A DNA stretch of 57,418 nucleotides from Candidatus Woesebacteria bacterium RIFCSPHIGHO2_01_FULL_38_10 (lineage in GTDB: Bacteria; Patescibacteriota; Microgenomatia; UBA8517). The stretch lies in assembly GCA_001792215.1 (NCBI GenBank), contig MGGC01000040.1:3653-61070 (forward strand). The letters are read 5' to 3'. Under the pieces are notes generated by a model that saw only the letters and a list, made by a program, of their open reading frames with translations, did no database searches and had not been told where the DNA came from. The translations under genes and the position numbers were made by a program. This document shows, in pieces, positions 1 through 57,418 of this stretch; positions within the stretch are counted from its first letter, which is position 1; the number at the start of each line of letters is the position of its first letter.

Positions 1-111
1 AACTACGTTGCCGGAAAGGTCATTCTCCCGCCGACTTATACTTTCCCAAAGCGGTGGATATTTGCAGTCCGGATCCAGTCTGTGAAGATTTTTCTGCTTG
101 AAATCCTTCAT
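1..111 (-). CDS. 5' end of an unidentified ORF running off the left edge (MKDFKQKNLHRLDPDCKYPPLWESISRRENDLSGNVV...)
   Basis: ATG at 111..109 (minus), open to position 1. Too short in-window for the ORF track. Locally more GC-rich than the surroundings. No family recognised. Confidence 0.3.
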   Translation of the reverse strand, partial: MKDFKQKNLHRLDPDCKYPPLWESISRRENDLSGNVV

Positions 112-123
112 TTTAAACTAGAT

Positions 124-337
124 ACAAGTTTCACACTTCCCTTAACAACATCTTCCTCGAAACTTGTTGCGAAGTATTATCTCTAAAAAAAGATGTTATC
201 TTTGCTTCGAGAATAACCACCTCGGATGGTGACCCGAAGGGACTCCTCCGAGATAATGTCAGTTGGCAACATCCACCTCCGAGGTGTCTGCAAAGATAGG
301 CCTGTCTACCACAGGCAGACCTGTCTTTGAAACTTGT
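124..337 (-). mobile_element. MITE-like repeat, composite copy R1 (inverted relative to copy R4)
   Basis: Termini ACAAGTTTC (124..132) and GAAACTTGT (329..337), with an extra internal GAAACTTGT at 159..167. The 50-nt core 217..266 is the reverse complement of 50879..50928 with 3 mismatches. Flanked by the direct repeat CTAGAT (118..123 and 339..344). Confidence 0.75.
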
Positions 338-338
338 G

Positions 339-2879
339 CTAGATAGAAAAACTACTCACAGCCTGTTTAAACTGATTACCTCTATCTTTATAATCTTTAA
401 ACATATCAAACGAAGAAGCGGCAGGTGAGAGAAGAATAATACCACCTTTAGAAGTATTTTTATAAGCAACTTTAATGATTTTTTTCATTGAACTAAAACC
501 TAAATCTATCAGCTTTCCCTTAAAATCTAATTTCATCAGACACTTTTTAAGAAGAGGCCCTATTTGTCCAATAAGCACAATTACCTTAACATTTTCCTTT
601 TCGGCTAAAAACTTACACATTTCCTCGTAACTCAGTTTCTTATCAAACCCGCCTAAAATCAATGTAATTGGTTTCTCGAATGACTCAACCGCGGCAATTG
701 TTGTTTGCGGGTTTGTTGAAAACGAATCATTATAGAAAGATGCATCGGCAATTCTGCCAACCAACTCGAGTCTGTGTTCCAATCCCTTAAAAGAAAACAC
801 AGTTTTTTTAATTGAATCAACATCTGCACCAGCTAGATATGAGGCACAAACAGAAGCACAAACATTTTCCCAGTTATGTTCTCCTCGTAACAATAAATCC
901 TTCGTACCGCCTATTTTACATCCCGCATTATCTATTTTTAAAATAATCTTCCCTTTTTCCACATAACATCCACTAACCCTCTTTTTCTTACTAAAGTAAT
1001 ACTCTTTCGCGCAAGATAGCCTTGAAAAACTTTTTGAACAAGAATAATCGTAGTTTAAAACCGCATAATCACATCTTTCTTGATAATTAACAATATTTTT
1101 CTTTGCGTCTATATACTCTTTTCTATCTTTGTGCCAGTCCATATGATCCTCAGTAATATTTAGAACTACAGCAATATGGGGGCTTTGTGTCATATCAATA
1201 AGCTGAAAAGAAGATAATTCTAAAACTACCCAACTTTCGGGTTTGAGTTTTGGCAACAATTTCAACATTGGCGCACCAATATTTCCTGCCAAGTGCACAT
1301 CCTTCTTAGCTTTTTTAAGAATTTGATAAATTAAAGTGGCCGTCGTCCCCTTGCCTTTTGTTCCTGTAACACCAATAATTTTGCTAGGACAAAGATCAAA
1401 AAATAATTTCACTGCCGAAGTTATTCCAACTCCTTTATTCTCAGCATCAATAATCTCCGGTAAATACCTGTAAACACCTGGAGAACGAACTATTGCATCG
1501 TACTCTATTAATCCGCGGACAATATAATTATCTCCGCATACAAACTCAACTTTCCTACTCTTAACACCAGTGAGATCAAGTTCATTTTTAGGCTTTTTAT
1601 CATAAACCGTGACATGAGCGCCCTTTTTTTGTAAAAAACCAACAGCATCTTTTCCCTCTAAGCCAAATCCCAATACTGCAACTTTTTTTCCTTTGTACTC
1701 GTGTTTTCTCATGAAGATTCCGGGGATAGGAAAAATTTTTTTACTATCTTTATAAACAGTTCTTATTTCGTATAATCTTTTTTTACGAAGCTCAATTTGA
1801 CGAGGATGTCTGAATTCTTTAATCTCTTTTTCTTCAAAGCCCAGTAAAAATACTTCCGGCACTAATTCTATGCCCAATTCTTTTTTGGCCTTCTTATAAA
1901 TTATCTTCATAACTGCAAGGTAGTCTTTTGCAGTTGCTTTACCTTCATTAACAATGAAATTGTGATGATCTTTTGAAATAGTAGCATCACCAATCTTAAA
2001 TCCTGTCATCTTTAAAAGATGTTCTATTACAAAACCAATACTTGTTGTTGGAATTCCAAGCTTTTCTTTCTGCCCTTGAGTTAAATTATGAAAAGCACAA
2101 CCAGGAGCATTTCTTGGTTGTAAACTTTTTCTCTTAGCCCATTCATTATGTATATATTTTGCTTTTTCAGCATCTCCTTTATAAAGCAGAAATGTTGCGT
2201 CAAGAATTATTTCTCCAGTCTCTTGAAAGCGACTTCTGTCATAATCTACCCCCAACTCTTCAATACTTAATGTGTGCGTTCCACCTTGTAAGTCAAGGAC
2301 AGTTACTGTATCTATAACTTCGCTTATAAAATGAGTACCGCCATGGATGTTATTAAAAATAGCTCCACCTATCTTTCCCGGAATCCCGGCATACCACTGT
2401 AATCCGGTTATCCCTCTTTCCAGCAAAAAATCCGTAGCGTTGGGGAGATTTACTCCGCCTTCCATTCTCACCCGAATACGAGGTTTATCACTTTCATCAT
2501 AATCTAAATCTTTAAATTCATATTTAAAAGTTCCGACCTTATCATCCGATTCCCAACGATAGACCGGCTTTTTAATCTTTTGAAAATTTGCTTCTACCTT
2601 TGGTTCACCGAAAATTTCAATTTTGTCTGAACTCTCAACTAAGACTAAGCCTCTAATTCCAGAATCCGATATCAAAACATTACTTCCATCTCCAAGAATG
2701 GTTACAGGTATGTCTAGCTGTCTTGCTTCAATAATGGCTTTTTTAAAATCGTTGACAGACTTGGCTTCATAAAAAATATCAGCCGGTCCGCCAATCTTTA
2801 AGAACGTGTGTCTAGTTAGAGATTTGTTTAATTTTGCTCTACTCCCAAGTTTCTCTTTTAATTTCTTAATGTTACTCAT
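339..2879 (-). CDS. murB/murD: Fusion protein: UDP-N-acetylenolpyruvoylglucosamine reductase (MurB, N-terminal ~385 aa) + UDP-N-acetylmuramoyl-L-alanine:D-glutamate ligase (MurD, C-terminal ~450 aa)
   Basis: 846-aa ORF. The N-terminus has MurB FAD-binding motifs (FLKIGGPADIF, ILGDGSNVLISD, GIPGKIGGAIFNN). From ~aa 395 it has the MurD Rossmann fold (KKVAVLGFGLEGKD) and the Mur ligase P-loop GVTGTKGKGTT. The MurB part carries a ~45-aa insert (EPKVEANFQ...DESDKPR) relative to S. aureus MurB as recalled. Confidence 0.85.
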   Translation of the reverse strand: MSNIKKLKEKLGSRAKLNKSLTRHTFLKIGGPADIFYEAKSVNDFKKAIIEARQLDIPVTILGDGSNVLISDSGIRGLVLVESSDKIEIFGEPKVEANFQKIKKPVYRWESDDKVGTFKYEFKDLDYDESDKPRIRVRMEGGVNLPNATDFLLERGITGLQWYAGIPGKIGGAIFNNIHGGTHFISEVIDTVTVLDLQGGTHTLSIEELGVDYDRSRFQETGEIILDATFLLYKGDAEKAKYIHNEWAKRKSLQPRNAPGCAFHNLTQGQKEKLGIPTTSIGFVIEHLLKMTGFKIGDATISKDHHNFIVNEGKATAKDYLAVMKIIYKKAKKELGIELVPEVFLLGFEEKEIKEFRHPRQIELRKKRLYEIRTVYKDSKKIFPIPGIFMRKHEYKGKKVAVLGFGLEGKDAVGFLQKKGAHVTVYDKKPKNELDLTGVKSRKVEFVCGDNYIVRGLIEYDAIVRSPGVYRYLPEIIDAENKGVGITSAVKLFFDLCPSKIIGVTGTKGKGTTATLIYQILKKAKKDVHLAGNIGAPMLKLLPKLKPESWVVLELSSFQLIDMTQSPHIAVVLNITEDHMDWHKDRKEYIDAKKNIVNYQERCDYAVLNYDYSCSKSFSRLSCAKEYYFSKKKRVSGCYVEKGKIILKIDNAGCKIGGTKDLLLRGEHNWENVCASVCASYLAGADVDSIKKTVFSFKGLEHRLELVGRIADASFYNDSFSTNPQTTIAAVESFEKPITLILGGFDKKLSYEEMCKFLAEKENVKVIVLIGQIGPLLKKCLMKLDFKGKLIDLGFSSMKKIIKVAYKNTSKGGIILLSPAASSFDMFKDYKDRGNQFKQAVSSFSI

Positions 2880-2915
2880 AGATCTTAGTTATCCAGCATC
2901 TGGCCAAAATCTGTC

Positions 2916-4316
2916 CTATAGACATCCCAAAATCTCTCTTGCCCATTTGTAGCTGTAGCCTGCACCCATCACGATAACAACGTCCCCTTTTTTAACCTCT
3001 TTTTTAACTCTATATGCAATTTGGACTGGCGAGGGAATGAATTTTATATCCTTGTGACCCGAAACTTTTACAATCGAGTGACTACTCACGCCAAACTTTT
3101 CCTTATCTCTTGCTTTAAATATTGGACCTATTATTACTTTATCTGAATCAGCAAAAACTCCTTTATATTTTTTAAGGAGCGCTTTTGTTCTTGAAAAGGA
3201 GTGTGGCTCGTAAATAACCCAGATACGATTCCCTGGGTGTTTTTGGCGAAGGGCTTCAATTGTAAGTTTGACTGCTGTTGGATGATGGGCGTAATCATCG
3301 TATAGTTTAACGCCCCTCTTTTCTCCGATCAACTCAAGTCTTCTACTGACTCCCTTAAAAGAACGAAGAGCCTTTTTAATAACTTGTGAATTTATCCCAA
3401 TAAACTTGGCCAAAATCACAACACCCGCAGCATTTGCAACATTATATTCTCCGGGAATACTTAAATAATATATATTATTTAAGTCTAGGTCCTTCGATTC
3501 CAATAAAAAGGTTGTTCCTTTGCAGTCTTTACTTTTAATTGTCATTTTTATTAATTTGACGAGGCGAAATTTCTTCATCTTGAAAGTGTAACCATAAATC
3601 CTAAGCGATTTGAGAAACTTACCAGGAAGTGTCGATAAGAGCTTTTTTACACCGGGTGAGTCAGCATTAACAATCAACATTTTTTCTCCCTTAAGCCTCT
3701 TTACGAACTTGGCGAAACTTTCAATGACCTTTTCTTCAGAGGAAAAATAATCCGGGTGGTCAAATTCAATATTATTTATAACTATAAACTGGGGGGTATA
3801 GTTAAAAAAATTATCATAAAATTCATCAGCCTCGGTGACAAAATACTCTCCCTTGCCAAATCTATAATTGGCCCTCCACTTTTTAACTTGGGCGCCGATA
3901 ACAACCGAAGGATCAAGAGAGGCTTTTTCTAAAAGAAGGCCTGCTAAAGCTGTTGTTGTCGATTTTCCATGTGTCCCGGCAACACAAATTACTTTTTTCC
4001 CTTTATGCAAAAAGTCTCCTAAAAATTTTTCCCAGGTAACTAGAATTCCTTTCTTTTCAGCCTCTCTTACCTCAGGCTGTTGGGGTTTTTTATATAAAAC
4101 TGCAGGTGAAACTACAACTAAATCCACATTTTTAAGGTGTTTTTCATCATGCCCAAAAAATACTTCTCCAATTTCTCTCCTGACTTGGGAAATGTAGGCT
4201 GTTTTAGCTTCCAAATCACAACCGCTCACTTCAAATCCAATCCTTTTTGCGATTAAGGAAACTGCCGAATTACCACTCCCACCAATACCTATAAAATGAA
4301 TCTTTTTTGTCCTCAT
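2916..4316 (-). CDS. murC: UDP-N-acetylmuramate:L-alanine ligase
   Basis: 466 aa. N-terminus KIHFIGIGGSGNSAVSLIA, P-loop GTHGKSTTT, DDYAHHP motif. Confidence 0.9.
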   Translation of the reverse strand: MRTKKIHFIGIGGSGNSAVSLIAKRIGFEVSGCDLEAKTAYISQVRREIGEVFFGHDEKHLKNVDLVVVSPAVLYKKPQQPEVREAEKKGILVTWEKFLGDFLHKGKKVICVAGTHGKSTTTALAGLLLEKASLDPSVVIGAQVKKWRANYRFGKGEYFVTEADEFYDNFFNYTPQFIVINNIEFDHPDYFSSEEKVIESFAKFVKRLKGEKMLIVNADSPGVKKLLSTLPGKFLKSLRIYGYTFKMKKFRLVKLIKMTIKSKDCKGTTFLLESKDLDLNNIYYLSIPGEYNVANAAGVVILAKFIGINSQVIKKALRSFKGVSRRLELIGEKRGVKLYDDYAHHPTAVKLTIEALRQKHPGNRIWVIYEPHSFSRTKALLKKYKGVFADSDKVIIGPIFKARDKEKFGVSSHSIVKVSGHKDIKFIPSPVQIAYRVKKEVKKGDVVIVMGAGYSYKWAREILGCL

Positions 4317-4321
4317 CTTGC

Positions 4322-6607
4322 TTAAATGACTGTCTGGGTAAGAATTCTCCTCATTTTCTTGTCAGCGTAGGCCAACTGCTCAGGTGTATTAACTCCCATC
4401 CATTGATCCTGATCTTTAAGATTAAAAACACACACTTTTTTCCCCTGACCAACTGCAATTTTCACTAAGTCAACAATATAATATTCCCCGCTTGCACTTT
4501 TTTCTATCCTACTAACATTTCCTTTAAGCCAGGAAATATCGAAAACATAAAGGCCGCAATTTACCTCTTTAATCTTTTTTTCTTCTTTTTTAGCTTCTTT
4601 TTCCTCAACAATTCTTAAAAATTTATAAGATCTGTCTCTCACAACCCTGCCCAAACCAGTTGGATCAGAAATTTTAAGGCTTGTAAAAGTAACAGTGGAT
4701 TTTTCTTTTTTATGTAGCTCAATAATCCTAGATAAAGTCTCAGGTCTGTAGAAAGCACTATCATCACCATTAAGAACTACTAAAGATTGTCTATTGGTAG
4801 GAATAACTTTTAATGCTTTTGCTAATGCGTCACCTGTACCCAAAGACCTTGGCTGGAATACATAATCGCATCCATTCCCGAAATAATCTTTAACAGTATC
4901 TTTTTGAAATCCGACAACTATTATAATTCTTCCAAATCCTGTCCGACGAAGCGTTGAAAGAGTATAGGATAACATCGGTTTACCGGCAATTTCATTTATT
5001 ACCTTTTGTCGATCTGATTTCATTCTTATACCTCGACCAGCAGCCAGAACGACAGCGGTCAAATTTTTATCCAAATTCATTGTTTCTATAGCTTGATGAT
5101 CCGACCAAGGATGCTCGACAGAATCGTAAGCCATACTTCTCTCATGCCCCTTTCCACATATAACAATCGTGTCGCCTTTTTGAGCAATTTTATTAATCAC
5201 AAACGCTATTGCTTCCCCACGTTCAGGTATTCTAACAAAGACATGTTTTTTACCCCTTCGATGATTCGAACCATCGTAGTCTTTGAACATAATTTCTTTT
5301 GCTTTTGTTTTTTTTGCTCCTTTAACTATTTCAGATATAATTCTACTAACATCCTCATGCCGCGGATCTTCGCTGGTAAAGATAGAAATATCTGCAATAC
5401 GGGATGAAATCTCTCCCATCAGTGGTCTTTTAGCAACATCGCGTTCTCCAGCACAACCGAAAATTGCGATAAGCTTTCCTTTTTTGCTCTGGAAATCCAG
5501 CCTTCTTCTCAAAAGCGTGAGAACTTTCTCTAATGAATTGGGAGTGTGGGCAAAATCAACAAAAACTTCCAAACCGGCTTTACTCTTAACTCTTTCAAGT
5601 CTACCGGGTAGTGCTTTAAAAGTTTTTATTGCCTTCTGAATACTCTCAATAGAAATACCGTAACCAAGCGCTGCTGCCATTGACGCTAAAATGTTTGAGA
5701 CGTTGTAATCGCCTAAAAGTTTTGTTTTTATCTGAAAAGTTTTATCCCAAAGACAAACATCAAAACTCATCCCACCCTCTGAAAACTTAATGTTTCTTGC
5801 CAGTATATCTACGCCTTTACCTTCCGCCAATCCGTAGGAGGTAATTTTTGAATTGGCGTTCATTCCTTGGGAGATACTTAAAAAACAGTTGTCATCGGCA
5901 TTAAGGACTGCGTAGTTAACACTTTCAAAAAGTTTTGATTTTGCTTTTTGGTAACTTTCGAAAGTTTTGTGGTAATCAAGGTGTTCGTGAGTAATATTTG
6001 TCAAAACCCCTGTATCAAAATTAACTCCCGTAACTCTTTCCTGATCCAGTCCGTGAGAAGTCACCTCGACAACTGCATATTCGCACATCTGTCTAACCAT
6101 TTCAGAAAAAATTCTCTGAAGAACTAAAGGTTCCGGATTGGTTACGTGTAAACCGGTGTTAAATTTCTTTTTTCCAATTTTTGCTCCAATTGTGCTTATT
6201 AAACCAACTTTTTTACCCGCTTGCAAAAGTAGATGATCGATAAGACTGGCTGTGGTAGTCTTCCCATCCGTACCGGTAACTCCTATTATTTTTAACTTTG
6301 AAGAAGGGTGATCATACCAAGCTGAAGCAAGATAGGATAGAGCTTTTCTAGAATTATCAACACGAACATAAGTCACTCTCTTTAACCACTCAGTTTTGGG
6401 TTTGAGCATTCCTACAATTGCCACCACACCTCCCTTTATAGCCTGATCTACAAACTCATGACCATTATAATTCGCCCCTTTAACAGCCACGAAAAGATAT
6501 CCCTTTTTAACTTTTCGAGAATCATCAACAATTGAACGAATACTGATTTTCTGGGATCCATAAACCTGGAAACTTCTAAGAGATTTAAGAAGATATGATA
6601 ATCTCAT
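4322..6607 (-). CDS. murE: Fusion protein: MurE-type UDP-MurNAc-tripeptide synthetase (N-terminal ~520 aa) + GlmU-N-terminal-like sugar-1-phosphate nucleotidyltransferase domain (C-terminal ~245 aa)
   Basis: The ORF track gives 4322..6649. The ATG at 6607 (MRLSYLLKSL...) removes the overlap with murA. MurE motifs: GVTGTDGKTTT and DNSRKAL. The C-terminal domain reads AVVLAAGRGIRMKSDRQKV...LGTGDA...GEYYIVD, as in the GlmU uridyltransferase domain, with no hexapeptide acetyltransferase part. Confidence 0.85.
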   Translation of the reverse strand: MRLSYLLKSLRSFQVYGSQKISIRSIVDDSRKVKKGYLFVAVKGANYNGHEFVDQAIKGGVVAIVGMLKPKTEWLKRVTYVRVDNSRKALSYLASAWYDHPSSKLKIIGVTGTDGKTTTASLIDHLLLQAGKKVGLISTIGAKIGKKKFNTGLHVTNPEPLVLQRIFSEMVRQMCEYAVVEVTSHGLDQERVTGVNFDTGVLTNITHEHLDYHKTFESYQKAKSKLFESVNYAVLNADDNCFLSISQGMNANSKITSYGLAEGKGVDILARNIKFSEGGMSFDVCLWDKTFQIKTKLLGDYNVSNILASMAAALGYGISIESIQKAIKTFKALPGRLERVKSKAGLEVFVDFAHTPNSLEKVLTLLRRRLDFQSKKGKLIAIFGCAGERDVAKRPLMGEISSRIADISIFTSEDPRHEDVSRIISEIVKGAKKTKAKEIMFKDYDGSNHRRGKKHVFVRIPERGEAIAFVINKIAQKGDTIVICGKGHERSMAYDSVEHPWSDHQAIETMNLDKNLTAVVLAAGRGIRMKSDRQKVINEIAGKPMLSYTLSTLRRTGFGRIIIVVGFQKDTVKDYFGNGCDYVFQPRSLGTGDALAKALKVIPTNRQSLVVLNGDDSAFYRPETLSRIIELHKKEKSTVTFTSLKISDPTGLGRVVRDRSYKFLRIVEEKEAKKEEKKIKEVNCGLYVFDISWLKGNVSRIEKSASGEYYIVDLVKIAVGQGKKVCVFNLKDQDQWMGVNTPEQLAYADKKMRRILTQTVI

Positions 6608-6620
6608 AAAGATAGAAGTA

Positions 6621-7919
6621 TTATTCGACTTCCTCGATTTCAGCTCCAAGCATCTTTAGGTTTTCGGAAAAATGGGGGTGCCCCCGATACAGAGCATCCG
6701 CATTAAGAATTAATGATTCTCCTTCGGCAATCATCACAGCCATTACCATTGCAACTACTGCTCGGATTATGTACGGTGCCTCTAAAGTTGCACTAGTGAG
6801 TTTTTGCCCCGCAATTACAATTATTCTGTGAGGGTCGCACATTACGATATTTGCTCCCAGCTTGTTAAGCTCGCTTGTCCAAAAAAGTCCAGCTTCGTAC
6901 ATCCAATTGTGAAACAACGCTTGGCCTTTTTTAGCCGAAAGGGCAATTGGGATAAAAATCGGTAAAAGGTCAACAGGCAGCGCCGGCCATGGTTGTGCTT
7001 TTATTGTTAGAATGCGCCTGCCTTCCTCTTCAGATTTAATTTGAATCTTTTGATTTGCCTCAAGAATGGCTGTCTCGCCTTTATAATAAATATTAATATT
7101 AAATTTTGAAAAAATTTCGTTTATCTGATGAAAAAGAAAGGGTAACGCATGATGAACTTTTATTCTCCCGCCTGTTACCGCAGCCATCGCCAGAAAAGTT
7201 GCGATTTCGTAGTGATCACTAAAAAGACTGTGGTCAACCCCGGAAAATTCTCCTACACCCTCTATCTCCAAAACGTTTGATCCAATCCCTTGTATTTTTA
7301 CACCAGCAGAACTTAAAAAATTACAAAGGTCTTGAACCTGTGGCTCAGAGGCAGCCCCGACTATCCTGGTTTTACCTTTGAGATTAGAAGCAAGCATAAG
7401 AGCGTTTCCTGTCGCAGTTGGACTCATTTCAGAAAGCCAAAATTCGCTTCCGTTTGCCTTTGTCGCATCCATTTTTACTCCATGAGAGGTTTCTTGAATT
7501 TTTACTCCCAAGTGCCTAAAAGCATCGTAATGGGGAAATAGCGTTCTAAAACCTAAAGTACATCCTCCGGGTAATTCATCAAAATTCACCTTTCTAAATC
7601 TGGCAAGCATTGGTCCCCAAAGAAGCGATGTTCCGCGCATATTGCCAAGATCATCCTTACTTATGTTATTAAAAGATAGTTCAGAATTATCAATCTTCAT
7701 CTCTTTCTCCTTTCTATTCCACTCAATTTTACTTCCCAGCTTCTTCATTATCGTAAGAAGTCTTTCAACATCTGAAACCTCAGGTACATTTCTTAAAATC
7801 ACTTCTTGATTAAACATTAGCGATGCTGGAAGAAGAAAGACAATGGAATTTTTGCTACCGGAAGGATATACTTCTCCAGAAAGTTTTTGTTTTCCTTTTA
7901 CGCGGATATTCACAGGCAA
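6621..7919 (-). CDS. murA: UDP-N-acetylglucosamine 1-carboxyvinyltransferase
   Basis: MurA-like from ...VNIRVKGKQKLSGEVYPSGSKNS onward. The ORF-track N-terminal extension to 8213 overlaps ftsI and is not MurA-like. The probable start is TTG at 7919 (or ATT/ATA at 7922/7928), just after the ftsI stop (TAG, 7932..7930). Confidence 0.85.
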   Translation of the reverse strand: MPVNIRVKGKQKLSGEVYPSGSKNSIVFLLPASLMFNQEVILRNVPEVSDVERLLTIMKKLGSKIEWNRKEKEMKIDNSELSFNNISKDDLGNMRGTSLLWGPMLARFRKVNFDELPGGCTLGFRTLFPHYDAFRHLGVKIQETSHGVKMDATKANGSEFWLSEMSPTATGNALMLASNLKGKTRIVGAASEPQVQDLCNFLSSAGVKIQGIGSNVLEIEGVGEFSGVDHSLFSDHYEIATFLAMAAVTGGRIKVHHALPFLFHQINEIFSKFNINIYYKGETAILEANQKIQIKSEEEGRRILTIKAQPWPALPVDLLPIFIPIALSAKKGQALFHNWMYEAGLFWTSELNKLGANIVMCDPHRIIVIAGQKLTSATLEAPYIIRAVVAMVMAVMIAEGESLILNADALYRGHPHFSENLKMLGAEIEEVE

Positions 7920-7929
7920 AATAAGTATA

Positions 7930-9642
7930 CTATTTTTCAGGCTGAATTCCAAAATATAAAAACAAATCCCTGGCAATAGCGTACCACAAAGGCGCCGCTG
8001 TTTCTGAGGCCCACTGAGAGCTTTCAGGCTCTTGTAAACTAACCAGCATAATAAATTTTGGATCGTCATAGGGAGCAAACCCAATAAATGAGGCAATTGT
8101 TTTTTCCTCATCGTAATGACCTGAAATCGGAATCTGAGCAGTACCGGTTTTACCGGCAATCTTAAAACCTGCCTGATGTGTCCACTTCGATTCTCCTTTT
8201 TTGGCTGCTTCAACCATCATGGCAGTTACCTGAGCTGCTGTTCCTTCAGAAATTACTCTTTGCTCATGTTTCTGATTAACATCTTCTTTCCAATTCTCTC
8301 CAATAAGTTGATCAACAACGTTGGGTTTGACTAAAATACCTTTATTAGCTATCGCGCTGACGGCTCGGACCATTTGAAGCGGGGTCGTTGCAATGCCTTG
8401 ACCAAACGCAGCTGTTGCCAAATCCACATCGCTCCAACTACTCTTTTCTCTTAACTTAGGAGCAATCTCTCCCTGAAGATCAATCTCAGTTTTATCTTCA
8501 AATCCAAATAATTTAAGGTAATCGTATAACTTTTCCTTTCCCAGCTTATTGGCAACAAATACCATCCCCACATTGTCTGAATTTATAATGACATCCTGCA
8601 TATTTGAATCTTTATTGTATTTCCTGTTCCATGTCTCAATTAAATATTTATCGACTTTATAAGGACCGCCACATATTTCACACTTTGTTTCTGGTGTAAC
8701 TACACCGTTATCTAACGCGGATGCCATGACAACCACTTTAAAAATTGATCCAGGTTCAAAGGATGAGGAAATCGCCGGATTAATGAAAAACTCATCTCCG
8801 TACTCCCAATAGGAAGACTGATCGTATGCCGGGTACGAACCCATTGCTAAAACCCTACCATCCTGAGGATTCATAACTATAGCAGTCCCCGACTTGGCCC
8901 CATATTTTTCAACCCCTTCTTTTAATTTTTTTTCCAAAGTTATCTGTATTGCTTTGTCTAAATGAGTTAATAAACTTATTCCCTGGATGGCTGAGACCTT
9001 TTTACTATCTTCAATAAAAATTGGGGAGCCTCGCGCGTCGGCTTCTCGAGACAAAAAACCAGGCCTTCCACTCAAGGATAAATCATAATAGCCTTCAAGT
9101 CCAAAATAACCCAGGTCTTCTCCTTGAGCGTTCTTGCCCACAAATCCTAATATATGTGCCGCAACTGACCCTTCGGGATAATCCCTGATCTCTTCTGGCT
9201 CAAAACCTATACCCTTTATTCCTAAAGCCTCAATTTGTATTTTGACTTCATCATTTACTCTGTGTTTAAGAGGAACCCAAACACTATTCTCTCGAGAAAG
9301 AAGTTCTTTTAATCTATCAGCCTCGGACAATACAGCTTTTTCCCCATCTTTTTCTTGGACAAAAAGGAAGCTCAGCTGGTCAGCAATTTTATTATGATCA
9401 TCATCAATCTTATCCAAAGACGCATAAACTAACCACCCCTGAGAACTTGCAGCAAGCCAGGTTCCATCTGAGGCTAAAATTTCACCTCTGAACGCGTCAA
9501 TTGAATGGCTGGATTCATATTGACTTCTTGCTTGAATGGATAACTCTTTACCCTTATAAATTTGCCAATAAAACAGTCTAACTACAAGCACAAGGAAGGC
9601 TATAAAGAATGCAAAAGAATAAAGTTTTAGACGGATAGACAT
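7930..9642 (-). CDS. ftsI: Penicillin-binding protein 2/3-type transpeptidase (FtsI-like)
   Basis: 570 aa. N-terminal TM anchor, PBP dimerisation region, transpeptidase motifs SIFK (SxxK) and KTGTA. Confidence 0.85.
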   Translation of the reverse strand: MSIRLKLYSFAFFIAFLVLVVRLFYWQIYKGKELSIQARSQYESSHSIDAFRGEILASDGTWLAASSQGWLVYASLDKIDDDHNKIADQLSFLFVQEKDGEKAVLSEADRLKELLSRENSVWVPLKHRVNDEVKIQIEALGIKGIGFEPEEIRDYPEGSVAAHILGFVGKNAQGEDLGYFGLEGYYDLSLSGRPGFLSREADARGSPIFIEDSKKVSAIQGISLLTHLDKAIQITLEKKLKEGVEKYGAKSGTAIVMNPQDGRVLAMGSYPAYDQSSYWEYGDEFFINPAISSSFEPGSIFKVVVMASALDNGVVTPETKCEICGGPYKVDKYLIETWNRKYNKDSNMQDVIINSDNVGMVFVANKLGKEKLYDYLKLFGFEDKTEIDLQGEIAPKLREKSSWSDVDLATAAFGQGIATTPLQMVRAVSAIANKGILVKPNVVDQLIGENWKEDVNQKHEQRVISEGTAAQVTAMMVEAAKKGESKWTHQAGFKIAGKTGTAQIPISGHYDEEKTIASFIGFAPYDDPKFIMLVSLQEPESSQWASETAAPLWYAIARDLFLYFGIQPEK

Positions 9643-9649
9643 TTAAACA

Positions 9650-9967
9650 TTATGGTTTTCCTGCAAATGAATCTCCTGGAGTCAAATAAATCACTTTTTC
9701 TAATCTTTCAAAACCCAAATCTTTCGCTTTAGCTTCTACTTCTGCCAGTGATGTTTTCTGAACCAACTCTCTTGAAAGTTTTTTATTTTCACTTGACAAC
9801 CTCTCCTCCTCCTTTTCATACAAAGAAAGGGTTGTCCCTAAGGTTACAGCTTTTATTGTCAAAACTAGCTCAAAAATGATAAACAAACCCAAAAATAGGA
9901 TGCTTATATTTTTTTTGTCTAGGATCTTTTTCTTTTGAGAAATTACCTTTTTACGTCTGTCTCTCAT
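9650..9967 (-). CDS. ftsL: FtsL-like cell-division protein (single TM + coiled coil)
   Basis: 105 aa. TM segment ISILFLGLFIIFELVLTIKAV followed by a heptad-like charged region. Sits at the canonical position between rsmH and ftsI. ATGA overlap with rsmH. Confidence 0.5.
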   Translation of the reverse strand: MRDRRKKVISQKKKILDKKNISILFLGLFIIFELVLTIKAVTLGTTLSLYEKEEERLSSENKKLSRELVQKTSLAEVEAKAKDLGFERLEKVIYLTPGDSFAGKP

Positions 9968-11040
9968 ATTTTTTCCAAAACGCGCATTTTAGCGCTTCTT
10001 GATCTGGGGTTTCTGAACATTTCCTCAGTTGAGGCTAATATTGGTTTTCTGGTAATAATTTTCCCTCCACTTTCTTTAAAAAATTCTTTAACGATTCTAT
10101 CCTCCCCTGAGTGAAAACTAATCACGATAAGGCAACCCCCTTTCCTCAAAACCTTTAAGGCTTTGGGCAAAGCTTCTTTCAAATTTTCAAGTTCACTATT
10201 TACCACAATCCTCAATGCAAGCATGGAAAGTGTAACTGGATGTAATTTTTCTCCCTTCTTGCTTGCGAAAAGTTCCAAAAAATCTGAAACTACCTTAAAT
10301 TTCTTTACCTTTCTTTTCTCAGCAACCATTCGCGCAAGATTCCTTGCTTTACCTTCAGGCAAAACGATCTTAAAAAGTTGAAACAACTTTTTCTGATCTA
10401 GGCTGTTAAGCAAATCGGATGCCCTAATCTTTTGAGTTTTCTTATCCATCCTCATATCAAGCTCATCTTTAGTATTTTTGAATGAAAAACCTCTTGACTC
10501 GGAGGCCAGTTGATGACTGGAAACTCCAAGATCAAAAAGAATTCCGTAAACTTCTCTAAAACCATACTTTTCCAAAATACTATCCAGGTCTTTAAAATTA
10601 CCATGAATAGCCACAAAGCGCAGCCTTGCAAAAAGCGGATAAATCTTATTCGTTCGAGAATGCCTCGCGGCAAGACGCGAGGATGAATGAGCGAACGAAC
10701 TTGCCGAAGGATACTTCGTAGCAGAGCTACGAACCAGTTCATCGTCTGAATCGTTTAAGGTAAGCTCTGGTAAAGACCGAGATACTTTCCTTAACCTCTC
10801 TTCAGCAATCCTCAAAGAATCGCAATCTGTCTCTATTCCTAAAACAAAACCACCTTCTTGGATAATCTTCTCGCTATGCCCACCCAATCCCAAGGTGGCA
10901 TCAATAATCAGGGGGTGTACTTTTAAATGTGCAAATTTCTTTAGCTTAAGCGCTTCAACTACTTCACGAACCATAACAGGATCATGAAGATTTTGACTTC
11001 TCAGTCTGTTTTCCATTTTGATTCTTTTTCTCTTCTTCAA
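9964..11040 (-). CDS. rsmH: 16S rRNA (cytosine1402-N4)-methyltransferase RsmH with a ~50-aa internal insertion
   Basis: Motifs HDPVMVREV, IIDATLGLGGHS, ILFDLGVSSHQL, SFHSGEDRIVK. The track start is TTG at 11040; the ATG at 11016 (MENRLRS) is more likely. Confidence 0.85.
   Translation of the reverse strand: MKKRKRIKMENRLRSQNLHDPVMVREVVEALKLKKFAHLKVHPLIIDATLGLGGHSEKIIQEGGFVLGIETDCDSLRIAEERLRKVSRSLPELTLNDSDDELVRSSATKYPSASSFAHSSSRLAARHSRTNKIYPLFARLRFVAIHGNFKDLDSILEKYGFREVYGILFDLGVSSHQLASESRGFSFKNTKDELDMRMDKKTQKIRASDLLNSLDQKKLFQLFKIVLPEGKARNLARMVAEKRKVKKFKVVSDFLELFASKKGEKLHPVTLSMLALRIVVNSELENLKEALPKALKVLRKGGCLIVISFHSGEDRIVKEFFKESGGKIITRKPILASTEEMFRNPRSRSAKMRVLEKI
10649..10733. repeat. GC-rich nested/double hairpin inside the rsmH reading frame
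   Basis: TTCGTTCG (10649..10656) pairs with CGAACGAA (10692..10699) and encloses CCTCGCG (10663..10669)/CGCGAGG (10676..10682). A second hairpin is TTCGTAGC (10715..10722)/GCTACGAA (10726..10733). Confidence 0.6.
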
Positions 11041-11110
11041 CGCTATTGATAAATTCCATCATTGACTTAAGCCTTTCTTCCATCTGAATTTTATTGAATT
11101 TAATCATTTA

Positions 11111-11557
11111 CTAATCACCCACCTTCTTTTTCCCAACTGCAATTCTTTCAAGCGCCTCATAAGCTTTTTCTTCAATGGCTTTTTCTAAAGTATCCCATTC
11201 AGTGCTATCCCAAATTTCTACTCTATCTCCTAAACCTACAAAGATAACTTCTGACTTTATGCTCGCATAATTAAGCAATACCTTGGGTATAATAAATCTG
11301 CCCTGCCTGTCCAGTTTTATTTCAAACCCTTGGCCAAAAATAAACCTGTCCAGATCTCTAACCGGCGATATGATTAAGTAAGATGGTCCAGTAAGCCTCT
11401 TTACCAAATTTTGCCAAGCATCTTTTGAAACCAGAACCAAACATTTTTCGTACCATCTTGCAACAATCAACTCATCTCCCAATTCCCGTCTTAACTTTTT
11501 TGGTACAGACACTCTATCTTTATCTGTTAATTTGCTCAAATACTGTCCGATAAGCAC
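11111..11557 (-). CDS. mraZ: Transcriptional regulator MraZ
   Basis: 148 aa. Two SpoVT/AbrB-like halves (DKDRVSVPKKLRREL and LDRQGRFIIPKVLL). First gene of the dcw operon. Confidence 0.9.
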   Translation of the reverse strand: MLIGQYLSKLTDKDRVSVPKKLRRELGDELIVARWYEKCLVLVSKDAWQNLVKRLTGPSYLIISPVRDLDRFIFGQGFEIKLDRQGRFIIPKVLLNYASIKSEVIFVGLGDRVEIWDSTEWDTLEKAIEEKAYEALERIAVGKKKVGD

Positions 11558-11606
11558 GTTCGTTAATCGGGCAGGATAGTTTTAAGAACAGTGATTACTA
11601 ATAATC

Positions 11607-11636
11607 ACCACTTTTTACCACTTTTTACCATTTTTA
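11607..11636 (-). promoter_or_regulatory. Putative MraZ operator: three direct repeats at 10-bp spacing
   Basis: The minus strand reads AAAAATGGT-AAAAAGTGGT-AAAAAGTGGT, 50-80 nt upstream of mraZ. An adjacent inverted repeat is GTGATTA/TAATCAC (11591..11608). Confidence 0.6.
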
Positions 11637-11658
11637 TACTTTTTCACGTCTGTGTCAA
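11630..11658 (-). promoter_or_regulatory. Candidate sigma70-type promoter of the dcw operon
   Basis: Minus strand: TTGACA (plus coordinates 11653..11658), a 17-nt spacer, then AAAAAT (11630..11635). It overlaps the first MraZ box. Confidence 0.4.
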
Positions 11659-11743
11659 TATGGTCAGTTAATAATTTTTGCCACCATATCTGGGGTAGAT
11701 TTCAAAATGCATAATTTGAAGTTTCTTTAAAAAAGACAGTTAA

Positions 11744-12505
11744 TTATGGAGTAAAGCCAACAAATATCCCCTCGCAAGGATAGTCAGAAGAGCTTTCAAG
11801 TTTCAACCACTGCGAGTCTTGTGAGGCAAGACGATAAACACTTTCCCCTCCCAAAGCTACTTTCCCTGAAGGCACATCTTTGCTTCCTGAAGATCTGAAC
11901 ACTCCATATGGTCCTTCGGAGACATTTCCAGGAGGTAACTGGAAAACTCCAAAAGTTCCCATAGTCAGCCAAAAATGTTCTCCAGGAGCATCAACAAAAG
12001 TGCAAGAAAATTTGTTATCAATTGAAGTTAATTTATCCATCCCGGTCTGCAAATGAAAATCCGTTTGAAATTTGGCAATGAGTTTTCCCTTGGCGTTTCT
12101 AAAACGTAAAGTTAAAGTTCCCCTTTCAACACCCTCATCATATCTAAACTTACCGGATGACTCAGATCCCAATAAAAGATCTGCCTCAAACGAATCCTTT
12201 CCCTTTAAATCCACTGTTCCGGGAACACCTTGGGAAGCTCCGTCAGGAACCTGATACAGTAGTTCATAATCCAGTGACTCCGCATCAATTAGTCCAAGCT
12301 TTTCAATCGAGAAAGTTAGATAATGACCGTCTTTTTCAGGAATTAAAGAAACAAATGGCCGCTTTTCAAAAGGAATCTCTTTAAGAAAACTCTCTTCCTC
12401 TTCAAATTGAGCTTCTTTCCCTTTTCGACTGCGAAGAATAAAAAAAGTTCCCGTAAGGACAATTATTCCCAATAAAAAAAAAGAGACAGGTAGATACTTT
12501 TTCAT
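11744..12505 (-). CDS. Hypothetical N-terminally membrane-anchored / secreted protein
   Basis: 253 aa. N-terminal hydrophobic segment YLPVSFFLLGIIVLTGTFFIL. No recognisable family. Confidence 0.55.
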   Translation of the reverse strand: MKKYLPVSFFLLGIIVLTGTFFILRSRKGKEAQFEEEESFLKEIPFEKRPFVSLIPEKDGHYLTFSIEKLGLIDAESLDYELLYQVPDGASQGVPGTVDLKGKDSFEADLLLGSESSGKFRYDEGVERGTLTLRFRNAKGKLIAKFQTDFHLQTGMDKLTSIDNKFSCTFVDAPGEHFWLTMGTFGVFQLPPGNVSEGPYGVFRSSGSKDVPSGKVALGGESVYRLASQDSQWLKLESSSDYPCEGIFVGFTP

Positions 12506-12518
12506 CTTTAAATTCCAC

Positions 12519-13805
12519 TCAACCTACAAGTTTATTGTGGAAGTAGTTTTCCAAATTGTCAACTGATACTCTTTCCTGTCTTGTCGTATCCCGATCACGA
12601 ACCGTGACTGTATTATCATCCAAAGTCTGAAAATCGATAGTCACACACCATGGCGTTCCAATCTCGTCCTGAGAAAAATAACGCTTACCGATATTTCCCC
12701 GATCATCCCAAGCAACATAAAAATTTCGGCGAAGTTCAGCAAAAATTTTTCTTGCTTTTTCTACAAGCTTTTTATTATTTGCCAAAAGAGGAAAAACCGC
12801 CAATTTGTAAGGTGAAAGTTTAGGATGTAACTTAAGTATTTTCCTATCCTTATCTTCAGAATAAGCATCAATTAGGAAAAAAAGTAGACTTCTATCAACT
12901 CCACCCGAGGTCTCAATTACCCAAGGTGTATACTCTTCTCCTGTCTTAGGATCTTTATAGATTAGCTTATGGCGTGACAAATCCCAATCACCCCGATAAT
13001 GAACCCCTTCAAACTCTTTCCAGCCAAAAGAAGATTTATATTCTATATCTTCGGCTTTCCGGGCATAATGAGCTTTTTCACTGACAGCATGTTCCCGAAA
13101 TCTTAAATTCACTTTTTTAATACCCAGACCAACATACCAATTCATTCTTTGCTCTTTCCAATATTCAAATACCCTCTCTACCTCTTTTTCTTCTGGTTTG
13201 ATAAAGTACTCCAACTCCATCTGTTCAAATTCCCTACTTCTAAATGTAAAGTTGCCTGGTGTTATCTCATTTCTAAATGCTTTACCTATTTGAGCAATAC
13301 CGAAAGGAATTTTTATTCTTGTTGAATAAACAATATTCTGGAAGTTTACAAACACACCCTGAGTAATCTCACCGCGAAGATAAGCCTTTTGTTTCGGTTC
13401 TGTTACTCCAAGAAACACTTCTGTCATCAAATTAAACAACTTTGATTCTGTCCATTCTATTATTTCATCTTTATGACTTTCTTTGTGTTCTTCAATTGCT
13501 TCCTTATTGTCGGCTCTTACTCTTTGGTGGCAAACCTTACATTCAACCAAGGGGTCCGTGAATGAATCTAAGTGGCCCGAGGCCTTCCAAACTTCGGGGT
13601 TCATGATTATGGAAGCATCAATTCCGACAACATCATTCCGATTATAAACCATTGTTCTCCACCACTCATGCTTGATATTATTTTTCAGCTCAACACCCAA
13701 AGGTCCATAATCCCAAAAACCTTGTATCCCTCCGTAAATCTCACTACCAGGAAAAATAAATCCCCGCCGCTTGGCCAAAGAGGTTATTTTCTCCATCAAA
13801 TCCAT
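12519..13805 (-). CDS. glyQS: Glycine--tRNA ligase (dimeric class II GlyQS type)
   Basis: Motifs RRGFIFPGSEIYGG, FRNEITP, GGVDRS. The track ORF extends to 13874, but the ATGs at 13805 and 13796 match the usual N-terminus (MEKITSLAKRRGF). Confidence 0.9.
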   Translation of the reverse strand: MDLMEKITSLAKRRGFIFPGSEIYGGIQGFWDYGPLGVELKNNIKHEWWRTMVYNRNDVVGIDASIIMNPEVWKASGHLDSFTDPLVECKVCHQRVRADNKEAIEEHKESHKDEIIEWTESKLFNLMTEVFLGVTEPKQKAYLRGEITQGVFVNFQNIVYSTRIKIPFGIAQIGKAFRNEITPGNFTFRSREFEQMELEYFIKPEEKEVERVFEYWKEQRMNWYVGLGIKKVNLRFREHAVSEKAHYARKAEDIEYKSSFGWKEFEGVHYRGDWDLSRHKLIYKDPKTGEEYTPWVIETSGGVDRSLLFFLIDAYSEDKDRKILKLHPKLSPYKLAVFPLLANNKKLVEKARKIFAELRRNFYVAWDDRGNIGKRYFSQDEIGTPWCVTIDFQTLDDNTVTVRDRDTTRQERVSVDNLENYFHNKLVG

Positions 13806-13876
13806 AATGACTTGATTATATACCCAATTTAATTGACTTTGTAAGTTTTGTACGGGACCAGTACTTTTTAGCACTA

Positions 13877-13914
13877 TCCACCCCCAGGGTGGATTAGATA
13901 CGCCACCTCAGGGT
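13877..13914. repeat. Partial copy (A) of the ~55-nt hairpin repeat family 2
   Basis: CCACCCccaGGGTGGattagatacgCCACCTCAGGG. Shares the CCACCC..GGTGG hairpin and the tacgNCACCTCAGG arm with 19968..20022 and 36605..36660. Confidence 0.5.
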
Positions 13915-13919
13915 ACTCA

Positions 13920-15023
13920 TTAATCCTTGCCGCTTTCAAGTTCGGGTAAATCAAGTCCCTTAATTTGAAGCGCTGATGTACCAATTCGCCCCTGAATACT
14001 GCCAACAACGTTAGCTGTTGAATTTACCAGACGACGAATCTGTCCTTCACGAGCTTTCCACATCCGTTCAAAAGCTATTCTTTCTTTAGCAACCTGCTCC
14101 TGCATTTCTCTATAAACCTCAACTAAAGCCTCTAACTGTTGTCTAAACTCATGAGAAGTTACATATTCATAAAGATAATCCTTCTTCTCTCCCTTGTGCA
14201 CTGAAAGAGCCTTTTGAAAACCTATGTCAAGTAAATTTTTTCTCAAAAGAGTGGCTAAAGGAATAATTAAAGAAAAATTGACAATCCAAACTCCGTCTTT
14301 TAAACCAAAACCATTCTCGATTCCTTTGGGAAGGGTGGAAGTGACAATTACCGGAATATTGGCTTTTTCGCCCCTTAAATCCTCTTTTAACTTGCTAATC
14401 CATAAGTCTTTCCAGGCTTTAGTTCTTTTCGCCTCCCAGAGAATAACTCCACAAACGTATCCTTTTGGACTTTTTACAATCTGCCTTATATCAGCTCCCT
14501 TGACACCTTTCCCCACCGGTTCTAATTCATCATTGGGAAATGAAGTGCGCAAAGTTTCCTCTAAATCAAGTTCTAAGACTTCTCCTTGAAGCTGCTGAGA
14601 ACCAATTTTTGATTTTCGCAAAGCCTCTTCCAGTTGAAGCTGGAGTTGAGAAATTTTCTTGTCCTTCTCAAGATCTTTCAACCGATGTTCTTCTGCTGCC
14701 TGTTTAAAAACTTCCTCTTCCAGTTTCTTCTTTTCCTGATCAATTTGTCTTTGAAGCTCAAGCTTCAACTCTTTTTCCCTATCCTCAATCTTTCTTCTTT
14801 CTGCACGCAGTCTTAATTCCTGTTCCCTGAATTCATCAACTTTTTTATCTCTCTCAACCAACTGCCTTCTCAAATCCTCAATCACTTCACTTGTCTTTTT
14901 ATTTAACTCAGTTTTAATTCTTGCTTCCAATTTTTTCCTGAGGGTATCTTCAACCTGATGTCTAAGAACTTCATCAATCTCTATCTGCTTCCCACAATGA
15001 GGACACCTAAAAGTCTCTACCAT
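13920..15023 (-). CDS. DUF2130-like protein: N-terminal zinc ribbon, long coiled coil, C-terminal PD-(D/E)xK-like domain
   Basis: 367 aa. CPHCGK at the N-terminus, ~150 aa of E/K/R/L-rich heptads, then GADIRQIV...GVILWEAKRTK (D...E-x-K pattern). Confidence 0.65.
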   Translation of the reverse strand: MVETFRCPHCGKQIEIDEVLRHQVEDTLRKKLEARIKTELNKKTSEVIEDLRRQLVERDKKVDEFREQELRLRAERRKIEDREKELKLELQRQIDQEKKKLEEEVFKQAAEEHRLKDLEKDKKISQLQLQLEEALRKSKIGSQQLQGEVLELDLEETLRTSFPNDELEPVGKGVKGADIRQIVKSPKGYVCGVILWEAKRTKAWKDLWISKLKEDLRGEKANIPVIVTSTLPKGIENGFGLKDGVWIVNFSLIIPLATLLRKNLLDIGFQKALSVHKGEKKDYLYEYVTSHEFRQQLEALVEVYREMQEQVAKERIAFERMWKAREGQIRRLVNSTANVVGSIQGRIGTSALQIKGLDLPELESGKD

Positions 15024-15050
15024 ACGCTTGATTTTAACATTAAAATGAGG

Positions 15051-15590
15051 TTATATAAGAATTTCTTTCCCAACCCGGGCTGAAAACATTTCCCGCTCAG
15101 CAATGTCTCTTAAGACTTTGTCCGGGTCTTCCATTCTTCTCCCTTCTGGCCAAAACCCTAAAACTACTAAACATTGATAAATAAAATCTTTTCTTAGACC
15201 TTTTAAATTTTTACTTTTAACAGTTTTGTTGAAGGAGACAAGAATTAAATTTAAAAGCCTTTCGTTTTTTTCCCCGTCGCGAGTTAATCGAGTAATGGCC
15301 TCCGCCAAGAAATAAAAAACCGACATTTTTCTTAAATCATTGCGTAGCAGATTAAAGGAGACAATAGTTTCAACCTCAGAAAGTATATCCAAACTTCTTC
15401 CCCTGACAACCGAAAATTTAATATAATTAAAAACCTCAATATGGCCTCTTTTCCTACTCTCAGGTTTTCTTACGCCTCTTGCCAAAAGACGAACCTTTCC
15501 ATAATCTTTGCTGAAAATAGTCAAAATTCGGTCTGCCTCGAAAAAATTTTGTCTTGCTAAAACAATTCCTTGAGAAGAATAGTGCCTCAC
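15051..15590 (-). CDS. recO: DNA repair protein RecO, short form
   Basis: 179 aa. N-terminal OB-fold signature QGIVLARQNFFEADRILTIFSKDYGKVRLLARGVRK. No Cys-rich zinc module. Confidence 0.7.
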   Translation of the reverse strand: MRHYSSQGIVLARQNFFEADRILTIFSKDYGKVRLLARGVRKPESRKRGHIEVFNYIKFSVVRGRSLDILSEVETIVSFNLLRNDLRKMSVFYFLAEAITRLTRDGEKNERLLNLILVSFNKTVKSKNLKGLRKDFIYQCLVVLGFWPEGRRMEDPDKVLRDIAEREMFSARVGKEILI

Positions 15591-15592
15591 AA

Positions 15593-17614
15593 TTAAATTT
15601 TAATCTTTAGCTCTCCATCCATTCTTAAAAAAAACTCCTCTTGCTTTTTACCAAGCGTAATTAAGTAGGATGGAGCGTCTTTTCCCGGCTGTTTTTGAAT
15701 ATAAAGTTTGTAAACCAGGCTAACTTTAAACGGCAATCTATATCTGGCAATGACTTTTACGATTCCCTGTGGTCTTAATTCAAAAAAACCAGCAAAAACA
15801 GTTTTACCCAACTCCTCATAAGGATTTTCCCGATCCTCAACTCCGGAAAACTCAATCAGCTCGCTGCCTTTGGGAACATAAATTCTTACCCAATTAGGCA
15901 ACAGCGAATTCAACCAGCCGTCGTATTTTTCTGGGTTGTTGTAAGTAATTGTAAGTGTTTTAACTACCGATCCATCTTTTCCGATCTCTACTTCCTGCAA
16001 TACCTCCTCTTTGACATAGAGGTTTGATTTTCTGCCTCCAAGATTTGCATCGTTGATAAAAAGAAAATCGTGCTGATAATTATCCTTTAACTTTCCTGCT
16101 ATCTCAAAGCTCTCGACAGCCGCCTGAGCCTTTTCATCCGTAAGATAAAAAAGCACATGCTTTTCAATCAATGATCTCAAGATAGCCTCAGCTAATTGGG
16201 GGATTTTATCTTTTGGCTGTCCAAGGGCGTTTGCTAAAACAGAATTCATTAAAGGACCAATAATTTTTTTTCTATTATCGTAATTGGGTGGAGCAAAAAC
16301 AATCTTTCCAGGTTCATTTTCACTCCAAACAACAGGCCCTTCAATATCAGCAAAACTTTCAAGTTCATAAATAACCTGCGGACAATTACAGTCTGAAATT
16401 ATCTTTGTACTAAATTCTCCATACCCGGGCACACCGATCGGCCCGATTACATTCAAAATATTCACTAAAAGCTGAGTGTCAACTCCAATCACCCCATCAA
16501 CATTTTTGATCCCCACTTTTTCTGCCTCTTGAGTAAAAAGACGCATTGACTCTTCAAAATCAGGAGACCAGTTTATGTCTCTTAAGCGGTACTTTCTGGA
16601 TAAAATATAAGGTCCTTTTAAATATTTAATTAAGGGCTCGGGCGCAGTCAGGCTTGGGGTATAGTGGGAATCTAAATTATAAATATCACTCGATTCAACA
16701 GCTTCAAATTTAGCGTTTTTTACTTTGGCTATCGAATAAGCTGTAATAAAGCCACCAGTTGGTCTTAATTCCTTATCATTCTGAAAAAGAATTAAATATT
16801 TTCTTTCTGAATCAACACCCAGAAGATAAGAAGACGCTTCAAGCAGGGGTTTACTTTTCTCAAGTAAATCACTGCCCAGAGAAATCAGTTCCATCACCTT
16901 TTCAATCCTTAATCTGATTTTTTTACCGGCCAGTTCTTCTGGGTAGTCAGTAGGATCAATTTCATCAATCTCTACCTTTACTAATTTTACCTTTTCAATC
17001 AATTTATCAGCCTTGGGAACAACCTCAGGGATAGTTTTAATTACAAAATCAAGCCTATCTTGGGCTGTTTCTTGACCGCTTTTTGCCTGTTCGGAATCCT
17101 TAACAAAACCTATTATATCGGAATAGGGTTCTACTACCTCCACAACTATCTTTAATGCTTCCAAACCATATGAAGCGCCGTTAAGCCCATGCTGACCGTC
17201 ATTAATGTATTCACCCAGCCAAGGTACAGATTTCATCCACAAGATGGTTTTATAGGCATTTTTCAGGTTTTGAAAAGATTTTTCAGTGTTTGCAAGTTCT
17301 TGTTTAACTTTATCTATATCTTGTTCCTCAAAAGCAAGTTTGAGGTTCAAAACTGAGGCTCCAACAACCTCTACCTTTTTGAAATAACTGTAAGCCCAAA
17401 TGCCACTTAGGGATATAAAAAAAAGAAATATCACAAGAACAATACCTCCCAGCCTCACCCATTTCTTCTGCCAAATTTTTTTCCTCATCGGCTTCCCTTC
17501 TTTCTCAGGAACATTAAGTTTCCCATCAGGATCAATTTTGGAAATGGGAATAAGAATAGAACCGCCAGGATCTTTAGACCCATCTTCCAGTCTTATCTGA
17601 TCTATATCATCCAT
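15593..17614 (-). CDS. DUF4012-like membrane-anchored extracytoplasmic protein
   Basis: 673 aa. One N-terminal TM (WVRLGGIVLVIFLFFISLSGIWAY). Motif NDKELRPTGGFITAYS, recalled as typical of DUF4012 proteins found beside polysaccharide loci. Confidence 0.6.
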   Translation of the reverse strand: MDDIDQIRLEDGSKDPGGSILIPISKIDPDGKLNVPEKEGKPMRKKIWQKKWVRLGGIVLVIFLFFISLSGIWAYSYFKKVEVVGASVLNLKLAFEEQDIDKVKQELANTEKSFQNLKNAYKTILWMKSVPWLGEYINDGQHGLNGASYGLEALKIVVEVVEPYSDIIGFVKDSEQAKSGQETAQDRLDFVIKTIPEVVPKADKLIEKVKLVKVEIDEIDPTDYPEELAGKKIRLRIEKVMELISLGSDLLEKSKPLLEASSYLLGVDSERKYLILFQNDKELRPTGGFITAYSIAKVKNAKFEAVESSDIYNLDSHYTPSLTAPEPLIKYLKGPYILSRKYRLRDINWSPDFEESMRLFTQEAEKVGIKNVDGVIGVDTQLLVNILNVIGPIGVPGYGEFSTKIISDCNCPQVIYELESFADIEGPVVWSENEPGKIVFAPPNYDNRKKIIGPLMNSVLANALGQPKDKIPQLAEAILRSLIEKHVLFYLTDEKAQAAVESFEIAGKLKDNYQHDFLFINDANLGGRKSNLYVKEEVLQEVEIGKDGSVVKTLTITYNNPEKYDGWLNSLLPNWVRIYVPKGSELIEFSGVEDRENPYEELGKTVFAGFFELRPQGIVKVIARYRLPFKVSLVYKLYIQKQPGKDAPSYLITLGKKQEEFFLRMDGELKIKI

Positions 17615-17635
17615 ACCTAAAATATATTACACCAC

Positions 17636-18289
17636 TCATATCGCCCCTTTTCCCGATATCATTACCCAAGGGGTCTTGAGAAGAATAAGGAAATCCAAAA
17701 AAAGCGATTTTTTCCTAGCATAATACGCATCCATCTCAATTCGTTTATCAAAATTAACTTCACTCCTTCCGGTAACCTGCCAGTATCCTGTTATACCTGG
17801 CCTTACCGTCAACATCTCCTTTACATATTTTTCTGTACCGGGAAACTTTCCCTGCTGCTCACTCAACTCTTCGGGCAAATATGGCCTTGGTCCAACTATG
17901 CTCATCTCCCCTTTTAGTACATTAATAAGTTGAGGAATTTCATCTATTGAGTGTTTCCTAATAAATTTTCCGACTTTGGTAATTCTGGAATCATTGAACG
18001 ATTTGTACTTACCACTCGTACGTTTTTCTATATAGACACTCCTAAATCTAGGATCTATCTTTTCTAATTTATCTGCATCAACCATCATTGATCGGAATTT
18101 GTATAACCTAAAAACTTTCCCGTTTTTACCCAATCTCTTCATATGAACATTGGTTTTTTCAACCAAGATAGGACCTGTTGAAGTTAATTTTATTAGAACT
18201 GCGGAAACTAGTATGATCGGAGAAAAAAAGATCAGAAGTAGAATCGACCCGACTACATCAGTTAGTCTTTTGATAGTTGCGTAAAACAT
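17636..18289 (-). CDS. Polyprenyl-phosphate phosphoglycosyl transferase (small monotopic PGT, WbaP/PglC-like)
   Basis: Motifs KRLTDVVGS, YKFRSM, DEIPQLINVLKGEMSIVGPRP. The track start at 18355 overlaps manC; the ATG at 18289 (MFYATIKRL) fits the family N-terminus. Confidence 0.85.
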   Translation of the reverse strand: MFYATIKRLTDVVGSILLLIFFSPIILVSAVLIKLTSTGPILVEKTNVHMKRLGKNGKVFRLYKFRSMMVDADKLEKIDPRFRSVYIEKRTSGKYKSFNDSRITKVGKFIRKHSIDEIPQLINVLKGEMSIVGPRPYLPEELSEQQGKFPGTEKYVKEMLTVRPGITGYWQVTGRSEVNFDKRIEMDAYYARKKSLFLDFLILLKTPWVMISGKGAI

Positions 18290-18335
18290 ATCCAGGCAGG
18301 CAATTATACAACTATATAACAAACTTGAGCATTCT

Positions 18336-19460
18336 TCAGAGATACTCTTTTTCACTCTTTTGTTTTAGTTGTTCAACAATTTTTTTTACATTTTGGGCCT
18401 TACTCTTAGAGCAGATCAATAAAGCATCGTCCGTATCAACAACAATAATATTATCAACATCGATTATTGCAATGAGCCTTCCGTCTGTATGAATCAGTGC
18501 GTCTGAAGTATCAAGATTAATGACTTCACCACCGGGAGCATCACCATCTATAACAACATTACCGTACTCGTCCTTAGTCAAATTCTTCCAAACCTCATTC
18601 CAATCCCCTATATCCGTCCATTCATAGTCAGCAACAAGCATTAAGAAGTTTTTCGCTTTTTCAGATACTGCGTAATCGACAGAAATCTTTGGCATCAGGT
18701 TGTAATACTTTTCCAACACTTGTTTCTCTTTTTTTGTCCCAATAAATTTGCCTATCATCATCAAATTTTTATATATTTCAGGCTGGTAGTTTGAAAGAGC
18801 TTGCAGAAACGAATCCGCCTTCCAAACATATTGGTTTGCATTCCAGAAATAATTTCCCGAAGAGGTATACCTTTTGGCTTGAGGTAAAGGAGGTTTCTCA
18901 ACAAATTTGTCTAACTTGTAAACAATCTTTCCTTCGACTGTCTTTATTTTCTTTCCCCTTCTGATATGCCCCATACCGGTATGGGGATAACTGGGCCGCA
19001 CCCCGACTGCAACCAAAAAATTCCCCTCGTAGGCCACACAAGATGCGGCGTACATTATTTTTTTATAATTTTTTTCAGGACGGATAAAATGATCAGAAGC
19101 TGCGTTAATTATTACAGCCTGATCATCCTTTTTATAAATATGCAAAGCCCCCAATCCATGAGCCGGGGCTGTATCTCTGCGAGCCGGCTCGACAATAATA
19201 TGATTTTTGGGTACAGACGGAAGAAGGCGTTTTATCTCTATCTCGTATTTTATCGTTGCGGTTGATATAAAAATTCTCTCCCAAGGCAAAAACTTTCTCA
19301 GCCGTTCAATAGTAATCTCAAGAAGAGTTTTATTTCCGAAAAGTTTCAGAAATTGTTTTGGGGTTTTATCTCTTGATCTGGGCCAAAGCCTTGTCCCTCC
19401 ACCACCAGCCATTACTAAAGCGTATAAATGATCTTTATAACTTTTTGCGGACATTTCCAA
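18336..19460 (-). CDS. manC: Mannose-1-phosphate guanylyltransferase-like NDP-sugar pyrophosphorylase
   Basis: 374 aa. N-terminal ALVMAGGGGTRLWPRSRDKTPKQFL. Confidence 0.8.
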   Translation of the reverse strand: MEMSAKSYKDHLYALVMAGGGGTRLWPRSRDKTPKQFLKLFGNKTLLEITIERLRKFLPWERIFISTATIKYEIEIKRLLPSVPKNHIIVEPARRDTAPAHGLGALHIYKKDDQAVIINAASDHFIRPEKNYKKIMYAASCVAYEGNFLVAVGVRPSYPHTGMGHIRRGKKIKTVEGKIVYKLDKFVEKPPLPQAKRYTSSGNYFWNANQYVWKADSFLQALSNYQPEIYKNLMMIGKFIGTKKEKQVLEKYYNLMPKISVDYAVSEKAKNFLMLVADYEWTDIGDWNEVWKNLTKDEYGNVVIDGDAPGGEVINLDTSDALIHTDGRLIAIIDVDNIIVVDTDDALLICSKSKAQNVKKIVEQLKQKSEKEYL

Positions 19461-20631
19461 TAACCTTTAAAAATTCTTTCTTAAACTTTTTTTCTGTAAA
19501 CCTTTTTGCATTTCTAAGTAATTCATTTCTACTAAATTTCAGTTTTTCAAACCGGTTAATTGCAGATATTAAACTTTTTTTATCCTGTTTGTCAAAAAAT
19601 ATACCCGTTTTAGTGTCGATTACAGTATCAAGTGCGCCACCCACTCCGTATGCTATCACCGAACACCCTGCAGCCTGTGCTTCAACAGAAACCAGACCAA
19701 AATCCTCTTCCTGCGGAAAAATTAAAGCGCGCGCATTCTGATAGTAACCTGCGAGTTCGCTATCTGTCAAATTCTTCACAAATTTAATATTTCTGCCTGC
19801 CATCTTTTTTAATCTTCCCTCTTCTTTTCCGGAACCGACAATAATTAACCTATGTCCAAGTTCATTAAGCGCTTCAATCACCAAATCCACTCTTTTATAC
19901 TTCACAAGCCGGGAGACAACCAGATAAAACCCTTTACTTTTACTATCCCTTCTCCTTCTCATTCTTCCCTGATGTGTCAAGGACATTCCACCCTTAGAGT
20001 GGAATAGGTACGACACCTCAGGATTCTGCCGATCTCTATCCACGGAACTATCTCCAAACACAGACCTTTTGAAACTAAGTGGTGGAAATATCAGTTTTAC
20101 CTCCCTGGCGTAATACTTCCTAATTCTTTCTCTAACCGCTAACGAAATTGCAACCATTTCATCCGGTCTTTGGGCAGCAATTAAATCCCAATGTTTAAGA
20201 TAGAAAACCAGCGGTTTTGTTACAGCCCTAAAAACCGCATTTTTAAAATAAAGCTCATAATGGCTCCATAGGTAACGCGTAGGCGTAAGACAGTAGCAAA
20301 CATGTAAAGTTCCCGGTTTTGTAATTACCCCCTTTGCCGCCTCCGAGGTCACAGAAATTACCAAATCATAACCAGAAAAATCAAACGATTCGAAAGCCAA
20401 AGACATCAAAGGCGCCAGTAATTCATGCCTGTCCCGCAGAAATGAAAACTTTTGTAAAAAACTGGGAATTACTTCGGGGAAAACATTCGCCCAAGGAGCT
20501 TTTTCTCGAGAATAGACAGAAGTATAAAGAGGCGCATCTGGAAACATTTCATGAAGCATTAAAAGAACTCTTTCCGCTCCACCCCATTTATTTACCCGAT
20601 CATAAACCAGAGCAACTTTATCATATTGCAT
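19435..20631 (-). CDS. GT4 (group 1) glycosyltransferase carrying a repeat-derived inter-domain insertion
   Basis: 398 aa. Has GGAERV near the N-terminus and the C-terminal EEDFGLVSVEAQAAG motif. The linker DRDRQNPEVSYLFHSKGGMSLTHQGRMRRRRDSKSK is encoded by and around repeat copy B. Confidence 0.8.
   Translation of the reverse strand: MQYDKVALVYDRVNKWGGAERVLLMLHEMFPDAPLYTSVYSREKAPWANVFPEVIPSFLQKFSFLRDRHELLAPLMSLAFESFDFSGYDLVISVTSEAAKGVITKPGTLHVCYCLTPTRYLWSHYELYFKNAVFRAVTKPLVFYLKHWDLIAAQRPDEMVAISLAVRERIRKYYAREVKLIFPPLSFKRSVFGDSSVDRDRQNPEVSYLFHSKGGMSLTHQGRMRRRRDSKSKGFYLVVSRLVKYKRVDLVIEALNELGHRLIIVGSGKEEGRLKKMAGRNIKFVKNLTDSELAGYYQNARALIFPQEEDFGLVSVEAQAAGCSVIAYGVGGALDTVIDTKTGIFFDKQDKKSLISAINRFEKLKFSRNELLRNAKRFTEKKFKKEFLKVIGNVRKKL
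19968..20022. repeat. Hairpin repeat family 2, copy B, inside a coding sequence
   Basis: CCTGATGTGTC...CCACCCttagaGTGG...GACACCTCAGG. The outer arms are complementary with 1 mismatch. It aligns as the reverse complement of 36605..36660. Confidence 0.65.
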
Positions 20632-20643
20632 ACCTAAAAATAT

Positions 20644-21819
20644 TTATATCTGAGTCCTAACAGGCCTCGGATAGTCGCTTAAGACATTATATATATCTAA
20701 CGTTTGCTTTGCCATTTTTTCCCAGGAATATTTTTTAATAAACTTTTGGCTTTTTTTGATAAGCTCTATGCGCTTGCCTTTTTCCATTCCCAAAGCATCT
20801 TTCATAGCCCCCTCAATTGAATAAAAGTCGTTGGGGTTAAAATACAATGCATTTCCCTTATAAACTTCTTTGAAAGTGGGAATGTTTGAAGCCAAGACTA
20901 AGGTCCCTGCGGCCATTGCCTCTAAACCCTGAAGTCCAAACCCTTCTGATAAAGATGGATAAATAAAGCCGATAGAATTTTGATATAAACTTACCAATTC
21001 TTCATCACTGACAAACCCCAAAAACCTAACAAACTTACCGGCGTTTTCCTCTCTTACCCATTTCTCAATTCTTTTGGAAAAGATATCTTTCGAACCGACA
21101 ATCACAAAACTTGCCCTTTTCACAAATTTTTCATTCAAATTGCTAACCGCCTTAATAACTCTTTTTAAATTCTTATGAGGATACGCATTTCCTGTATAAA
21201 TAAAATAATCTCCTTTTAGTTCATAATCAAATTTTTTGCCTGTCTTTGCCTTCAAATATGTAGGATCATATCCTTCATATATCTGAACTACTTTATCTTT
21301 ATTTAGATTAAAATTTTCAACCAATTCTTTCTTGACCGACTTAGAAGGTGTGATTATTTTCACACTATCTTTCACTGCTTTTCTAAAAATCAATTTATAG
21401 GGTAATCTCTTGAATAAATAAAAGAGAGTGGGTAAATTAGTTGCGCTGATTCCTTGTTTGTGCATGGTTATATCATGAATTGTTACCACGAATCTTTCTT
21501 TGCAAAAGAAAGGTATATTGAAATGAGGAAAATGAACAAGATCAGGATTCTCTGCCCTGAGAATCTTCGGTAAGTAAATTTGTTCTTGGAAAGAGTAATG
21601 CCTGAAGTCAGCCAGGACTTTTTTCCAATTTTTTGGAAGTTTTAGTAAATCCTTATTTAAAAAACGATCAGACTTTACCTGAAAGTATTTCTTTCTAAGA
21701 AGAAGGATATAGTTGTTCTCTTCATCGATCTTACTAATCTCCTTAATTAAATTTATTAGATATCTTCCAATTCCAGAATGCTCTAGCCCATATAATCTCG
21801 CATCAATTAAAATTTTCAT
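20644..21819 (-). CDS. GT4 glycosyltransferase
   Basis: 391 aa. KILIDAR...SGIGRY N-terminus; PSLSEGFGLQGLEAMAAG motif. Confidence 0.8.
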   Translation of the reverse strand: MKILIDARLYGLEHSGIGRYLINLIKEISKIDEENNYILLLRKKYFQVKSDRFLNKDLLKLPKNWKKVLADFRHYSFQEQIYLPKILRAENPDLVHFPHFNIPFFCKERFVVTIHDITMHKQGISATNLPTLFYLFKRLPYKLIFRKAVKDSVKIITPSKSVKKELVENFNLNKDKVVQIYEGYDPTYLKAKTGKKFDYELKGDYFIYTGNAYPHKNLKRVIKAVSNLNEKFVKRASFVIVGSKDIFSKRIEKWVREENAGKFVRFLGFVSDEELVSLYQNSIGFIYPSLSEGFGLQGLEAMAAGTLVLASNIPTFKEVYKGNALYFNPNDFYSIEGAMKDALGMEKGKRIELIKKSQKFIKKYSWEKMAKQTLDIYNVLSDYPRPVRTQI

Positions 21820-21830
21820 GACAGATGAAA

Positions 21831-22751
21831 CTAGCCTGAAATCAGAACTTTAATTATCCGAATAAATTTCAGAGCCTTTACACCTATAAGAACAATAATT
21901 ATCAAGGGAAGGGGGTATTCATTCCAAAGTCTTTTTTTAATAAAAATCTCCATCGAGTTAACTCCTGCCATCCTGTATTTAAGTTTTTCTGAAAATGAAA
22001 CGCTTCTTAACTTCTTGCCGCCCAATGAAGCATTTTTACCCTTGCTTGCACCTTTTAAATGAAGAATAGAGACCAAAGGATAATAAATAATCTTCCAGCC
22101 TTTCTTCTTGATCTTCCAACAAAGATCTATATCTTCGCCATCCAAAAAGTACTCTTCATCAAACCAACCAACCTGATCTAAAACTTTCCTTCTGGTCAAG
22201 AAAAAGGCTCCTTGGATAGCATCAACTTCATGAATTTCATCTTCAGGCATAAAACCGTACCAATATTTTGCCAAAAATTTTGATTTAGGAAAAACCCTAT
22301 CAAGTTTCAAAAAAATATGAATAAAACCGATCCAGGGAGTTATAAAAGATCGCCTGGCATCTTTATCGAGTCTTCCGTCGAGAAGCAGGATCTTACAAGT
22401 CAGAGCACCAATACTTTTGTGTTCATCCAAATACTTAACCACTTTTTTCAAAGTATTCTTCCTAAGCTTTGTATCAGAATTCAAAAACAACACATATTCT
22501 CCCTTACAGTAATCCTTAGCTTCATTGTTACCCTTAGCAAAACCTAAATTTTCCTTATTTTCTATTAAGCTAACCTCGGGAAAATATCTTTTAATCATCT
22601 GACAACTTGCATCAGTTGACCCATTGTCAACAACAATAATTTGGGCTTCAACTTCATCTAGCCTTTTTTGAATGGATAAAAGACAGTTTTTCAAAAGGGC
22701 TTTTGTATTAAAATTTAAAATTATAATTGAAAGTTTGAATTCCCTACCCAT
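21831..22751 (-). CDS. GT2 glycosyltransferase
   Basis: 306 aa. LSIIILNFN, VVDNGSTD, LNSDT, GAFFL, DGEDIDLC. Confidence 0.85.
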   Translation of the reverse strand: MGREFKLSIIILNFNTKALLKNCLLSIQKRLDEVEAQIIVVDNGSTDASCQMIKRYFPEVSLIENKENLGFAKGNNEAKDYCKGEYVLFLNSDTKLRKNTLKKVVKYLDEHKSIGALTCKILLLDGRLDKDARRSFITPWIGFIHIFLKLDRVFPKSKFLAKYWYGFMPEDEIHEVDAIQGAFFLTRRKVLDQVGWFDEEYFLDGEDIDLCWKIKKKGWKIIYYPLVSILHLKGASKGKNASLGGKKLRSVSFSEKLKYRMAGVNSMEIFIKKRLWNEYPLPLIIIVLIGVKALKFIRIIKVLISG

Positions 22752-23943
22752 TTTTTACAAGCTCATCATATAAAGGTTTATGAAGGTTAACTATTGCCTG
22801 CCAATCAAACTTTTCTTTAACAAATTTTCTTCCAGCTTCTCCTATCTTTCTTGCCAACTTTTTTCCCCTGATAATTTTAATTACCGCCTCTGCCAATTCT
22901 TGTGTAGAATCACAAATTAAAGCATGCTTACCGTTTATTAAACCCAACCCCGATACTCCTATTGAAGTAGAGACAACAGGAAGTCCTGCAGCCATAGCTT
23001 CCAATATCTTAAGTCTTGTTCCGCCACCCCCCCTTATTGGAGCAACCATTACAGTTGCAGACAAGTAGGCATCTCTGGCCTCCTTAATTGATTCGGTTAC
23101 CTCTATATCATTTCTTTTAAAGGACAATTGAACAATTTCTATCGGTATCTTTCTGCCTACAATCCAAAGCTTCAATTCTGGTTCATTCGCATGGATCTCA
23201 GGCCAAACCTTATCTATCAACAACTCCACAGCCTCTACATTCTGCAACCACTCGAAGTTTGTAACTCCATACAATACCCTGACTGGATCCTTCTTTTTAA
23301 CCACTTTGGCAGCGTAAAAACTTGTATCTACACCGTTGGGAATTATATCGACTTTAACTGTCGGGATTAACTTTTGCATCACTTTTTTATCTTCATCTGA
23401 TACTGCCACTAATCTATCGGCCTTTCTCCAGTAATATTTTTCCCAAAATCTAAGTTTAACCACATCCAGCATATAAAAAGGTTTAAGAAAAAGAGGAACT
23501 TTTTTATCTACATAACGCTTATAAACTAAATATTCAATTGTCTGCTCAACCAAAATAATCGGGATTTTAGTCTTTGGGATGTGCGGCATAACATAAAAAG
23601 CCTCCGCATGAATCAGGTCGTATTTTTTTCTTTGCAACTCATTTTTTATTGTCTGTCTTTCACTGAAAGAAAAATTTCTGATGACAACCAGAGGGTAAAG
23701 ACCTAATTCCGCCAGGAAAATATTTTTTAAACTCCAGGGTGACTTGGAACGTCTAAACACTCTTACATCTTTACAATACTTTTTAAGATCGGGAATAAAT
23801 TTTTTTTCCGTGTCGTCTTTTATCATCGAAAAAAGAGTTATATCGTGTTTTTTGGACATAAATTTTATTATGTTGTACCAGCGGGTCTGCCCGCCTGAGG
23901 TGTGGGTATTGGGCAAGAAAGGAACGAGCATTAAAATTCTCAT
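22744..23943 (-). CDS. GT4 glycosyltransferase
   Basis: 399 aa. C-terminal GGGTRLKILEAMAAGLPVVST. Confidence 0.8.
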   Translation of the reverse strand: MRILMLVPFLPNTHTSGGQTRWYNIIKFMSKKHDITLFSMIKDDTEKKFIPDLKKYCKDVRVFRRSKSPWSLKNIFLAELGLYPLVVIRNFSFSERQTIKNELQRKKYDLIHAEAFYVMPHIPKTKIPIILVEQTIEYLVYKRYVDKKVPLFLKPFYMLDVVKLRFWEKYYWRKADRLVAVSDEDKKVMQKLIPTVKVDIIPNGVDTSFYAAKVVKKKDPVRVLYGVTNFEWLQNVEAVELLIDKVWPEIHANEPELKLWIVGRKIPIEIVQLSFKRNDIEVTESIKEARDAYLSATVMVAPIRGGGGTRLKILEAMAAGLPVVSTSIGVSGLGLINGKHALICDSTQELAEAVIKIIRGKKLARKIGEAGRKFVKEKFDWQAIVNLHKPLYDELVKNG

Positions 23944-25403
23944 TTTACTCGAGATAAATCAAGAATGATGTAATTTTCAGTTTCCTCAAGGGTTTCAAAT
24001 ATTTCCATAAACTCTTTAGTCTGTGCATCATAGTTGACTGATAGATAATAATCAGCCCCATTTTTTATTAATTCCTGAATAGGCCGATCAACGTACGGCC
24101 AGCCCCAACGGCCAGTTTGATAAAGTAAAGCGGTATCTCCATTATAAGGAGCAACAATTAATGAGTCTTTGGTCGTTAGTCTATCAACAGCTATCCCAGA
24201 TTCAATAATCTCTGGGTGATTGATTTTATAGAATTCTTTAACCTGAAGACCTCCTGTAAAAAACATAACCATTAAGGAAAATACCAATAAAATCCTTGTA
24301 ATCTTTTTATCGTACCCACCTTGTTCCCAAAAATTTACCACTCCCTGAGCCAAAACAAGACATATCGCAGGAATAATTATCGTCTGATAATAATCGTGCA
24401 TCACATTAGCAGATGCCACAATTAAAAGGTAAAAAAAAGATCCAATAAAAAAGAAGTGATTGAAATATTCTCCTTTTGGTTTTTTTAGGAGCCCAAAAGA
24501 AAACGGTATCAACCCCCATGAACCCAAAATCAAATGTCCCACTCTTTCCCCAAATATCCATCTCCAAAAAGATGGCTTAAAACGGATCTTATTTCCATTA
24601 AACGCCCATTTCCAAAAGGGTATCCCTTCCGGAAATTTACTCATCCATCCTCGCCAAAATAAAAATGGCAAAATAGTAATTAGGGAAAATACAAAAAAAT
24701 GAATAAATAATTTGGAATTTTTTACTAAACTTTTAAGACCGTACTTTCTAAGGACAAGGTAAATCATGGGAATCGAGTAAAAAAGGGTAAATGGTTTCGT
24801 CAAGATTGCCAAAGAAAGACTAATTGCAGCAAGGTAAAAAAAGGAAAAATTGCCCCTGTCAATAAATTTGACAAAGAGCCAGACAGATATTAAAGCAAAA
24901 GTGACAGACAAGGGCTCAGGTAAAATCACTCTAGAAAAATAAATATTAAAAGGAATCAGGGAAAAAAAGAAGGATGCAATTAAACCTCCCCATCTGTCTA
25001 TAAATCTTCTGCCAATTAAATAAATAAAAAAGGTTGAAATCAGTGAAGAAAATATCGAAAGCAGCCTTCCCCAAACTTCTAAATTTAAAAAAGGAAAGTT
25101 TAAAAATAATAAAGAATGGATCAGATTATAAATCGGAAACTCAACGAATCTATAACCTTGAGGATTAAAATAGCCTGTCTGGATGGTAGAAATATCATGA
25201 TAACGAGGAAGTAGAATATTAATTCCTTGTTCAACGTATGTCCTGGAAACTGAGGAAGTATCTGCCTGACGCCAGGAATGCCAATCGGCAATAGGATTGT
25301 TAATTTTGTACAATCTGGCAAATAAGAATAATAATATTATAATTGATAGTATTAAATATTCGAAATATTGGCGATGAAATACTCGATTAATTTTCTTGAA
25401 CAT
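23940..25403 (-). CDS. GT-C fold polytopic glycosyltransferase (ArnT/PMT, GT39/GT83-like)
   Basis: 487 aa, ~11 hydrophobic segments. N-terminal loop motif DWHSWRQADTSSVSRTY. Confidence 0.7.
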   Translation of the reverse strand: MFKKINRVFHRQYFEYLILSIIILLFLFARLYKINNPIADWHSWRQADTSSVSRTYVEQGINILLPRYHDISTIQTGYFNPQGYRFVEFPIYNLIHSLLFLNFPFLNLEVWGRLLSIFSSLISTFFIYLIGRRFIDRWGGLIASFFFSLIPFNIYFSRVILPEPLSVTFALISVWLFVKFIDRGNFSFFYLAAISLSLAILTKPFTLFYSIPMIYLVLRKYGLKSLVKNSKLFIHFFVFSLITILPFLFWRGWMSKFPEGIPFWKWAFNGNKIRFKPSFWRWIFGERVGHLILGSWGLIPFSFGLLKKPKGEYFNHFFFIGSFFYLLIVASANVMHDYYQTIIIPAICLVLAQGVVNFWEQGGYDKKITRILLVFSLMVMFFTGGLQVKEFYKINHPEIIESGIAVDRLTTKDSLIVAPYNGDTALLYQTGRWGWPYVDRPIQELIKNGADYYLSVNYDAQTKEFMEIFETLEETENYIILDLSRVK

Positions 25404-26826
25404 ATCTGTTTAATAAATATCCTACTGTTAACCCCACTATTAACCAAAAAATTATGGCAAACTTGGATGCCTCAAAAATATCTATAAAAATAGCGTTTAT
25501 AAATAGACCAGGTATTGCTCCAATTAAACCAGAAACGAATGCCAAATTTGCTCCTTCCAATCTTGGAATGTCGGGAAGAACTCTTAAAAAAAGCTTTCCA
25601 ATTCTAAAAAATATCAGTAAAAACGCACTAAAACCCAAAATACCAACCTCCCCCAAAAGTCTCAAATAATCATTATCAGTTGCTAGACCAATGGAAGAAT
25701 AACCTGTACCCAAAAATGGGTTTTTTCTCAAAGAACTTATCGCTCTTGGCCATTCAACATTCAATCTGATTGAAGTAGATCTGTCTTCAAAAACAGGATT
25801 CTCTGTTGGCGTGGGAACAGGTTTTTCTTTTTTGTTAAAAACACCCTCAGCATAAACCTTTCCCGGATCAATAAAGTTGATCATCTTCATTTTCTTTACC
25901 GTACCGAAAGAAACTTCAATCAGCCTTTGATAGCGCGCTAAAAGATTGGAAGAAAAACCAATAAATGCTAGACTTATCAAAAAGACAAGCGCCATCTCTT
26001 TAAATTTTTTCATTATAATCAAACTGAAACAGGAAGATATTAAATAGGTAACAAAGGAGATCCTCGAGGCCGAATATACCAATAACCAAAGCCCGGCGAA
26101 AGACGCGAAAGACAGAATCAATCGGGTCAGCATACCCTTAAAAATAAAAAGTGAAGATATAATTATAGGCAAAACTAGCACTAAAAAACTTGCTAAATCA
26201 TAATGGCCTGCAAAAGTTGAGTTAATATGACTACCCTGAACCCACCTTAAGGCAATCCCTTTAGAATATTCTTCGTTCTGAGTAATTATAATTGGAAAAG
26301 TAAGATATCTTTGTCCTAAACCATAGATAAATAGCAAAATAATAACCATTAATAAGACCTTTAGATAAAAATCAAATCCTTTAGGTACCCTTACAACAGT
26401 TTCAATACCCAAATAAAAAGGAATCATATACTCTATTCTCCTTAACCAATGCAAGACAGCAATATGTGTGTCTAGGGTCTTTGTTAGAAAAATTCCACTT
26501 AGTAAAGAAACAAAACCCACTGCCCAAAAAAGAAGTATAGCTTTATTGACTGCGTTTTTAAAAAAAGAACTCCTTTTTGTCGAATCAGTAAAAGTAATAA
26601 AAACTAAAATGGCGCCAAAAGCTAAAAGTAAATCTTCCAGTCTTATTGAGACAAACGTTCCCGGAACCCTAATAAAAGGAAATTTCGGATACAAGGGGAT
26701 CGTGATTAATATCGCGACAATTACATATTTGAAAAGAAAATCAGGCAATTTTAAACGCTTTAGCATAGATTTTGACAAGGCCTTTTCTCTGAAGCACGCT
26801 CCAAAGAAAAAATCTTGCCAACGCAC
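25387..26826 (-). CDS. O-antigen ligase/polymerase (Wzy_C-like) family membrane protein
   Basis: 479 aa polytopic protein. YSASRISFVTYL motif followed by a large loop. The start may be the internal ATG at 26766 (MLKRLKL). Confidence 0.65.
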   Translation of the reverse strand: MRWQDFFFGACFREKALSKSMLKRLKLPDFLFKYVIVAILITIPLYPKFPFIRVPGTFVSIRLEDLLLAFGAILVFITFTDSTKRSSFFKNAVNKAILLFWAVGFVSLLSGIFLTKTLDTHIAVLHWLRRIEYMIPFYLGIETVVRVPKGFDFYLKVLLMVIILLFIYGLGQRYLTFPIIITQNEEYSKGIALRWVQGSHINSTFAGHYDLASFLVLVLPIIISSLFIFKGMLTRLILSFASFAGLWLLVYSASRISFVTYLISSCFSLIIMKKFKEMALVFLISLAFIGFSSNLLARYQRLIEVSFGTVKKMKMINFIDPGKVYAEGVFNKKEKPVPTPTENPVFEDRSTSIRLNVEWPRAISSLRKNPFLGTGYSSIGLATDNDYLRLLGEVGILGFSAFLLIFFRIGKLFLRVLPDIPRLEGANLAFVSGLIGAIPGLFINAIFIDIFEASKFAIIFWLIVGLTVGYLLNRYVQEN

Positions 26827-27655
26827 CTCCTTTTAAAAATAACCTTATTATGGGAAGCTGCCATTCAGGCTTATTCTTTTGGAAAAATGTTTTTATTCCC
26901 TGAAATTCAGAAACTAAAGAGAATTCGTTAGTTGCACTTCCACCTCCAAGATGGATAATACTCCACCTCGGTAAATAGATAATTTTCCAGCCCATCTTTT
27001 TTACCCGATAGCAATAGTCAACATCCTCAGTGTACATAAAATAATCTTCATCAAGTAGGCCAACACTTTCAATTACCTCTTTTCTAATCAAAAAAAAAGC
27101 TCCAGTTAACCAATCTCTCTGTCTAAAAAAATGACGTTTATCTTTACATAAAGGTAATAGGGAATGTGACAGATGAAAAGGTTTAATTATTTTCTCAAGA
27201 AAAGGAATGTCGTCGATAAAAAACATCCAGCTAAAAAAATTTATAAGACTGGGGAAATAACCTCCACTTGCTTGCACGCTACCATCCCGATTTCTAAGGC
27301 TGCAACCTGACACCCCAACTTTCTTGTGTCGATCCATCCAAAAAACCATTTCCCCAAGAACGTTATCCTTAATAAGCGTATCTGAATTTAAAAGTAAAAT
27401 ATATCTTCCTTTAGAATTTTTTATACCAATATTATTGGCTTTTGCAAACCCCAGATTTTCCTTATTTTTAACCAAAACAATCGGATATTTTTTTGCTAAT
27501 TTTTTTATTTCCTTCAGACTGCCGTCGGAAGAAGCATTATCCACAACAATGATTTCATATTTTATGTTTTCACTATTTTTCACAAGAGAATTGATACACT
27601 CAAGCGTGAGTTTTCTCGTATTAAAACTGAGAATAATAATTGATAAATCAAGCAT
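26741..27655 (-). CDS. GT2 glycosyltransferase
   Basis: 304 aa. LSIIILSFN, VVDNASSDGS, LNSDT, TEDVDYC. Confidence 0.85.
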   Translation of the reverse strand: MLDLSIIILSFNTRKLTLECINSLVKNSENIKYEIIVVDNASSDGSLKEIKKLAKKYPIVLVKNKENLGFAKANNIGIKNSKGRYILLLNSDTLIKDNVLGEMVFWMDRHKKVGVSGCSLRNRDGSVQASGGYFPSLINFFSWMFFIDDIPFLEKIIKPFHLSHSLLPLCKDKRHFFRQRDWLTGAFFLIRKEVIESVGLLDEDYFMYTEDVDYCYRVKKMGWKIIYLPRWSIIHLGGGSATNEFSLVSEFQGIKTFFQKNKPEWQLPIIRLFLKGGALARFFLWSVLQRKGLVKIYAKAFKIA

Positions 27656-28181
27656 TTCGAAGATTCTTAAATGAAATCAACCATTCTCTAAATAAGATAA
27701 GCCCAAACACAAGAGTTAAAAAAGCAATTATAAATCTAGTATACCAATCACTTGGTACAAATCTAATTGTGATTTTCTGTCTCCAGAGCTTCCCCTGAAT
27801 ATTAATTGCGTCTTTCTCTTCTTTGGGTTCAAATCCGTTGACAAACAACGATTCTCTAAGAGGATGAACGATCTCTTCTAAAAACGTGCTTCTTGTTTGT
27901 TCTCTGATTACCCTTTTGGCCTCCTCAGGAGGATAATTTAAGCGGTAAGTAGGAGGTAATATAGTGTTCCCAAATTTAAATTCATTTTCATAATGTTCCG
28001 TAACCTCCTCACGGGTAAGATTGGTAAAATAAGAACGCCTAAGTGGAGTTTCCGTATCCGCCGGCTCAAATGACTGAAGAGAATCAGGAGGGGGAGTTGG
28101 AAATACCGGATTTGGAAGGAGAACATAAGAAAAAAAAAGAAAAGAAATAAACAGAAAAGTAATTTTCACGACCATTTTCAT
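27648..28181 (-). CDS. Hypothetical membrane protein (N-terminal signal/TM and C-terminal TM)
   Basis: 177 aa. In-operon position with overlapping junctions. No recognisable family. Confidence 0.5.
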   Translation of the reverse strand: MKMVVKITFLFISFLFFSYVLLPNPVFPTPPPDSLQSFEPADTETPLRRSYFTNLTREEVTEHYENEFKFGNTILPPTYRLNYPPEEAKRVIREQTRSTFLEEIVHPLRESLFVNGFEPKEEKDAINIQGKLWRQKITIRFVPSDWYTRFIIAFLTLVFGLILFREWLISFKNLRNA

Positions 28182-28187
28182 AAAAAA

Positions 28188-28829
28188 TTATTGGAAAAGA
28201 CGGGATCTTCCCAGTCTATAATTGAGATTTTTAATTACTCTTCTTTTTATAATATTAGCAGGAACACCACCAACAACAGCATAATTGGGTACATCTTTAG
28301 TGAGAACTGCTCCAGCAGCCACAACCGCTCCTTTGCCTATTTTGACTCCTGGTAGGATTATAACCCTTGGCCCAATGAATACATAATCTCCAATCTCAAC
28401 AGGAGCATTTTTTGTTTTAAATTCTTCACTCTCAATATCGTGTTCCGAATTATAAATCAGAACCGAAGACGCAAGATCAACATGATTTCCAATCGAAAGC
28501 GGCGCCCTTCCGTCTAAAAAGGCATTATCCCCAATTTTTGTATCATCACCTATCGTTACTCCTCTCGGTTCAAAAAATTTACATCCCATATGTATTGTTG
28601 AACCTTTCCCAATTTTCACCCCTGCCAGCTTGAATACTAAGTGCCTGATAGATGCCAATGGTACGTGAATGCTTACTTGATGAATTAAAAAAAGCTCTAA
28701 ATCGAACCGCCAATTATAAAACCTGCTCAATGCCTTACTTAAGGCTTTAGAAAAGCTTAAAATGTTGCCGTGTTTATCAGTAAAGATAATTCCTTTCTTA
28801 CCAATCTTTATGTTTTCTTGGTACAACAT
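28188..28829 (-). CDS. Hexapeptide-repeat (left-handed beta-helix) sugar O-acetyltransferase
   Basis: 213 aa. Repeated [LIV]G-x4 hexapeptides (IGKGSTIHMG, IGDDTKIGDNAF, IGDYVFIGPRVIILPGVKIGKGAVVAAGAV). Confidence 0.8.
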   Translation of the reverse strand: MLYQENIKIGKKGIIFTDKHGNILSFSKALSKALSRFYNWRFDLELFLIHQVSIHVPLASIRHLVFKLAGVKIGKGSTIHMGCKFFEPRGVTIGDDTKIGDNAFLDGRAPLSIGNHVDLASSVLIYNSEHDIESEEFKTKNAPVEIGDYVFIGPRVIILPGVKIGKGAVVAAGAVLTKDVPNYAVVGGVPANIIKRRVIKNLNYRLGRSRLFQ

Positions 28830-28849
28830 AAACTAATTCGTACTTTCTT

Positions 28850-29772
28850 TTCCAAACGAAGCAGATATTTTTGTCACAAAAGAAAGTGCGGCAAAAAAAC
28901 TCAACCATTAATTACACACAGGCTTTTTGCAAAACATCTAAAGTTTTCTTTAGTTCGCCCAGGAAAACTTTTAAATCTGTTTCAAACCAACCTCTACAAG
29001 TTTATCATACTCTCTCTTATCTGAACCTATAACCTTTTTTACTCCTTGAAAAATACTTTCGCGACTCTATGGGTTAACACAAGTTTCACACTTCCCTTAA
29101 TAACATCTTCCTCGAAACTTGTGATTAGAGAAAAAAGCGGACAAAAGACCCTCCATATTCTCACTCGGTTTAGGAGTTGGCAAAAAAAGTAAATAATTTT
29201 TCCTAATCCTATATTTTTAAAGAAAATGTCGCATAAAATTTTTAGGCATATTTGTGTTGAATTTATCTTTACCGTAACCATATAGAATAACCTTGACCTT
29301 TTTCCTGCTAAAATAGTAATGTCGTACAATGTCTTTTTTAGTCGTTTTAGAGGGACAGATGATATACTTTGATATAATTATAGAAATAGCACTCCAGTAC
29401 TTTAATTGCCAATAATCTTTTCTTTTAAATTGTTCCGAAAACTTGAGGTATCCAAGATCATGAATAGTAGTAACTTTAGGAATTAAAGATATGGGGGGTA
29501 AATAATGACTCGGACCAAAAAGACATCCGTTTTCCGGTAGCCAATAGATAAGGCACTAACTTCACAAGTACCCAAAACTTTCCACCTTTAATAACTTTGT
29601 ACTTCCAAAACCTGCTTTCCGGGGGCAAATCATCAAGAGCCCTATTTTTTAAATAAACACAAAACCTGTGTCTTATATCCTGTAGTTTACAAGAACCCCA
29701 TAAAATTTCAAAAGAGTACTGATGTACTCCAACCCCCTGAGAAACATTGACCTCATCACCGTCTATACCTTA
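28850..29772 (-). pseudogene. Decayed GT4 glycosyltransferase gene (multiple frameshifts/stops), interrupted by a 44-nt MITE-like module
   Basis: My hand translation of the minus strand gives GT4-like pieces in different frames. These are GIDGDEVNVSQGVGVHQYSFEIL..., IPKVTTIHDLGYLKFSEQFKRKDYW...KVKVILYGYG, KNYLLFLPTPKPSENMEGLLSAF, then after the repeat KKVIGSDKREYDKLVEVGLKQI and KVFLGELKKTLDVLQKA. Compare the intact paralogue at 30079..31176. Confidence 0.6.
29079..29122 (+). mobile_element. MITE-like repeat, 44-nt minimal module (copy R2)
   Basis: ACAAGTTTCacacttcccttaataacatcttcctcGAAACTTGT. Differs from 124..167 by a single C/T mismatch. 9-bp terminal inverted repeats. Confidence 0.75.
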
Positions 29773-30078
29773 ACATATATTTATATAAACTAAGTAGACT
29801 GTGCAAACTGTCTCGAAGCTACCTGAAAAACTTCTCCATCAACAAGCCAATTGTAGACCGTTGAAATGCTTTAGTGCAAGAAAATTTAAAGTATTTTGGG
29901 CATAAAGACATTTTCACAACCTGAGTAATCTTTTTATACTTAACAAACTCGAGTTTGTAATTACAAACGAGAGTTTTTGAATATACACAAGTGCCTTAAG
30001 ATACTGCAAATTCAAGTAAGACAGGTATATTAACTCTCTTTCACGACAGGAAGTTTTTTAGAATCACAAATGTCTTAA

Positions 30079-31176
30079 TCATATAAACAGACTGTTATTT
30101 CTAACCTCCTGATAAACATCTAGGGTCTTTTTCGCTACTTTTCCCCAAGAAAAGTCCTTGGCCCGAGACAAGCCTTTTTTAATTAAAGATATCTTACATC
30201 TTAACGTCTTTTGAATTCCTTCAGTTATTGAAGCTACATCATATGGATCAACCAAAACTGCAGCCTTCCCTGCTACTTCTGCCATGCTACCAAAATTTGA
30301 AGTTACGACAGGAGTACTGCAAACAAACGCCTCCAAAATTGGAAGCCCAAACCCTTCATACAACGAAGGATAAATAAGTGCTTCTGAACCCGAGTAAAGA
30401 ATTGGCATCAGTCGATTGTCGACATGGCCCAGAAATAAAACCTCCTTCCTCGGCCTGAAATCCATATACTTATGGCCGGTAATAAGAAGTTTTAATCTAG
30501 ATTCACCTCTAACTTTCTCAAACGCCTCTATTATCCGATCGGTATTTTTCCTCGGATTCACTCCAACTGCAAGTAAATATTTTCCTTCAACCTTGTACTT
30601 TCTTCTCAGCTTCTCAATTTCAACTTTCTTACCAGGCTTGAACATTTTATCAGGCGCTTCCGGAATCACTCTAATCTTTTCTCTTTTTATTCCCAGCCCT
30701 ACCGCATCCTCAGCTGTTTTCCGCGAAGGAACTATCACTCGATCCACCTCCCGAACAATCCATCTCAGACGCGCCTTATGGGTAGATACAATTCTAGGAT
30801 GGGATAGTTTGGGAAATTTAATTGGTACTAAATCGTGAATCGTTGTAACTTTAAACGCCTTCGACGGTGGTTGAGTCCAGTCTGAGGAATGGAAAACATC
30901 GATTTTGCCGATTAATGTCTCGATCGGAAAAAGGTGAAACTTGTTCCAAATCAAGTCCGCCAAGACTGGTGAGATCGGGTAGAATCTACCCTTAAAGACG
31001 CCGTCTTTAAAAGTCTGAAATGCCCGCTTTAATTCCCCCCACCTTCTCAGCGAACCTCCGCACAATATATACTCGTTCTTCTTGTCAATCCTAAGTAAGT
31101 TTTCAACCAAATTCTTGGTATAAACTGAAACCCCTGTTCCATAAACAATTGGTGAGATGTCAATTGCTATCCTCAT
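30079..31176 (-). CDS. GT4 glycosyltransferase
   Basis: 365 aa. RIAIDISPI...GTGVSVYT N-terminus; PSLYEGFGLPILEAF motif. Confidence 0.85.
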   Translation of the reverse strand: MRIAIDISPIVYGTGVSVYTKNLVENLLRIDKKNEYILCGGSLRRWGELKRAFQTFKDGVFKGRFYPISPVLADLIWNKFHLFPIETLIGKIDVFHSSDWTQPPSKAFKVTTIHDLVPIKFPKLSHPRIVSTHKARLRWIVREVDRVIVPSRKTAEDAVGLGIKREKIRVIPEAPDKMFKPGKKVEIEKLRRKYKVEGKYLLAVGVNPRKNTDRIIEAFEKVRGESRLKLLITGHKYMDFRPRKEVLFLGHVDNRLMPILYSGSEALIYPSLYEGFGLPILEAFVCSTPVVTSNFGSMAEVAGKAAVLVDPYDVASITEGIQKTLRCKISLIKKGLSRAKDFSWGKVAKKTLDVYQEVRNNSLFI

Positions 31177-32566
31177 AATAATCCTTTCTAAGCAAAAACT
31201 CTGTCTCTCCTATTTTATTAACTTGTACATAGTTATCCCAGAGAAAGTTATTTATCTTTTTCGAATATTCAACTAAAAATTGATTATCCACTTGCACAGT
31301 CCTGTCCGCTACCACCAATCGCGGCCTTCCCGTTTCCAAACTTCTTAGTATCTGATCTTCGGAAACAATAAAAAACCAAGAAAATTGCTGAACATAAACA
31401 TCACCGACAGGCAGTGTATCACTCATCTGATATAGATGGGGAATTGATCCGTAGATAAAAATTCTTTCCTTTGGTAACGCCATTTGCCTAATTTCTTCAG
31501 CAATCTTTTTAGTCTCTTGGTCAAAGAAAAAAACCTTATTCCCCAGATGACCACGATAAAAAGTTGTGAGAAGAAGTATACTCCCTGCGATGTATCCTCC
31601 TTTAATCAAAGCTGCTAGACCCTTAAAAGGGAGTGATTGAAAGGAGAGAACTGTTGCAATCGCCAAAAAAGGCAAAACAGGCTGAAAATGCACAAAATCA
31701 AAACGAGCATAAGCACTTGCCAATCCTCCCAACAAAAATAAGAATATCCAAAAAACTAGTCTCTTTTTTTTAAAAGATAGAGAAAACAGGCTCATTCCGA
31801 AAACCCCGACTATTCTTAGTAAACCGGGAGTATCGGGGTATTTTTTTCCAAACTGAGAAAAGGTGGTCAGATTATAAATAACCGTCCAATACCAGAAATC
31901 GGGAAAAACATCGATTTTAATGAAATAAAATATCATTAAAAGGGGAAACGGAATAATTCCAAGTATAAAATAACTAAATCCTTTCCTTTGTCTTGCCAGA
32001 AGAAAAACCAATCCCACTAAGAAAGCCACAGGAATAACAACCTGCTTTAAAACTATACCGGCACCCAGGAATAATCCCGATAATAAATAACTTCTGTTAA
32101 GTTTAGTCTCGAAAGCATGATATGAAAAATAAAACGAGAAAAGTAAAAATAAAGGCAAAAATGAATCTATCCACAAAACCCAGCCCTCAAAAAACGGCTG
32201 CCAAATAAGATAAACAAAGTTGACAAATAGAGCATTTTTATCCGACTTGAAAATCCTTCGGGAAACAACAAATATCAGAACCTGAATAAATGCTACATTC
32301 AGCATAGCCCAGAACCTTGCAGAATATTCATCAGTCATCCCAAGAGTCGCCAAATTTACTGGGAAAAACATTAATCCAGGGAAGTGTTGGTCCCATATTT
32401 GTTTGTAAGGAAGAAGACCGCTATTTACAAAATAAGGATAGGTAAAAAGTTCCTGATAGGGGAAAAAAATTAACTTACTTAATAAAAAAAGGTGAATTCC
32501 AATTATTACAAAAAGCAAAACGAAATAATAATTTAAGTATGTCTTTTTACTCCTTTTTTTCAACAT
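31160..32566 (-). CDS. Polytopic membrane protein, probable GT-C fold glycosyltransferase
   Basis: 468 aa, >10 hydrophobic segments. Early loop LPYKQIWDQHFPGLMF resembles the ArnT/PMT-type first loop. Confidence 0.55.
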   Translation of the reverse strand: MLKKRSKKTYLNYYFVLLFVIIGIHLFLLSKLIFFPYQELFTYPYFVNSGLLPYKQIWDQHFPGLMFFPVNLATLGMTDEYSARFWAMLNVAFIQVLIFVVSRRIFKSDKNALFVNFVYLIWQPFFEGWVLWIDSFLPLFLLFSFYFSYHAFETKLNRSYLLSGLFLGAGIVLKQVVIPVAFLVGLVFLLARQRKGFSYFILGIIPFPLLMIFYFIKIDVFPDFWYWTVIYNLTTFSQFGKKYPDTPGLLRIVGVFGMSLFSLSFKKKRLVFWIFLFLLGGLASAYARFDFVHFQPVLPFLAIATVLSFQSLPFKGLAALIKGGYIAGSILLLTTFYRGHLGNKVFFFDQETKKIAEEIRQMALPKERIFIYGSIPHLYQMSDTLPVGDVYVQQFSWFFIVSEDQILRSLETGRPRLVVADRTVQVDNQFLVEYSKKINNFLWDNYVQVNKIGETEFLLRKDYYEDSN

Positions 32567-34068
32567 TACCTTTTCCAGTAAAAAACTTGTCCCACTCCAA
32601 CGAAATTATAAACTTCAGAAATCTCAAATTTTTCTTCCTTTAATACCCTCTCAACCACTCTAGTCGGATCAGACAGATCGCGCAAATATTCAAAGTAGAA
32701 AATTCCACCCTTATTTTCAACTATTTCTCTGGTTATTTTAGACGTTTTTTGATTATCTGCCGAAATTGAGTCTGTGGCCCCCAGAGCATTAATTTTCCCC
32801 TTTGCATACCACCTGTAAGGGGCAAAGGGTTCGGGATACTCAAAAAGGGCAACATCTCCCTCTCTTGCATTATGTTCAATTAAAGAAACTGCTTGTCTCC
32901 ATTGTTCTCTTTGTTCTACCTCATCGTAAACATAAATTAAAAAGCTTAAAAAATTAAACGCGATGAGTGTAAAAAAAACCATTCGTGATAAAAATTTAGA
33001 TTTAATTTGATAAATACCCCAGGAGATGGTCAAATAAAATGCAGGCAAGACATATAAAAATCTAAAGTAGATAAAAGCTGGGAATATAAATGAGACCAAA
33101 AATCCTAAAGAGAGCGGAAGTATGAGCCAAAGCCAAATCAAAACTACACTTCTTTCTTTCTTTCTTGTTGCCTGATAAAACGAAGTAAGGATAGGAAGTG
33201 AAGCCAAACCAATGAGCAGAAAGTAAAGTTTCTTGTCCAAAAGCGAGATCCTTCCGAAAACAAACTTTGTCCAAACAAGGACTGCCTGTTTAACTGTTGC
33301 TCCACCTACGACACTTTTCCAGGCTGGCAATATCGAAAGCAACCACCTGCCATTTTCTGCTTGAATTTTAAATATCGGAAGCCATATCAAAAACAATATT
33401 GTCAAAGGAATAAAAGAAGCTACAAATCTTAGCCACCAATCACCATCTTTTTTTTTCAATATTCCGTAAAGCCAAAAAACAGGAATTAAGAAAATCGGAA
33501 CATAATCTGTAAAAACTAATACTGTTATAGATAAAGAAAATAATATCCAAGCTAAAGTTCCAAAGCGTCTGAGAGTTTGGAATCGACCAGACACAATAAG
33601 AAAAGCGAAAGTCGAGAGTGCCGCGAAAAATGTCGCCATTGAATACATCCGAGCTTCCTGGGAATAGTAAATATGAAATTGTGAAGTAGTAATTAAAAGA
33701 GCGGAGCTAAGGGAAACTCTCCTTGTAATTCCTGAATCGTATTTTCTTCCTTTTTTCCCAATTTTTTTTGCAATCAAGTAAGTTAAAAGTATCGTTCCGA
33801 CACCAAACAAAATCGAGGGAAATCTCAATGAAGCTTCTGAATAGCCGAATAATCCCGACCAAAATTTTAATACCAGATAATATAGTGGAGGGTGATTATC
33901 AAATTTCGAAAATTCAAAAAAAAGATGAGTATATGAATTATCCCTAACCTCAATCGCCCCAATCGCTTCGTCTAGCCAAAGCGACTGATTAATAGAAACT
34001 AACCTCAAAGTCGTTGCCAATATAAGAAAAATTAAAATTATTTTGTGTTTTTTGATAAAACTGATCAT
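32566..34068 (-). CDS. GT-C fold glycosyltransferase (ArnT/PMT_2-like)
   Basis: 500 aa. SLWLDEAIGAIEV and DNHPPLYYLVLKFW motifs, then multiple TM segments and a soluble C-terminal domain. Confidence 0.7.
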   Translation of the reverse strand: MISFIKKHKIILIFLILATTLRLVSINQSLWLDEAIGAIEVRDNSYTHLFFEFSKFDNHPPLYYLVLKFWSGLFGYSEASLRFPSILFGVGTILLTYLIAKKIGKKGRKYDSGITRRVSLSSALLITTSQFHIYYSQEARMYSMATFFAALSTFAFLIVSGRFQTLRRFGTLAWILFSLSITVLVFTDYVPIFLIPVFWLYGILKKKDGDWWLRFVASFIPLTILFLIWLPIFKIQAENGRWLLSILPAWKSVVGGATVKQAVLVWTKFVFGRISLLDKKLYFLLIGLASLPILTSFYQATRKKERSVVLIWLWLILPLSLGFLVSFIFPAFIYFRFLYVLPAFYLTISWGIYQIKSKFLSRMVFFTLIAFNFLSFLIYVYDEVEQREQWRQAVSLIEHNAREGDVALFEYPEPFAPYRWYAKGKINALGATDSISADNQKTSKITREIVENKGGIFYFEYLRDLSDPTRVVERVLKEEKFEISEVYNFVGVGQVFYWKR

Positions 34069-34073
34069 TTAAT

Positions 34074-34820
34074 TCACTTTCTCTGCCTCTCCCAAACTTT
34101 AATCCAGTTAGTAATCCTGTAAATTGCCATCATGTAAGAGAGAACAAAACCCCGCCAGCCGTCTAAGTACCCACGCTTGTAAATAAAACGCCTGAAGAAA
34201 GAAAGGGCAGGATCAAAAAACATCTTAAAGATTGAAAAAATCTCTCCTCTTTCAATCTTTTCTCCGGCTTCTTCTTCTGTATATTTATTTATCATCAAAA
34301 AAAATTCACCAACCGTCTTATACTGAAAATGAACTTTTGTGTGTTTCAATCTTCCCACACTTCCATCTACTTTAACCTCAGCGTGTACCCCTCCCTCAAA
34401 CCTTCCTCTATCTTTTCGGTATAACCACACATGTTCATCCGGCGACCAGCGTGTGTGCTTAATTTCTTTTCCCAAGATTATGTTTCGACGAGGGATTAAG
34501 TAACCTACAAATTTGTCTGTCTTCACGGCATTTACAACCTCACCAGCTAGTCTTCCGGTCATAACTTCGTCAGCATCCAAGGAAAATACCCAGTTGTTCT
34601 TTGCTTTATCTGCGGCAAAATTTTTCTGATTGGAAAAATTATCGAATTTTCGGTAAAAGACTCTGGCACCAAACTTTTTTGCTATTTCGACAGTCTTATC
34701 TATACTCCCCGAATCTACAATGACAATCTCGTTTGCAAATTTCTTAATAGAATCAAGACAACGAGCTAGATTTTCCTCTTCATTTAACGTAACCAATGTT
34801 ACTGATATTTCCATTCTCAA
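34074..34820 (-). CDS. GT2 glycosyltransferase
   Basis: 248 aa. VTLVTLNEEENL, IVIVDSGSIDKT, SLDADE. Confidence 0.8.
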   Translation of the reverse strand: MRMEISVTLVTLNEEENLARCLDSIKKFANEIVIVDSGSIDKTVEIAKKFGARVFYRKFDNFSNQKNFAADKAKNNWVFSLDADEVMTGRLAGEVVNAVKTDKFVGYLIPRRNIILGKEIKHTRWSPDEHVWLYRKDRGRFEGGVHAEVKVDGSVGRLKHTKVHFQYKTVGEFFLMINKYTEEEAGEKIERGEIFSIFKMFFDPALSFFRRFIYKRGYLDGWRGFVLSYMMAIYRITNWIKVWERQRK

Positions 34821-35512
34821 CTTGAACCGAGAGTTAATTTCGTAATAGAACCTTCTCGCTTTCCTGAAAACCTACTCCACCAGAAAGCAACAAAAACACT
34901 GTAGACAAGTATCAAAAATAAATAAGCTACTTTTATGAGGATTGACTGCTTTGGGAAAAAAGCCAAAGAAACATAAAACGTATTAATAATAATTCGTGTA
35001 ATAAGAATTACCGTAATAAATTCGCGGTAAGACATTCGAGTAAACCCAGCCGCATAACTTGCTAAGTCTTGAACCGGAAGAAACGAGACGACCAAAAATC
35101 CCCTCCACTCTCCCAAATAGTGGTAAAGCTTATCTATTATTCTCAGGGATCTTTTTCCAGTCAGGCGTAAGGCTACCTTCCTACCTAGTTTCCTGGCAAT
35201 CAAAAAACAAATTGTACTGCCAAAAAGATCACCTATAAATGTTATTAAAAAGGCCCCAAAAAAACCATAAAGTAGAGCGGTTAAAATATAAATGGGACCT
35301 CCACTAAGTGGGGCAAGAACAAGGGTCAAAGACTTCATTAGTATTATCAACAAAGGACCGTAAACGCCCGCTCTTTCAACTAATTCAGAAAGCTTTCCTT
35401 CTCCAATCACTCCAAATCCTAGCCAATAGGAAAGAAGTGTAAATAAAAGTAAAAATATAAACCCTCCCAAAAATCCTAAAACATATTTTATATCTATTTT
35501 TTTAGGTCTCAT
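34817..35512 (-). CDS. DedA/TVP38-TMEM64 (VTT domain) family membrane protein
   Basis: 231 aa. APLSGGPIYILTALLYGFFGAFLITFIGDLFGSTICFLIARKLGR pattern. Confidence 0.65.
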   Translation of the reverse strand: MRPKKIDIKYVLGFLGGFIFLLLFTLLSYWLGFGVIGEGKLSELVERAGVYGPLLIILMKSLTLVLAPLSGGPIYILTALLYGFFGAFLITFIGDLFGSTICFLIARKLGRKVALRLTGKRSLRIIDKLYHYLGEWRGFLVVSFLPVQDLASYAAGFTRMSYREFITVILITRIIINTFYVSLAFFPKQSILIKVAYLFLILVYSVFVAFWWSRFSGKREGSITKLTLGSS

Positions 35513-35517
35513 TATAT

Positions 35518-36585
35518 TTATAATTCTTTAAATAAAGCATCATATTTTTCAACTATTTTATCCAACGAAAATTTCTCAGCTTGCTTGCGCGGCCTAACAT
35601 TCCAGTCCGTGCATAATGCCTTTTGAACTGCTTCTGAACATCTTTCAACATCAGTCGGGTCAGTCAAAATTCCTGCGTCCCTTACGATTTGAGCTCTTAT
35701 CGGATCATTATTAGCAACAACCGGCAGATTTGTTGCCATTGCCTCCAAAAGCACCATTTCAAATGAATATTCTGGTCTTGAGGCGGATGTAAAAACATCG
35801 ACTGACCGATAGACAGAGGGCATCTCATCAAACTTAAACTTTCGCAATAAAAACCGCTTTCCCAAAACTTTTTTTCCAAGATTGTCCAACTTTTCTCTTT
35901 CAATCCCGTCACCTACCACCAAAAGACTTGCTTTTTTTAATTTTGAAACTGCTTTAATTATAAGATCAACCCTTTTCGTCTTTTCCAGAGCAGAAACACA
36001 AAGAATAATAGGTTTTGCAAGTTTAATTACTTTCTTTACTCCTTGAGGCTTAAATTTATCAGAATCGACTCCGTTTGGTATATAAACAGTTTTAACAAAC
36101 GGGTTAATTTTCTTTGCCCAATTTTTTACCTGGGTCGACAAAGCAACAAAACAATCAGGAAAAGTCCACAGATTATTGGCATCATCCCAACCGATCCCGG
36201 CGTGCCCAACAATAATCATCTTTTTTCTTTGAAGCCAAGTTAATAACCTCATGAAAGCTGGTTGCCAACCACCGTTTATTGGAATTAAAAGGTCATATTT
36301 TCCTTTAAACAAAACCGGAATTACTTTTAGACTAAAAAGTGCAATCAACCTGCTCTTGTAATCGATAAACAACCTTCGTGTCAGAATCCCTGGTGAATCT
36401 TTTTTTTTCCAATTTATAGAAATATTTGTAGAAACGACTTTATATTCTTTGCTCACTCCTGATGGCCCGTTTTGAAAAACGCAGACTTCATGACTTTTAG
36501 ACAATCTGCTAGCAAATTGAAGAGTCCAGTTTTCTGCTCCACGTTCCAGGTACCCGCAATAAAAAGATAATATGGCGATCTTCAT
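35518..36585 (-). CDS. GT4 glycosyltransferase
   Basis: 355 aa. C-terminal SFEMVLLEAMATNLPVVAN motif. Confidence 0.8.
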   Translation of the reverse strand: MKIAILSFYCGYLERGAENWTLQFASRLSKSHEVCVFQNGPSGVSKEYKVVSTNISINWKKKDSPGILTRRLFIDYKSRLIALFSLKVIPVLFKGKYDLLIPINGGWQPAFMRLLTWLQRKKMIIVGHAGIGWDDANNLWTFPDCFVALSTQVKNWAKKINPFVKTVYIPNGVDSDKFKPQGVKKVIKLAKPIILCVSALEKTKRVDLIIKAVSKLKKASLLVVGDGIEREKLDNLGKKVLGKRFLLRKFKFDEMPSVYRSVDVFTSASRPEYSFEMVLLEAMATNLPVVANNDPIRAQIVRDAGILTDPTDVERCSEAVQKALCTDWNVRPRKQAEKFSLDKIVEKYDALFKEL

Positions 36586-36604
36586 ACCGCTTTTATACTT
36601 TATA

Positions 36605-36660
36605 CCCTAGGGTGTCGTATCTTTTCCACCCTTGGGGTGGTTTGTCCTTGACACCTCAGG
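36605..36660. repeat. Hairpin repeat family 2, copy C (intergenic)
   Basis: CCCTAGGGTGTCgtatcttttCCACCCttgGGGTGGtttgtccttGACACCTCAGG. It is the reverse-complement homologue of 19968..20022. Confidence 0.65.
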
Positions 36661-36663
36661 TCT

Positions 36664-37365
36664 TCAGTCCACAAACCTATACTTAATTAACGTCCACAAT
36701 GCAATAAACCCATCTCTCCACGATATCTTTTTGCCATCACTATAACTTCGGGGTTTAACTTCAATAGGAATTTCACAAATTCTCTCGCCCGCTTTTAACA
36801 ACTTTGCGGTTATTTCTGGTTCAAATTCAAACCGCTTGGCTTTGATCTCTATGTCATCAAGAACAACTCTCTTAAAAACTTTATAACAGGTTTCCATATC
36901 GGTTATACTTGATCCAAATAATAAATTTGTTATGAAAGTTAAAGTCTTGTTTCCAATGTAATGAGTAATCAAAGGAGTCTTTCCCTTTCCGAATAACCTA
37001 AAAGGATAATTTACCAATCTACTTCCGTATACAACCTTTGTTTTCCCTTCAACTATCGGTTTTAACAACCGAGCATAGTCAGAAGGATTGTATTCCAAAT
37101 CTGCGTCCTGAATCAGGACAATATCGCCAGATGAATTTTTAATTCCGTTTCTAACGGCCGACCCTTTGCCTTTATTGACTTTATGGCTGATAAGCTTAAT
37201 GCCTTTTTGTTTCTTAAGAATCTTGGCGGTTCTATCACTAGATGCGTCATCAACCACGACTATTTCCTTCTCGACACTTACAAGCTTTTCTTTTTTAACC
37301 CTATTAATAACCTCGCCAACAGTCTTTTCCTCGTTATAAACCGGTATAATTATGGATAATTTCAT
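36664..37365 (-). CDS. GT2 polyprenyl-phosphate glycosyltransferase (Dpm1/GtrB-like)
   Basis: MKLSIIIPVYNEE, VVVDDASSDRT, IQDADLEY. The ATG at 37365 forms an ATGA overlap with the upstream methyltransferase stop. The track start at 37416 adds 17 unlikely residues. Confidence 0.85.
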   Translation of the reverse strand: MKLSIIIPVYNEEKTVGEVINRVKKEKLVSVEKEIVVVDDASSDRTAKILKKQKGIKLISHKVNKGKGSAVRNGIKNSSGDIVLIQDADLEYNPSDYARLLKPIVEGKTKVVYGSRLVNYPFRLFGKGKTPLITHYIGNKTLTFITNLLFGSSITDMETCYKVFKRVVLDDIEIKAKRFEFEPEITAKLLKAGERICEIPIEVKPRSYSDGKKISWRDGFIALWTLIKYRFVD

Positions 37366-38060
37366 TTCTTTTCCCCCACTGCCAAAACTGAAAGTCCCAT
37401 GGGTAGTTTGATACACTCTTCCAGAAAAAGGAAGGGCTTTGAGATAACATTAAAAATCCTTAATTGGTTTTGGCTGATAACTTTCTTCCTAAACACCTTA
37501 GAACTCAAAAACCAGCCCCAAAGCCCTATAAAATTCAAATAACGTATTAAGCTTATCCTAAAACCTGTTTTTCCTAATTTAACCTTAAGATCTTTTTTTG
37601 AATATCGCGTAATATGTCCCAACTCTCGGTCAAGGGTTCCAAAAACCCATTGGTGGGCAGGTACCAATAATAAAAGTTTTCCCCCTTTTTTAAGTAAAGC
37701 GTAAGTATTTTTTAATGCCTTTGCATCATCTTTTACATGCTCTAAAACATTAAGACAAATTATGCAATCAAATCTTTTCCTTTTTCCAAAAAAATACTCT
37801 CCTTTTGCTATATCTCCATAACCAACCGATACATCTTTTGCAAATCTTTTCGTCAACTTCTTTAGGTAATATCTGTCATAATCTATAGCCGTAAGAGCGC
37901 CCCTTTTTTTAAGTAAACAAGTAAAATTCCCGATCCCTGACCCCACTTCGAGCATCTCGCCTCCAAGATATGAATAAATTAATGAAAAAAGCCACTGGTT
38001 ATACCAACCAGCTTCTCTCATTATCCCCAGAGTATATTCGCCCGGCGAATCCATTTCCAA
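37362..38060 (-). CDS. Class I SAM-dependent methyltransferase
   Basis: 232 aa. Motif I MLEVGSGIGNFT, then DCIICLNVLEHV. Confidence 0.8.
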   Translation of the reverse strand: MEMDSPGEYTLGIMREAGWYNQWLFSLIYSYLGGEMLEVGSGIGNFTCLLKKRGALTAIDYDRYYLKKLTKRFAKDVSVGYGDIAKGEYFFGKRKRFDCIICLNVLEHVKDDAKALKNTYALLKKGGKLLLLVPAHQWVFGTLDRELGHITRYSKKDLKVKLGKTGFRISLIRYLNFIGLWGWFLSSKVFRKKVISQNQLRIFNVISKPFLFLEECIKLPMGLSVLAVGEKK

Positions 38061-38121
38061 TATTTTACCTCAATACTCAACTAATTGACTAAAGCAGTCT
38101 TGAAAGAGCATTATAAATTAT

Positions 38122-40038
38122 ATGTGCGGAATTGCTGGAAAAGTTTACTTGGGAAGCGGCACTGTCAATTCTTCGGATTTAAAGAAAATGGCTTCAAATA
38201 TCGCTCATAGAGGACCCGACGATCAGGGAATCTATATATCGCAGGATAAAACGGTTGGATTAGTTAACAGAAGGCTGGCAATTATCGACTTGACACTGAC
38301 CGGACATCAACCTATGGGTCTCAAAAACCGATACAGGATAACCTTCAATGGAGAAATATACAACTTTCAAACTGAGCGTAAAAAAATGGAGAAAGAAGGT
38401 TATCGATTCGAATCAGGAACCGATACCGAAATAATTTTGGCACTTTATGATAAATATCAAAAAGGTTGCTTGAAATATTTAAGGGGAATGTTCGCATTCG
38501 CAATCTTTGACGAAAAAGAAAAAACCCTTTTTTTAGCCAGAGACAGGATCGGCAAAAAACCCCTGAAGTACTATTGGGATGGAAATGTATTTATTTTTGC
38601 CTCGGAACTTAAGGCGTTTTTGGACCAAAAAGAAATCCATACAGCCCCTGATTGGCTGGCAATACATCATTACTTGACATATGGTTATGTTCCACCACCC
38701 CAAACCGGCTTCGAAAAGATTTATAAATTGGAGCCGGGAAATTACCTTTGGCTCGACATAAAAAGAAAAAAATTCGAGAACAAAAGCTACTGGAAACCCG
38801 ATTTTTCTGAAAAACTGCATTTATCAGAAGGTGAGTGGTGTGAAAGAATAATAGCCGAGCTGAATGAAGCAACCAAATTAAGAATGATTGCCGACGTTCC
38901 CATAGGTGCATTTTTATCGGGAGGAGTGGACTCCTCATCGGTAGTTGCAATAATGGCTTGTTTATCTGCCAATCCTGTTAAAACCTTCACAATAGGTTTT
39001 AAGGATCAAAAAGACGATGAAAGACCTCACGCAGAAAGAATTGCAAAATTGTTTCACACCGATCATCAAACCCTTATTGCTGAACCGGAATCAATAGAGG
39101 ACCTCCTGCCCAAATTGGTTTATCACTACGAAGAGCCTTACGCAGATTCAAGCGCAGTTGCTACCTACATGGTAAGCAAACTGGCCAAAAAATATGTAAG
39201 TGTAATATTAAACGGCGACGGAGGAGACGAAAACTTCGCGGGATATGACAGGTACTGCAGGTTAAAGAGAGACACCTTGATTGATAAATTTGGATACTTG
39301 ATAAAACCAATAGGATTACCATTATCAAACTTTTTATCTTCATCAACCAATTCAAAATTTTGGAAAAAAGGTTATAAATTCTTAAAAAACTCTGAATTAC
39401 CTTTGGCTTATCGGTTCGCCACATACAATTGCTACTTCAAGAATGAAGATAAAGAAAGATTATATTTAGTACCATCAACTGAGAAACCCCTTCGAGCGGC
39501 CAAACGACCTCCGAGGTGGATATCAAACTCCTACGAACTTATGAGAAAGAAGTTCGAAGAATCACAGGCAGCTGATCCAAGAGACCAGGCTCTTTATGCA
39601 GATCTCAGCATGTATTTTCCTGAAATGCTTTTAACTAAGGTTGATATTGCAAGTATGGCCGTTTCACTCGAGGCTCGATCTCCATTTCTGGACCATAAGA
39701 TGATTGAACTTGCAGCCAAAATACCTTTTAACTTAAAAGTAAAAGGCTTCTGTCAACACAAATACATTCTTAAAAAAGCAGTCGAGGAATTAATCCCCAA
39801 AGAAAATATTTATCGTCCAAAAATCGGTTTCACGATTCCCCTACATAGATGGTTTACTGGGAAACTAAACTCGTACGCGACGGGCAAATTACTTACAAAA
39901 AAAGGCACTGTCAGAAAATATTTAAACGAAGATTATATTCGCGGAATGCTAGAAACCCACAGCAAACAAACTGATTTCGGCCCAAAACTTTGGTCTCTCC
40001 TTACCCTAGAACTCTGGTTTAAGAAGTTTTTTAACTAA
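38122..40038 (+). CDS. asnB: Asparagine synthase (glutamine-hydrolysing) family amidotransferase
   Basis: 638 aa. N-terminal nucleophile MCGIAG and PP-loop SGGVDSS. The only plus-strand gene in the window. Confidence 0.9.
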   Translation: MCGIAGKVYLGSGTVNSSDLKKMASNIAHRGPDDQGIYISQDKTVGLVNRRLAIIDLTLTGHQPMGLKNRYRITFNGEIYNFQTERKKMEKEGYRFESGTDTEIILALYDKYQKGCLKYLRGMFAFAIFDEKEKTLFLARDRIGKKPLKYYWDGNVFIFASELKAFLDQKEIHTAPDWLAIHHYLTYGYVPPPQTGFEKIYKLEPGNYLWLDIKRKKFENKSYWKPDFSEKLHLSEGEWCERIIAELNEATKLRMIADVPIGAFLSGGVDSSSVVAIMACLSANPVKTFTIGFKDQKDDERPHAERIAKLFHTDHQTLIAEPESIEDLLPKLVYHYEEPYADSSAVATYMVSKLAKKYVSVILNGDGGDENFAGYDRYCRLKRDTLIDKFGYLIKPIGLPLSNFLSSSTNSKFWKKGYKFLKNSELPLAYRFATYNCYFKNEDKERLYLVPSTEKPLRAAKRPPRWISNSYELMRKKFEESQAADPRDQALYADLSMYFPEMLLTKVDIASMAVSLEARSPFLDHKMIELAAKIPFNLKVKGFCQHKYILKKAVEELIPKENIYRPKIGFTIPLHRWFTGKLNSYATGKLLTKKGTVRKYLNEDYIRGMLETHSKQTDFGPKLWSLLTLELWFKKFFN

Positions 40039-40070
40039 AAGATTCTGTAAATATTTTTGATTGAGATATT

Positions 40071-40868
40071 TCACTTTTGCAAAACCAAAACCAGGTGAGG
40101 ACCCCAAAGGGTGAATGGAAAGATTCCCTTTTCAGCCAAAAATCTAAACAATCTTTGCTGAATTTTAACATCTTTCTTTTCTTCTTCCCAACACACCGAC
40201 CAGACTTTAACAGAAAGTCCAAAGGATTTTGAAAAAGGAATAAGAGTTCCAATGTACGGCTCTATGCTGGTGTCATAGTCCGACTCATGCTCTTTTGGAT
40301 TCTCCATCGGCTGGACTTCATTCCAAAGAAGTGAGAATGAATTCGAAAACGGATAAACTAAATCGCCCAATAAACCCTTAAAGAACTTGCTAACCCTTGA
40401 TCCTTTGAAAACCGGCGATGCTCTGTTTGGAGCGCCATAATTCGGCGCTGCAAAAACCAGGTAACCGCCCTTTCTAGTAACTCGAATCGCCTCTCTTATT
40501 ACTTTCTCGGGATTTGTAAGATGTTCCAGCACAAATGCGCAATAAACTAAATCGAAACTGTCATCTTCAAAAGGCAGGTTCTCAAGATTGGCTCTTTTGA
40601 AGGTTAAATTAGAATAAGTTCTTCTGGCTAAACCGATCGCAGTCCTGCTGATGTCAACCCCCACCCCCTTTTTCCCTTTAGCAATAATCGAAAGCCTTGT
40701 TCCTTCCCCGCAGCCCAAGTCAAGAATGCAGGAAGAATTTTCTGCAAGCTTTTCCAGCACTTTGATTCCGAAGTGACTCTTGTTTAAGCTCCCTTCCTTG
40801 GCAAGCTGATAATAATATTTACTTTTCCATACCTTCAAAGCTTTGCCCTTAATATCCTGTCCTCTCAT
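40071..40868 (-). CDS. Class I SAM-dependent methyltransferase
   Basis: 265 aa. ILDLGCGEGT, FDLVYCAFVLEHL, KGGYLVF. Confidence 0.8.
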   Translation of the reverse strand: MRGQDIKGKALKVWKSKYYYQLAKEGSLNKSHFGIKVLEKLAENSSCILDLGCGEGTRLSIIAKGKKGVGVDISRTAIGLARRTYSNLTFKRANLENLPFEDDSFDLVYCAFVLEHLTNPEKVIREAIRVTRKGGYLVFAAPNYGAPNRASPVFKGSRVSKFFKGLLGDLVYPFSNSFSLLWNEVQPMENPKEHESDYDTSIEPYIGTLIPFSKSFGLSVKVWSVCWEEEKKDVKIQQRLFRFLAEKGIFPFTLWGPHLVLVLQK

Positions 40869-41730
40869 ATTTAAAGATCCTCCTTTTTATTAACTTTAAC
40901 GGCCACTCTATGTAAGACCTTAGTTTATATTCTTTCGACCTTCTTTCCCAAGGCGAAGGGACAATATCGGGTTTTGGCCTGAAAAAGACCTCCGGATAGT
41001 AAAAATCATGTGGAAAGTTTATTCCCAAATCGAACTTAAACTTGACATCTCTTTTTGGTACATAAAGATCGTTTTGTCGGGTAGAAGAGCGTATAACATT
41101 TGTGAAATGCAAATATCCCAACCCCAGATGTTTTCTTTCTTTTGCTGGTCGATTTTGTATCAAGACTCCGCCCTTATCATAAAGGCCAAGTTGACCGTGT
41201 GGTTTGTCAAAATGAAGGCCTTTAATTTTTCTATTTACTGCTCTTATATTAAGATGTCCTCTAAGACCATCTATTTCGTACATTCCAGCAACTTCTTCCT
41301 GGTAATGGTAGATGTCTCCAATAATATTGGAATACCTATTTACTATCGATTCGACTCTGTTCCCATTTTTACGGATAGTCTCTACCAGTAATGATATTGC
41401 AGAATCCCACCAAACCTCGTCTCCATCAACTATCACAAACCAATCAGCTTCTGTTTTAGCAAGCATCTCTTGCCTAGCTTTAGTGAAAGATCTAATATCC
41501 ACCTCACCAAATTCTCGAAAATCGATCTTATCAGGATACAATTTTCTAATCTCATTAATTATTTGAACAGTATTATCTGTGCTGCCTGTATCCCAAATTA
41601 AAATCCGATCTAGATGTTCAATAACACTCATTACTGAAAACCAGATATAGCGCTCTTCGTTTTTAACTAAGGTATTTGCCCAAATTTTCATCTGTCGATA
41701 GCCTTTTAGTTTGATTTTGTTTTTGTACAA
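40849..41730 (-). CDS. GT2-like glycosyltransferase
   Basis: 293 aa. LVKNEERYI...IWDTGSTDNT...IVDGDEVW. The start is probably the ATG at 41691 (MKIWANT). Confidence 0.65.
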   Translation of the reverse strand: MYKNKIKLKGYRQMKIWANTLVKNEERYIWFSVMSVIEHLDRILIWDTGSTDNTVQIINEIRKLYPDKIDFREFGEVDIRSFTKARQEMLAKTEADWFVIVDGDEVWWDSAISLLVETIRKNGNRVESIVNRYSNIIGDIYHYQEEVAGMYEIDGLRGHLNIRAVNRKIKGLHFDKPHGQLGLYDKGGVLIQNRPAKERKHLGLGYLHFTNVIRSSTRQNDLYVPKRDVKFKFDLGINFPHDFYYPEVFFRPKPDIVPSPWERRSKEYKLRSYIEWPLKLIKRRIFKYERTGY

Positions 41731-43016
41731 ATCTTTCTCAACACCCAGATTAATGGAACTATAAAATTAAATATCTGTCCCAGCAAAACTGTTATTGCAG
41801 CACCGGTTGTGCCATTCACTGAAATCAGATTCCAGCCTAAAAATCCCACTAAAATCATATTAGTGATTGACAGATAAAAGAAGAACTTAGGATAGGAAAA
41901 ATAATAAATGATGGCCATGTGAACCGGAACAGAAATAAGAAGGACAAGCATCCCAAAAAACAAAATTAGAAAGGGAGTCGTTGATCCCAGATAGGCTTTT
42001 CCATAAATAAGGGGTAAAAGTTGTGTGGCAAAGGGGACAAAGAATAGAGCGAGTATTGCTATTCCTAAAACCATAATCTGAACCTTTTTCATATATTTGA
42101 CTAGCTCGCCGATTGTTGACAATCCTGCCATCCTTGGTGCAACAACAGTTGAAATTGCAGCTACGCACTGGGGCACTATTTGAACTAATTGAACTGCCGC
42201 AGAGTAGATACCAACATCAGTTGCGCTTAAAAGCCGGGCAGATATAAAAGTATCCAGTCTTGCGCCAATTGCGCTAGCAATTGAAAAAAGAGCCACCCAT
42301 TTGTTATAAGCGAAAAAGTCTTTGACAATACTTCCTTCGTTTTTCACCTTCCAAAATTTAACGGAAAGTAAATTTAATCCAACCAAAAATCCCATAAATG
42401 GCACAAGTGTATAAACTAATAGGGCATTTTTTAATCCTAAAATTCCCAGACTTATAAATAGAAAAACGATGAAAAGTCTCAAAAAATTAGTTCCAATTTG
42501 GATCAGACTCCATTGGATAAATTTTTGAAAAGCCTGCAAACTTGAAATTACAAAACTGAAAAGAAGATACGAACCTACCCCGACAAACGCAATCTTTAAA
42601 GGTGCTGCCAAACCCTCTTCTGAAAAAAGCAAATCTGCCAGATCTGAACTTCCCAAAAAACCAAAAATTAAGACTAGACAGATAACTCCTAACTTAACTT
42701 TTAACCCTAATTTCAGAAACCGTTCTGCCTTTTCTAAATTCTGACTTGCGTACTTACCCACAAATTTCACAATGCCTGTATTCGTACCCAAATCGCCGAT
42801 GTCTCCGACCAAAGTAAGAGTTGTAATTGCCACTATCATTAATCCAAAGTCCGAAGGCCCCAAATAACGCGCAGTAACAATATAAAAGATTGCGCCCAAT
42901 CCTCCATTTATCAAAGTTCCTACTGAAGTGATTACCGACTGTCTAAAAGTCGCTGTTGCAAAAACACCTGAAGCAAAACTATATGCCGGAATTCTTGTAA
43001 ATGCTTTCTTTATCAC
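41706..43016 (-). CDS. wzx: Wzx-like oligosaccharide flippase (MOP superfamily polysaccharide biosynthesis protein)
   Basis: 436 aa, ~12-14 TM segments. N-terminal TARYLGPSDFG motif. Confidence 0.7.
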   Translation of the reverse strand: MIKKAFTRIPAYSFASGVFATATFRQSVITSVGTLINGGLGAIFYIVTARYLGPSDFGLMIVAITTLTLVGDIGDLGTNTGIVKFVGKYASQNLEKAERFLKLGLKVKLGVICLVLIFGFLGSSDLADLLFSEEGLAAPLKIAFVGVGSYLLFSFVISSLQAFQKFIQWSLIQIGTNFLRLFIVFLFISLGILGLKNALLVYTLVPFMGFLVGLNLLSVKFWKVKNEGSIVKDFFAYNKWVALFSIASAIGARLDTFISARLLSATDVGIYSAAVQLVQIVPQCVAAISTVVAPRMAGLSTIGELVKYMKKVQIMVLGIAILALFFVPFATQLLPLIYGKAYLGSTTPFLILFFGMLVLLISVPVHMAIIYYFSYPKFFFYLSITNMILVGFLGWNLISVNGTTGAAITVLLGQIFNFIVPLIWVLRKICTKTKSN

Positions 43017-43183
43017 TAACTGAAATTATACATTTTTTGGAAGTAAATGAAGAAATTAAACATTATTCACAAAGTGGGGCAGTATAATTATACTCAAATC
43101 CCTGAGTTCCAGTTTCGTTTCAACCTTCAAGGTTCAACGTCAATCAAGGCCGAAGAACTTATCTAAATAAAGTTTAAATCTAA

Positions 43184-43366
43184 TCAGATTTCAGCTTCTT
43201 TTCTTGACTGTTCTACTTTCTTACCATTAAGGGCTTCTATATTCTCTTTCGCTGGGACACCAACATCCTCTCCACCTTCATCTTCTTGTTTTGGGGTGAG
43301 AACTTCAAAAATCTTCTCCCAAAAATGTCGAAAATTTCCTCTATATTCTATATCCACCAGTTTCAC
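43184..43366 (-). CDS. Possible small acidic protein (57-60 aa)
   Basis: GAGAGGAG immediately precedes the GTG start at 43366, and the second in-frame GTG lies 9 nt further downstream (my reading of the reverse complement). No family, low-complexity charged C-terminus, isolated between long intergenic gaps. Confidence 0.25.
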   Translation of the reverse strand: MKLVDIEYRGNFRHFWEKIFEVLTPKQEDEGGEDVGVPAKENIEALNGKKVEQSRKEAEI

Positions 43367-43444
43367 CTCCTCTCAAAACAGTATAGCAATCTCGTCTAAC
43401 TCACACTTATACAAAATATAGTCGTGTAGTTCAATTATAAAGTA

Positions 43445-46330
43445 TTATAAACTATGCTTCGTGATATTTTTCCTTTGGAGCAAAACTAGCAAGGTAAAAA
43501 TTGAAACTAAAGTTACCGCACTTATAACAAGTCCGGGGAGGACGTATCTTTGGGGCTCGAAGTAGATATCATACTCCCCATCTTCTTCAATCACGAATCC
43601 GTTAATCAGGGAATAAAGGGGGAATGAATTATGAACTTGCTTTTCATTCGTTCCAGCCCCGGAGAGTCTATTCAGCCATCCCGGAGGCGTTTTTTCTGAA
43701 TCGGTCTTAGCTATCATCCATAACGGGTCATAGGTTTCAGAAAAAGCAAGTGTTACTGGATTAGTTACGCCCTTCACTTCAACTTTATAATGTGTCGAGT
43801 TAAGCTTTTCATGTCGGACAGTCGGACCTTTTTCAATCTCAGAAAATAGTACAATCTTATTTTCATCAGTCAGATCATCCCATCTTACAATGTCGCTTTG
43901 ACTGATCAGCTCATCAAAATGGGAAAGCTCGTTCCTGCTAACAACAGCTAACGCGTTTACGATGTTTATATTACCTTCAGTTTTAATAATTATTTCATCA
44001 TCTTGCTTGACCTTCAGATTCCCGCCTGTCAAATTTCCCACCTCAAACCATCTAAACTCAGCCTTTTCATACTCAAAATACTGATCAGAAATTTTGCCAT
44101 ATCCTGTTAGTTTTATAGCAACTTTCTCGGGATCTTCGACCAACGTATCAATTTCCCCAATCTTTTTATCGCTCTGCCAAAATTCAACCTTTCCAGCCTG
44201 TTTACTTCTAATAACTCGAGCAAGAAGAATGTCACCTTCCGAAAATTGAAAAGTGGAAATTGAAAATTCGTAATTTCCCTCAGAAATTGCCCATCCACCT
44301 CCGTAATCAAAATCCTGATTATCGATTCCATATTTTGTTTGCAAAAAATCTCTAAACCAGACAAAATCAGACGCATCCCTTTTCCACCAATTCGGGGATC
44401 CTGAGCTCGTCGAAGGACTGTAATTCAGAAATGATGCAGGAAATATATACCTACTTTTATCAATAAAACTAGCAATTAAATCAACTTCAGTCTTTTCATA
44501 AAGTAAATATGTACAAGGAAAATCCTTGTGCGCTGCACTCATGCCAGGATATTCCTCCAGAAAAATCAGTGAATTTTCCGATAGTTCAAAATCAGGTAGT
44601 TTAACTAATTCTTTATAAATATCATCTGACCCAACAATACAAAAGCTTTCTTTCGAGAGAAAAAAATGATCTTTGGACTTTTTGGTTTTTAAAAGCGCTA
44701 AAGGCGGGTCAAATATTCTCTCCTCAACCCAAGGTAAATCGGTAAGTTGATTTAAAAAAGTGTAGTAATAGTCAATACTGTCTTGCTTTAGCTCTTCTTT
44801 CCTTACATCAGGGTAGGGATAAGCAATATAGCCGACGGCCGCTATATCCAATAGTTCTCCCATGAAAGTTGACTCGCGCAAATAGTTGTGCTGTTCATAA
44901 CTACCGACCCTGGCAACAGCAAATGGTCTTTTTTCGGAAATCAAATACCCCAACGCCTGGGGATGAAGGGGACTGGAAAAAGCCAAGGGGGTGCTTCCGG
45001 GAATCCATAAAACTCTTCCGAAACCTATGTCCCTTTCAAGAAAATTATTAACTTCTTTATGCTCTTTCTGATAGACAGGATTTGAAAACAGACCAGTCAT
45101 TTTACCGGTGTAGACAGGGAAGATGAGAAGTAGGAGATAAAAGGTAAAAAATAAAGGGATTGTCTTAAACGACCAACGACTAATAACCAATGACCAATTA
45201 AACTTCTTGGTCAACTCATCAACAGCAACACCGATGAGAAATGAATAAGAAAGAACTATTAAAAAGAAAAACTTTGTTGGATCCCTAAAAAGTAGAAATC
45301 CTGGAACATTATCAATAATCCAGGGATACAAAGAAGCGAAGGGGGGGTTAGCCCCTTTTGCTAAAAACAAAGATAGTATCGCCACAACCAAGTAAAATCC
45401 GATATTTTTATCTTTCTTTCTTAGAATGGGGGCAGAAAACGCAAATACAGGAAGCAAAACAAAAATCGGACTTACATGTTCTAACTTTCCGAATACGTTT
45501 TTGTACCAATGCGGCTGAAATAAATAAAGTGCGTGGCTTAAACTGGTATAAGTTTGAAAATCGCCCGATAGCGATTTCAGGTAACTTTCAGGGATAACAC
45601 CAACTCCTGTTTTTAATGACGGATATATCCAGTAAAAATGAAAACCCGTAAGAAAAATAAAAGATAGAACTGCAATAAAAAAAGCATTTTTAATAAGGAT
45701 AAATTTCTTCTCTTTTTTTAAAACTAAGAAACCGTAAAAAAAATAGATTACTGCAAAAAAAACAAAAAGAAAGACTATTCTAAGGTCAAATATCGAAAGG
45801 GTTATTAAAAAAAAAGTAAACTTCAAAACACTACCAAGCGAATAATCGTTTATTAATTTAATGAATAAAACTGAAACCATTGGAAAAACAGCGTAAGCTA
45901 AAGAAATAAATAACTGCCCCCCATCAATAAGGAGAAGTACGTAAGTATTAAGTAAGAAGACAAAACTACCAACGGTTATCCCATACTTTCTAACACCAAA
46001 GTAACTCAAAAACTTAGCTATCGAATAAGAAGAAAGTATAATAAACGGAATAATGAAAACTATCCTGGAAAGAAAAGAAAAACTAAGACCAACTTTTGTC
46101 AAAAACGCCAGAAGAAAAATTATTGGCCAGGCCCAAGCCGTAGAGACTACGTTATACCCCATCCCGTCAGCTCCGAGAGTATTTCTCCAGAGTTGAGGAA
46201 AATTAAAAGCCGAAATTAACTCCTGAGGATACCAATATATAAAATCAGTTGCGACTTTGGTACCCGGATTCCAAAGCATCCAAAATACAATCAATAAAAG
46301 AAGGACTGTAACTTTTATACTTCTATTCAT
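43445..46330 (-). CDS. Giant polytopic membrane protein with large extracytoplasmic domain and C-terminal TM anchor (GT-C-like, YfhO/DUF3367-type architecture)
   Basis: 961 aa. ~14 N-terminal hydrophobic segments, ~500-aa soluble region, terminal TM LVISAVTLVSIFTLLVLL. Shares NVPGFLLFRDPTKFFFLIVLSYSFLIG with RVPGFSILRTPFYKFGVIVWFSYSFLIA in the 54314.. protein. Confidence 0.8.
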   Translation of the reverse strand: MNRSIKVTVLLLLIVFWMLWNPGTKVATDFIYWYPQELISAFNFPQLWRNTLGADGMGYNVVSTAWAWPIIFLLAFLTKVGLSFSFLSRIVFIIPFIILSSYSIAKFLSYFGVRKYGITVGSFVFLLNTYVLLLIDGGQLFISLAYAVFPMVSVLFIKLINDYSLGSVLKFTFFLITLSIFDLRIVFLFVFFAVIYFFYGFLVLKKEKKFILIKNAFFIAVLSFIFLTGFHFYWIYPSLKTGVGVIPESYLKSLSGDFQTYTSLSHALYLFQPHWYKNVFGKLEHVSPIFVLLPVFAFSAPILRKKDKNIGFYLVVAILSLFLAKGANPPFASLYPWIIDNVPGFLLFRDPTKFFFLIVLSYSFLIGVAVDELTKKFNWSLVISRWSFKTIPLFFTFYLLLLIFPVYTGKMTGLFSNPVYQKEHKEVNNFLERDIGFGRVLWIPGSTPLAFSSPLHPQALGYLISEKRPFAVARVGSYEQHNYLRESTFMGELLDIAAVGYIAYPYPDVRKEELKQDSIDYYYTFLNQLTDLPWVEERIFDPPLALLKTKKSKDHFFLSKESFCIVGSDDIYKELVKLPDFELSENSLIFLEEYPGMSAAHKDFPCTYLLYEKTEVDLIASFIDKSRYIFPASFLNYSPSTSSGSPNWWKRDASDFVWFRDFLQTKYGIDNQDFDYGGGWAISEGNYEFSISTFQFSEGDILLARVIRSKQAGKVEFWQSDKKIGEIDTLVEDPEKVAIKLTGYGKISDQYFEYEKAEFRWFEVGNLTGGNLKVKQDDEIIIKTEGNINIVNALAVVSRNELSHFDELISQSDIVRWDDLTDENKIVLFSEIEKGPTVRHEKLNSTHYKVEVKGVTNPVTLAFSETYDPLWMIAKTDSEKTPPGWLNRLSGAGTNEKQVHNSFPLYSLINGFVIEEDGEYDIYFEPQRYVLPGLVISAVTLVSIFTLLVLLQRKNITKHSL

Positions 46331-46494
46331 CGAAGTTTATGGATATATATCCCTGTACCTACTAAAATCAACAAAAAACAAATAGTGGCCAATTCAGAAG
46401 AAAAACCCCGGTGTCCCAAAACGGAAGAGAGAGAAGATAATATAACTACCATAATTCCTAAACCAAAAAAAATATTGATATAAATATCTTTCAT
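46327..46494 (-). CDS. Unannotated 55-aa two-TM micro-protein, translationally coupled to the 961-aa gene
   Basis: Hand translation gives MKDIYINIFFGLGIMVVILSSLSSVLGHRGFSSELATICFLLILVGTGIYIHKLR. Its TGA (46329..46327) overlaps the ATG (46330..46328) of the next gene as ATGA. It is below the 60-aa track cutoff. Confidence 0.5.
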   Translation of the reverse strand: MKDIYINIFFGLGIMVVILSSLSSVLGHRGFSSELATICFLLILVGTGIYIHKLR

Positions 46495-46556
46495 GAAATT
46501 TATGCTTTACATGACATTATTTTAGCAAAACTACAATGAGTTTTTCTTGAAAGAAA

Positions 46557-47483
46557 TTATTTTCGGGCAACGGCTTTATGCATGGGCCAAAAAAGAGGGC
46601 TTTTGACACATAGGTAGGTAAATAACCTTTTACTCCAGGAAGGTAGAGACTCCAGGACTAGATAAGTATCAAATCTAGTGATATCTGTCTTCTTAAAACC
46701 TGCAACTTTATGAAGATTTTTCAAAGTTGATGCTAAAAAAGAAAGTTCATAACCGAAAGACATGTGTTTACCCTTTAATAAATTAAGATTAACAAATTCA
46801 AAAATTTGTCTGACTACCGGAATGTTTGGTATGTTCCCCCACCTGAATCTGTAAAGAGTTCCCAAGTTAAGGCAGGGCACTGTATTAAATGAAACTCCAC
46901 CTTTTTTTAAAATTCTATAAATTTCCGTTAAAACAACCTTAGTATTCTTAAAGTGTTCAATAGTGCCCCCCCCGTAAACAAAGTCAAAAGAATCGTTTGC
47001 AAACGGCATCTGGGTTATATCACCACAGACAAATAAAGTGTTTTTAATTCCAAATCTTTTGGCAAACTTTTGAGCAATCTTAAGCGCGGAGGTAGAGAAA
47101 TCAATTCCGATAATCATGCTGCCCTTCTTTCCGTAATAAAGTCCCAAATACCCCGGACCGCAGCCAATTTCTAAATAAACGGTGCCCTTTCCTATTTTTT
47201 TTGAGGCGTCAATCTGTTCGACAATTTTGGGTTGATGATTTAATTGATAATCATCCATATCTTTTAAGTATTCCTTAGTTTTTAACTTCTTTTCATATAT
47301 GGCATCCCACTTCTCCATACTCAATTTCACATCATCAGTTATTTCAGGTATTAATACAGGAAAGCCATACTTAAACCCGTACTCCTCGCCACATTTGCCA
47401 CATATGAGTCTCCTTTTTTCTTGTCGAAGGACGAATTTACAAACCGGACAGACCAATATCCTTAATTGACTTTTTGACAGCAT
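46557..47483 (-). CDS. Trm112-like zinc-ribbon + class I SAM methyltransferase fusion
   Basis: 308 aa. N-terminus LRILVCPVCKFVLRQEKRRLICGKCGEEYGFKYGFPVLIPE, then YLEIGCGPGY and FDFVYGGGTIEHF. Confidence 0.8.
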   Translation of the reverse strand: MLSKSQLRILVCPVCKFVLRQEKRRLICGKCGEEYGFKYGFPVLIPEITDDVKLSMEKWDAIYEKKLKTKEYLKDMDDYQLNHQPKIVEQIDASKKIGKGTVYLEIGCGPGYLGLYYGKKGSMIIGIDFSTSALKIAQKFAKRFGIKNTLFVCGDITQMPFANDSFDFVYGGGTIEHFKNTKVVLTEIYRILKKGGVSFNTVPCLNLGTLYRFRWGNIPNIPVVRQIFEFVNLNLLKGKHMSFGYELSFLASTLKNLHKVAGFKKTDITRFDTYLVLESLPSWSKRLFTYLCVKSPLFWPMHKAVARK

Positions 47484-47516
47484 ATCTGACTACTCCAGCA
47501 CAAAACACATAATATC

Positions 47517-47596
47517 ACAAGTTTCGTAGACACCTCTAAATCATCTCCGAGGAGTCTCTTCGGGCCACCATCCGAGGTGGTAAGTACAAAACTTGT
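47517..47596 (+). mobile_element. MITE-like repeat, 80-nt copy R3
   Basis: ACAAGTTTC...atctccgaggagtctcttcgggccaccatccgaggtgg...AAAACTTGT. The core matches R1/R4. It lies between the 779-aa gene stop and the methyltransferase start. Confidence 0.7.
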
Positions 47597-47612
47597 AATT
47601 TGGTAAATTTGT

Positions 47613-49952
47613 TTAACTCGATTCAAACAAATCTGGATGTGTATTTCCTACAAAGTTTCTTCTGTAAAGACCATAAGTTAAAGACAATGCAATTAAAAAA
47701 AGAATCGACCCGGCATAAAAACTCCTGGGAACATATTGCATGACAATAACATGATCGCCTGGCCGATCAATAACAACGCCTTTTACAAGACTGTCTGCCA
47801 TGTAACTGTTCACCTTATTCCCGTTTAAAAAAACTTTCCAATTTCTGTCAAATGTATTGCTGTAAATAAAAAATCCCTTATGATCGGTTCTAAAAATGGA
47901 TTTCATAAAACCCGGTTCTTCAACAAATTCAGAAAACTCAAAACCTGACTTTTTTATATCTCTTATACGATAATCATTTGAGTCTTTAATCACTTTACCA
48001 CCATTTGCTTTGTAGGTCGTTATTAGATCGTCAACATACGTCTGATTACGAATTAGGGGGTCATTGAGAATCAACACATCAAACATCTTTAATTCTTCCA
48101 ATGTATAGTCATCAAGATACGGGCTTTGTCCACTGAATACCGACTGTTCCATCGGAATAAATTCCTCGCTATAGATAATCTTCCTAGCCAGATTAGAGTT
48201 AAATTTGTCTTTCTCTTGTTTTCCGACAATTAAGGACCCATTAGTAACGAAGTAAGGACGATCTCGAGTTTTTAACATCTCAAAAACAAAAACTGGATTT
48301 TCGTTTACGCTTCCGCCCTCGTTTATCACTCTAACTTTCGACACAAACTTGGGGTTATTATAAGTTTCCTGCTCTTTCTCCCAGATAAATAAGTACTTTG
48401 TGTTAAGAATCGAGAATGTTTTGAAATTATTTTCCCAAGGCGTACCTTTACTAATAGTGGAATAGAAATAAGGCGACGTTGGTCTGTAATATGGGCCAAT
48501 TGAATCAAGATTATCCCTATTTACCGACTCATAAGTGTAAAAGTTAAGCCCGGGTGATTCATACCCTAAAATCGCCCTATAAGGATCACTATTGTTGGAT
48601 TTGGACGCTGAGAACAACGTCACGTTCGAACTTGAATATTCTGTGAACTCAGTTTCTTCAATAAAAAACTGCGCTTGGTCAATAAATATACGAAGTGGGG
48701 GAATAATTAGTACAAAAAAAACAATCGTCAATATATTTAAATATCTTATTTTTCTCATCCAGTTGACAAAAAAATTAAGGCCTAAACAAAAAAGTAAGGG
48801 TAAAACGAAATAGACGTTTATTAAGAAACGGATCGTATAATGTGCAGACTTGAAAAAAGGCACAAGGTAATAAAAGAGAGAATAGAAATCAATTGGAATT
48901 GAAGAGCCAAAAGATGCCAACAGTGAAACCAAAAAAACAATAAAAATGGGAAAAGTAATCTTTAGTCTTTTTCGATCAAACAAAGACGCCAAAGAAAAAA
49001 GATAAAGACTAACATGGAAACCTTTAAATATGTTATTGATCTTTCTAGTTGACTCTATCTTAAGAAAAAATTCCTGTGTCAGTTTACTTATTATCGTTTG
49101 ATAATATTTGGGAGTTACATCGGCCTCGGCTGACTCAAGGCTAAGATCTTTTCTTAGTGAATCACTTAAAGATTCTTGTACTGGAAGTAGTTTGGGAGCA
49201 GAAAAAATAAATGCAAAGATTATAAAAGTAACGAACAACTTACTCAGTCCCAACAAATAATTAAGGTTTCTTGTTTTAGAATTGTTAATCAAATTAAACG
49301 CCAAATAAGATAAAAAAAATATTCCTAATGCAACTGCCGCATAAGTTGTATTATATAAAGCCCCACCATGAATCAACATTGAAAAAACAAATCCCAAAAA
49401 CGCTGTGAATATGTACTTTCTTGTTATTAACATTTCTATAAAAAGTAATAAAATTAGTGGAAACCAAGCAATCATAATCAAGTCGGAACGAAAACCGTTT
49501 TGAAATATTAAACTTGTCTCAGTGTTATACAGATAAAAAAAAGAACCAACAGTCGCTACGATTATATTCACTTTTAGTAATTTAGTTAAAAGAAGAAAGA
49601 AAAATGCTCCCAGAAAATAGTGTATAAAAAAGGAGATTCGAGTCGCATAAAGTTGATCCCTAAAAGGGAAATTTATTAAGTAGGTCAAAGGGTAGGTTTG
49701 TGGATATGAAGGATTGCCTATTGCAGAGCTTCCCGACCCAAGTTTATTGTCCCATAACAATATTTTATGTTTTTCTATAAAATATTGTCTTATTTTTGCA
49801 ATAGGATATGTTTCAAACACAATCGACTCACCAATTGTGTATCGAGTATCATCTGTTATCAGCCTTGAATATATAGCCGAAGTCACTATTAGAGCAATAG
49901 AAGCATAAACAAAGTATATCCATAAGTATTTACTAAATTTAAGCAGTTTCAT
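47613..49952 (-). CDS. Giant polytopic membrane protein (YfhO-like architecture), possibly distantly related to the 961- and >1026-aa proteins
   Basis: 779 aa. ~13 hydrophobic segments, ~330-aa soluble domain, C-terminal TM GSILFLIALSLTYGLY. ATGA overlap with the upstream methyltransferase gene. Confidence 0.75.
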   Translation of the reverse strand: MKLLKFSKYLWIYFVYASIALIVTSAIYSRLITDDTRYTIGESIVFETYPIAKIRQYFIEKHKILLWDNKLGSGSSAIGNPSYPQTYPLTYLINFPFRDQLYATRISFFIHYFLGAFFFLLLTKLLKVNIIVATVGSFFYLYNTETSLIFQNGFRSDLIMIAWFPLILLLFIEMLITRKYIFTAFLGFVFSMLIHGGALYNTTYAAVALGIFFLSYLAFNLINNSKTRNLNYLLGLSKLFVTFIIFAFIFSAPKLLPVQESLSDSLRKDLSLESAEADVTPKYYQTIISKLTQEFFLKIESTRKINNIFKGFHVSLYLFSLASLFDRKRLKITFPIFIVFLVSLLASFGSSIPIDFYSLFYYLVPFFKSAHYTIRFLINVYFVLPLLFCLGLNFFVNWMRKIRYLNILTIVFFVLIIPPLRIFIDQAQFFIEETEFTEYSSSNVTLFSASKSNNSDPYRAILGYESPGLNFYTYESVNRDNLDSIGPYYRPTSPYFYSTISKGTPWENNFKTFSILNTKYLFIWEKEQETYNNPKFVSKVRVINEGGSVNENPVFVFEMLKTRDRPYFVTNGSLIVGKQEKDKFNSNLARKIIYSEEFIPMEQSVFSGQSPYLDDYTLEELKMFDVLILNDPLIRNQTYVDDLITTYKANGGKVIKDSNDYRIRDIKKSGFEFSEFVEEPGFMKSIFRTDHKGFFIYSNTFDRNWKVFLNGNKVNSYMADSLVKGVVIDRPGDHVIVMQYVPRSFYAGSILFLIALSLTYGLYRRNFVGNTHPDLFESS

Positions 49953-50716
49953 TTATTTGCTCTTTTATATAATGTCAAACTAGACCCGCATAAAACGACT
50001 CTAATTACGGGAATCTTCTCAACAAAAGCTTCTGATCGTTTCAATAATATTGCAATCCATTTGGGGCAGAAATAAGGAACCGTACCAAAAACATACTGCT
50101 CCACTACCTGATAACCTTCTTCTGAAAACCAATTATTTAAAGTTTTCGTCGAATAGGACTTTTCTTCATGCTGTCTGTGATAAGCAGATGTTTTTTCAAT
50201 TACTTTCAGTATCGGGTTATAGCCATTCGGTTCTAAGACTAATATGTATTCAAAATATCTGCTCAAATTTTTTATTGCTTTTTGAGGGTAATACAAGTGA
50301 TGCAACACTCCCTTCACCAACGCAATATTATAATTACCCTCCTTCTTTAAAAAATCGAGCTCATATATATTATCGACTCTAAATTTAATTAACTTCATAT
50401 ATTTCTTAGGAACCATTTTCCTGGCCCTGATAACAGCTTGTCTTGCGGGATCAACGCCGACAATTCGCTTAAGTTTCGATTGATTAAATATCTCTATCGT
50501 GTATTTCCCATCTCCGCAACCTATATCAATTACACTAATTTTTCCACCAAAGTTTCTCCCTATGCATTCTATAACCTCTTTAGACTGTCTTTGGTTTGCA
50601 ATAAAAGCTGGATAGAGATCTTTATTGGTATAAATATAACTCCCGGTCAAAGTAATATCTTTGTTATAAAAGTCAATATTTTTCTCTGTCCCAAACTTAG
50701 ATTTACTTTTGGCCAT
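49949..50716 (-). CDS. Class I SAM-dependent methyltransferase
   Basis: 255 aa. VIDIGCGDGKYT, VGVDPA, GVLHHL. Confidence 0.8.
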   Translation of the reverse strand: MAKSKSKFGTEKNIDFYNKDITLTGSYIYTNKDLYPAFIANQRQSKEVIECIGRNFGGKISVIDIGCGDGKYTIEIFNQSKLKRIVGVDPARQAVIRARKMVPKKYMKLIKFRVDNIYELDFLKKEGNYNIALVKGVLHHLYYPQKAIKNLSRYFEYILVLEPNGYNPILKVIEKTSAYHRQHEEKSYSTKTLNNWFSEEGYQVVEQYVFGTVPYFCPKWIAILLKRSEAFVEKIPVIRVVLCGSSLTLYKRANK

Positions 50717-50762
50717 ATTAAGGAAATCGACATTCTACCCAAATTCTAAAATCTTACCAGTC

Positions 50763-50953
50763 ACAAGTTTCGCAGACAGGCTTGCCTGCGCAAGACAAGC
50801 TTAAACCACCTTCGAGATGTGCGAAGCCAGGTACCATACAGTACTTGGCGAAGTACTCCTCGGAGGTGGATGGATTTACCAACTGACATTATCTCGGAGG
50901 AGTCCCTTCGGGCCACCATCTGAGATGGCTATTAAGGGAAGTGTGAAACTTGT
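50763..50953 (+). mobile_element. MITE-like repeat, 191-nt full-length copy R4
   Basis: Termini ACAAGTTTC (50763..50771) and GAAACTTGT (50945..50953). Flanked by the direct repeat ACCAGT (50756..50761 and 50954..50959). Its internal modules are shared with R1, R2 and R3. Confidence 0.8.
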
Positions 50954-50979
50954 ACCAGTGTCTAATTTAGAATTCTTTT

Positions 50980-52005
50980 TCAATCCTGGTAATTTTCCAA
51001 GCCCCCTCCGACATAACGATAATAGGATAGGCGGGGGTTTTTGAAAATATATTGATTAACTAGACTACCCGGCACTTTTCTTATTTCTGATTGAATACGT
51101 TTTCTTTCTCTTAAGGTGTTATTTAAATTTAGTAAATTTGCTCCTATTGCATGAAGAACAGCAAACCCTTTCTCATAATTACCTTTTGCGACTTCCACAA
51201 AAGTTACTCCAATAAGGGTAAATATATGGATAGGCAAAAGCCACAAAAGAGTTGGTAATTCAAAATTTTTTATAAATGACCTGATTCTGTTGCGGTGACT
51301 TTTAAAAACGGTATCAATATTGTCCCTTTTTTTGTAAGTCGCACCCACAAAATGCTCCACTACCGCTCTAGGTGTATACCAACACTCATAACCTGAAAGC
51401 CACACTCTATGACAAAAATCACTCTCTTCAAAATATGCAAACATATAATCATCCAAAAATCCTGTCTTTTCAATAACTTTTCGACGGATAAGTATACAAG
51501 CCCCCTTACCCGAATAAACTTTCAAGTCAGAATTATACTTTGGATCGTCTGCGTCTTTATAAAGTCCGAAATAATACGGAATGCCAGTTTTAGTCAGATA
51601 TGCGCCAACGTTATCAAGTTTTTTATTATCAGACATAAAGACAAGCTTTGGTTGTACGACTCCCGCCTTTTTGTGGGTTTTGAAAAAATCGACAAGCTTG
51701 TCGATTACTTCTTTATCAAACTTTGTATCTGCATTCAAAAGTAAAATATATTCTCCCTGTACTTTTTTATAAGCCAAGTTGTTACCTTGCGCAAAACCTA
51801 AATTTTCTTTACTTTCAATGAGAGTAAAATTTTTTTTCCTGGTATATTTCTTTAGGGTTTCAAGTGAAGAGTCAGAGGAGGCATTATCGAGAACTATAAC
51901 TTCATAGTTTTTATAAGTCTGGTAAAATATTGATTTAAAACAATCATCAAGAAATTCTTGCTGATTCCAATTAACAATCAATATTGAAACCAATCCTTTT
52001 TTCAT
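50980..52005 (-). CDS. GT2 glycosyltransferase
   Basis: 341 aa. VSILIVNWN, VLDNASSDSS, LNADT, FEESDFC. Confidence 0.85.
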   Translation of the reverse strand: MKKGLVSILIVNWNQQEFLDDCFKSIFYQTYKNYEVIVLDNASSDSSLETLKKYTRKKNFTLIESKENLGFAQGNNLAYKKVQGEYILLLNADTKFDKEVIDKLVDFFKTHKKAGVVQPKLVFMSDNKKLDNVGAYLTKTGIPYYFGLYKDADDPKYNSDLKVYSGKGACILIRRKVIEKTGFLDDYMFAYFEESDFCHRVWLSGYECWYTPRAVVEHFVGATYKKRDNIDTVFKSHRNRIRSFIKNFELPTLLWLLPIHIFTLIGVTFVEVAKGNYEKGFAVLHAIGANLLNLNNTLRERKRIQSEIRKVPGSLVNQYIFKNPRLSYYRYVGGGLENYQD

Positions 52006-53129
52006 TTTAGGAAAGGAAGCAGATTTTCTCTATACATCAAGTTCCAATCAAACTTTTCCACATACTCTTTAGCGTTTTTGCTTAAGGTTTTTATTAGATT
52101 CTTGTTTTTTGAAAACTTCTGCATGGCTTCAAATAGCTGACGCTTACTATTGTAAACATAACCCAACTTATATTTCCGGACGTCTCCAGAAATCTCCGGA
52201 ACGCTAGATATAATAACCGGCATTCCGCAAGCAAGATATTCTTTAACTTTAAGAGGGCTTGCGTACTTAGTCCAACCTTCAGACTCGTTATATGAAGCAA
52301 TACCAACCCCACCGTTCTTTACTAAAAATCTTAGGGCCTTGTCGTGTTCCAATCTTCCTAGAAGATATACCCTATTTTCAAGATTGTTTTCTTTAACAAA
52401 AGTTCTAATTTTTTCTTCCTTGCTTCCTGTTCCCAAAAATGCAAGTTTCACTCTCCTGAAACTTTTAGCTATTTTGCTAAATACATGCAAAAGCTCAATC
52501 ACACCATGGGTTTCAGATAAAGTTCCAAGATAAACAAAGTCGAAGATGATTCTTTTTTTAAGTCTAGGAATAAGACCTAAGTCAACTCCGTTTGGTATCA
52601 CCAACGATTTTCGTTTGTTGAGGCCTAATGAGATTCTTCTTTCTTCTGCTCTTTTAGTATTACTGATAACTAAATCGGAAATTCTTAAGGCTACCAGTTC
52701 AACCATTCTATATACGATATTCATAATAGAATTTTTGAATCTTTCATCAGCATAGTCTGATCCGTAATAAATAACGCGTTTTATCTTCCAACCCTTAAAA
52801 AAAATAGCTGGAAAAGTATCAAAGTTATCAAGGCCAATATAGTTATCAACTTTCCCGCAAGTTGTAGCAATTTCATATATGGTGATCAGTGCATTTCTAA
52901 ATAATCGTACAACCGTTTCTCCCTTTTTCTTGTAATTTTTCACTGTTTTAGATTTTTTCATATTCGAATACTGCTCTACAACCGTTTCTTCCAACTTAGT
53001 TCCAAGCATCGGGTGAAAGACAACTTTTATATATGTGTCAGGAATTGCTACCAAAAAATCCCTAAGATGCTGTCCCGGACCCACAATTTCGCTTACATGT
53101 CCAACCAACAAAGTCTTTTTTGTGTTCAT
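52002..53129 (-). CDS. GT4 glycosyltransferase
   Basis: 375 aa. C-terminal ASPLKVKEYLACGMPVIIS. ATGA overlaps on both sides. Confidence 0.75.
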   Translation of the reverse strand: MNTKKTLLVGHVSEIVGPGQHLRDFLVAIPDTYIKVVFHPMLGTKLEETVVEQYSNMKKSKTVKNYKKKGETVVRLFRNALITIYEIATTCGKVDNYIGLDNFDTFPAIFFKGWKIKRVIYYGSDYADERFKNSIMNIVYRMVELVALRISDLVISNTKRAEERRISLGLNKRKSLVIPNGVDLGLIPRLKKRIIFDFVYLGTLSETHGVIELLHVFSKIAKSFRRVKLAFLGTGSKEEKIRTFVKENNLENRVYLLGRLEHDKALRFLVKNGGVGIASYNESEGWTKYASPLKVKEYLACGMPVIISSVPEISGDVRKYKLGYVYNSKRQLFEAMQKFSKNKNLIKTLSKNAKEYVEKFDWNLMYRENLLPFLK

Positions 53130-53980
53130 AGGCCTAAAATTCCTTTCAATCTCGCCATCGCTAAACCGAAAACCACAGCCATAAGTTCAACAGATTTCAT
53201 AATAATAAGGCCCATGCCCAATATTGGATACTTTACAAACTTATTAACATTCCTAAAGTAAGCAGGTCTAAAAAGTGTATTCGCTTGTTTGAATGCGTGG
53301 TCTCTATGCTTGGAGATAAAAACACCTACTGTTTTTCCGTAAAAATACTTTTTTTTCATTGTTTTAAGTAAACTTAACTTTCCCTCATTATGATAGACAG
53401 GAGATTTGATCCTCCCGATTTTATAGCCGGCCTCTTTTACTTTTAGATGAATGTCTTTGTCCTCAGATGCAACCATAGTTTTATCGTGACCACCCACGTC
53501 CCAATAAGCTTTCTTCGAAAAAAACCTCGCCGATTCCATCAGATCGTCTCCAATATACAATGACCTCTCAAAAGCTTTAACCTTTGCCCAAAAACCCTCC
53601 CCATATGAAACTTCAGAAATAATAAGGGCGTCATAACCTTTTTTCATTTTTTCAACACACTCTCCCAAAACCTTGGGGTGTAAAGACATGTCCGCATCAA
53701 GATGGTAAAGATCATCTCCTTTTGCAACTTTCGCTCCTTCCCTTCGACCTTGAGCCATCATTTTGTTTTTTTTGATATAGTTTATTTCTAATTTTTTGGA
53801 ATAGTCCTTAATAACTTTTGGTGTGTCATCAGAAGTCGATAAGTCATCATTAATAATAACTTCAAAGTTTTTGTAGGTTTGGAGAGTCAAAGACTTAAAA
53901 AACAGTTTCAAATGCTCTCCTGCATTTTTAGTAGGAATTATCAATGAAATTAAAATGGCTTTCATAAGATGATCTTTCAA
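53126..53980 (-). CDS. GT2 glycosyltransferase
   Basis: 284 aa. ISLIIPTKN, INDDLSTSDDT, HLDADM. Confidence 0.8.
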   Translation of the reverse strand: MKDHLMKAILISLIIPTKNAGEHLKLFFKSLTLQTYKNFEVIINDDLSTSDDTPKVIKDYSKKLEINYIKKNKMMAQGRREGAKVAKGDDLYHLDADMSLHPKVLGECVEKMKKGYDALIISEVSYGEGFWAKVKAFERSLYIGDDLMESARFFSKKAYWDVGGHDKTMVASEDKDIHLKVKEAGYKIGRIKSPVYHNEGKLSLLKTMKKKYFYGKTVGVFISKHRDHAFKQANTLFRPAYFRNVNKFVKYPILGMGLIIMKSVELMAVVFGLAMARLKGILGL

Positions 53981-54357
53981 AAACTATCTTTTTCAGAAAG
54001 AATAAACGTAATAACAGCAGTTAACAATAATACGTACAATAAACTCCCCAAGAATTCATAACTCTGGGAACCCAGAAAGGTAAAAAGCGGCATTGTAATA
54101 ATAAAAGCAAGAATCACCTTTGTCTGCAAAAAGTGATTAATTCTAAAAAAAAATATACCTACCATCCATACAAGCAATATCTTTACGAAAAAATTTTGCA
54201 CAAGAAGATTTACATAGGGAAGTTCTGTAACAATATTAAATATAAAAAAGAGAACAATAAGTTGCATGAGGATTTCTAACGATCTTTTCCTTATAACTCT
54301 TTTGATATTTTTCTCAATTTTTGGCAGCATAGGATTTTCTTCTAAAGTAAAGAACAA
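53977..54357 (-). CDS. Small polytopic membrane protein (about 100-126 aa, start uncertain)
   Basis: 3-4 hydrophobic segments. Lies between the giant membrane protein gene and a GT2 gene, with overlapping junctions. Confidence 0.45.
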   Translation of the reverse strand: MFFTLEENPMLPKIEKNIKRVIRKRSLEILMQLIVLFFIFNIVTELPYVNLLVQNFFVKILLVWMVGIFFFRINHFLQTKVILAFIITMPLFTFLGSQSYEFLGSLLYVLLLTAVITFILSEKDSF

Positions 54358-57300
54358 AAATTACAATTGGCAGAATTACTAAACTTATTCCGCTTGCTAG
54401 CGCCCCTCTGTAAAAAAGAATCTGAGGTTCATATTCAACAATAAAGTTTGTCTCTTTTCCTTCCAACACCCACGAATTGTTATATCCATTATTAAGAAAG
54501 TGGCTTAATTCAGATGTATCGCGTTTACGATTAATCAAGTCAAGAAGATTTACCTCGGGATTTAATCCATATTCTTCTGTGTTATAGCTACTACCTAAAA
54601 TAAACTTCTCGTCAAACACTGCCTCCAGGTCTTTTATATCAACTGGTCTCAACTTCCAACCGTCATCAAACCGTTGACCAAAATTAAGAAAAGATGTATT
54701 TGTGTTCCCTTTTATCGATACAAGGTATTTTGTTTGGTTTATTCGAATAAACTTTATTTCTTGTGACAAGGGAGTTTTTCTCTCACTTGCAGAAATAAAA
54801 AACACATCTGGTCTGCTTTTTCCAATAACTTCTAATCCATCGACCTTTACCAGAGAATTTTCAATACTATTCGAATTAACACAAAACTTAAGTTTAAACT
54901 TTTGTGTATATTTATCAGGTTGAAATTCTGCCTCAAACCTGCTCCATGAAGAGTCTCTTTTTAAAAGGGAATTGACACGGTAGGTCGGGCGTTTGTTTAA
55001 GTTTATGGTATCTACGTCTTGTTCAACCAGAAAACGTATTATTGGTTCTCCAATTTCAGTTCGATAAAGAAATGACACTTTATATTTTATATCTGAACTC
55101 AAATCATTCATTTCAAAATCCCGACAGGTGAGACTACTTTGGGAAGAAAGCAGATCAAACTGAGACGGAACGGAATGTTGAAGTAAAACCGTTTCTTCAA
55201 AAGGAATCTTAATTTTGTGGGTCCCTTTTTCAAACCAAATTTTGCCAAAACTCATCCACTCATCGGCTGTTTTTGTTACCTTTGTTGCAACTTCACCTTG
55301 ATCTATGGTAATAACTTGTGAATCAGGATAGGAAGAAACAAAATTTTTGTTGAAATAAAGCATAATTTGATATTCGGCGGGAAACGGAATGTTAACATCA
55401 AAAGAATGTTTATCTATAATTTCCTCTTTTTCCCTAGGAATTGATAGACTGGCAAGTCTCCACTGTAAATCCAAAAACTTTGACTTAAGATCTTGACTGT
55501 CAGTCGACTGCTCCCAGGTGATAAGATTTCTGTCATTATATTTGTAGTAGGATGAGACCCTGTTAATGTAAAAGTTTTGTCGTTGTTGATCAGGAATAGA
55601 ATAAATTAGAGCAGCTATTTTAGCAAAATTTTCATAAATATCTTCAAGAATAATTATAATAAGAGCAGGTTCCTTTTTCTGTTTTAGTATTCCTTGAATT
55701 AGCACCTGTTTTTTTAGTACATTTCCCAGCAGGTAGTCTATATGTTGCTCGGGGTTGGGAAACATAACCTCTTTTCTTTCTTCCCGAATAGCCTCTAGAT
55801 AATACAAGAATCGGGAATTGGGCAAAATGCGCATGCGGGGCGTTTCAACAACTGTCTGAATTGGAAAACATAAAGTACAAATACCTTTAACAACATTGTT
55901 AGTGACATACTTTTGCGGTAATTCGTACTTAAGCATAGATTCTGTTATAAAAAATGAGTCCAGAAGTTCTATCTGGGGATTACCCACAATTTTGTTAAAA
56001 TCGGCCATAGAAATATCAAGAAAGCTATTTTGGGACGACAGATAAAAAAGTGGGTAAGGTTCTTGTTCTTTAAATTTGTAGACAATCCATTTTTCAAACT
56101 CCTTAATTTTTTCAAATTTTGAATTGTCCTCTATCGAATTTATAATTTTTTGTGGACTATACGACCCATTCGCGGAAGCCGAAAAATCTTTCCTGACTAA
56201 AATATAGTGAATCCCTAAATATTTGGCGATATCAAAGTTCTTGTTAAATCCCAAATCATCATAGAGCGTTCTTACCAGCTCTTGTTCACTTCCTTTTAAA
56301 TAGGCGTCGTTTGCAACTACCGATTTGTTAGTAAGAATTGTAGGGATAGTAGATAAGCTAAAATATCTCCAATCATAGATTTCATATCTTGTATTCGGAT
56401 CAATATCGGGGGCAAGAAGAACCCTTTTACTTGAACCAGAAGTCTCATCAATCCACTTTTTAAAATCAAACAAATAGTTTGGGACTTGAAGCATTGTGGA
56501 GTAACTTTTTGACCAATGAAAAAATCCTCCAGTAAAGTAAGGATAATTATACAAAGACCATATAGCTATAAAGAGCATAAACCCTGACAGAGCTAAAAAA
56601 CGTTGAATCTTAAATATAATACGAACTTTTTTTAAACTATTGACTATATGAAAGAGTGTATAAGCAATGAGAAAGGAATAGGAAAACCATACAATAACTC
56701 CGAACTTATAAAATGGAGTTCGGAGGATTGAAAAGCCAGGGACACGGAGCAATAGCAAATCATAGATAATACCACTTGGCCTATGACTACCCGCAGCAAA
56801 AAATATTCCAACTAAACAAAGAAGAGTAAAAAAAACAACGTAAACTTTGTCTTTGTTTGAAGAAGTCTTTCGCAAGAACAAAAAAGACGAGAATGCCAAA
56901 AACGGCCAAAGAAAACTTAAAAATACAAATAAAGGGTTATAGAGAAAAGTCTTAGAGTACGGATGTTCCAAGTTATCATACCAATCAGGTATCCCTTGCA
57001 ATCTAAAAAGATTAGTAAAACTAGTGTTTTTGCTAATCTCCCGACTCCAGGAAATCGCCCCCTCTACACCCCCTGCCGCTCCAACCCGGGAGGCAAAGCT
57101 CTGAGAGAAATAAAGGAAAAGAGGCACAATCCAATAAAGATTTAGAAAAATAAATGATATTAATGCTGCCAGAGAAAAAATCAGAGCTCGCACAATTTTT
57201 CTAAATATATTCTTTCTATTTGCCCGTAGCAGAGTAAAATAGGAAACTGCAAAACCAGCCACAATTCCCAAACCAGCGTAAAAAGGTATACCTGGACCTG

Positions 57301-57418
57301 CATTAAAGAAAAATAGTGTTAAACCTACCAACAATGCATTTATGAGAAAAGACCGTCCCTCAGAAAGGGCGCTTATTGTGAAAAGAGTTATCAAGGGTAA
57401 AGAAACCGCTGCTGAAAA
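54314..57418 (-). CDS. Giant polytopic membrane protein (GT-C-like, DUF3367/AftD-type architecture), 5'-truncated by the window edge
   Basis: The frame stays open from the track start (TTG at 57394) to position 57418, so the N-terminus probably lies outside the window. More than 1026 aa, with multiple TM segments, a ~650-aa soluble domain and a terminal TM ISLVILPIVIFVLYF. Paralogous to the 43445..46330 protein. Confidence 0.8.
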   Translation of the reverse strand, partial: FSAAVSLPLITLFTISALSEGRSFLINALLVGLTLFFFNAGPGIPFYAGLGIVAGFAVSYFTLLRANRKNIFRKIVRALIFSLAALISFIFLNLYWIVPLFLYFSQSFASRVGAAGGVEGAISWSREISKNTSFTNLFRLQGIPDWYDNLEHPYSKTFLYNPLFVFLSFLWPFLAFSSFLFLRKTSSNKDKVYVVFFTLLCLVGIFFAAGSHRPSGIIYDLLLLRVPGFSILRTPFYKFGVIVWFSYSFLIAYTLFHIVNSLKKVRIIFKIQRFLALSGFMLFIAIWSLYNYPYFTGGFFHWSKSYSTMLQVPNYLFDFKKWIDETSGSSKRVLLAPDIDPNTRYEIYDWRYFSLSTIPTILTNKSVVANDAYLKGSEQELVRTLYDDLGFNKNFDIAKYLGIHYILVRKDFSASANGSYSPQKIINSIEDNSKFEKIKEFEKWIVYKFKEQEPYPLFYLSSQNSFLDISMADFNKIVGNPQIELLDSFFITESMLKYELPQKYVTNNVVKGICTLCFPIQTVVETPRMRILPNSRFLYYLEAIREERKEVMFPNPEQHIDYLLGNVLKKQVLIQGILKQKKEPALIIIILEDIYENFAKIAALIYSIPDQQRQNFYINRVSSYYKYNDRNLITWEQSTDSQDLKSKFLDLQWRLASLSIPREKEEIIDKHSFDVNIPFPAEYQIMLYFNKNFVSSYPDSQVITIDQGEVATKVTKTADEWMSFGKIWFEKGTHKIKIPFEETVLLQHSVPSQFDLLSSQSSLTCRDFEMNDLSSDIKYKVSFLYRTEIGEPIIRFLVEQDVDTINLNKRPTYRVNSLLKRDSSWSRFEAEFQPDKYTQKFKLKFCVNSNSIENSLVKVDGLEVIGKSRPDVFFISASERKTPLSQEIKFIRINQTKYLVSIKGNTNTSFLNFGQRFDDGWKLRPVDIKDLEAVFDEKFILGSSYNTEEYGLNPEVNLLDLINRKRDTSELSHFLNNGYNNSWVLEGKETNFIVEYEPQILFYRGALASGISLVILPIVIFVLYFRRKSYAAKN

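Follow-up and report, generated by a model that had tools for sequence, protein, structure and literature searches.

Two genes for very large membrane proteins, of 961 and 779 residues, lie with methyltransferase genes in a 57,418-nt stretch of DNA from Candidatus Woesebacteria bacterium RIFCSPHIGHO2_01_FULL_38_10 (contig MGGC01000040.1; hereafter designated the window), and this arrangement raises the question of whether they form a tandemly repeated, repeat-bounded cassette that couples methylation to the transfer or polymerization of a surface glycan, as a preliminary description had proposed. All of its open reading frames were confirmed at their given coordinates, on the minus strand, and the surface-glycan setting was borne out by the Pfam content of the window genes, which comprise five GT2 and three GT4 glycosyltransferases, four methyltransferases, a Wzx-type flippase, a DedA/VTT protein, three PMT_2 proteins, and a Wzy_C protein; Mur ligases, MurA, and a PBP are also encoded. 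The cluster belongs to a large set of genes for a cell-envelope sugar polymer in an uncultured Microgenomates (CPR) bacterium. Our observations concern folds, family relationships, conserved gene order (read from 79 genome loci), and neighbor statistics. The core conserved in related genomes consists of an AftD-like giant, an approximately 110-aa 4-TM protein, an approximately 55-aa 2-TM protein, a giant of the 961-aa family, the Wzx flippase, a GT2 enzyme, and methyltransferases. In 34 of 52 loci the flippase gene (Polysacc_synt, E 2e-27; 41706..43016, minus strand) is the next one 3' of the 961-family gene, and the Pfam-assigned 293-aa GT2 and methyltransferase MT265 (40071..41730, minus strand) have orthologues at the same position in relatives, with 50–58% identity. 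With moderate confidence, we read the region as the variable central part of a conserved operon with which a Microgenomates (CPR/Patescibacteria) bacterium makes an envelope glycopolymer.

The 961-aa protein (43445..46330, minus strand) belongs to a family without Pfam annotation, with 163 relatives in species-representative genomes. Its AF2 model (pLDDT 90, pTM 0.88) consists of a membrane bundle (residues 1–410), a beta-rich domain (420–924), and a C-terminal TM helix (925–960); Foldseek placed AftD (6W98, E 2e-11) at the top, followed by STT3, AftA, and PglB, and also matched CBM6/CBM35-type sandwiches. The 779-aa protein (47613..49952, minus strand), which is YfhO/PTPS_related-like, gave a comparable AF2 model (pLDDT 87, pTM 0.90) that in Foldseek matched STT3, AftD, AglB, PglB, DPY19, ArnT, and AftA at probability 1.0. 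Thus, the GT-C-like character ascribed to the giants holds: both proteins are predicted to adopt the GT-C fold, their best PDB matches being AftD, then STT3, PglB, and AftA, and the proposed outward-facing part appears in the predicted structures as a big beta-rich domain that follows the membrane bundle and precedes the C-terminal anchor helix. The third giant (54314..57418, minus strand), of which the C-terminal part of at least 1,034 aa lies in the window, is likewise AftD-like, with a single C-terminal TM helix; it matches Pfam GT-C_AftD weakly (E 0.003), and its orthologues in two related loci (L002 and L003; 1,100–1,200 aa) carry PF11847, for which a Pfam search gave no match with the 961-aa or the 779-aa protein. 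Its reading frame is open through the last base, 57418, so that the gene and the cluster run past the window edge, and it does not start the island as had been supposed.

Among the three giants, the highest identity was 31%, between the 961-aa protein and the third giant over 206 aa, followed by 24% between the 961-aa and 779-aa proteins over 313 aa, all in partial alignments; similarity between the 779-aa protein and the third giant was undetectable by BLASTP. A profile–profile match (probability 99.8%, E 4e-30) revealed that the 779-aa and 961-aa families are homologous. The 961-aa and AftD-like families are separate orthologous groups that occur together in about 80 genomes of related Microgenomates. 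The 779-aa protein, with a single relative above 40% identity, belongs to a third family; it matches Pfam PTPS_related partially, at 32 bits, and its relatives match YfhO in 14 of 32 cases and PTPS_related in 13 of 32. The giants are three very distantly related membrane glycosyltransferases that lie among methyltransferases, and as members of separate families they are paralogues of ancient origin.

At the sequence-family level the 961-aa protein is closest to NCBIfam MmpA (E 3e-12; 46 bits, far below the family cut-off of 210), which speaks against the catalytic reading: MmpA is described as having no recognizable catalytic domains, is thought to be without catalytic activity, and is needed for trehalose-lipid transport (PMC8698533). 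Moreover, a Pfam catalytic family was assigned to none of 69 homologues of the 961-aa protein. On these grounds the giants might have the GT-C fold without catalysis and serve as scaffolds or transport factors that, like MmpA, organize or export envelope lipids or glycolipids, a reading that we consider quite unlikely in view of their full-length structural likeness to the active enzyme AftD, including the CBM-like outer domains that MmpA (a 543-position model) lacks. Indeed, an acidic residue in the predicted first outer loop of the 961-aa family, D29, is nearly invariant and is accompanied by DGGQ and FRDPTKF motifs, the surrounding genes are overwhelmingly those of glycosyltransferases and the Wzx flippase (Pfam), and the YfhO family matched by the 779-aa relatives is a proven GT-C enzyme family (PMC8035078). 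The close 779-aa subfamily also conserves acidic residues, E42/D68, in its predicted first outer loop, and these, like D29, are candidate counterparts of the catalytic residues of GT-C enzymes. A search for sequence-level PDB matches of the giants returned none, so that catalytic residues cannot be mapped onto AftD.

The consistent partners of the giants are tiny membrane proteins, not methyltransferases. The AftD-like giant is accompanied by a protein of about 117–126 aa with four hydrophobic segments (53977..54357, minus strand), which belongs to a family of 66 small proteins encoded immediately downstream of giants. Of the 81 giants with 1,000 aa or more, 65 (80%) are followed by such a partner, compared with 57 of 914 other genes (6%; OR 61). 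The partner of the 961-family giant is a 55-aa 2-TM hairpin micro-protein (46327..46494, minus strand), which shares homology with the hairpin at the C terminus of the 4-TM family. This small frame, noted in the preliminary description, is real: in 37 related loci the 961-family gene is directly preceded by a homologue with an NH(P/S)GFA motif, and phmmer gave best hits in 14 loci. Each AftD-superfamily giant has a small hairpin membrane protein of one family, with four or two TM segments, as its consistent partner, which is probably a subunit of the giant or a donor-lipid handler; since the 4-TM partner showed no Pfam or PDB match and no detectable GtrA/GtcA similarity, this role is a guess.

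The methyltransferases present a different picture. Both are class I SAM enzymes by Pfam, as had been proposed: MT255 (49949..50716, minus strand; Methyltransf_31/23/11) is soluble, and MT308 (46557..47483, minus strand; Methyltransf_11, E 7e-22) carries an N-terminal CxxC...CxxC Zn-ribbon whose best Pfam match, Trm112p (E 1e-3), falls below the cut-off with 19 versus 22 bits. Their 25% identity over 85 aa covers the SAM-binding motif only, and they are unrelated beyond the fold. Among the 200 methyltransferases of related loci both are orphans; MT255 is one of a very large family of proteins of about 248 aa that crosses phylum boundaries, a homologue with 46% identity to it is not beside any giant, and it is not orthologous to MT298, the methyltransferase that partners the 779-aa relatives in two loci (L005/L088). 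The pairing with giants does recur in other genomes, but is enriched for some subfamilies only. A methyltransferase gene lies directly upstream of 27 of 68 first-in-series giants (40%, against a background of 14%; OR 4.0, a significant enrichment) and of all four closest 779-aa relatives, three of them with a 4-nt overlap, whereas in the 961-aa family this holds in only 1 of 52 loci, and neighbor statistics are far more consistent for the small partner. Two subfamilies supply most of the upstream enzymes (with 18 of 50 members and 9 of 16 members so placed), as against 0 of 61 in the conserved downstream subfamilies.

The first-in-series enrichment and the four 779-aa relatives leave room for a functional link more specific than residence in one pathway. 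In one such reading, a cytoplasmic methyltransferase would be the dedicated partner of the AftD-like protein, docking at its cytoplasmic face and licensing export or transfer of a lipid-linked intermediate, so that the pair would itself be the functional unit. Such a module has been proposed for MtrP–MmpA–TmaT in Corynebacterineae, where MmpA, an AftD-N-like protein, is functionally tied to the putative methyltransferase MtrP of the same locus (PMC8698533). MmpA is the family that the 961-aa protein matches, and a Trm112-like Zn-ribbon protein is the predicted activator on which MtrP depends (bioRxiv 10.64898/2026.07.15.738315); MT308 carries a Zn-ribbon of this kind, apparently fused. We nevertheless regard a dedicated module as unlikely here, given the wide distribution of the MT255 family, its lack of orthology with MT298, and the near absence of upstream methyltransferases in the 961-aa family. 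Moreover, the two upstream subfamilies equally often have a GT2 gene next downstream, and the enrichment may reflect synteny inherited among loci that are phylogenetically non-independent; for all giants the OR is only 1.7 (p = 0.03). The ATGA overlap of MT255 with the 779-aa gene, although confirmed, also occurs at 55-aa/961, GT2b/GT4, and GT4/GT2a, and is therefore an operon-wide feature rather than one specific to methyltransferase and giant. Physically coupled methylation and transfer is also unlikely, because a search for TM segments in the methyltransferases found none and these enzymes need cytoplasmic SAM, while GT-C active sites face outward.

The remaining element of the question is the repeats. 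R4 (191 nt, 50763..50953) and R3 (79 nt, 47517..47595, in the same orientation) are real MITE-like elements with terminal inverted repeats and several copies. R4 has termini ACAAGTTTC...GAAACTTGTG, a perfect 6-bp target-site duplication (ACTGGT), and strong structure (z = -4.7), and shares its core and ends with R3 and a further element, R1; the target-site duplication of R3 is not clean. The core occurs three times against 0 expected and the terminal motif ACAAGTTTC nine times against 0.78 expected, and the core is found in-frame within genes on other CPR contigs. MITEs and small palindromic repeats, such as the Rickettsia palindromic elements and Correia/REP-type elements, are short, non-coding, and hairpin-rich. 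The R elements resemble them in these respects as well as in their terminal inverted repeats, 6-bp target-site duplications, several genome copies, and modular internal variation, and differ in that no cognate transposase was identified, no Rfam family was found for the R4-type repeat, and no published description of the family was found.

R4 and R3 bracket exactly the MT255–779 pair at a junction that forms a hot-spot of variation among relatives, an arrangement consistent with a two-gene cassette duplicated or shuffled in place through its flanking repeats. Only this first unit is bounded on both sides, however, and no copy lies 3' of the 961-aa gene at the far end of the second. Nor are the units copies of each other, as they show no methyltransferase-level homology and only remote homology between giants of families that have long been separate. 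R4 with its own target-site duplication represents an independent insertion, the signature of a solo rather than a composite element, and in one relative (L005) a methyltransferase–783-aa pair stands beside a 55-aa frame and a giant without such repeats. Repeat-mediated duplication is thus very improbable and already contradicted: the genes of the two "cassettes" differ in age and are independent of each other, and R3 and R4 are MITE-like insertions into the spacers between genes.

The pair is instead part of a strain- or lineage-specific accessory block, in the order GT2, GT4, GT2, MT255–779, MT308, inserted at the junction, which is variable in many relatives. In relatives, the small partner is followed, sometimes via a micro-ORF, straight by the 961-family gene, or by other inserts. 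All three glycosyltransferase genes are on the minus strand: a 284-aa GT2 (53126..53980; Glycos_transf_2, E 2e-22) with a C-terminal hydrophobic segment and a close homologue at the same position in one relative (L063), a 375-aa GT4/GT1-type enzyme (52002..53129; Glycos_transf_1, E 9e-17) whose gene has an ATGA overlap on either side, and a 341-aa GT2 (50980..52005; Glycos_transf_2, E 2e-27) with one TM-like segment (residues 250–273). Because these GT2 enzymes have a single C-terminal hydrophobic segment, a CsbB/GtrB-type polyprenyl-phosphate-sugar synthase assignment is not supported. The probable contribution of the block is an additional methylated side-branch or cap.

Presumably, sugars are first attached to a polyprenyl-phosphate carrier and extended there by GT2 and GT4 enzymes in the cytoplasm, where the soluble methyltransferases would also methylate particular sugars, on nucleotide-linked or lipid-linked intermediates. 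The Wzx-type flippase, possibly with the small membrane proteins, may then carry the lipid-linked sugars across the membrane. Outside, the GT-C-fold enzymes, namely the AftD-like giant, the 961-aa family protein, the YfhO-like 779-aa protein, and the three PMT_2 proteins, would add sugars to the growing polymer, with their CBM-like beta-sandwich domains holding the acceptor. This scheme follows the framework of GT-A enzyme, flippase, and GT-C enzyme, in which AftD and possibly YfhO bear extracellular carbohydrate-binding domains (PMC8035078).

Among known systems, the mycobacterial arabinofuranosyltransferase AftD (GT-C; PDB 6W98; PF11847) comes first in structural likeness to the 961-aa protein and ranks among the top matches of the 779-aa protein, sharing the N-terminal polytopic bundle, large outer domain with carbohydrate-binding-type beta-sandwiches, and C-terminal membrane anchor, and PF11847 is matched by the third-giant orthologues. 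Identity is, however, about 10%; the CPR giants have one C-terminal TM helix versus five in AftD (11 + 5 helices; PMC8698533) and a separately encoded 2-TM or 4-TM partner, and they belong to another phylum and envelope, without arabinogalactan. Three-component transmembrane glycosylation, as in CsbB–GtcA–YfhO (PMC8035078, PMC5836110), similarly unites a GT-C enzyme, GT2 enzymes, a flippase, and small multi-pass proteins in one locus and fits extracytoplasmic wall-polymer decoration from a polyprenyl-phosphate sugar. In contrast, neither a GtrA/GtcA-like partner nor a CsbB/GtrB-type GT2 is recognized in the window, which has many more parts (at least six GT-C-fold proteins and four or more methyltransferases) and giants of 800–1,150 aa or more with CBM-like domains.

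The preliminary description knew of no characterized system with a methyltransferase paired in this way, yet two precedents exist. In the TmaT–MmpA–MtrP locus of Corynebacterineae (PMC8698533; bioRxiv 10.64898/2026.07.15.738315), which serves envelope biogenesis, a polytopic protein resembling AftD-N is functionally linked with a soluble, putative SAM methyltransferase, and the Trm112-like Zn-ribbon is separate in mycobacteria and apparently fused in MT308. MmpA, in contrast, has no outer domain and functions in the acetylation and export of trehalose mycolate, and no TmaT-type acyltransferase was found among the 30 window proteins scanned. [quoted passage not shown] It is alike in that a SAM-dependent methyltransferase, AglP, helps to build a lipid-linked glycan that the GT-C enzyme AglB/STT3 transfers outside the cell, and it thus serves as a model for cooperation between methyltransferase and GT-C enzyme without physical coupling.

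The genes named in the preliminary description were all recovered on the minus strand with agreeing coordinates. In the order of transcription, the AftD-like giant (54314 to the window edge) comes first and is followed by a 126-aa protein (53977–54357), the glycosyltransferases GT2b (53126–53980), GT4 (52002–53129), and GT2a (50980–52005), the R4 repeat (50763–50953), the methyltransferase MT255 (49949–50716), the 779-aa membrane protein (47613–49952), the R3 repeat (47517–47595), the methyltransferase MT308 (46557–47483), a 55-aa ORF (46327–46494), the 961-aa membrane protein (43445–46330), and a Wzx-type flippase (41706–43016), all these genes being on the minus strand; downstream of the flippase lie a GT2, then the methyltransferase MT265, and further genes. 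The "1026-aa" ORF, taken previously as the third giant starting the island, has no start before the window's final base; it therefore represents a truncated gene, and the cluster extends past the window edge, where synteny predicts the N-terminal ~100–150 aa of the AftD-like giant and, before it, a methyltransferase (~220 aa, or ~300 aa with a Zn-ribbon) or a ~350-aa GT2. ATGA overlaps are indeed present between MT255 and the 779-aa gene and between the 55-aa ORF and the 961-aa gene, but the GT2/GT4 and GT4/GT2 junctions are formed by the same overlap, and a special methyltransferase–giant coupling was rejected on this ground; the overlaps are the mark of a tightly packed operon. GT2a and GT2b, which adjoin the giants, each have one C-terminal hydrophobic segment. 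Elsewhere in the window are genes for Mur ligases, MurA, a PBP, three PMT_2 GT-C proteins, one Wzy_C protein, further GT2 and GT4 enzymes, and two more methyltransferases, along with a DedA/VTT protein and an asparagine-synthase-like enzyme, and all 57 kb serve envelope biogenesis. Intrinsic terminators and sigma-70 promoters searched for between 43000 and 54500 did not exceed the counts expected from shuffled sequence, with none at R3 or R4, and no RNA family was detected in the window at the Rfam gathering thresholds.

AlphaFold models calculated from family alignments were confident for both the 961-aa protein (pLDDT 90, pTM 0.88) and the 779-aa protein (pLDDT 87, pTM 0.90), each showing a helical membrane bundle at the N-terminus, then a large domain rich in beta structure, and at the C-terminus a single TM helix with basic residues after it. 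In Foldseek searches of the PDB, mycobacterial AftD ranked first for the 961-aa model (E 2e-11, probability 1.0), ahead of STT3, AftA, and PglB, and the beta-rich domain of this model matched CBM6/CBM35-type sandwiches; the 779-aa model matched STT3, AftD, AglB, PglB, DPY19, ArnT, and AftA (probability 1.0). Thus, the earlier designation "GT-C-like" was borne out at the fold level, the models predicting an N-terminal polytopic GT-C-fold membrane domain in both proteins. By sequence, the 961-aa protein belongs to no Pfam family and gave a sub-threshold match to NCBIfam MmpA (NF053599; 45.8 bits, cut-off 210) confined to residues 290–452, and the 779-aa protein matched PTPS_related only, partially (32.4 bits, residues 607–666), its relatives matching YfhO (PF09586) in 14 of 32 cases and PTPS_related in 13 of 32. 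Neither protein had any match to PF11847 (GT-C_AftD), which is carried only by the longer orthologues of the third giant; the GT-C assignment of the latter is supported by these orthologues and by a weak PF11847 score (16 bits against a cut-off of 26). PDB sequence searches with the three giants and the 961-family profile gave nothing useful. As candidate catalytic acidic residues of the first extracytoplasmic loop, the 961 family has a nearly invariant Asp29, located just after TM1; Glu42 and Asp68 are invariant in the close 779 subfamily, and the wider 779 family keeps only Trp67 and Gly74. The gene context (Wzx, DedA/VTT, and GT2) is consistent with a putative polyprenyl-phosphate-sugar donor at the outer face of the membrane. 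The organism is a Microgenomates-group CPR bacterium, and the best homologues of the 961-aa protein (≤48% identity), all without annotation, occur in Woesebacteria and Daviesbacteria.

A scan of species-representative genomes revealed 163 loci with 961-family proteins, 79 of which were gene-called and labelled, and neighbour statistics were calculated for 78 non-redundant loci. The recurrent order begins with a methyltransferase and/or GT2, an AftD-like giant (~1,100–1,200 aa), and a ~110-aa 4-TM protein, continues, often through another giant accompanied by a further ~110-aa protein, to a ~55-aa 2-TM protein and the 961-family giant, and ends with the Wzx flippase, GT2, one or two methyltransferases, and GT2, GT4, GT2, and PMT_2. 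A small non-methyltransferase protein (≤180 aa) lies downstream of 65 of the 81 giants of at least 1,000 aa, compared with 57 of 914 other genes (OR 61, p 4e-52). Furthermore, 66 of the 73 4-TM proteins, including the 126-aa protein of the window, fall into one similarity network. With E relaxed to 1, this family still matched neither GtrA nor, consistently, any other Pfam entry; the PDB yielded nothing either, and its identification as GtrA/GtcA was rejected for want of Pfam or PDB support. The 55-aa micro-protein, present in 37 loci, bears a conserved NH(P/S)GFA...G...Y signature and shares homology with the hairpin at the C-terminus of the 4-TM family. Collectively, the giant–small protein statistics, the single 4-TM family, and the micro-protein homology show that the conserved two-part logic is a GT-C giant plus a hairpin micro-protein. 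The idea that the small proteins are a split AftD C-terminal bundle was checked through giant–small fusions, none of which was found, the sole match being internal in one locus (L034) and compositionally doubtful.

For mycobacteria, recent work predicts that GT-C enzymes have small accessory membrane subunits (bioRxiv 10.64898/2026.07.15.738315), and the pairing of giant and micro-protein provides a concrete example on which the emerging notion of GT-C enzymes working with such subunits can be tested. In a bolder reading, to which we assign a rather low probability, the Microgenomates AftD-superfamily GT-C enzymes would be obligate heteromers with an undescribed hairpin micro-protein family (the 4-TM form after the ~1,150-aa giants and the 2-TM 55-aa form before the 961 family), the partners either taking the place of the C-terminal five-helix bundle that AftD has in actinobacteria (1 + 4 helices) or delivering the polyprenyl-phosphate donor to the active site; some lineages would additionally have a cytoplasmic methyltransferase docked onto the complex, so that methylation licenses export and transfer, as thought for MtrP with MmpA/TmaT.

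The pairing of giants with methyltransferases, on which the preliminary description had centred, proved to be partial. A methyltransferase lies directly upstream of 27 of all 124 giants, compared with 124 of 871 other genes (OR 1.7, p 0.03); the enrichment is clear for the first giant of a series (27 of 68 against the same 124 of 871; OR 4.0, p 9e-7), but the 961 family has such a neighbour in only 1 of 52 cases. When the 200 methyltransferases of the related loci were clustered into subfamilies, 18 of the 50 members of a ~228-aa subfamily and 9 of the 16 members of a Zn-ribbon ~312-aa subfamily were found directly upstream of a giant, as were 0 of the 61 members of the two conserved downstream subfamilies that contain MT232 and MT265 of the window. 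Zn-ribbon methyltransferases (~285–320 aa, N-terminal CxxC...CxxC) stand directly 5′ of AftD-like giants, often overlapping them by 4 nt, in L004, L008, L045, L053, L058, L074, and other loci; MT308 lies outside this subfamily. As for the 779 family, a metagenome scan yielded 15 pattern matches and no confirmed relative, and the neighbourhoods of eight individual relatives were looked up. The four closest (33–42% identity) all have a same-strand methyltransferase directly upstream, with a 4-nt overlap in three; in the fifth the methyltransferase is transcribed divergently, the sixth has a GT2 upstream, and the two distant ones have neither.

These neighbourhoods could speak for a dedicated methyltransferase–giant partnership of the MtrP/MmpA kind, for which the Zn-ribbon subfamily is the strongest candidate. 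MT255 and MT308 are both class I SAM enzymes, the N-terminal CxxC...CxxC of MT308 giving Trm112p as its best Pfam match, below threshold. Apart from the fold, however, MT255 has no relation to MT298, the methyltransferase of L005 and L088, and subfamily clustering led us to reject it as an orthologue of the conserved partner of the 779 relatives; its own family comprises >1,250 matches (42–52% identity) across phyla, a homologue (46%) resides in another sugar-modification cluster with no giant adjoining, and MT308 is an orphan. The partner is therefore not conserved, and a dedicated partnership appears distinctly improbable. We read the adjacency as probable pathway co-residence with lineage-specific conserved synteny.

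The two units had further been described as a repeated cassette, that is, a tandem duplication bounded by repeats. The 961-aa and 779-aa proteins share 24% identity over 313 aa, and the 961-aa protein and the third giant 31% over 206 aa; no BLASTP similarity was detected between the 779-aa protein and the third giant, and MT308 and MT255 align over 85 aa (25%), covering the SAM motif only. For each giant, the orthologues found elsewhere (48% and 41% identity) are closer than the giant of the adjacent unit. Homology between the 961 and 779 families was evident from profile–profile comparison (probability 99.8%, E 4e-30); they are ancient paralogues of one superfamily rather than recent copies. 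Hence the units are not each other's closest relatives, and the tandem duplication is not upheld. In relatives, the small 4-TM partner is followed by the micro-ORF and the 961-family gene either directly or after other inserts, often a ~500-aa opposite-strand gene; the window instead carries GT2, GT4, GT2, MT255–779, and MT308 at this junction, a block shared in part only by L063, and the methyltransferase–783-aa–55-aa arrangement was found only in L005. A "methyltransferase next to a big membrane protein, twice" can thus come from pathway clustering without any mobile or duplicated cassette, which calls for caution in annotation.

The repeats are a true MITE-like family with terminal inverted repeats, target-site duplication, and several non-coding copies; no cognate transposase or autonomous element was seen in the window. 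Their termini (ACAAGTTTC...GAAACTTGTG) occur 9 times against 0.78 expected, and the copies are 44–214 nt in size and share a common core with modular internal sequence. Perfect 6-bp target-site duplications flank R1 (CTAGAT) and R4 (ACTGGT), and imperfect ones R3 and a mini copy. R4 and R3 do bracket the MT255–779 pair, but no copy is located 3′ of the 961-aa gene; moreover, R4 has its own target-site duplication and was therefore inserted alone. There is accordingly no indication that the repeats moved or duplicated genes.

The ~38-nt palindromic repeat core (CACCTCGGATGGTGGCCCGAAGGGACTCCTCCGAGGTG), at 225–248, 47549–47572, and 50897–50920 of the window, was found in none of the 85 related loci and, almost identical, in 14 metagenome contigs of 35–50% GC. 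In six of the 14 (L093, L095, L098, L100, L103, and L104), it lies in-frame within long ORFs and adds ~13 residues (…TSDGGPKGLLRGE…, or other frames). The proteins concerned are a PBP transpeptidase, with the insert at one and the same site in two organisms, as well as a class I aminoacyl-tRNA synthetase, Wzy_C proteins, and a PMT_2 protein; the PBP of the window has no core insert at the site seen in the other PBPs. Such in-frame cores inside CPR ORFs resemble the Rickettsia palindromic elements, and we found no description of an in-frame palindromic element of this kind for CPR in the literature. The metagenome contig L092 (Ga0208375_1084865) is near-identical to the left part and flank of R1 (124–337) and then continues with the internal module of R4, a switch that points to strain-level recombination or turnover of elements. 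A 44-nt mini copy (29079–29122), almost identical to 124–167, lies within a 1.25-kb region (28830–30078) where, although the operon is elsewhere tightly packed, no ORF reaches 120 aa; when translated, the region resembles fragments of a decayed GT4-type gene, making it a candidate pseudogene.

Several other features of the window were observed. An unusually long spacer (43017–43444; 428 nt, compared with 8–156 nt in relatives) separates the 961-aa gene from the flippase; it holds a 60-aa ORF (43184–43366) that has no family match, and it contains no repeat copy. The asparagine-synthase-like amidotransferase (38122–40038, plus strand), between MT265 and MT232, is the only plus-strand gene of the cluster; because an opposite-strand ~590–640-aa gene recurs at this position in many relatives (e.g., L008, L010, L016, L020, and L021), it is a conserved feature and no insertion, and its putative amidation target might be a sugar acid. 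Two fused peptidoglycan enzymes are unusual: one of 846 aa (339–2879), joining MurB (FAD_binding_4 and MurB_C) to MurD-like ligase domains, and one of 775 aa (4322–6649), a Mur ligase with a C-terminal sugar nucleotidyltransferase domain. The DedA/VTT-domain protein (34817–35512) is embedded within the glycan operon, a location that fits the recycling of the polyprenyl-phosphate carrier known from recent DedA work.

The envelopes of CPR/Patescibacteria, bacteria that depend on contact with host surfaces, are biochemically almost unknown. Microgenomates possess, beside peptidoglycan genes, a conserved operon of >25 kb for an elaborate, probably methylated glycopolymer, predicted to be built by at least six GT-C-fold enzymes. 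From the observed folds, family relationships, conserved gene order, and neighbour statistics, we infer the following functional steps. In the cytoplasm, the GT2/GT4 enzymes and the soluble SAM methyltransferases, which have no TM segments, would act on nucleotide-linked or polyprenyl-linked sugars; Wzx, perhaps with the small proteins, would translocate the lipid-linked intermediates; outside, the GT-C enzymes, aided by their CBM-like domains, would add sugars onto the polymer; and DedA would recycle the carrier lipid. We found no paper linking AftD-like proteins to CPR. Neither the 961-aa family, with its 163 loci in species-representative genomes and without a Pfam model, nor the small hairpin partner family is annotated so far; both could now be named and modelled, which is useful for CPR envelope biology and annotation; the proposed new mobile or duplicated cassette is not the case.

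The kind of system is already known; its novelty lies in the 961 family and the hairpin partner family, as well as in the strict pairing of these with AftD-superfamily giants. The steps proposed here would be those of the multi-component transmembrane glycosylation scheme (PMC8035078). For its membrane-linked GT-A (GT2), which makes the C55-P-sugar donor, GT2a and GT2b beside the giants are candidates. Its small GtrA/GtcA-type flippase (3–4 TM) was not detected, a Wzx-type flippase being present instead. With regard to the TmaT type, a scan of 30 proteins of the window detected no acyltransferase-3 domain. The giants share the outer CBM-like domain with AftD, but AftD has 16 TM helices (11 N-terminal and 5 C-terminal) around its periplasmic carbohydrate-binding modules, in contrast to the one C-terminal TM helix of all three giants and the relatives checked. 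Finally, in the Haloferax Agl pathway, a methyltransferase contributes to a lipid-linked glycan that is later transferred by a GT-C enzyme (PMC3871713), providing a precedent for the methyltransferase and GT-C cooperation proposed here.

Follow-up and report, generated by a model that had tools for sequence, protein, structure and literature searches.

The stretch of DNA analysed here, referred to below as the window, comprises 57,418 nucleotides of a contig from Candidatus Woesebacteria bacterium RIFCSPHIGHO2_01_FULL_38_10. It has a GC content of 36.5% and a strongly negative GC skew, and nearly all of its genes lie on the minus strand. These genes include a dcw/mur cluster (mraZ, rsmH, a PBP gene, murA and fused Mur ligases, among them a MurB-MurD fusion), and a long series of glycosyltransferase, methyltransferase and polysaccharide genes comes after it. 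A scan for tRNA and tmRNA genes found none in the window. Its nearest relatives belong to Candidatus Woesebacteria, a Microgenomates lineage of the candidate phyla radiation, and exact-protein look-ups returned identical proteins on MGHD01000022.1 of assembly GCA_001793025.1. The same contig recurs in many re-assemblies of Rifle-type groundwater metagenomes.

Between a methyltransferase gene (49949..50716, minus strand) and a GT2 gene (50980..52005, minus strand) lies a short element on the plus strand, antisense to both neighbours, that is designated copy B (193 nt, 50762..50954). It begins with CACAAGTTTC and ends with GAAACTTGTA, and is built of a left terminal inverted repeat (TIR), a module M1, a hairpin H1, a linker, a second hairpin H2 (50888..50930, plus strand) and a right TIR, without the modules X and Y, the internal repeat and the module Z. 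Read together with its flanks, the segment 50756..50959 is ACCAGT-C-ACAAGTTTC...GAAACTTGT-ACCAGT. The pentamer CCAGT stands immediately outside the element on both sides, at 50757..50761 on the left, where the hexamer ACCAGT begins one base earlier, and at 50955..50959 on the right. Joining the flanks with a single pentamer gives a reconstructed empty site that would read ...ATCTTACCAGTGTCTAATT..., in which copy B sits in the 17-nt loop of an AT-rich host palindrome. The arms of this palindrome are 9-bp inverted repeats, AATTCTAAA at 50742..50750 and TTTAGAATT at 50966..50974.

A second copy, copy A (216 nt, 123..338, minus strand), is sense to its flanking genes and immediately follows the stop codon that ends the MurB-MurD fusion ORF (339..2879, minus strand). 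It contains the left TIR, M1, a collapsed H1, the linker, H2, Y, an internal ACAAGTTTCG repeat and the right TIR. On the plus strand, 118..344 reads CTAGAT-ACAAGTTTC...GAAACTTGT-G-CTAGAT, which is the architecture of copy B inverted; an earlier note on this DNA had already proposed such an inverted second copy with a different flanking repeat, and the sequence bears it out. The flanking pentamer is CTAGA on the plus strand (TCTAG on the strand of the element), at 118..122 and again at 339..343, where 339..341 are the TAG stop codon of the fusion ORF. Copies A and B can be aligned at both ends and through the core, the differences between them being internal indels.

The family is not limited to this pair. 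A repeat scan and pattern search of the window yielded two further copies that are absent from the earlier note. Copy D (82 nt, 47516..47597, plus strand) lies between the ORFs 46557..47483 and 47613..49952; it is an internal-deletion derivative made up of the left TIR, H2 and a degenerate right TIR (ACAAAACTTGTA), and its flanks, AATAT and ATTTG, show no recognisable target-site duplication (TSD). Copy C (46 nt, 29078..29123, minus strand) corresponds to the last 44-46 nt of the long copies, from the internal ACAAGTTTCG repeat through the right TIR, and lies inside a decayed GT4-like pseudogene (a 1.25-kb stretch), within which a dubious ORF of 96 aa (29039..29329) spans it. Copy E (18018..18321 of locus L024), flanked by a FemAB-like gene and mraY, lies on the same contig immediately beyond the window. 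An exact search of metagenome contigs with the right terminus AAGGGAAGTGTGAAACTTGT returned eight loci, of which six hold genuine copies, including two complete ones at locus L013 (L013-1 and L013-2). The match at L008/L012 was rejected as a chance 20-mer in a nearly ORF-free, eukaryotic-looking contig. Altogether, 11 distinct copies or variants were collected: four in the window, one elsewhere on its contig, and the others from the same aquifer metagenomes. Five copies are thus carried by one contig of 71-74 kb, with more at other loci of the same samples, and at least 10 unrelated loci hold a member of the family. Both orientations occur: six copies are sense to the neighbouring genes and three are antisense. 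Apart from copy C in its pseudogene, all copies are intergenic, and their neighbours are unrelated genes.

The ends CACAAGTTTC...GAAACTTGTA are common to copies A, B, L013-1 and L013-2, and copies C, D and E depart from them by one or two substitutions. The inverted repeats are 10 nt long and complementary at 9 of 10 positions, the outermost base being mismatched (C vs T). The architecture described in the earlier note, with a length of 191 nt and 9-bp inverted repeats, therefore stands with its limits redrawn, to 193 nt (50762..50954) and 10-nt TIRs containing one mismatch. Each of the five long copies with canonical ends is bracketed by a perfect 5-bp duplication, the length of which is constant and the sequence variable: CCAGT at copy B, TCTAG at copy A, AAGTA at copy E, AGAAC at L013-1 and ACTAA at L013-2. 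The junctions read cAAGTA / CACAAG...CTTGAA / AAGTA for copy E, tAGAAC / CACGAG...CTTGTA / AGAAC for L013-1, and tACTAA / CACAAG...CTTGTA / ACTAA for L013-2, and the five target sequences share no motif. The base 3' of CTTGT is an A in all five long copies and only the five flanking bases are always identical, indicating that this terminal A is part of the element. The hexamers at copies A and B arise since the host base before each pentamer happens to be an A too. A duplication of 6 bp, as initially claimed, was consequently rejected: the sixth base is mismatched in three of the five copies, the base on the element side is always A, and the three additional complete copies show 5 bp.

Within this window, identical 5-mers at fixed offsets are expected by chance with P = 0.002, and identical 6-mers with P = 0.0006. 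Over the eight copies with both ends, five or more TSD matches have P = 1.7e-12, or 1.8e-9 if four registers are allowed. When all fetched DNA was scanned for the termini accompanied by equal 5-mers, only copies of this family were recovered; the other canonical-end copies were re-found, and L013-1, which has diverged ends, was missed by the scan and read by eye. No TSD is present at the deletion forms C and D, or at copy F, which has a different left end (GCAAGTTTTGCAC).

These flanking duplications bear on the possibility that the copies are recombination scars or assembly artefacts, spread by homologous recombination, gene conversion or chimeric joins and not by transposition. Several assemblies do break inside the element (contigs L021-L023 start within copy B), and contig L006 is a join in which copy A supplies the right part with its flank and copy F the left part with its flank, which reflects either recombination between copies or an assembly chimera. 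Such an origin is nevertheless very improbable. The same copies and junctions are found in independent NCBI, ENA, JGI and Logan assemblies, copies are spanned by long contigs of 50-78 kb, and recombination does not produce a different perfect 5-bp duplication at each site. The view that the duplications fit transposition and not recombination, first based on two copies, now draws on five copies with five different repeats. All of the 26 population contigs that were read carry copy A or copy B, as does every contig that encodes the exact MurB-MurD or methyltransferase protein, and signs of recent activity are consequently absent.

When the 11 copies and variants are aligned with MAFFT, they form a mosaic of about eight hairpin modules, and total length ranges from 46 to 404 nt. 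M1 is a short hairpin, and H1 a 64-nt hairpin connected to H2 through the linker. H2, a hairpin of 38 nt closed by a C(UUCG)G loop, is the most conserved part of the family, present in 10 of the 11 copies and absent only from copy C and the contig-truncated copy H. X and Y occur in subsets of copies, as does the internal repeat, a second copy of ACAAGTTTCG, and Z, a module of about 130 nt, contains three C(GUAA)G loops. Compared with the longer copies, copy B lacks everything between two TATT repeats, and copy C is the product expected from a deletion between the terminal and internal ACAAGTTTCG repeats. Since family lengths reach 404 nt and the longer members carry extra modules, copy B is a deletion variant and not the full-length form it had been taken for. 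Neither an ORF confined to the copies nor a protein-family match over them was found, and their length falls within the range of about 50-800 bp that is usual for non-coding elements of the MITE type.

The interior of the element is GC-rich, as had been noted from the outset: copy B has 50.3% GC and copy A 44.9%, vs 36.5% for the window, and the two hairpins singled out earlier, CCC-TTCG-GG and CCATC..GATGG, both belong to H2. The plus strand of copy B folds at -84.6 kcal/mol, with z = -7.2 against dinucleotide shuffles. The two strands differ in folding. In 9 of the 11 copies the forward strand, running from CACAAG to CTTGTA, is more stably folded than its complement, by up to 21 kcal/mol, and the forward strand contains about twice as many G.U pairs. 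The same asymmetry is found in H2 (CACCTCGGAGGAGTCCCTTCGGGCCACCATCCGAGGTG), for which 12 distinct variants have 93.9% of cells paired on the forward strand vs 81.1% on the reverse; the non-Watson-Crick cells are G.U at eight pair positions on the forward strand (24 cells) vs one cell on the reverse. Covariation in H2 is weak, with one compensatory pair and a score that 40 of 500 shuffles equalled or surpassed.

Such properties raise the question of whether the family is a multi-copy structured or cis-acting RNA, such as a regulatory leader, a terminator, or a guide or scaffold RNA of a transposon-encoded enzyme, in which the inverted repeats would form the closing helix P1. Consistent with this idea are the very strong folding, the favoured forward strand with its excess of G.U pairs, the C(UUCG)G loop of H2 and the three C(GUAA)G loops of Z, the high degree of pairing over the H2 variants, and the internal ACAAGTTTCG repeat, which could serve as an alternative partner of the 3' terminus. 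We nevertheless consider this explanation quite unlikely. The copies lie in both orientations in a one-directional gene array, so that a third of them are antisense to all transcription units; their neighbours are unrelated genes, and their module content varies over the whole range of lengths. The single compensatory change in H2 and a covariation no better than shuffles also argue against a conserved RNA, and such an RNA would leave the flanking duplications unexplained. Promoter and terminator scans around copies A and B gave signals that were not consistently different from shuffles. At gathering thresholds no Rfam 15 family matched anywhere in the window, and searches with copies B, E and F at E <= 10 gave chance-level matches only (E > 1). 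Known ribozymes, introns, HEARO/omega-RNA and riboswitches were rejected as candidates, there being no real Rfam match.

The syntenic sites of relatives provide a further argument against this RNA explanation. The earlier note had reasoned that an element found at the same syntenic site in distant relatives would indicate a conserved cis-acting RNA, and the opposite was found. Copy G lies in the atpH-atpA spacer, the one spacer read at a syntenic site in relatives, which measures 288 nt with the copy; the same spacer in three Woesebacteria relatives (65-68% AtpA identity) is 69-131 nt long and has no similarity to the element. In a relative of the MurB-MurD protein (42% identity), murI overlaps the 3' end, so that no intergenic spacer exists at the position of copy A. 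These comparisons cover relatives at 42-68% protein identity, which is too distant for a base-level empty site, and two closer relatives, P0001 and P0024 (89-92% protein identity), lie outside them.

Constant ends, a TSD of constant length and variable sequence, dispersed copies and the lack of coding capacity together amount to the behaviour of MITEs, and the best explanation, with a probability of roughly 0.78, is that the elements form a family of short, gene-less, non-autonomous DNA transposons of this kind. The original proposal of a MITE-like, non-coding and non-autonomous element is thereby supported by the TIRs, by duplications at five of five long copies, and by the presence of copies at unrelated loci in both orientations. 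According to this explanation, a transposase encoded elsewhere would recognise the 10-nt termini (CACAAGTTTC / TACAAGTTTC) and insert the element through a 5-bp staggered cut, the repair of which would create the 5-bp TSD. The enzyme would most likely be a DDE-type transposase acting in trans, with either cut-and-paste or copy-in chemistry. After insertion, the copies would diversify by deletion between short direct repeats: through a deletion between two TATT repeats, copy B would have lost X, Y and the internal repeat, and copy C would be the remainder after deletion between two ACAAGTTTCG repeats. Hairpin modules may also be gained, giving rise to the mosaic of 46-404 nt, and any copies that are transcribed would form very stable multi-hairpin RNAs.

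The search for the enzyme itself had a negative outcome. In agreement with the initial claim that the window holds no transposase, a Pfam analysis of 40 window ORFs detected no transposase domain, and none was found among the called genes in those portions of the contig that were read outside the window. Pairs of termini up to 4 kb apart, with or without a TSD, were sought in all fetched DNA and gave MITE copies only, with no autonomous partner. Viral contigs contain neither the H2 core nor the right terminus. Besides the missing partner, several properties of the family speak against its interpretation as a MITE: the inverted repeats are short (10 nt) and mismatched at the outermost base, copies C, D and F lack a TSD, and a plain double-strand cut-and-paste element needs no strand-biased wobbles and no UUCG or GUAA loops.

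The earlier picture of a mobile element also missed that the GC-rich hairpin core occurs outside the inverted-repeat shell. A search with a strict 24-mer of H2 in one-genome-per-species contigs showed that H2 is identical at 38 of 38 positions in two Daviesbacteria, one Gottesmanbacteria, another Woesebacteria and one MAG labelled Gammaproteobacteria. The Gottesmanbacteria locus (L003) holds a compact homologue in which H1', linker and H2 follow one another between two inverted repeats, and the termini of this homologue, AAGTTTGCACTTTT... and ...AAAAGTGCAAAACTT, are related to those of the family. One Daviesbacteria locus has H1'-linker-H2 without termini of the L003 type, and at L001, L002, L004 and L005, H2 or H1-linker-H2 is present without the inverted-repeat shell. 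Shell and core may therefore have separate histories.

Some of these solo hairpins are situated within protein-coding genes. Read directly from the sequence, H2 has no stop codon in any of its six frames. At L001, three H2 hairpins lie within the pheT ORF, in both orientations and in two frames, and in Daviesbacteria (L004) a solo H2 lies in frame within miaA. An alignment with solved PheT structures shows that homologues have gaps of 13-15 residues exactly at two of the hairpin-coded segments; this comparison establishes insertion in the case of pheT. In MiaA, the segment encoded by H2 corresponds to a variable linker that has a similar length in solved structures, and the miaA case by itself does not prove insertion.

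Two other palindromic repeat families in the window are likewise translated in frame, one in rsmH and one in a glycosyltransferase gene. These are a second hairpin family and a two-hairpin repeat of about 100 nt; the 32-aa peptide encoded by the latter, queried as a doubled sequence, gave no match at E <= 0.01.

The occurrence of H2 without the shell suggests, tentatively and with odds that we place somewhat below even, that the inverted-repeat/TSD shell is a mere vehicle. H2 or H1-linker-H2 would then be an independent, strand-specific module that moves between class-level Microgenomates lineages and inserts into repeats and, in frame, into essential genes (pheT, miaA). If this is true, then, together with the in-frame repeats of rsmH and the glycosyltransferase gene, these ultra-small genomes would harbour a Rickettsia-like system of 'selfish DNA inside protein-coding genes', propagated by a mechanism that involves a single strand (RNA or ssDNA). 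An independently mobile hairpin and a MITE are not exclusive of one another, as a MITE shell may carry such a hairpin or may have been invaded by it.

The main rival of the MITE interpretation is hairpin mobility of a REP/BIME- or REPIN-like type: the mobile unit would be H2 or H1-linker-H2, recognised as ssDNA by an HUH enzyme (RAYT- or IS200/IS605-like), and the ACAAGTTTC...GAAACTTGT shell would amount to one more hairpin in the mosaic. The presence or absence of hairpin modules between copies is reminiscent of BIMEs, and a wobble asymmetry fits the recognition of one DNA strand. The core without its shell in Daviesbacteria, Woesebacteria and another MAG, and the perfect identity of H2 between class-level lineages, are also in line with this idea. 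We regard it as unlikely, however, because five complete copies have perfect 5-bp TSDs exactly outside the shell, and REP and IS200/IS605 types make no such duplications and have no TIRs. The GTAG-type head of REPs is absent, and Pfam detected no Y1/HUH gene at the fetched loci among the ORFs that were scanned (the window ORFs and a few locus ORFs). On this contig, the orientation of the copies with respect to the presumed leading strand is also unbiased (3:2).

As a MITE family, the element has several implications for the biology of its hosts, the mobile DNA of candidate-phyla-radiation bacteria being almost uncharted. The density is high, at five copies in about 72 kb of a genome of roughly 1 Mb, and a family this dense fragments metagenome assemblies. 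It marks sites of recombination, as L006 suggests, and its copies can serve as markers for the typing of strains. That such a family exists implies that a transposase is active in these reduced genomes, or was so until recently. Beyond the shell, the near-identity of H2 over Woese-, Davies- and Gottesmanbacteria and its in-frame copies in pheT and miaA point to a horizontal traffic of tiny elements among co-habiting bacteria of the candidate phyla radiation. The in-frame copies also point to protein-sequence innovation through palindromic insertions, a phenomenon previously emblematic of Rickettsia.

Several known systems resemble parts of this picture. Bacterial MITEs have been defined in general terms and with many examples (PMC11602168, PMC10969869). 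Correia/CREE elements of Neisseria, RUP of S. pneumoniae, MITEAba12 and the QMITEs of Coxiella are, like the present family, small and non-coding, with TIRs and a short TSD; they exist in many dispersed, mostly intergenic copies with internal-deletion variants and strong hairpins, and have no transposase of their own. The family described here differs from them in its host, a member of the candidate phyla radiation, and in its TIRs, which at 10 nt are at the short end of the usual definition of a MITE ('10-15 bp or more'). Correia and RUP elements duplicate TA, and MITEAba12 duplicates 9 bp. The CACAAGTTTC termini combined with a 5-bp TSD presumably match none of these four, and we know of no other named family that they would match.

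In its modular build the family comes closest to the BOX elements of S. pneumoniae and the BIMEs of enterobacteria; there, too, conserved modules at the ends surround variable internal hairpins. BIMEs and REPs are not known to have inverted terminal repeats or to generate duplications, and they are tied to RAYT enzymes. BOX and BIMEs share no sequence similarity with the present family, which has a clear shell of TIRs and TSDs. Its elements or modules seem to be nested within each other, and BOX, RUP and SPRITE are noted to insert into one another (PMC10969869).

Elements derived from IS200/IS605 (PATEs and omega-RNA scaffolds) are also short, non-autonomous repeats with GC-rich, strand-asymmetric hairpins. 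Their hairpins are sub-terminal, they are not known to have TIRs or to cause a duplication, and they insert beside a fixed tetra- or pentanucleotide. The present family differs from PATEs in having TIRs and five different TSDs, with no motif in the five target sequences, and it gives no Rfam match to HEARO or related models.

The hallmark of the Rickettsia palindromic elements (RPEs) is a palindromic repeat in frame within conserved protein genes (PMC10969869). H2 alone, in pheT and miaA of other genomes of the candidate phyla radiation, and the two additional in-ORF palindromic families of this genome share this feature. The complete TIR-bounded element differs, since all of its copies are intergenic or, in one case, in a pseudogene. 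The host phylum is also a different one, there is no sequence relationship, and RPEs measure about 100-150 nt, compared with about 38-40 nt for H2. We found no description in the literature of RPE-like in-ORF repeats in a genome of the candidate phyla radiation, nor of this element or any MITE in that group, which is not mentioned in the text of a MITE survey of 183,232 genomes. Together with the lack of an Rfam match, this agrees with the earlier impression that the element is undescribed. The class to which it is best assigned, that of the MITEs, is thus a familiar one, and the family itself is apparently new to the candidate phyla radiation.

The empty site reconstructed for copy B of the MITE family, a short non-coding element with CACAAG...CTTGTA ends, is an AT-rich palindrome whose 9-bp stem (AATTCTAAA / TTTAGAATT; arms at window 50742..50750 and 50966..50974) encloses a 17-nt loop, and at this copy's site the insertion point lies in the loop. 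Several independent metagenome assemblies (L021, L022 and L023) have their breakpoint within copy B, as one expects of a repeat that is multi-copy in those samples; relative to the gene at window 49949..50716, these contigs begin 79-178 nt upstream. In a contig of 1,030 nt (Ga0208375_1084865), compared with window 1..287 and with metagenome contigs L010 and L011, pieces of two copies meet: the right part of copy A with the flank on that side (98% identity to window 1..287), and the left part of copy F, a metagenome copy with a different left end, together with its left flank. Either copies of the element have recombined in a strain, or the assembly is chimeric at the repeat.

Downstream of copy A lies a stretch of 470 nt that covers window 1..117 and continues beyond the window start (12763..13231 of L024, from the source contig). 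The stretch has only a short, putative ORF (MKDFKQKNLHRLDPDCKYPPLWE...), which starts 8 nt past the right-hand TCTAG duplication and 13 nt past copy A, and the opposite strand holds a putative 104-aa Cys-rich ORF that is annotated in some records. Copy C sits inside a 1.25-kb "intergenic" gap (window 28830..30078), the minus strand of which reads as a frameshifted GT4-like pseudogene full of stops, with motifs such as ...ENMEGLLSAFFS.

The cell-wall cluster of the window contains unusual gene fusions in two minus-strand ORFs: one of 846 aa (339..2879) joins MurB (FAD-binding and MurB_C) to a MurD-like ligase, and one of 775 aa (4322..6649) joins a Mur ligase to a nucleotidyl-transferase domain. 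Distant relatives also carry similar MurB-ligase fusions.

Genomes from other CPR classes also carry solo, near-identical (38/38) copies of the core hairpin of the MITE, H2 (38 nt), at L002 4174..4216, L005 741..783 and inside protein genes. H2 has no stop codons across its six reading frames. Three copies in both orientations (L001 5846..6413) are translated in frame within a plus-strand pheT-like ORF (4846..6984), and another (5991..6033 of L004, Daviesbacteria) within plus-strand miaA (5421..6395). By alignment, two of the H2-coded PheT segments fall at the exact sites of 13-15-aa gaps in solved PheT structures.

A second GC-rich hairpin repeat family of the window follows the pattern CCTGAGGTGTC...TTCCACCC..GGGTGGAA...GACACCTCAGG. 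Its inverted copy (36606..36660) and partial copy (13870..13912) are intergenic, and its genic copy (19968..20022) is translated in frame (~NPEVSYLFHSKGGMSLTHQG) within a minus-strand GT4 ORF (19435..20631), just ahead of where the C-terminal Glycos_transf_1 domain of the glycosyltransferase begins.

A two-hairpin repeat of ~100 nt (10643..10742) is likewise translated in frame, as ELVRSSATKYPSASSFAHSSSRLAARHSRTNK, within a minus-strand rsmH-like ORF (9964..11040), the product of which, aligned to T. maritima MraW (1m6y), places ~60 residues against ~8 in the solved protein. Further copies on metagenome contig L013 (8376..8472 and 3515..3614; 82-87% identity) keep the frame used in RsmH in two unrelated genes, one for a methyltransferase and the other for a thymidylate-kinase/GT1 fusion. 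In this in-frame behaviour, the repeat resembles the Rickettsia palindromic elements.

Follow-up and report, generated by a model that had tools for sequence, protein, structure and literature searches.

The envelope of CPR/Patescibacteria is almost unknown. It is through their surface that these bacteria make the contact with hosts on which they depend. The locus studied here, a stretch of 57,418 nucleotides from Candidatus Woesebacteria bacterium RIFCSPHIGHO2_01_FULL_38_10 (the window), raises the question of what three very large membrane proteins, here called A, B and C, contribute to such an envelope. An earlier reading made from the sequence alone (the sequence-only reading) had proposed that they share one architecture and are outward-acting, GT-C-like polytopic transferases, and fold, homology, a conserved loop residue and charge topology now support that proposal. 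It is likely, in our judgement, that A, B and C arose as paralogues within the AftD/YfhO branch of the GT-C-fold glycosyltransferases and have since diverged, and that they act extracytoplasmically, using polyprenyl-phosphate sugars to elaborate a surface glycan that Wzx exports. As such they belong to a known enzyme class, of which they form an uncharacterised branch; they represent no new kind of system and reveal no new mechanism. No description of these proteins turned up in the literature that we searched on CPR, Patescibacteria or Woesebacteria in connection with DUF3367, GT-C proteins, arabinofuranosyltransferases or glycosyltransferases.

Table 1. Features of the window discussed in the text, in window coordinates
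Feature	Position	Strand	Remark
Protein A, AftD-like GT-C glycosyltransferase	54314..57418	-	N-terminus cut by window end
Loop motif of A, VPGFSILRTPFYKF	56702..56740	-	full-length residues 376-389
117-aa protein, 4 predicted TM helices	53977..54330	-	start overlaps end of A
GT2 glycosyltransferase, 279 aa	53126..53965	-	near A; one C-terminal hydrophobic helix
Protein C, divergent YfhO/PTPS_related-type GT-C, 779 aa	47613..49952	-	assigned by Pfam and hhalign
55-aa micro-ORF, two hydrophobic helices and GHRGFS loop	46327..46494	-	overlaps B start by 4 nt
Protein B, AftD-like GT-C glycosyltransferase, 961 aa	43445..46330	-	subfamily without Pfam model
Codon of B D29, candidate catalytic Asp	46244..46246	-	first outer loop
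Loop motif of B, PGFLLFRDPTKF	45269..45304	-	residues 343-354
Wzx/MOP-type flippase (Polysacc_synt)	41706..43016	-	conserved downstream neighbour of B
GT2 glycosyltransferase	40849..41730	-	conserved after Wzx
GT2 nearest polyprenyl-phosphate sugar synthases	36664..37416	-	AglJ, PpgS, ArnC, Dol-P-hexose transferase
DedA/VTT protein	34817..35512
Two further PMT_2/ArnT-like GT-C proteins	31160..32566 and 32566..34068
Wzy_C/O-antigen-ligase-like polytopic protein	25387..26826		seventh outward-acting candidate
PMT_2/ArnT-like GT-C protein	23940..25403	-	one of three
Bac_transf phosphoglycosyltransferase	17636..18355

Common descent of the three proteins

The three large open reading frames are present on the minus strand at the sizes previously given for them. 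Of the 1184 residues of full-length A, 1034 lie inside the window; the missing N-terminus, with a TM helix and a GHD loop, was recovered from the same contig in GCA_001793025.1 (MGHD01000022.1). The protein runs from a TM domain through a soluble GT-C domain, a helical bundle and beta-sandwich domains to a C-terminal TM helix (~54344..54400), the bundle being a five-helix insert that is DUF5667-like in relatives. In B, a TM domain (residues 1-406) is followed by an outer domain (407-924) with CBM6-like beta-sandwiches and by the C-terminal TM helix (~43478..43534). C has ~9-10 TM helices, an outer domain and a C-terminal TM helix (~47667..47723). The soluble domains had been put at 330-650 residues; the figures found here are ~320 (C), ~520 (B) and ~720 (A). 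Both loop motifs and the C-terminal strings quoted in the sequence-only reading occur verbatim, the strings having been listed in the order B, A, C and not by size.

Large polytopic proteins could resemble one another through hydrophobic composition and similar length, with no common origin, and BLASTP of A against C indeed gave no significant match. However, composition-adjusted BLASTP joined A to B with an E-value of 7e-12 across 206 aa, plus 5e-4 at the C-terminus, and B to C at 1e-6. Profile-profile alignment with hhalign linked A to B (100%, E 6.5e-49, 545 columns), families whose overall identity is only 16%, B to C (E 5e-23, improving to 1e-32 across ~714 columns once the C profile was deepened) and A to C (97.5%, E 8e-12). 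These alignments reach into the soluble domains, and invariant motifs are shared, so that the likeness extends well past TM composition. An origin in composition alone is refuted by hhalign among all three proteins, and we give it practically no credence. The claim that two of the proteins are clear paralogues holds for A and B; it was too narrow in leaving out C, which is homologous to both.

Fold and family assignment

The AlphaFold (AF2) model of B had a pLDDT of 89.2 and a pTM of 0.87, and the A family was modelled through the orthologue P0001, which is 45-49% identical to the window protein (pLDDT 85). Foldseek ranked mycobacterial AftD first for both models (6w98 for B, E 2.4e-13, TM-score 0.49 on the query; 6wby for P0001, E 2.8e-18). 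For B it was followed by STT3, PglB and AftA (TM 0.29-0.34), with E-values of 1e-4 to 5e-3 for STT3 and PglB, and by CBM6 modules; for P0001, AftA and ArnT came next. Global TM-scores of the two models to AftD were just 0.44-0.50 with a large rmsd, as is expected for multidomain proteins that differ in domain content. The predicted structures of B and the A orthologue thus match solved GT-C enzymes, and the hhalign links of C to both suggest that it belongs to the same fold class.

Searches with sequences and profiles gave a more graded picture. Neither A, B nor C matched PDB sequences by phmmer, and when profiles were used the A profile alone reached AftD, weakly, with nothing relevant for B and C. 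The A-family profile met AftD in three collinear stretches: one at the first loop, one over the soluble GT-C domain, and one in which the final beta segment is joined to the re-entry TM helix. On PF11847 (GT-C_AftD) A scored 15.7-16 bits and P0001 25.0 bits, both below the gathering cut-off of 26 bits, and B gave no match; many more distant A-family relatives carry this domain according to a precomputed table. Neither B nor any of its 69 homologues contains a Pfam domain, and the sole curated sequence model to match B was NCBIfam MmpA (NF053599; 45.8 bits, cut-off 210) at residues 290-452, a region that takes in the PGF..R..K loop together with the final two TM helices. C scored 32.4 bits on PF10131 (PTPS_related), above the cut-off of 26.4, in a match confined to 60 residues of its soluble domain (607-666, model positions 475-534). 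Whole C did not match PF09586 (YfhO, cut-off 28.5 bits), and its C-terminal 128 aa scored 19.6 bits at model positions 773-834 of 835. Among 37 relatives of C, YfhO was found in 19 (best 3.4e-29) and PTPS_related in 11.

Conserved residues and topology

Two sets of residues stand out in the membrane domains. First, the acidic residue expected of GT-C enzymes in the first extracytoplasmic loop is present: D38 of the GHD loop in 37/37 relatives of A, and D29 in 32 of 33 B-family sequences. C is less strict, with E42 and D43 each in 2/4 sequences. The first loop of the A family aligns to AftD residues 45-100, directly past the essential D41, with a register uncertain by 1-3 residues. Secondly, the loop motifs contain invariant positions both in A (F379, R383, K388 and F389; 37/37) and in B (R349, D350, K353 and F354; 33/33), and the R and K of the PGF..R..K loop are invariant in both families. 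The B family, for which Pfam has no model, thereby gains candidate residues to mutate, together with a model-based assignment at the level of fold.

These residues bear on the question of catalysis. MmpA (NCgl2761/Rv0226c) is a homologue of the AftD N-terminal domain with no recognised catalytic function (PMC8698533), and since it has no demonstrated transferase activity, a GT-C fold alone is no proof of catalysis. One or more of A, B and C might likewise be a non-catalytic GT-C-fold scaffold or lipid-handling protein that organises an envelope-assembly complex with small TM partners; the MmpA match of B would fit such a role, and the dedicated small membrane partners of A and B (see below) suggest complexes. 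However, the MmpA score lies far below its cut-off, and an outer-loop Asp and an R/K loop that stay invariant between families of so little overall identity form a typical active-site pattern. Moreover, the large CBM-like domains argue for binding of a glycan substrate. We consider a scaffold role very unlikely and continue to read the three proteins as glycosyltransferases.

Across 33 B-family sequences, stretches rich in K/R fall in the short loops 204-209, 304-309 and 371-389 and at both termini, and stretches that are K/R-poor or acidic comprise loop 1, 231-291, 325-351 and the 480-aa domain. A, B and C stop 9-17 residues past the single C-terminal TM helix, in K/R-rich tails (RRKSYAAKN, QRKNITKHSL and YRRNF). 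From this positive-inside charge distribution the large domain, as had been anticipated, and the active-site loops are predicted to be extracytoplasmic. A crude hydropathy count for B conflicts with the charge-based topology insofar that it gives an even number of helices ahead of the outer domain; one helix is probably juxtamembrane or broken, as in AftD.

A gene cassette of the Microgenomates lineage

Related loci were found by a genome scan with an alignment of 10 B-family sequences. Across 60 related Microgenomates loci, the genes run from A through a small TM protein, the 55-aa micro-ORF and B to the Wzx flippase and finally GT2. Wzx lies on the same strand less than 4 kb downstream of B in 49 of 54 related loci, GT2 follows Wzx in 47, the order B-Wzx-GT2 is kept in 47-49/54, and A stands upstream of B in 30 of 45. 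The cassette recurs in the genomes of ~60 Microgenomates species, complete chromosomes of 0.81-0.92 Mb among them, and is a trait of this lineage. The sequence-only reading had counted six outward-acting polytopic candidates and saw in them an unusually heavy investment for a genome that otherwise looks reduced. PMT_2 or TMEM260-like matches bear out the three PMT/ArnT-like proteins among the six, and the Wzy_C-type protein of Table 1 makes a seventh; given the recurrence of the cassette, however, this genome is not peculiar in its investment.

Microgenomates genomes of less than 1 Mb thus retain a cassette that encodes two GT-C enzymes like AftD along with a Wzx flippase and small membrane partners; the present window has, in addition, a third copy, which is YfhO-like, and three PMT_2 enzymes. 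This suggests that an elaborate glycopolymer, built on the outer side of the membrane, is a core feature of these bacteria. From ~15.6 kb on, the window consists almost entirely of glycan genes (GT2, GT4, five methyltransferases, Wzx, Wzy_C, PGT, a GDP-mannose-type NTP transferase and DedA). Scanning the entire window against Rfam and for tRNAs gave no match, and the ORF-free stretch 28830..30078 consequently holds no known RNA; it resembles a GT4 gene that has decayed.

The position of Wzx immediately after B could also mean that B, and perhaps A, resembles oligosaccharyltransferases or ligases of the GT-C class, and moves a Wzx-flipped lipid-diphosphate oligosaccharide whole onto protein, lipid or peptidoglycan, as do PglB, STT3 and AglB. 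The significant fold matches of B to STT3 and PglB agree with this, and so does a near-invariant segment of B, DFDYGGGW (residues 673-680), which we take to recall, loosely, the WWDYG motif of oligosaccharyltransferases. However, no oligosaccharyltransferase comes close to AftD as a structural match, and DFDYGGGW lies ~270 residues past the last TM helix, unlike the membrane-proximal WWDYG. The window also has its own protein of the Wzy_C/O-antigen-ligase type, and the CBM6-like modules suggest a polysaccharide acceptor. Transfer of whole oligosaccharides therefore appears unlikely to us, and AftD/YfhO-type transfer of single sugars remains the preferred reading.

Small membrane partners

The 117-aa protein is a conserved partner of A-family genes, with homologues directly after such genes in three related loci. 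With an iterated HMM it was located in 33 of 54 related loci, upstream of B and in the same orientation, and all 34 matches lie on the gene strand. We considered it as a GtrA-type flippase, and rejected that identity: the protein and three homologues had no Pfam match even at E<=10, and NCBIfam gave no match to the protein. A functional analogy is conceivable.

The micro-ORF is called as a gene in two of the loci compared. ORFs of 55-65 aa that contain [NG]H.GF[AS] and end at the B start occur in 22 of 58 related loci, where random windows give 1.4%, and this loop resembles the invariant GHDxGFP loop of A. A bolder reading, which we hold to be rather improbable, is that the cassette is a Microgenomates-specific machine for a novel envelope polymer, in which A and B are each complexed with a dedicated small membrane subunit and the loop of the micro-protein could supply in trans a part of the outer-face active site that is missing in B.

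Proposed mechanism

In the architecture that homology, fold, topology and conserved residues give for A, B and C, the membrane domain is N-in and polytopic, with ~11-12 helices, and the putative active site lies on outer-face loops, formed by the acidic residue that closely follows TM1 and by the PGF..R..K loop, which comes ahead of the final two TM helices. The large, predicted extracytoplasmic domain combines an alpha/beta 'soluble GT-C' module with beta-sandwich CBM-like modules, and its final beta-strand leads into the single C-terminal TM helix, by which the chain re-enters the cytoplasm.

For catalytic activity, donor, sugar and acceptor we infer the following. Cytoplasmic GT2 and GT4 enzymes may build a lipid-linked oligosaccharide, begun by the Bac_transf phosphoglycosyltransferase, which the Wzx flippase beside B would then export. 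A GT2 of the AglJ/ArnC type could meanwhile make the polyprenyl-phosphate monosaccharide donors. A candidate for this, on sequence likeness, is the GT2 listed in Table 1 as nearest to such synthases; every synthase match of this protein is below the curated cut-offs, and its gene is 6-17 kb from the GT-C genes. Together with the DedA/VTT protein at 34817..35512, this GT2 hints, indirectly, at a donor linked to polyprenyl phosphate. The 279-aa GT2 near A matched generic GT2 enzymes best, with DPMS and the GtrB-like sll0501 among its weaker matches. Finally, A, B, C and the three PMT_2 proteins would move single sugars from lipid donors to the growing surface glycan outside the membrane, while the CBM-like modules of A, B and C may, by analogy with AftD, grip the acceptor polymer.

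Comparison with known systems

The PMT_2/ArnT proteins of the window share with A, B and C the fold at superfamily level and the logic of a lipid-linked donor, and ArnT was a weak fold match of the P0001 model; they differ in being 468-500 aa long and in having neither a large outer domain nor a C-terminal re-entry helix. MmpA, at ~470-540 aa, lacks the CBM domains that B has, and occurs only in Corynebacterineae.

Among GT-C enzymes, YfhO has been characterised as part of the multi-component systems that glycosylate teichoic acids, with a polyprenyl-P sugar as the expected donor (PMC8035078). Systems of the YfhO (PF09586)/PTPS_related (PF10131) type modify LTA and WTA with GlcNAc in Bacillus, Staphylococcus and Listeria. 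C resembles YfhO in its TM domain, outer domain and C-terminal TM helix, and the beta-plus-TM segment at its C-terminus aligns with the last part of the YfhO model. In contrast to those systems, the host is a CPR bacterium, no CsbB-like GT2 with paired TM helices was recognised adjacent to C, and Pfam comparison of the 117-aa protein and its homologues recognised no GtrA/GtcA flippase beside A, B or C.

The best structural match of both models is AftD, the mycobacterial arabinofuranosyltransferase D (PDB 6W98/6WBX/6WBY; PF11847, formerly DUF3367). AftD consists of an 11-TM GT-C superdomain and a periplasmic alpha/beta domain with CBMs, from which the chain re-enters the membrane via TM12, and its D41 and K361 are essential (bioRxiv 10.1101/2019.12.22.885152). 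Shared with it are the N-terminal GT-C superdomain, a conserved acidic residue and an aromatic/Pro-rich segment right after TM1, the periplasmic alpha/beta domain, carbohydrate-binding modules of the beta-sandwich type, and a final beta segment continued directly by the re-entry TM helix. Sequence identity is, however, ~10-12%, the window proteins are 230-630 residues shorter, and A has its five-helix bundle as an insert. The window proteins also end after the re-entry helix, whereas AftD continues into a TM13-16 bundle with bound acyl carrier protein, the place of its ACP-binding mutant site R1389. AftD carries three CBMs and acts on an arabinan acceptor, and CBM6-like modules are seen in B. 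Since the window's host is a CPR bacterium without arabinogalactan, both the sugar and the acceptor must differ from those of AftD.

Results

Sequence and profile comparisons show that the three giant membrane proteins A, B and C are mutually related. Composition-adjusted BLASTP aligned A with B at 7e-12 across the loop/TM region and 5e-4 at the C-terminus, and B with C at 1e-6 over 313 aa, and found no significant similarity between A and C. With hhalign, using profiles of 37 A relatives, 33 B relatives and first 4, later 37, C relatives, A matched B at 100% (E 6.5e-49, 545 columns) and C at 97.5% (E 8e-12), and B matched C at 99.5% (E 5e-23) with the first C profile and 99.9% (E 1e-32, 714 columns) with the deeper one, the latter alignment being essentially full length and including the C-terminal segment. 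Resemblance by composition alone was refuted, and C as a third paralogue is new at the level of description. The loop motif noted in A and B by the sequence-only reading is the best conserved piece (P-G-F-x-x-F-R-x-P-x-K-F, whose R and K are invariant in all 37 A relatives and all 33 B relatives), and C retains P..[HR]...[RK]F. The strings which that reading quoted all occur in the translations, the C-terminal ones included; only the order of the latter needs amending, as listed they belong to B, A and C. Among public assemblies, the contig also occurs in GCA_001793025.1 (MGHD01000022.1) and three metagenome assemblies. From MGHD01000022.1 the full length of A is 1184 aa, with a K-rich start, then a TM helix and then the loop ...ALGHDMGFPLAPVDHF....

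Coordinates of features in the window
Feature	Position	Strand	Remark
A	54314..57418	-	very large ORF, open at window end
B	43445..46330	-	very large ORF, 961 aa
C	47613..49952	-	very large ORF, 779 aa
4-TM protein	53977..54330	-	117 aa
Two-helix micro-ORF	46327..46494	-	55 aa
GT2	36664..37416	-	closest to polyprenyl-phosphate sugar synthases
DedA/VTT-domain membrane protein	34817..35512	-	
Stretch without ORF >100 aa	28830..30078		1.25 kb
GT4-like segment	29109..29522	-	
GT4	30079..31176		
MurB domains + MurD-like Mur ligase	339..2879	-	apparent fusion, 846 aa
Mur ligase + C-terminal NTP_transferase domain	4322..6649	-	apparent fusion, 775 aa
MurA (EPSP_synthase fold)	6621..8213	-	mechanical ORF
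PBP transpeptidase	7930..9642	-	mechanical ORF

On PF11847 (GT-C_AftD; cut-off 26 bits) A scored only 16 bits and its orthologue P0001 25 bits; many more distant A relatives carry PF11847 and/or DUF5667. Neither B nor its 69 relatives had a Pfam match, and the sole curated match of B was MmpA, with 45.8 bits where the cut-off is 210. MmpA is itself reported to be similar to the first 668 residues of AftD, mycobacterial arabinofuranosyltransferase D (PMC8698533), and an MmpA-like, non-catalytic scaffold was considered as an alternative. C exceeded the PTPS_related cut-off (32.4 vs 26.4 bits), but across 60 residues only; an exhaustive search found 822 C relatives, and of the 37 aligned, 19 matched YfhO (best 3.4e-29) and 11 PTPS_related. 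On these scores the trio covers the AftD/YfhO branch of the GT-C proteins, with no clean curated-family member among them.

The AlphaFold2 model of B was confident (pLDDT 89.2, pTM 0.87), and its top PDB matches were the cryo-EM structures of AftD (three entries, E 2.4e-13 to 7.8e-11, TM 0.47-0.50), followed by STT3, PglB and AftA; the outer domain matched CBM6 modules and other beta-sandwich proteins. This model-based assignment of the Pfam-less B family to a fold is new at the level of description. The fold of A was read from the model of P0001, 45-49% identical to A (pLDDT 85.0, pTM 0.79), which matched AftD at E 2.8e-18, with AftA and ArnT next. By sequence, the A-family HMM reached AftD in three collinear stretches, just past TM1, in the soluble GT-C domain, and in the final beta segment with its TM helix. 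The third is the single TM right behind a beta-rich segment that had been singled out earlier, a feature common to AftD (TM12) and YfhO; in C, the last 128 aa match the final 60 positions of the YfhO model.

In the B family, K and R are frequent in the N-terminus, in loops 204-209, 304-309 and 371-389 and in the C-terminal tail; loop 1, 231-291, 325-351 and the ~480-aa domain have few K/R or a net acidic charge. From this charge distribution the large domain is predicted to lie outside the cell, as expected for the outward-acting enzymes first proposed; a cytoplasmic placement was not obtained. Every family has an acidic residue after TM1, namely D38 (GHD) in 37/37 A relatives, D29 in 32/33 B relatives and, less strictly, E42/D43 in C. 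An almost invariant CxxC pair (residues 664 and 667 of A) and further conserved cysteines in the A-family outer domain may form a disulfide or metal site, unlike the B-family outer domain, which is nearly cysteine-free. The B outer domain carries the near-invariant segment DFDYGGGW (673-680), ~270 residues beyond the last N-terminal TM, which loosely resembles the oligosaccharyltransferase WWDYG motif. This segment, the adjacency to Wzx and the fold matches to STT3/PglB are the grounds for a less likely alternative that was considered, in which B would act as an oligosaccharyltransferase or like a ligase.

Scanning one genome per GTDB species with a B-family alignment gave 60 loci, two of them on complete chromosomes (0.81 and 0.92 Mb). 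Those with a named lineage are all Microgenomates-type CPR or 'Patescibacteria group' (Woese-, Davies-, Ames-, Blackburn- and Roizmanbacteria); many others are MAGs titled only 'uncultured Gammaproteobacteria' or 'bacterium'. The title 'uncultured Gammaproteobacteria bacterium' (L013, L015-L018 and many more loci with the cassette, from binchicken/SRP co-assemblies) looks like a bulk placeholder with no real taxonomic assignment. On the same strand, Wzx lies downstream of B within <=4 kb at 49/54 loci, followed by the same GT2 at 47. Upstream, also on that strand, are an A-family gene (30/45) and a homologue of the 117-aa protein (33/54, with 34/34 hits on the gene strand), and a 55-65-aa two-helix ORF with an [NG]H.GF[AS] loop ends at the B start at 22/58 loci (1.4% in random windows). 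L008-L010 show the ancestral order, A, small TM protein, micro-ORF, B, Wzx, GT2, (methyltransferase); in the window it is interrupted by an insert of GT2, GT4, GT2, methyltransferase, C and methyltransferase. This cassette, conserved in Microgenomates and including two small membrane partners, is new at the level of description.

The 117-aa protein appears translationally coupled to A and conserves the motifs PYxN, FR and LG..Y..L. Pfam and NCBIfam searches gave no match, and it is not recognisable as GtrA. A homologue comes immediately after A at three independent A-family loci (L005:11593-11892, L006:11396-11773, L007:11278-11613), and it is a Microgenomates-wide conserved partner of A-family GT-C genes. 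The micro-ORF overlaps the B start by 4 nt, and its loop is similar to the invariant A-family first-loop motif GHDxGFP.

From ~15.6 kb to the window end, and extending past it, almost all genes are glycan-related: a DUF4012 protein, a Bac_transf phosphoglycosyltransferase, a mannose-1-P guanylyltransferase-like NTP transferase, about nine GT2 and seven GT4 genes, five methyltransferases, one hexapeptide acyltransferase, a Wzy_C-type protein, the Wzx flippase, an asparagine synthase, a DedA/VTT protein and three PMT_2 GT-C proteins. The DedA/VTT gene lies near the synthase-like GT2 and adjoins two PMT_2 genes, apparently forming a second lipid-donor/GT-C module, of a more classical kind, within the island. 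Rfam and tRNA scans of the ORF-poor stretch were negative; the segment within it is 29% identical to the adjacent GT4 (138 aa, E 1.4e-5), and by this similarity the stretch is probably a decayed GT4 pseudogene. The first 10 kb are peptidoglycan genes, among them two apparent fusions. The MurA and PBP ORFs overlap by 284 nt, and since the MurA Pfam match begins only at residue 106, its real start probably lies further downstream than the TTG given for the ORF.

Discussion

The analysis shows the homology of A, B and C, their fold, predicted topology and conserved residues, and the synteny. The reading best supported has four steps, in which we infer the activity, donor, sugar and acceptor of the three proteins. 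Cytoplasmic transferases would build a lipid-linked glycan, Wzx would export it, an AglJ/ArnC-like GT2 would charge polyprenyl phosphate with monosaccharides, and A, B and C would add sugars on the outer face, holding the polymer with their CBM-like modules. The 'unusually heavy investment' claimed earlier stands in proportion (~42 kb of glycan genes where the complete genomes of the lineage are 0.8-0.9 Mb), but not as an oddity of this genome, being a trait of the lineage.

No description of the A, B and C families or of the cassette was found in the searched literature. The published AftD structure combines a GT-C superdomain of 11 TM helices with an alpha/beta domain in the periplasm, three CBMs and a beta-sandwich, and has re-entry by TM12; the essential residues are K39, D41, E251, K361 and D474 (bioRxiv 10.1101/2019.12.22.885152). 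A, B and C are new, uncharacterised proteins of an already known enzyme kind.
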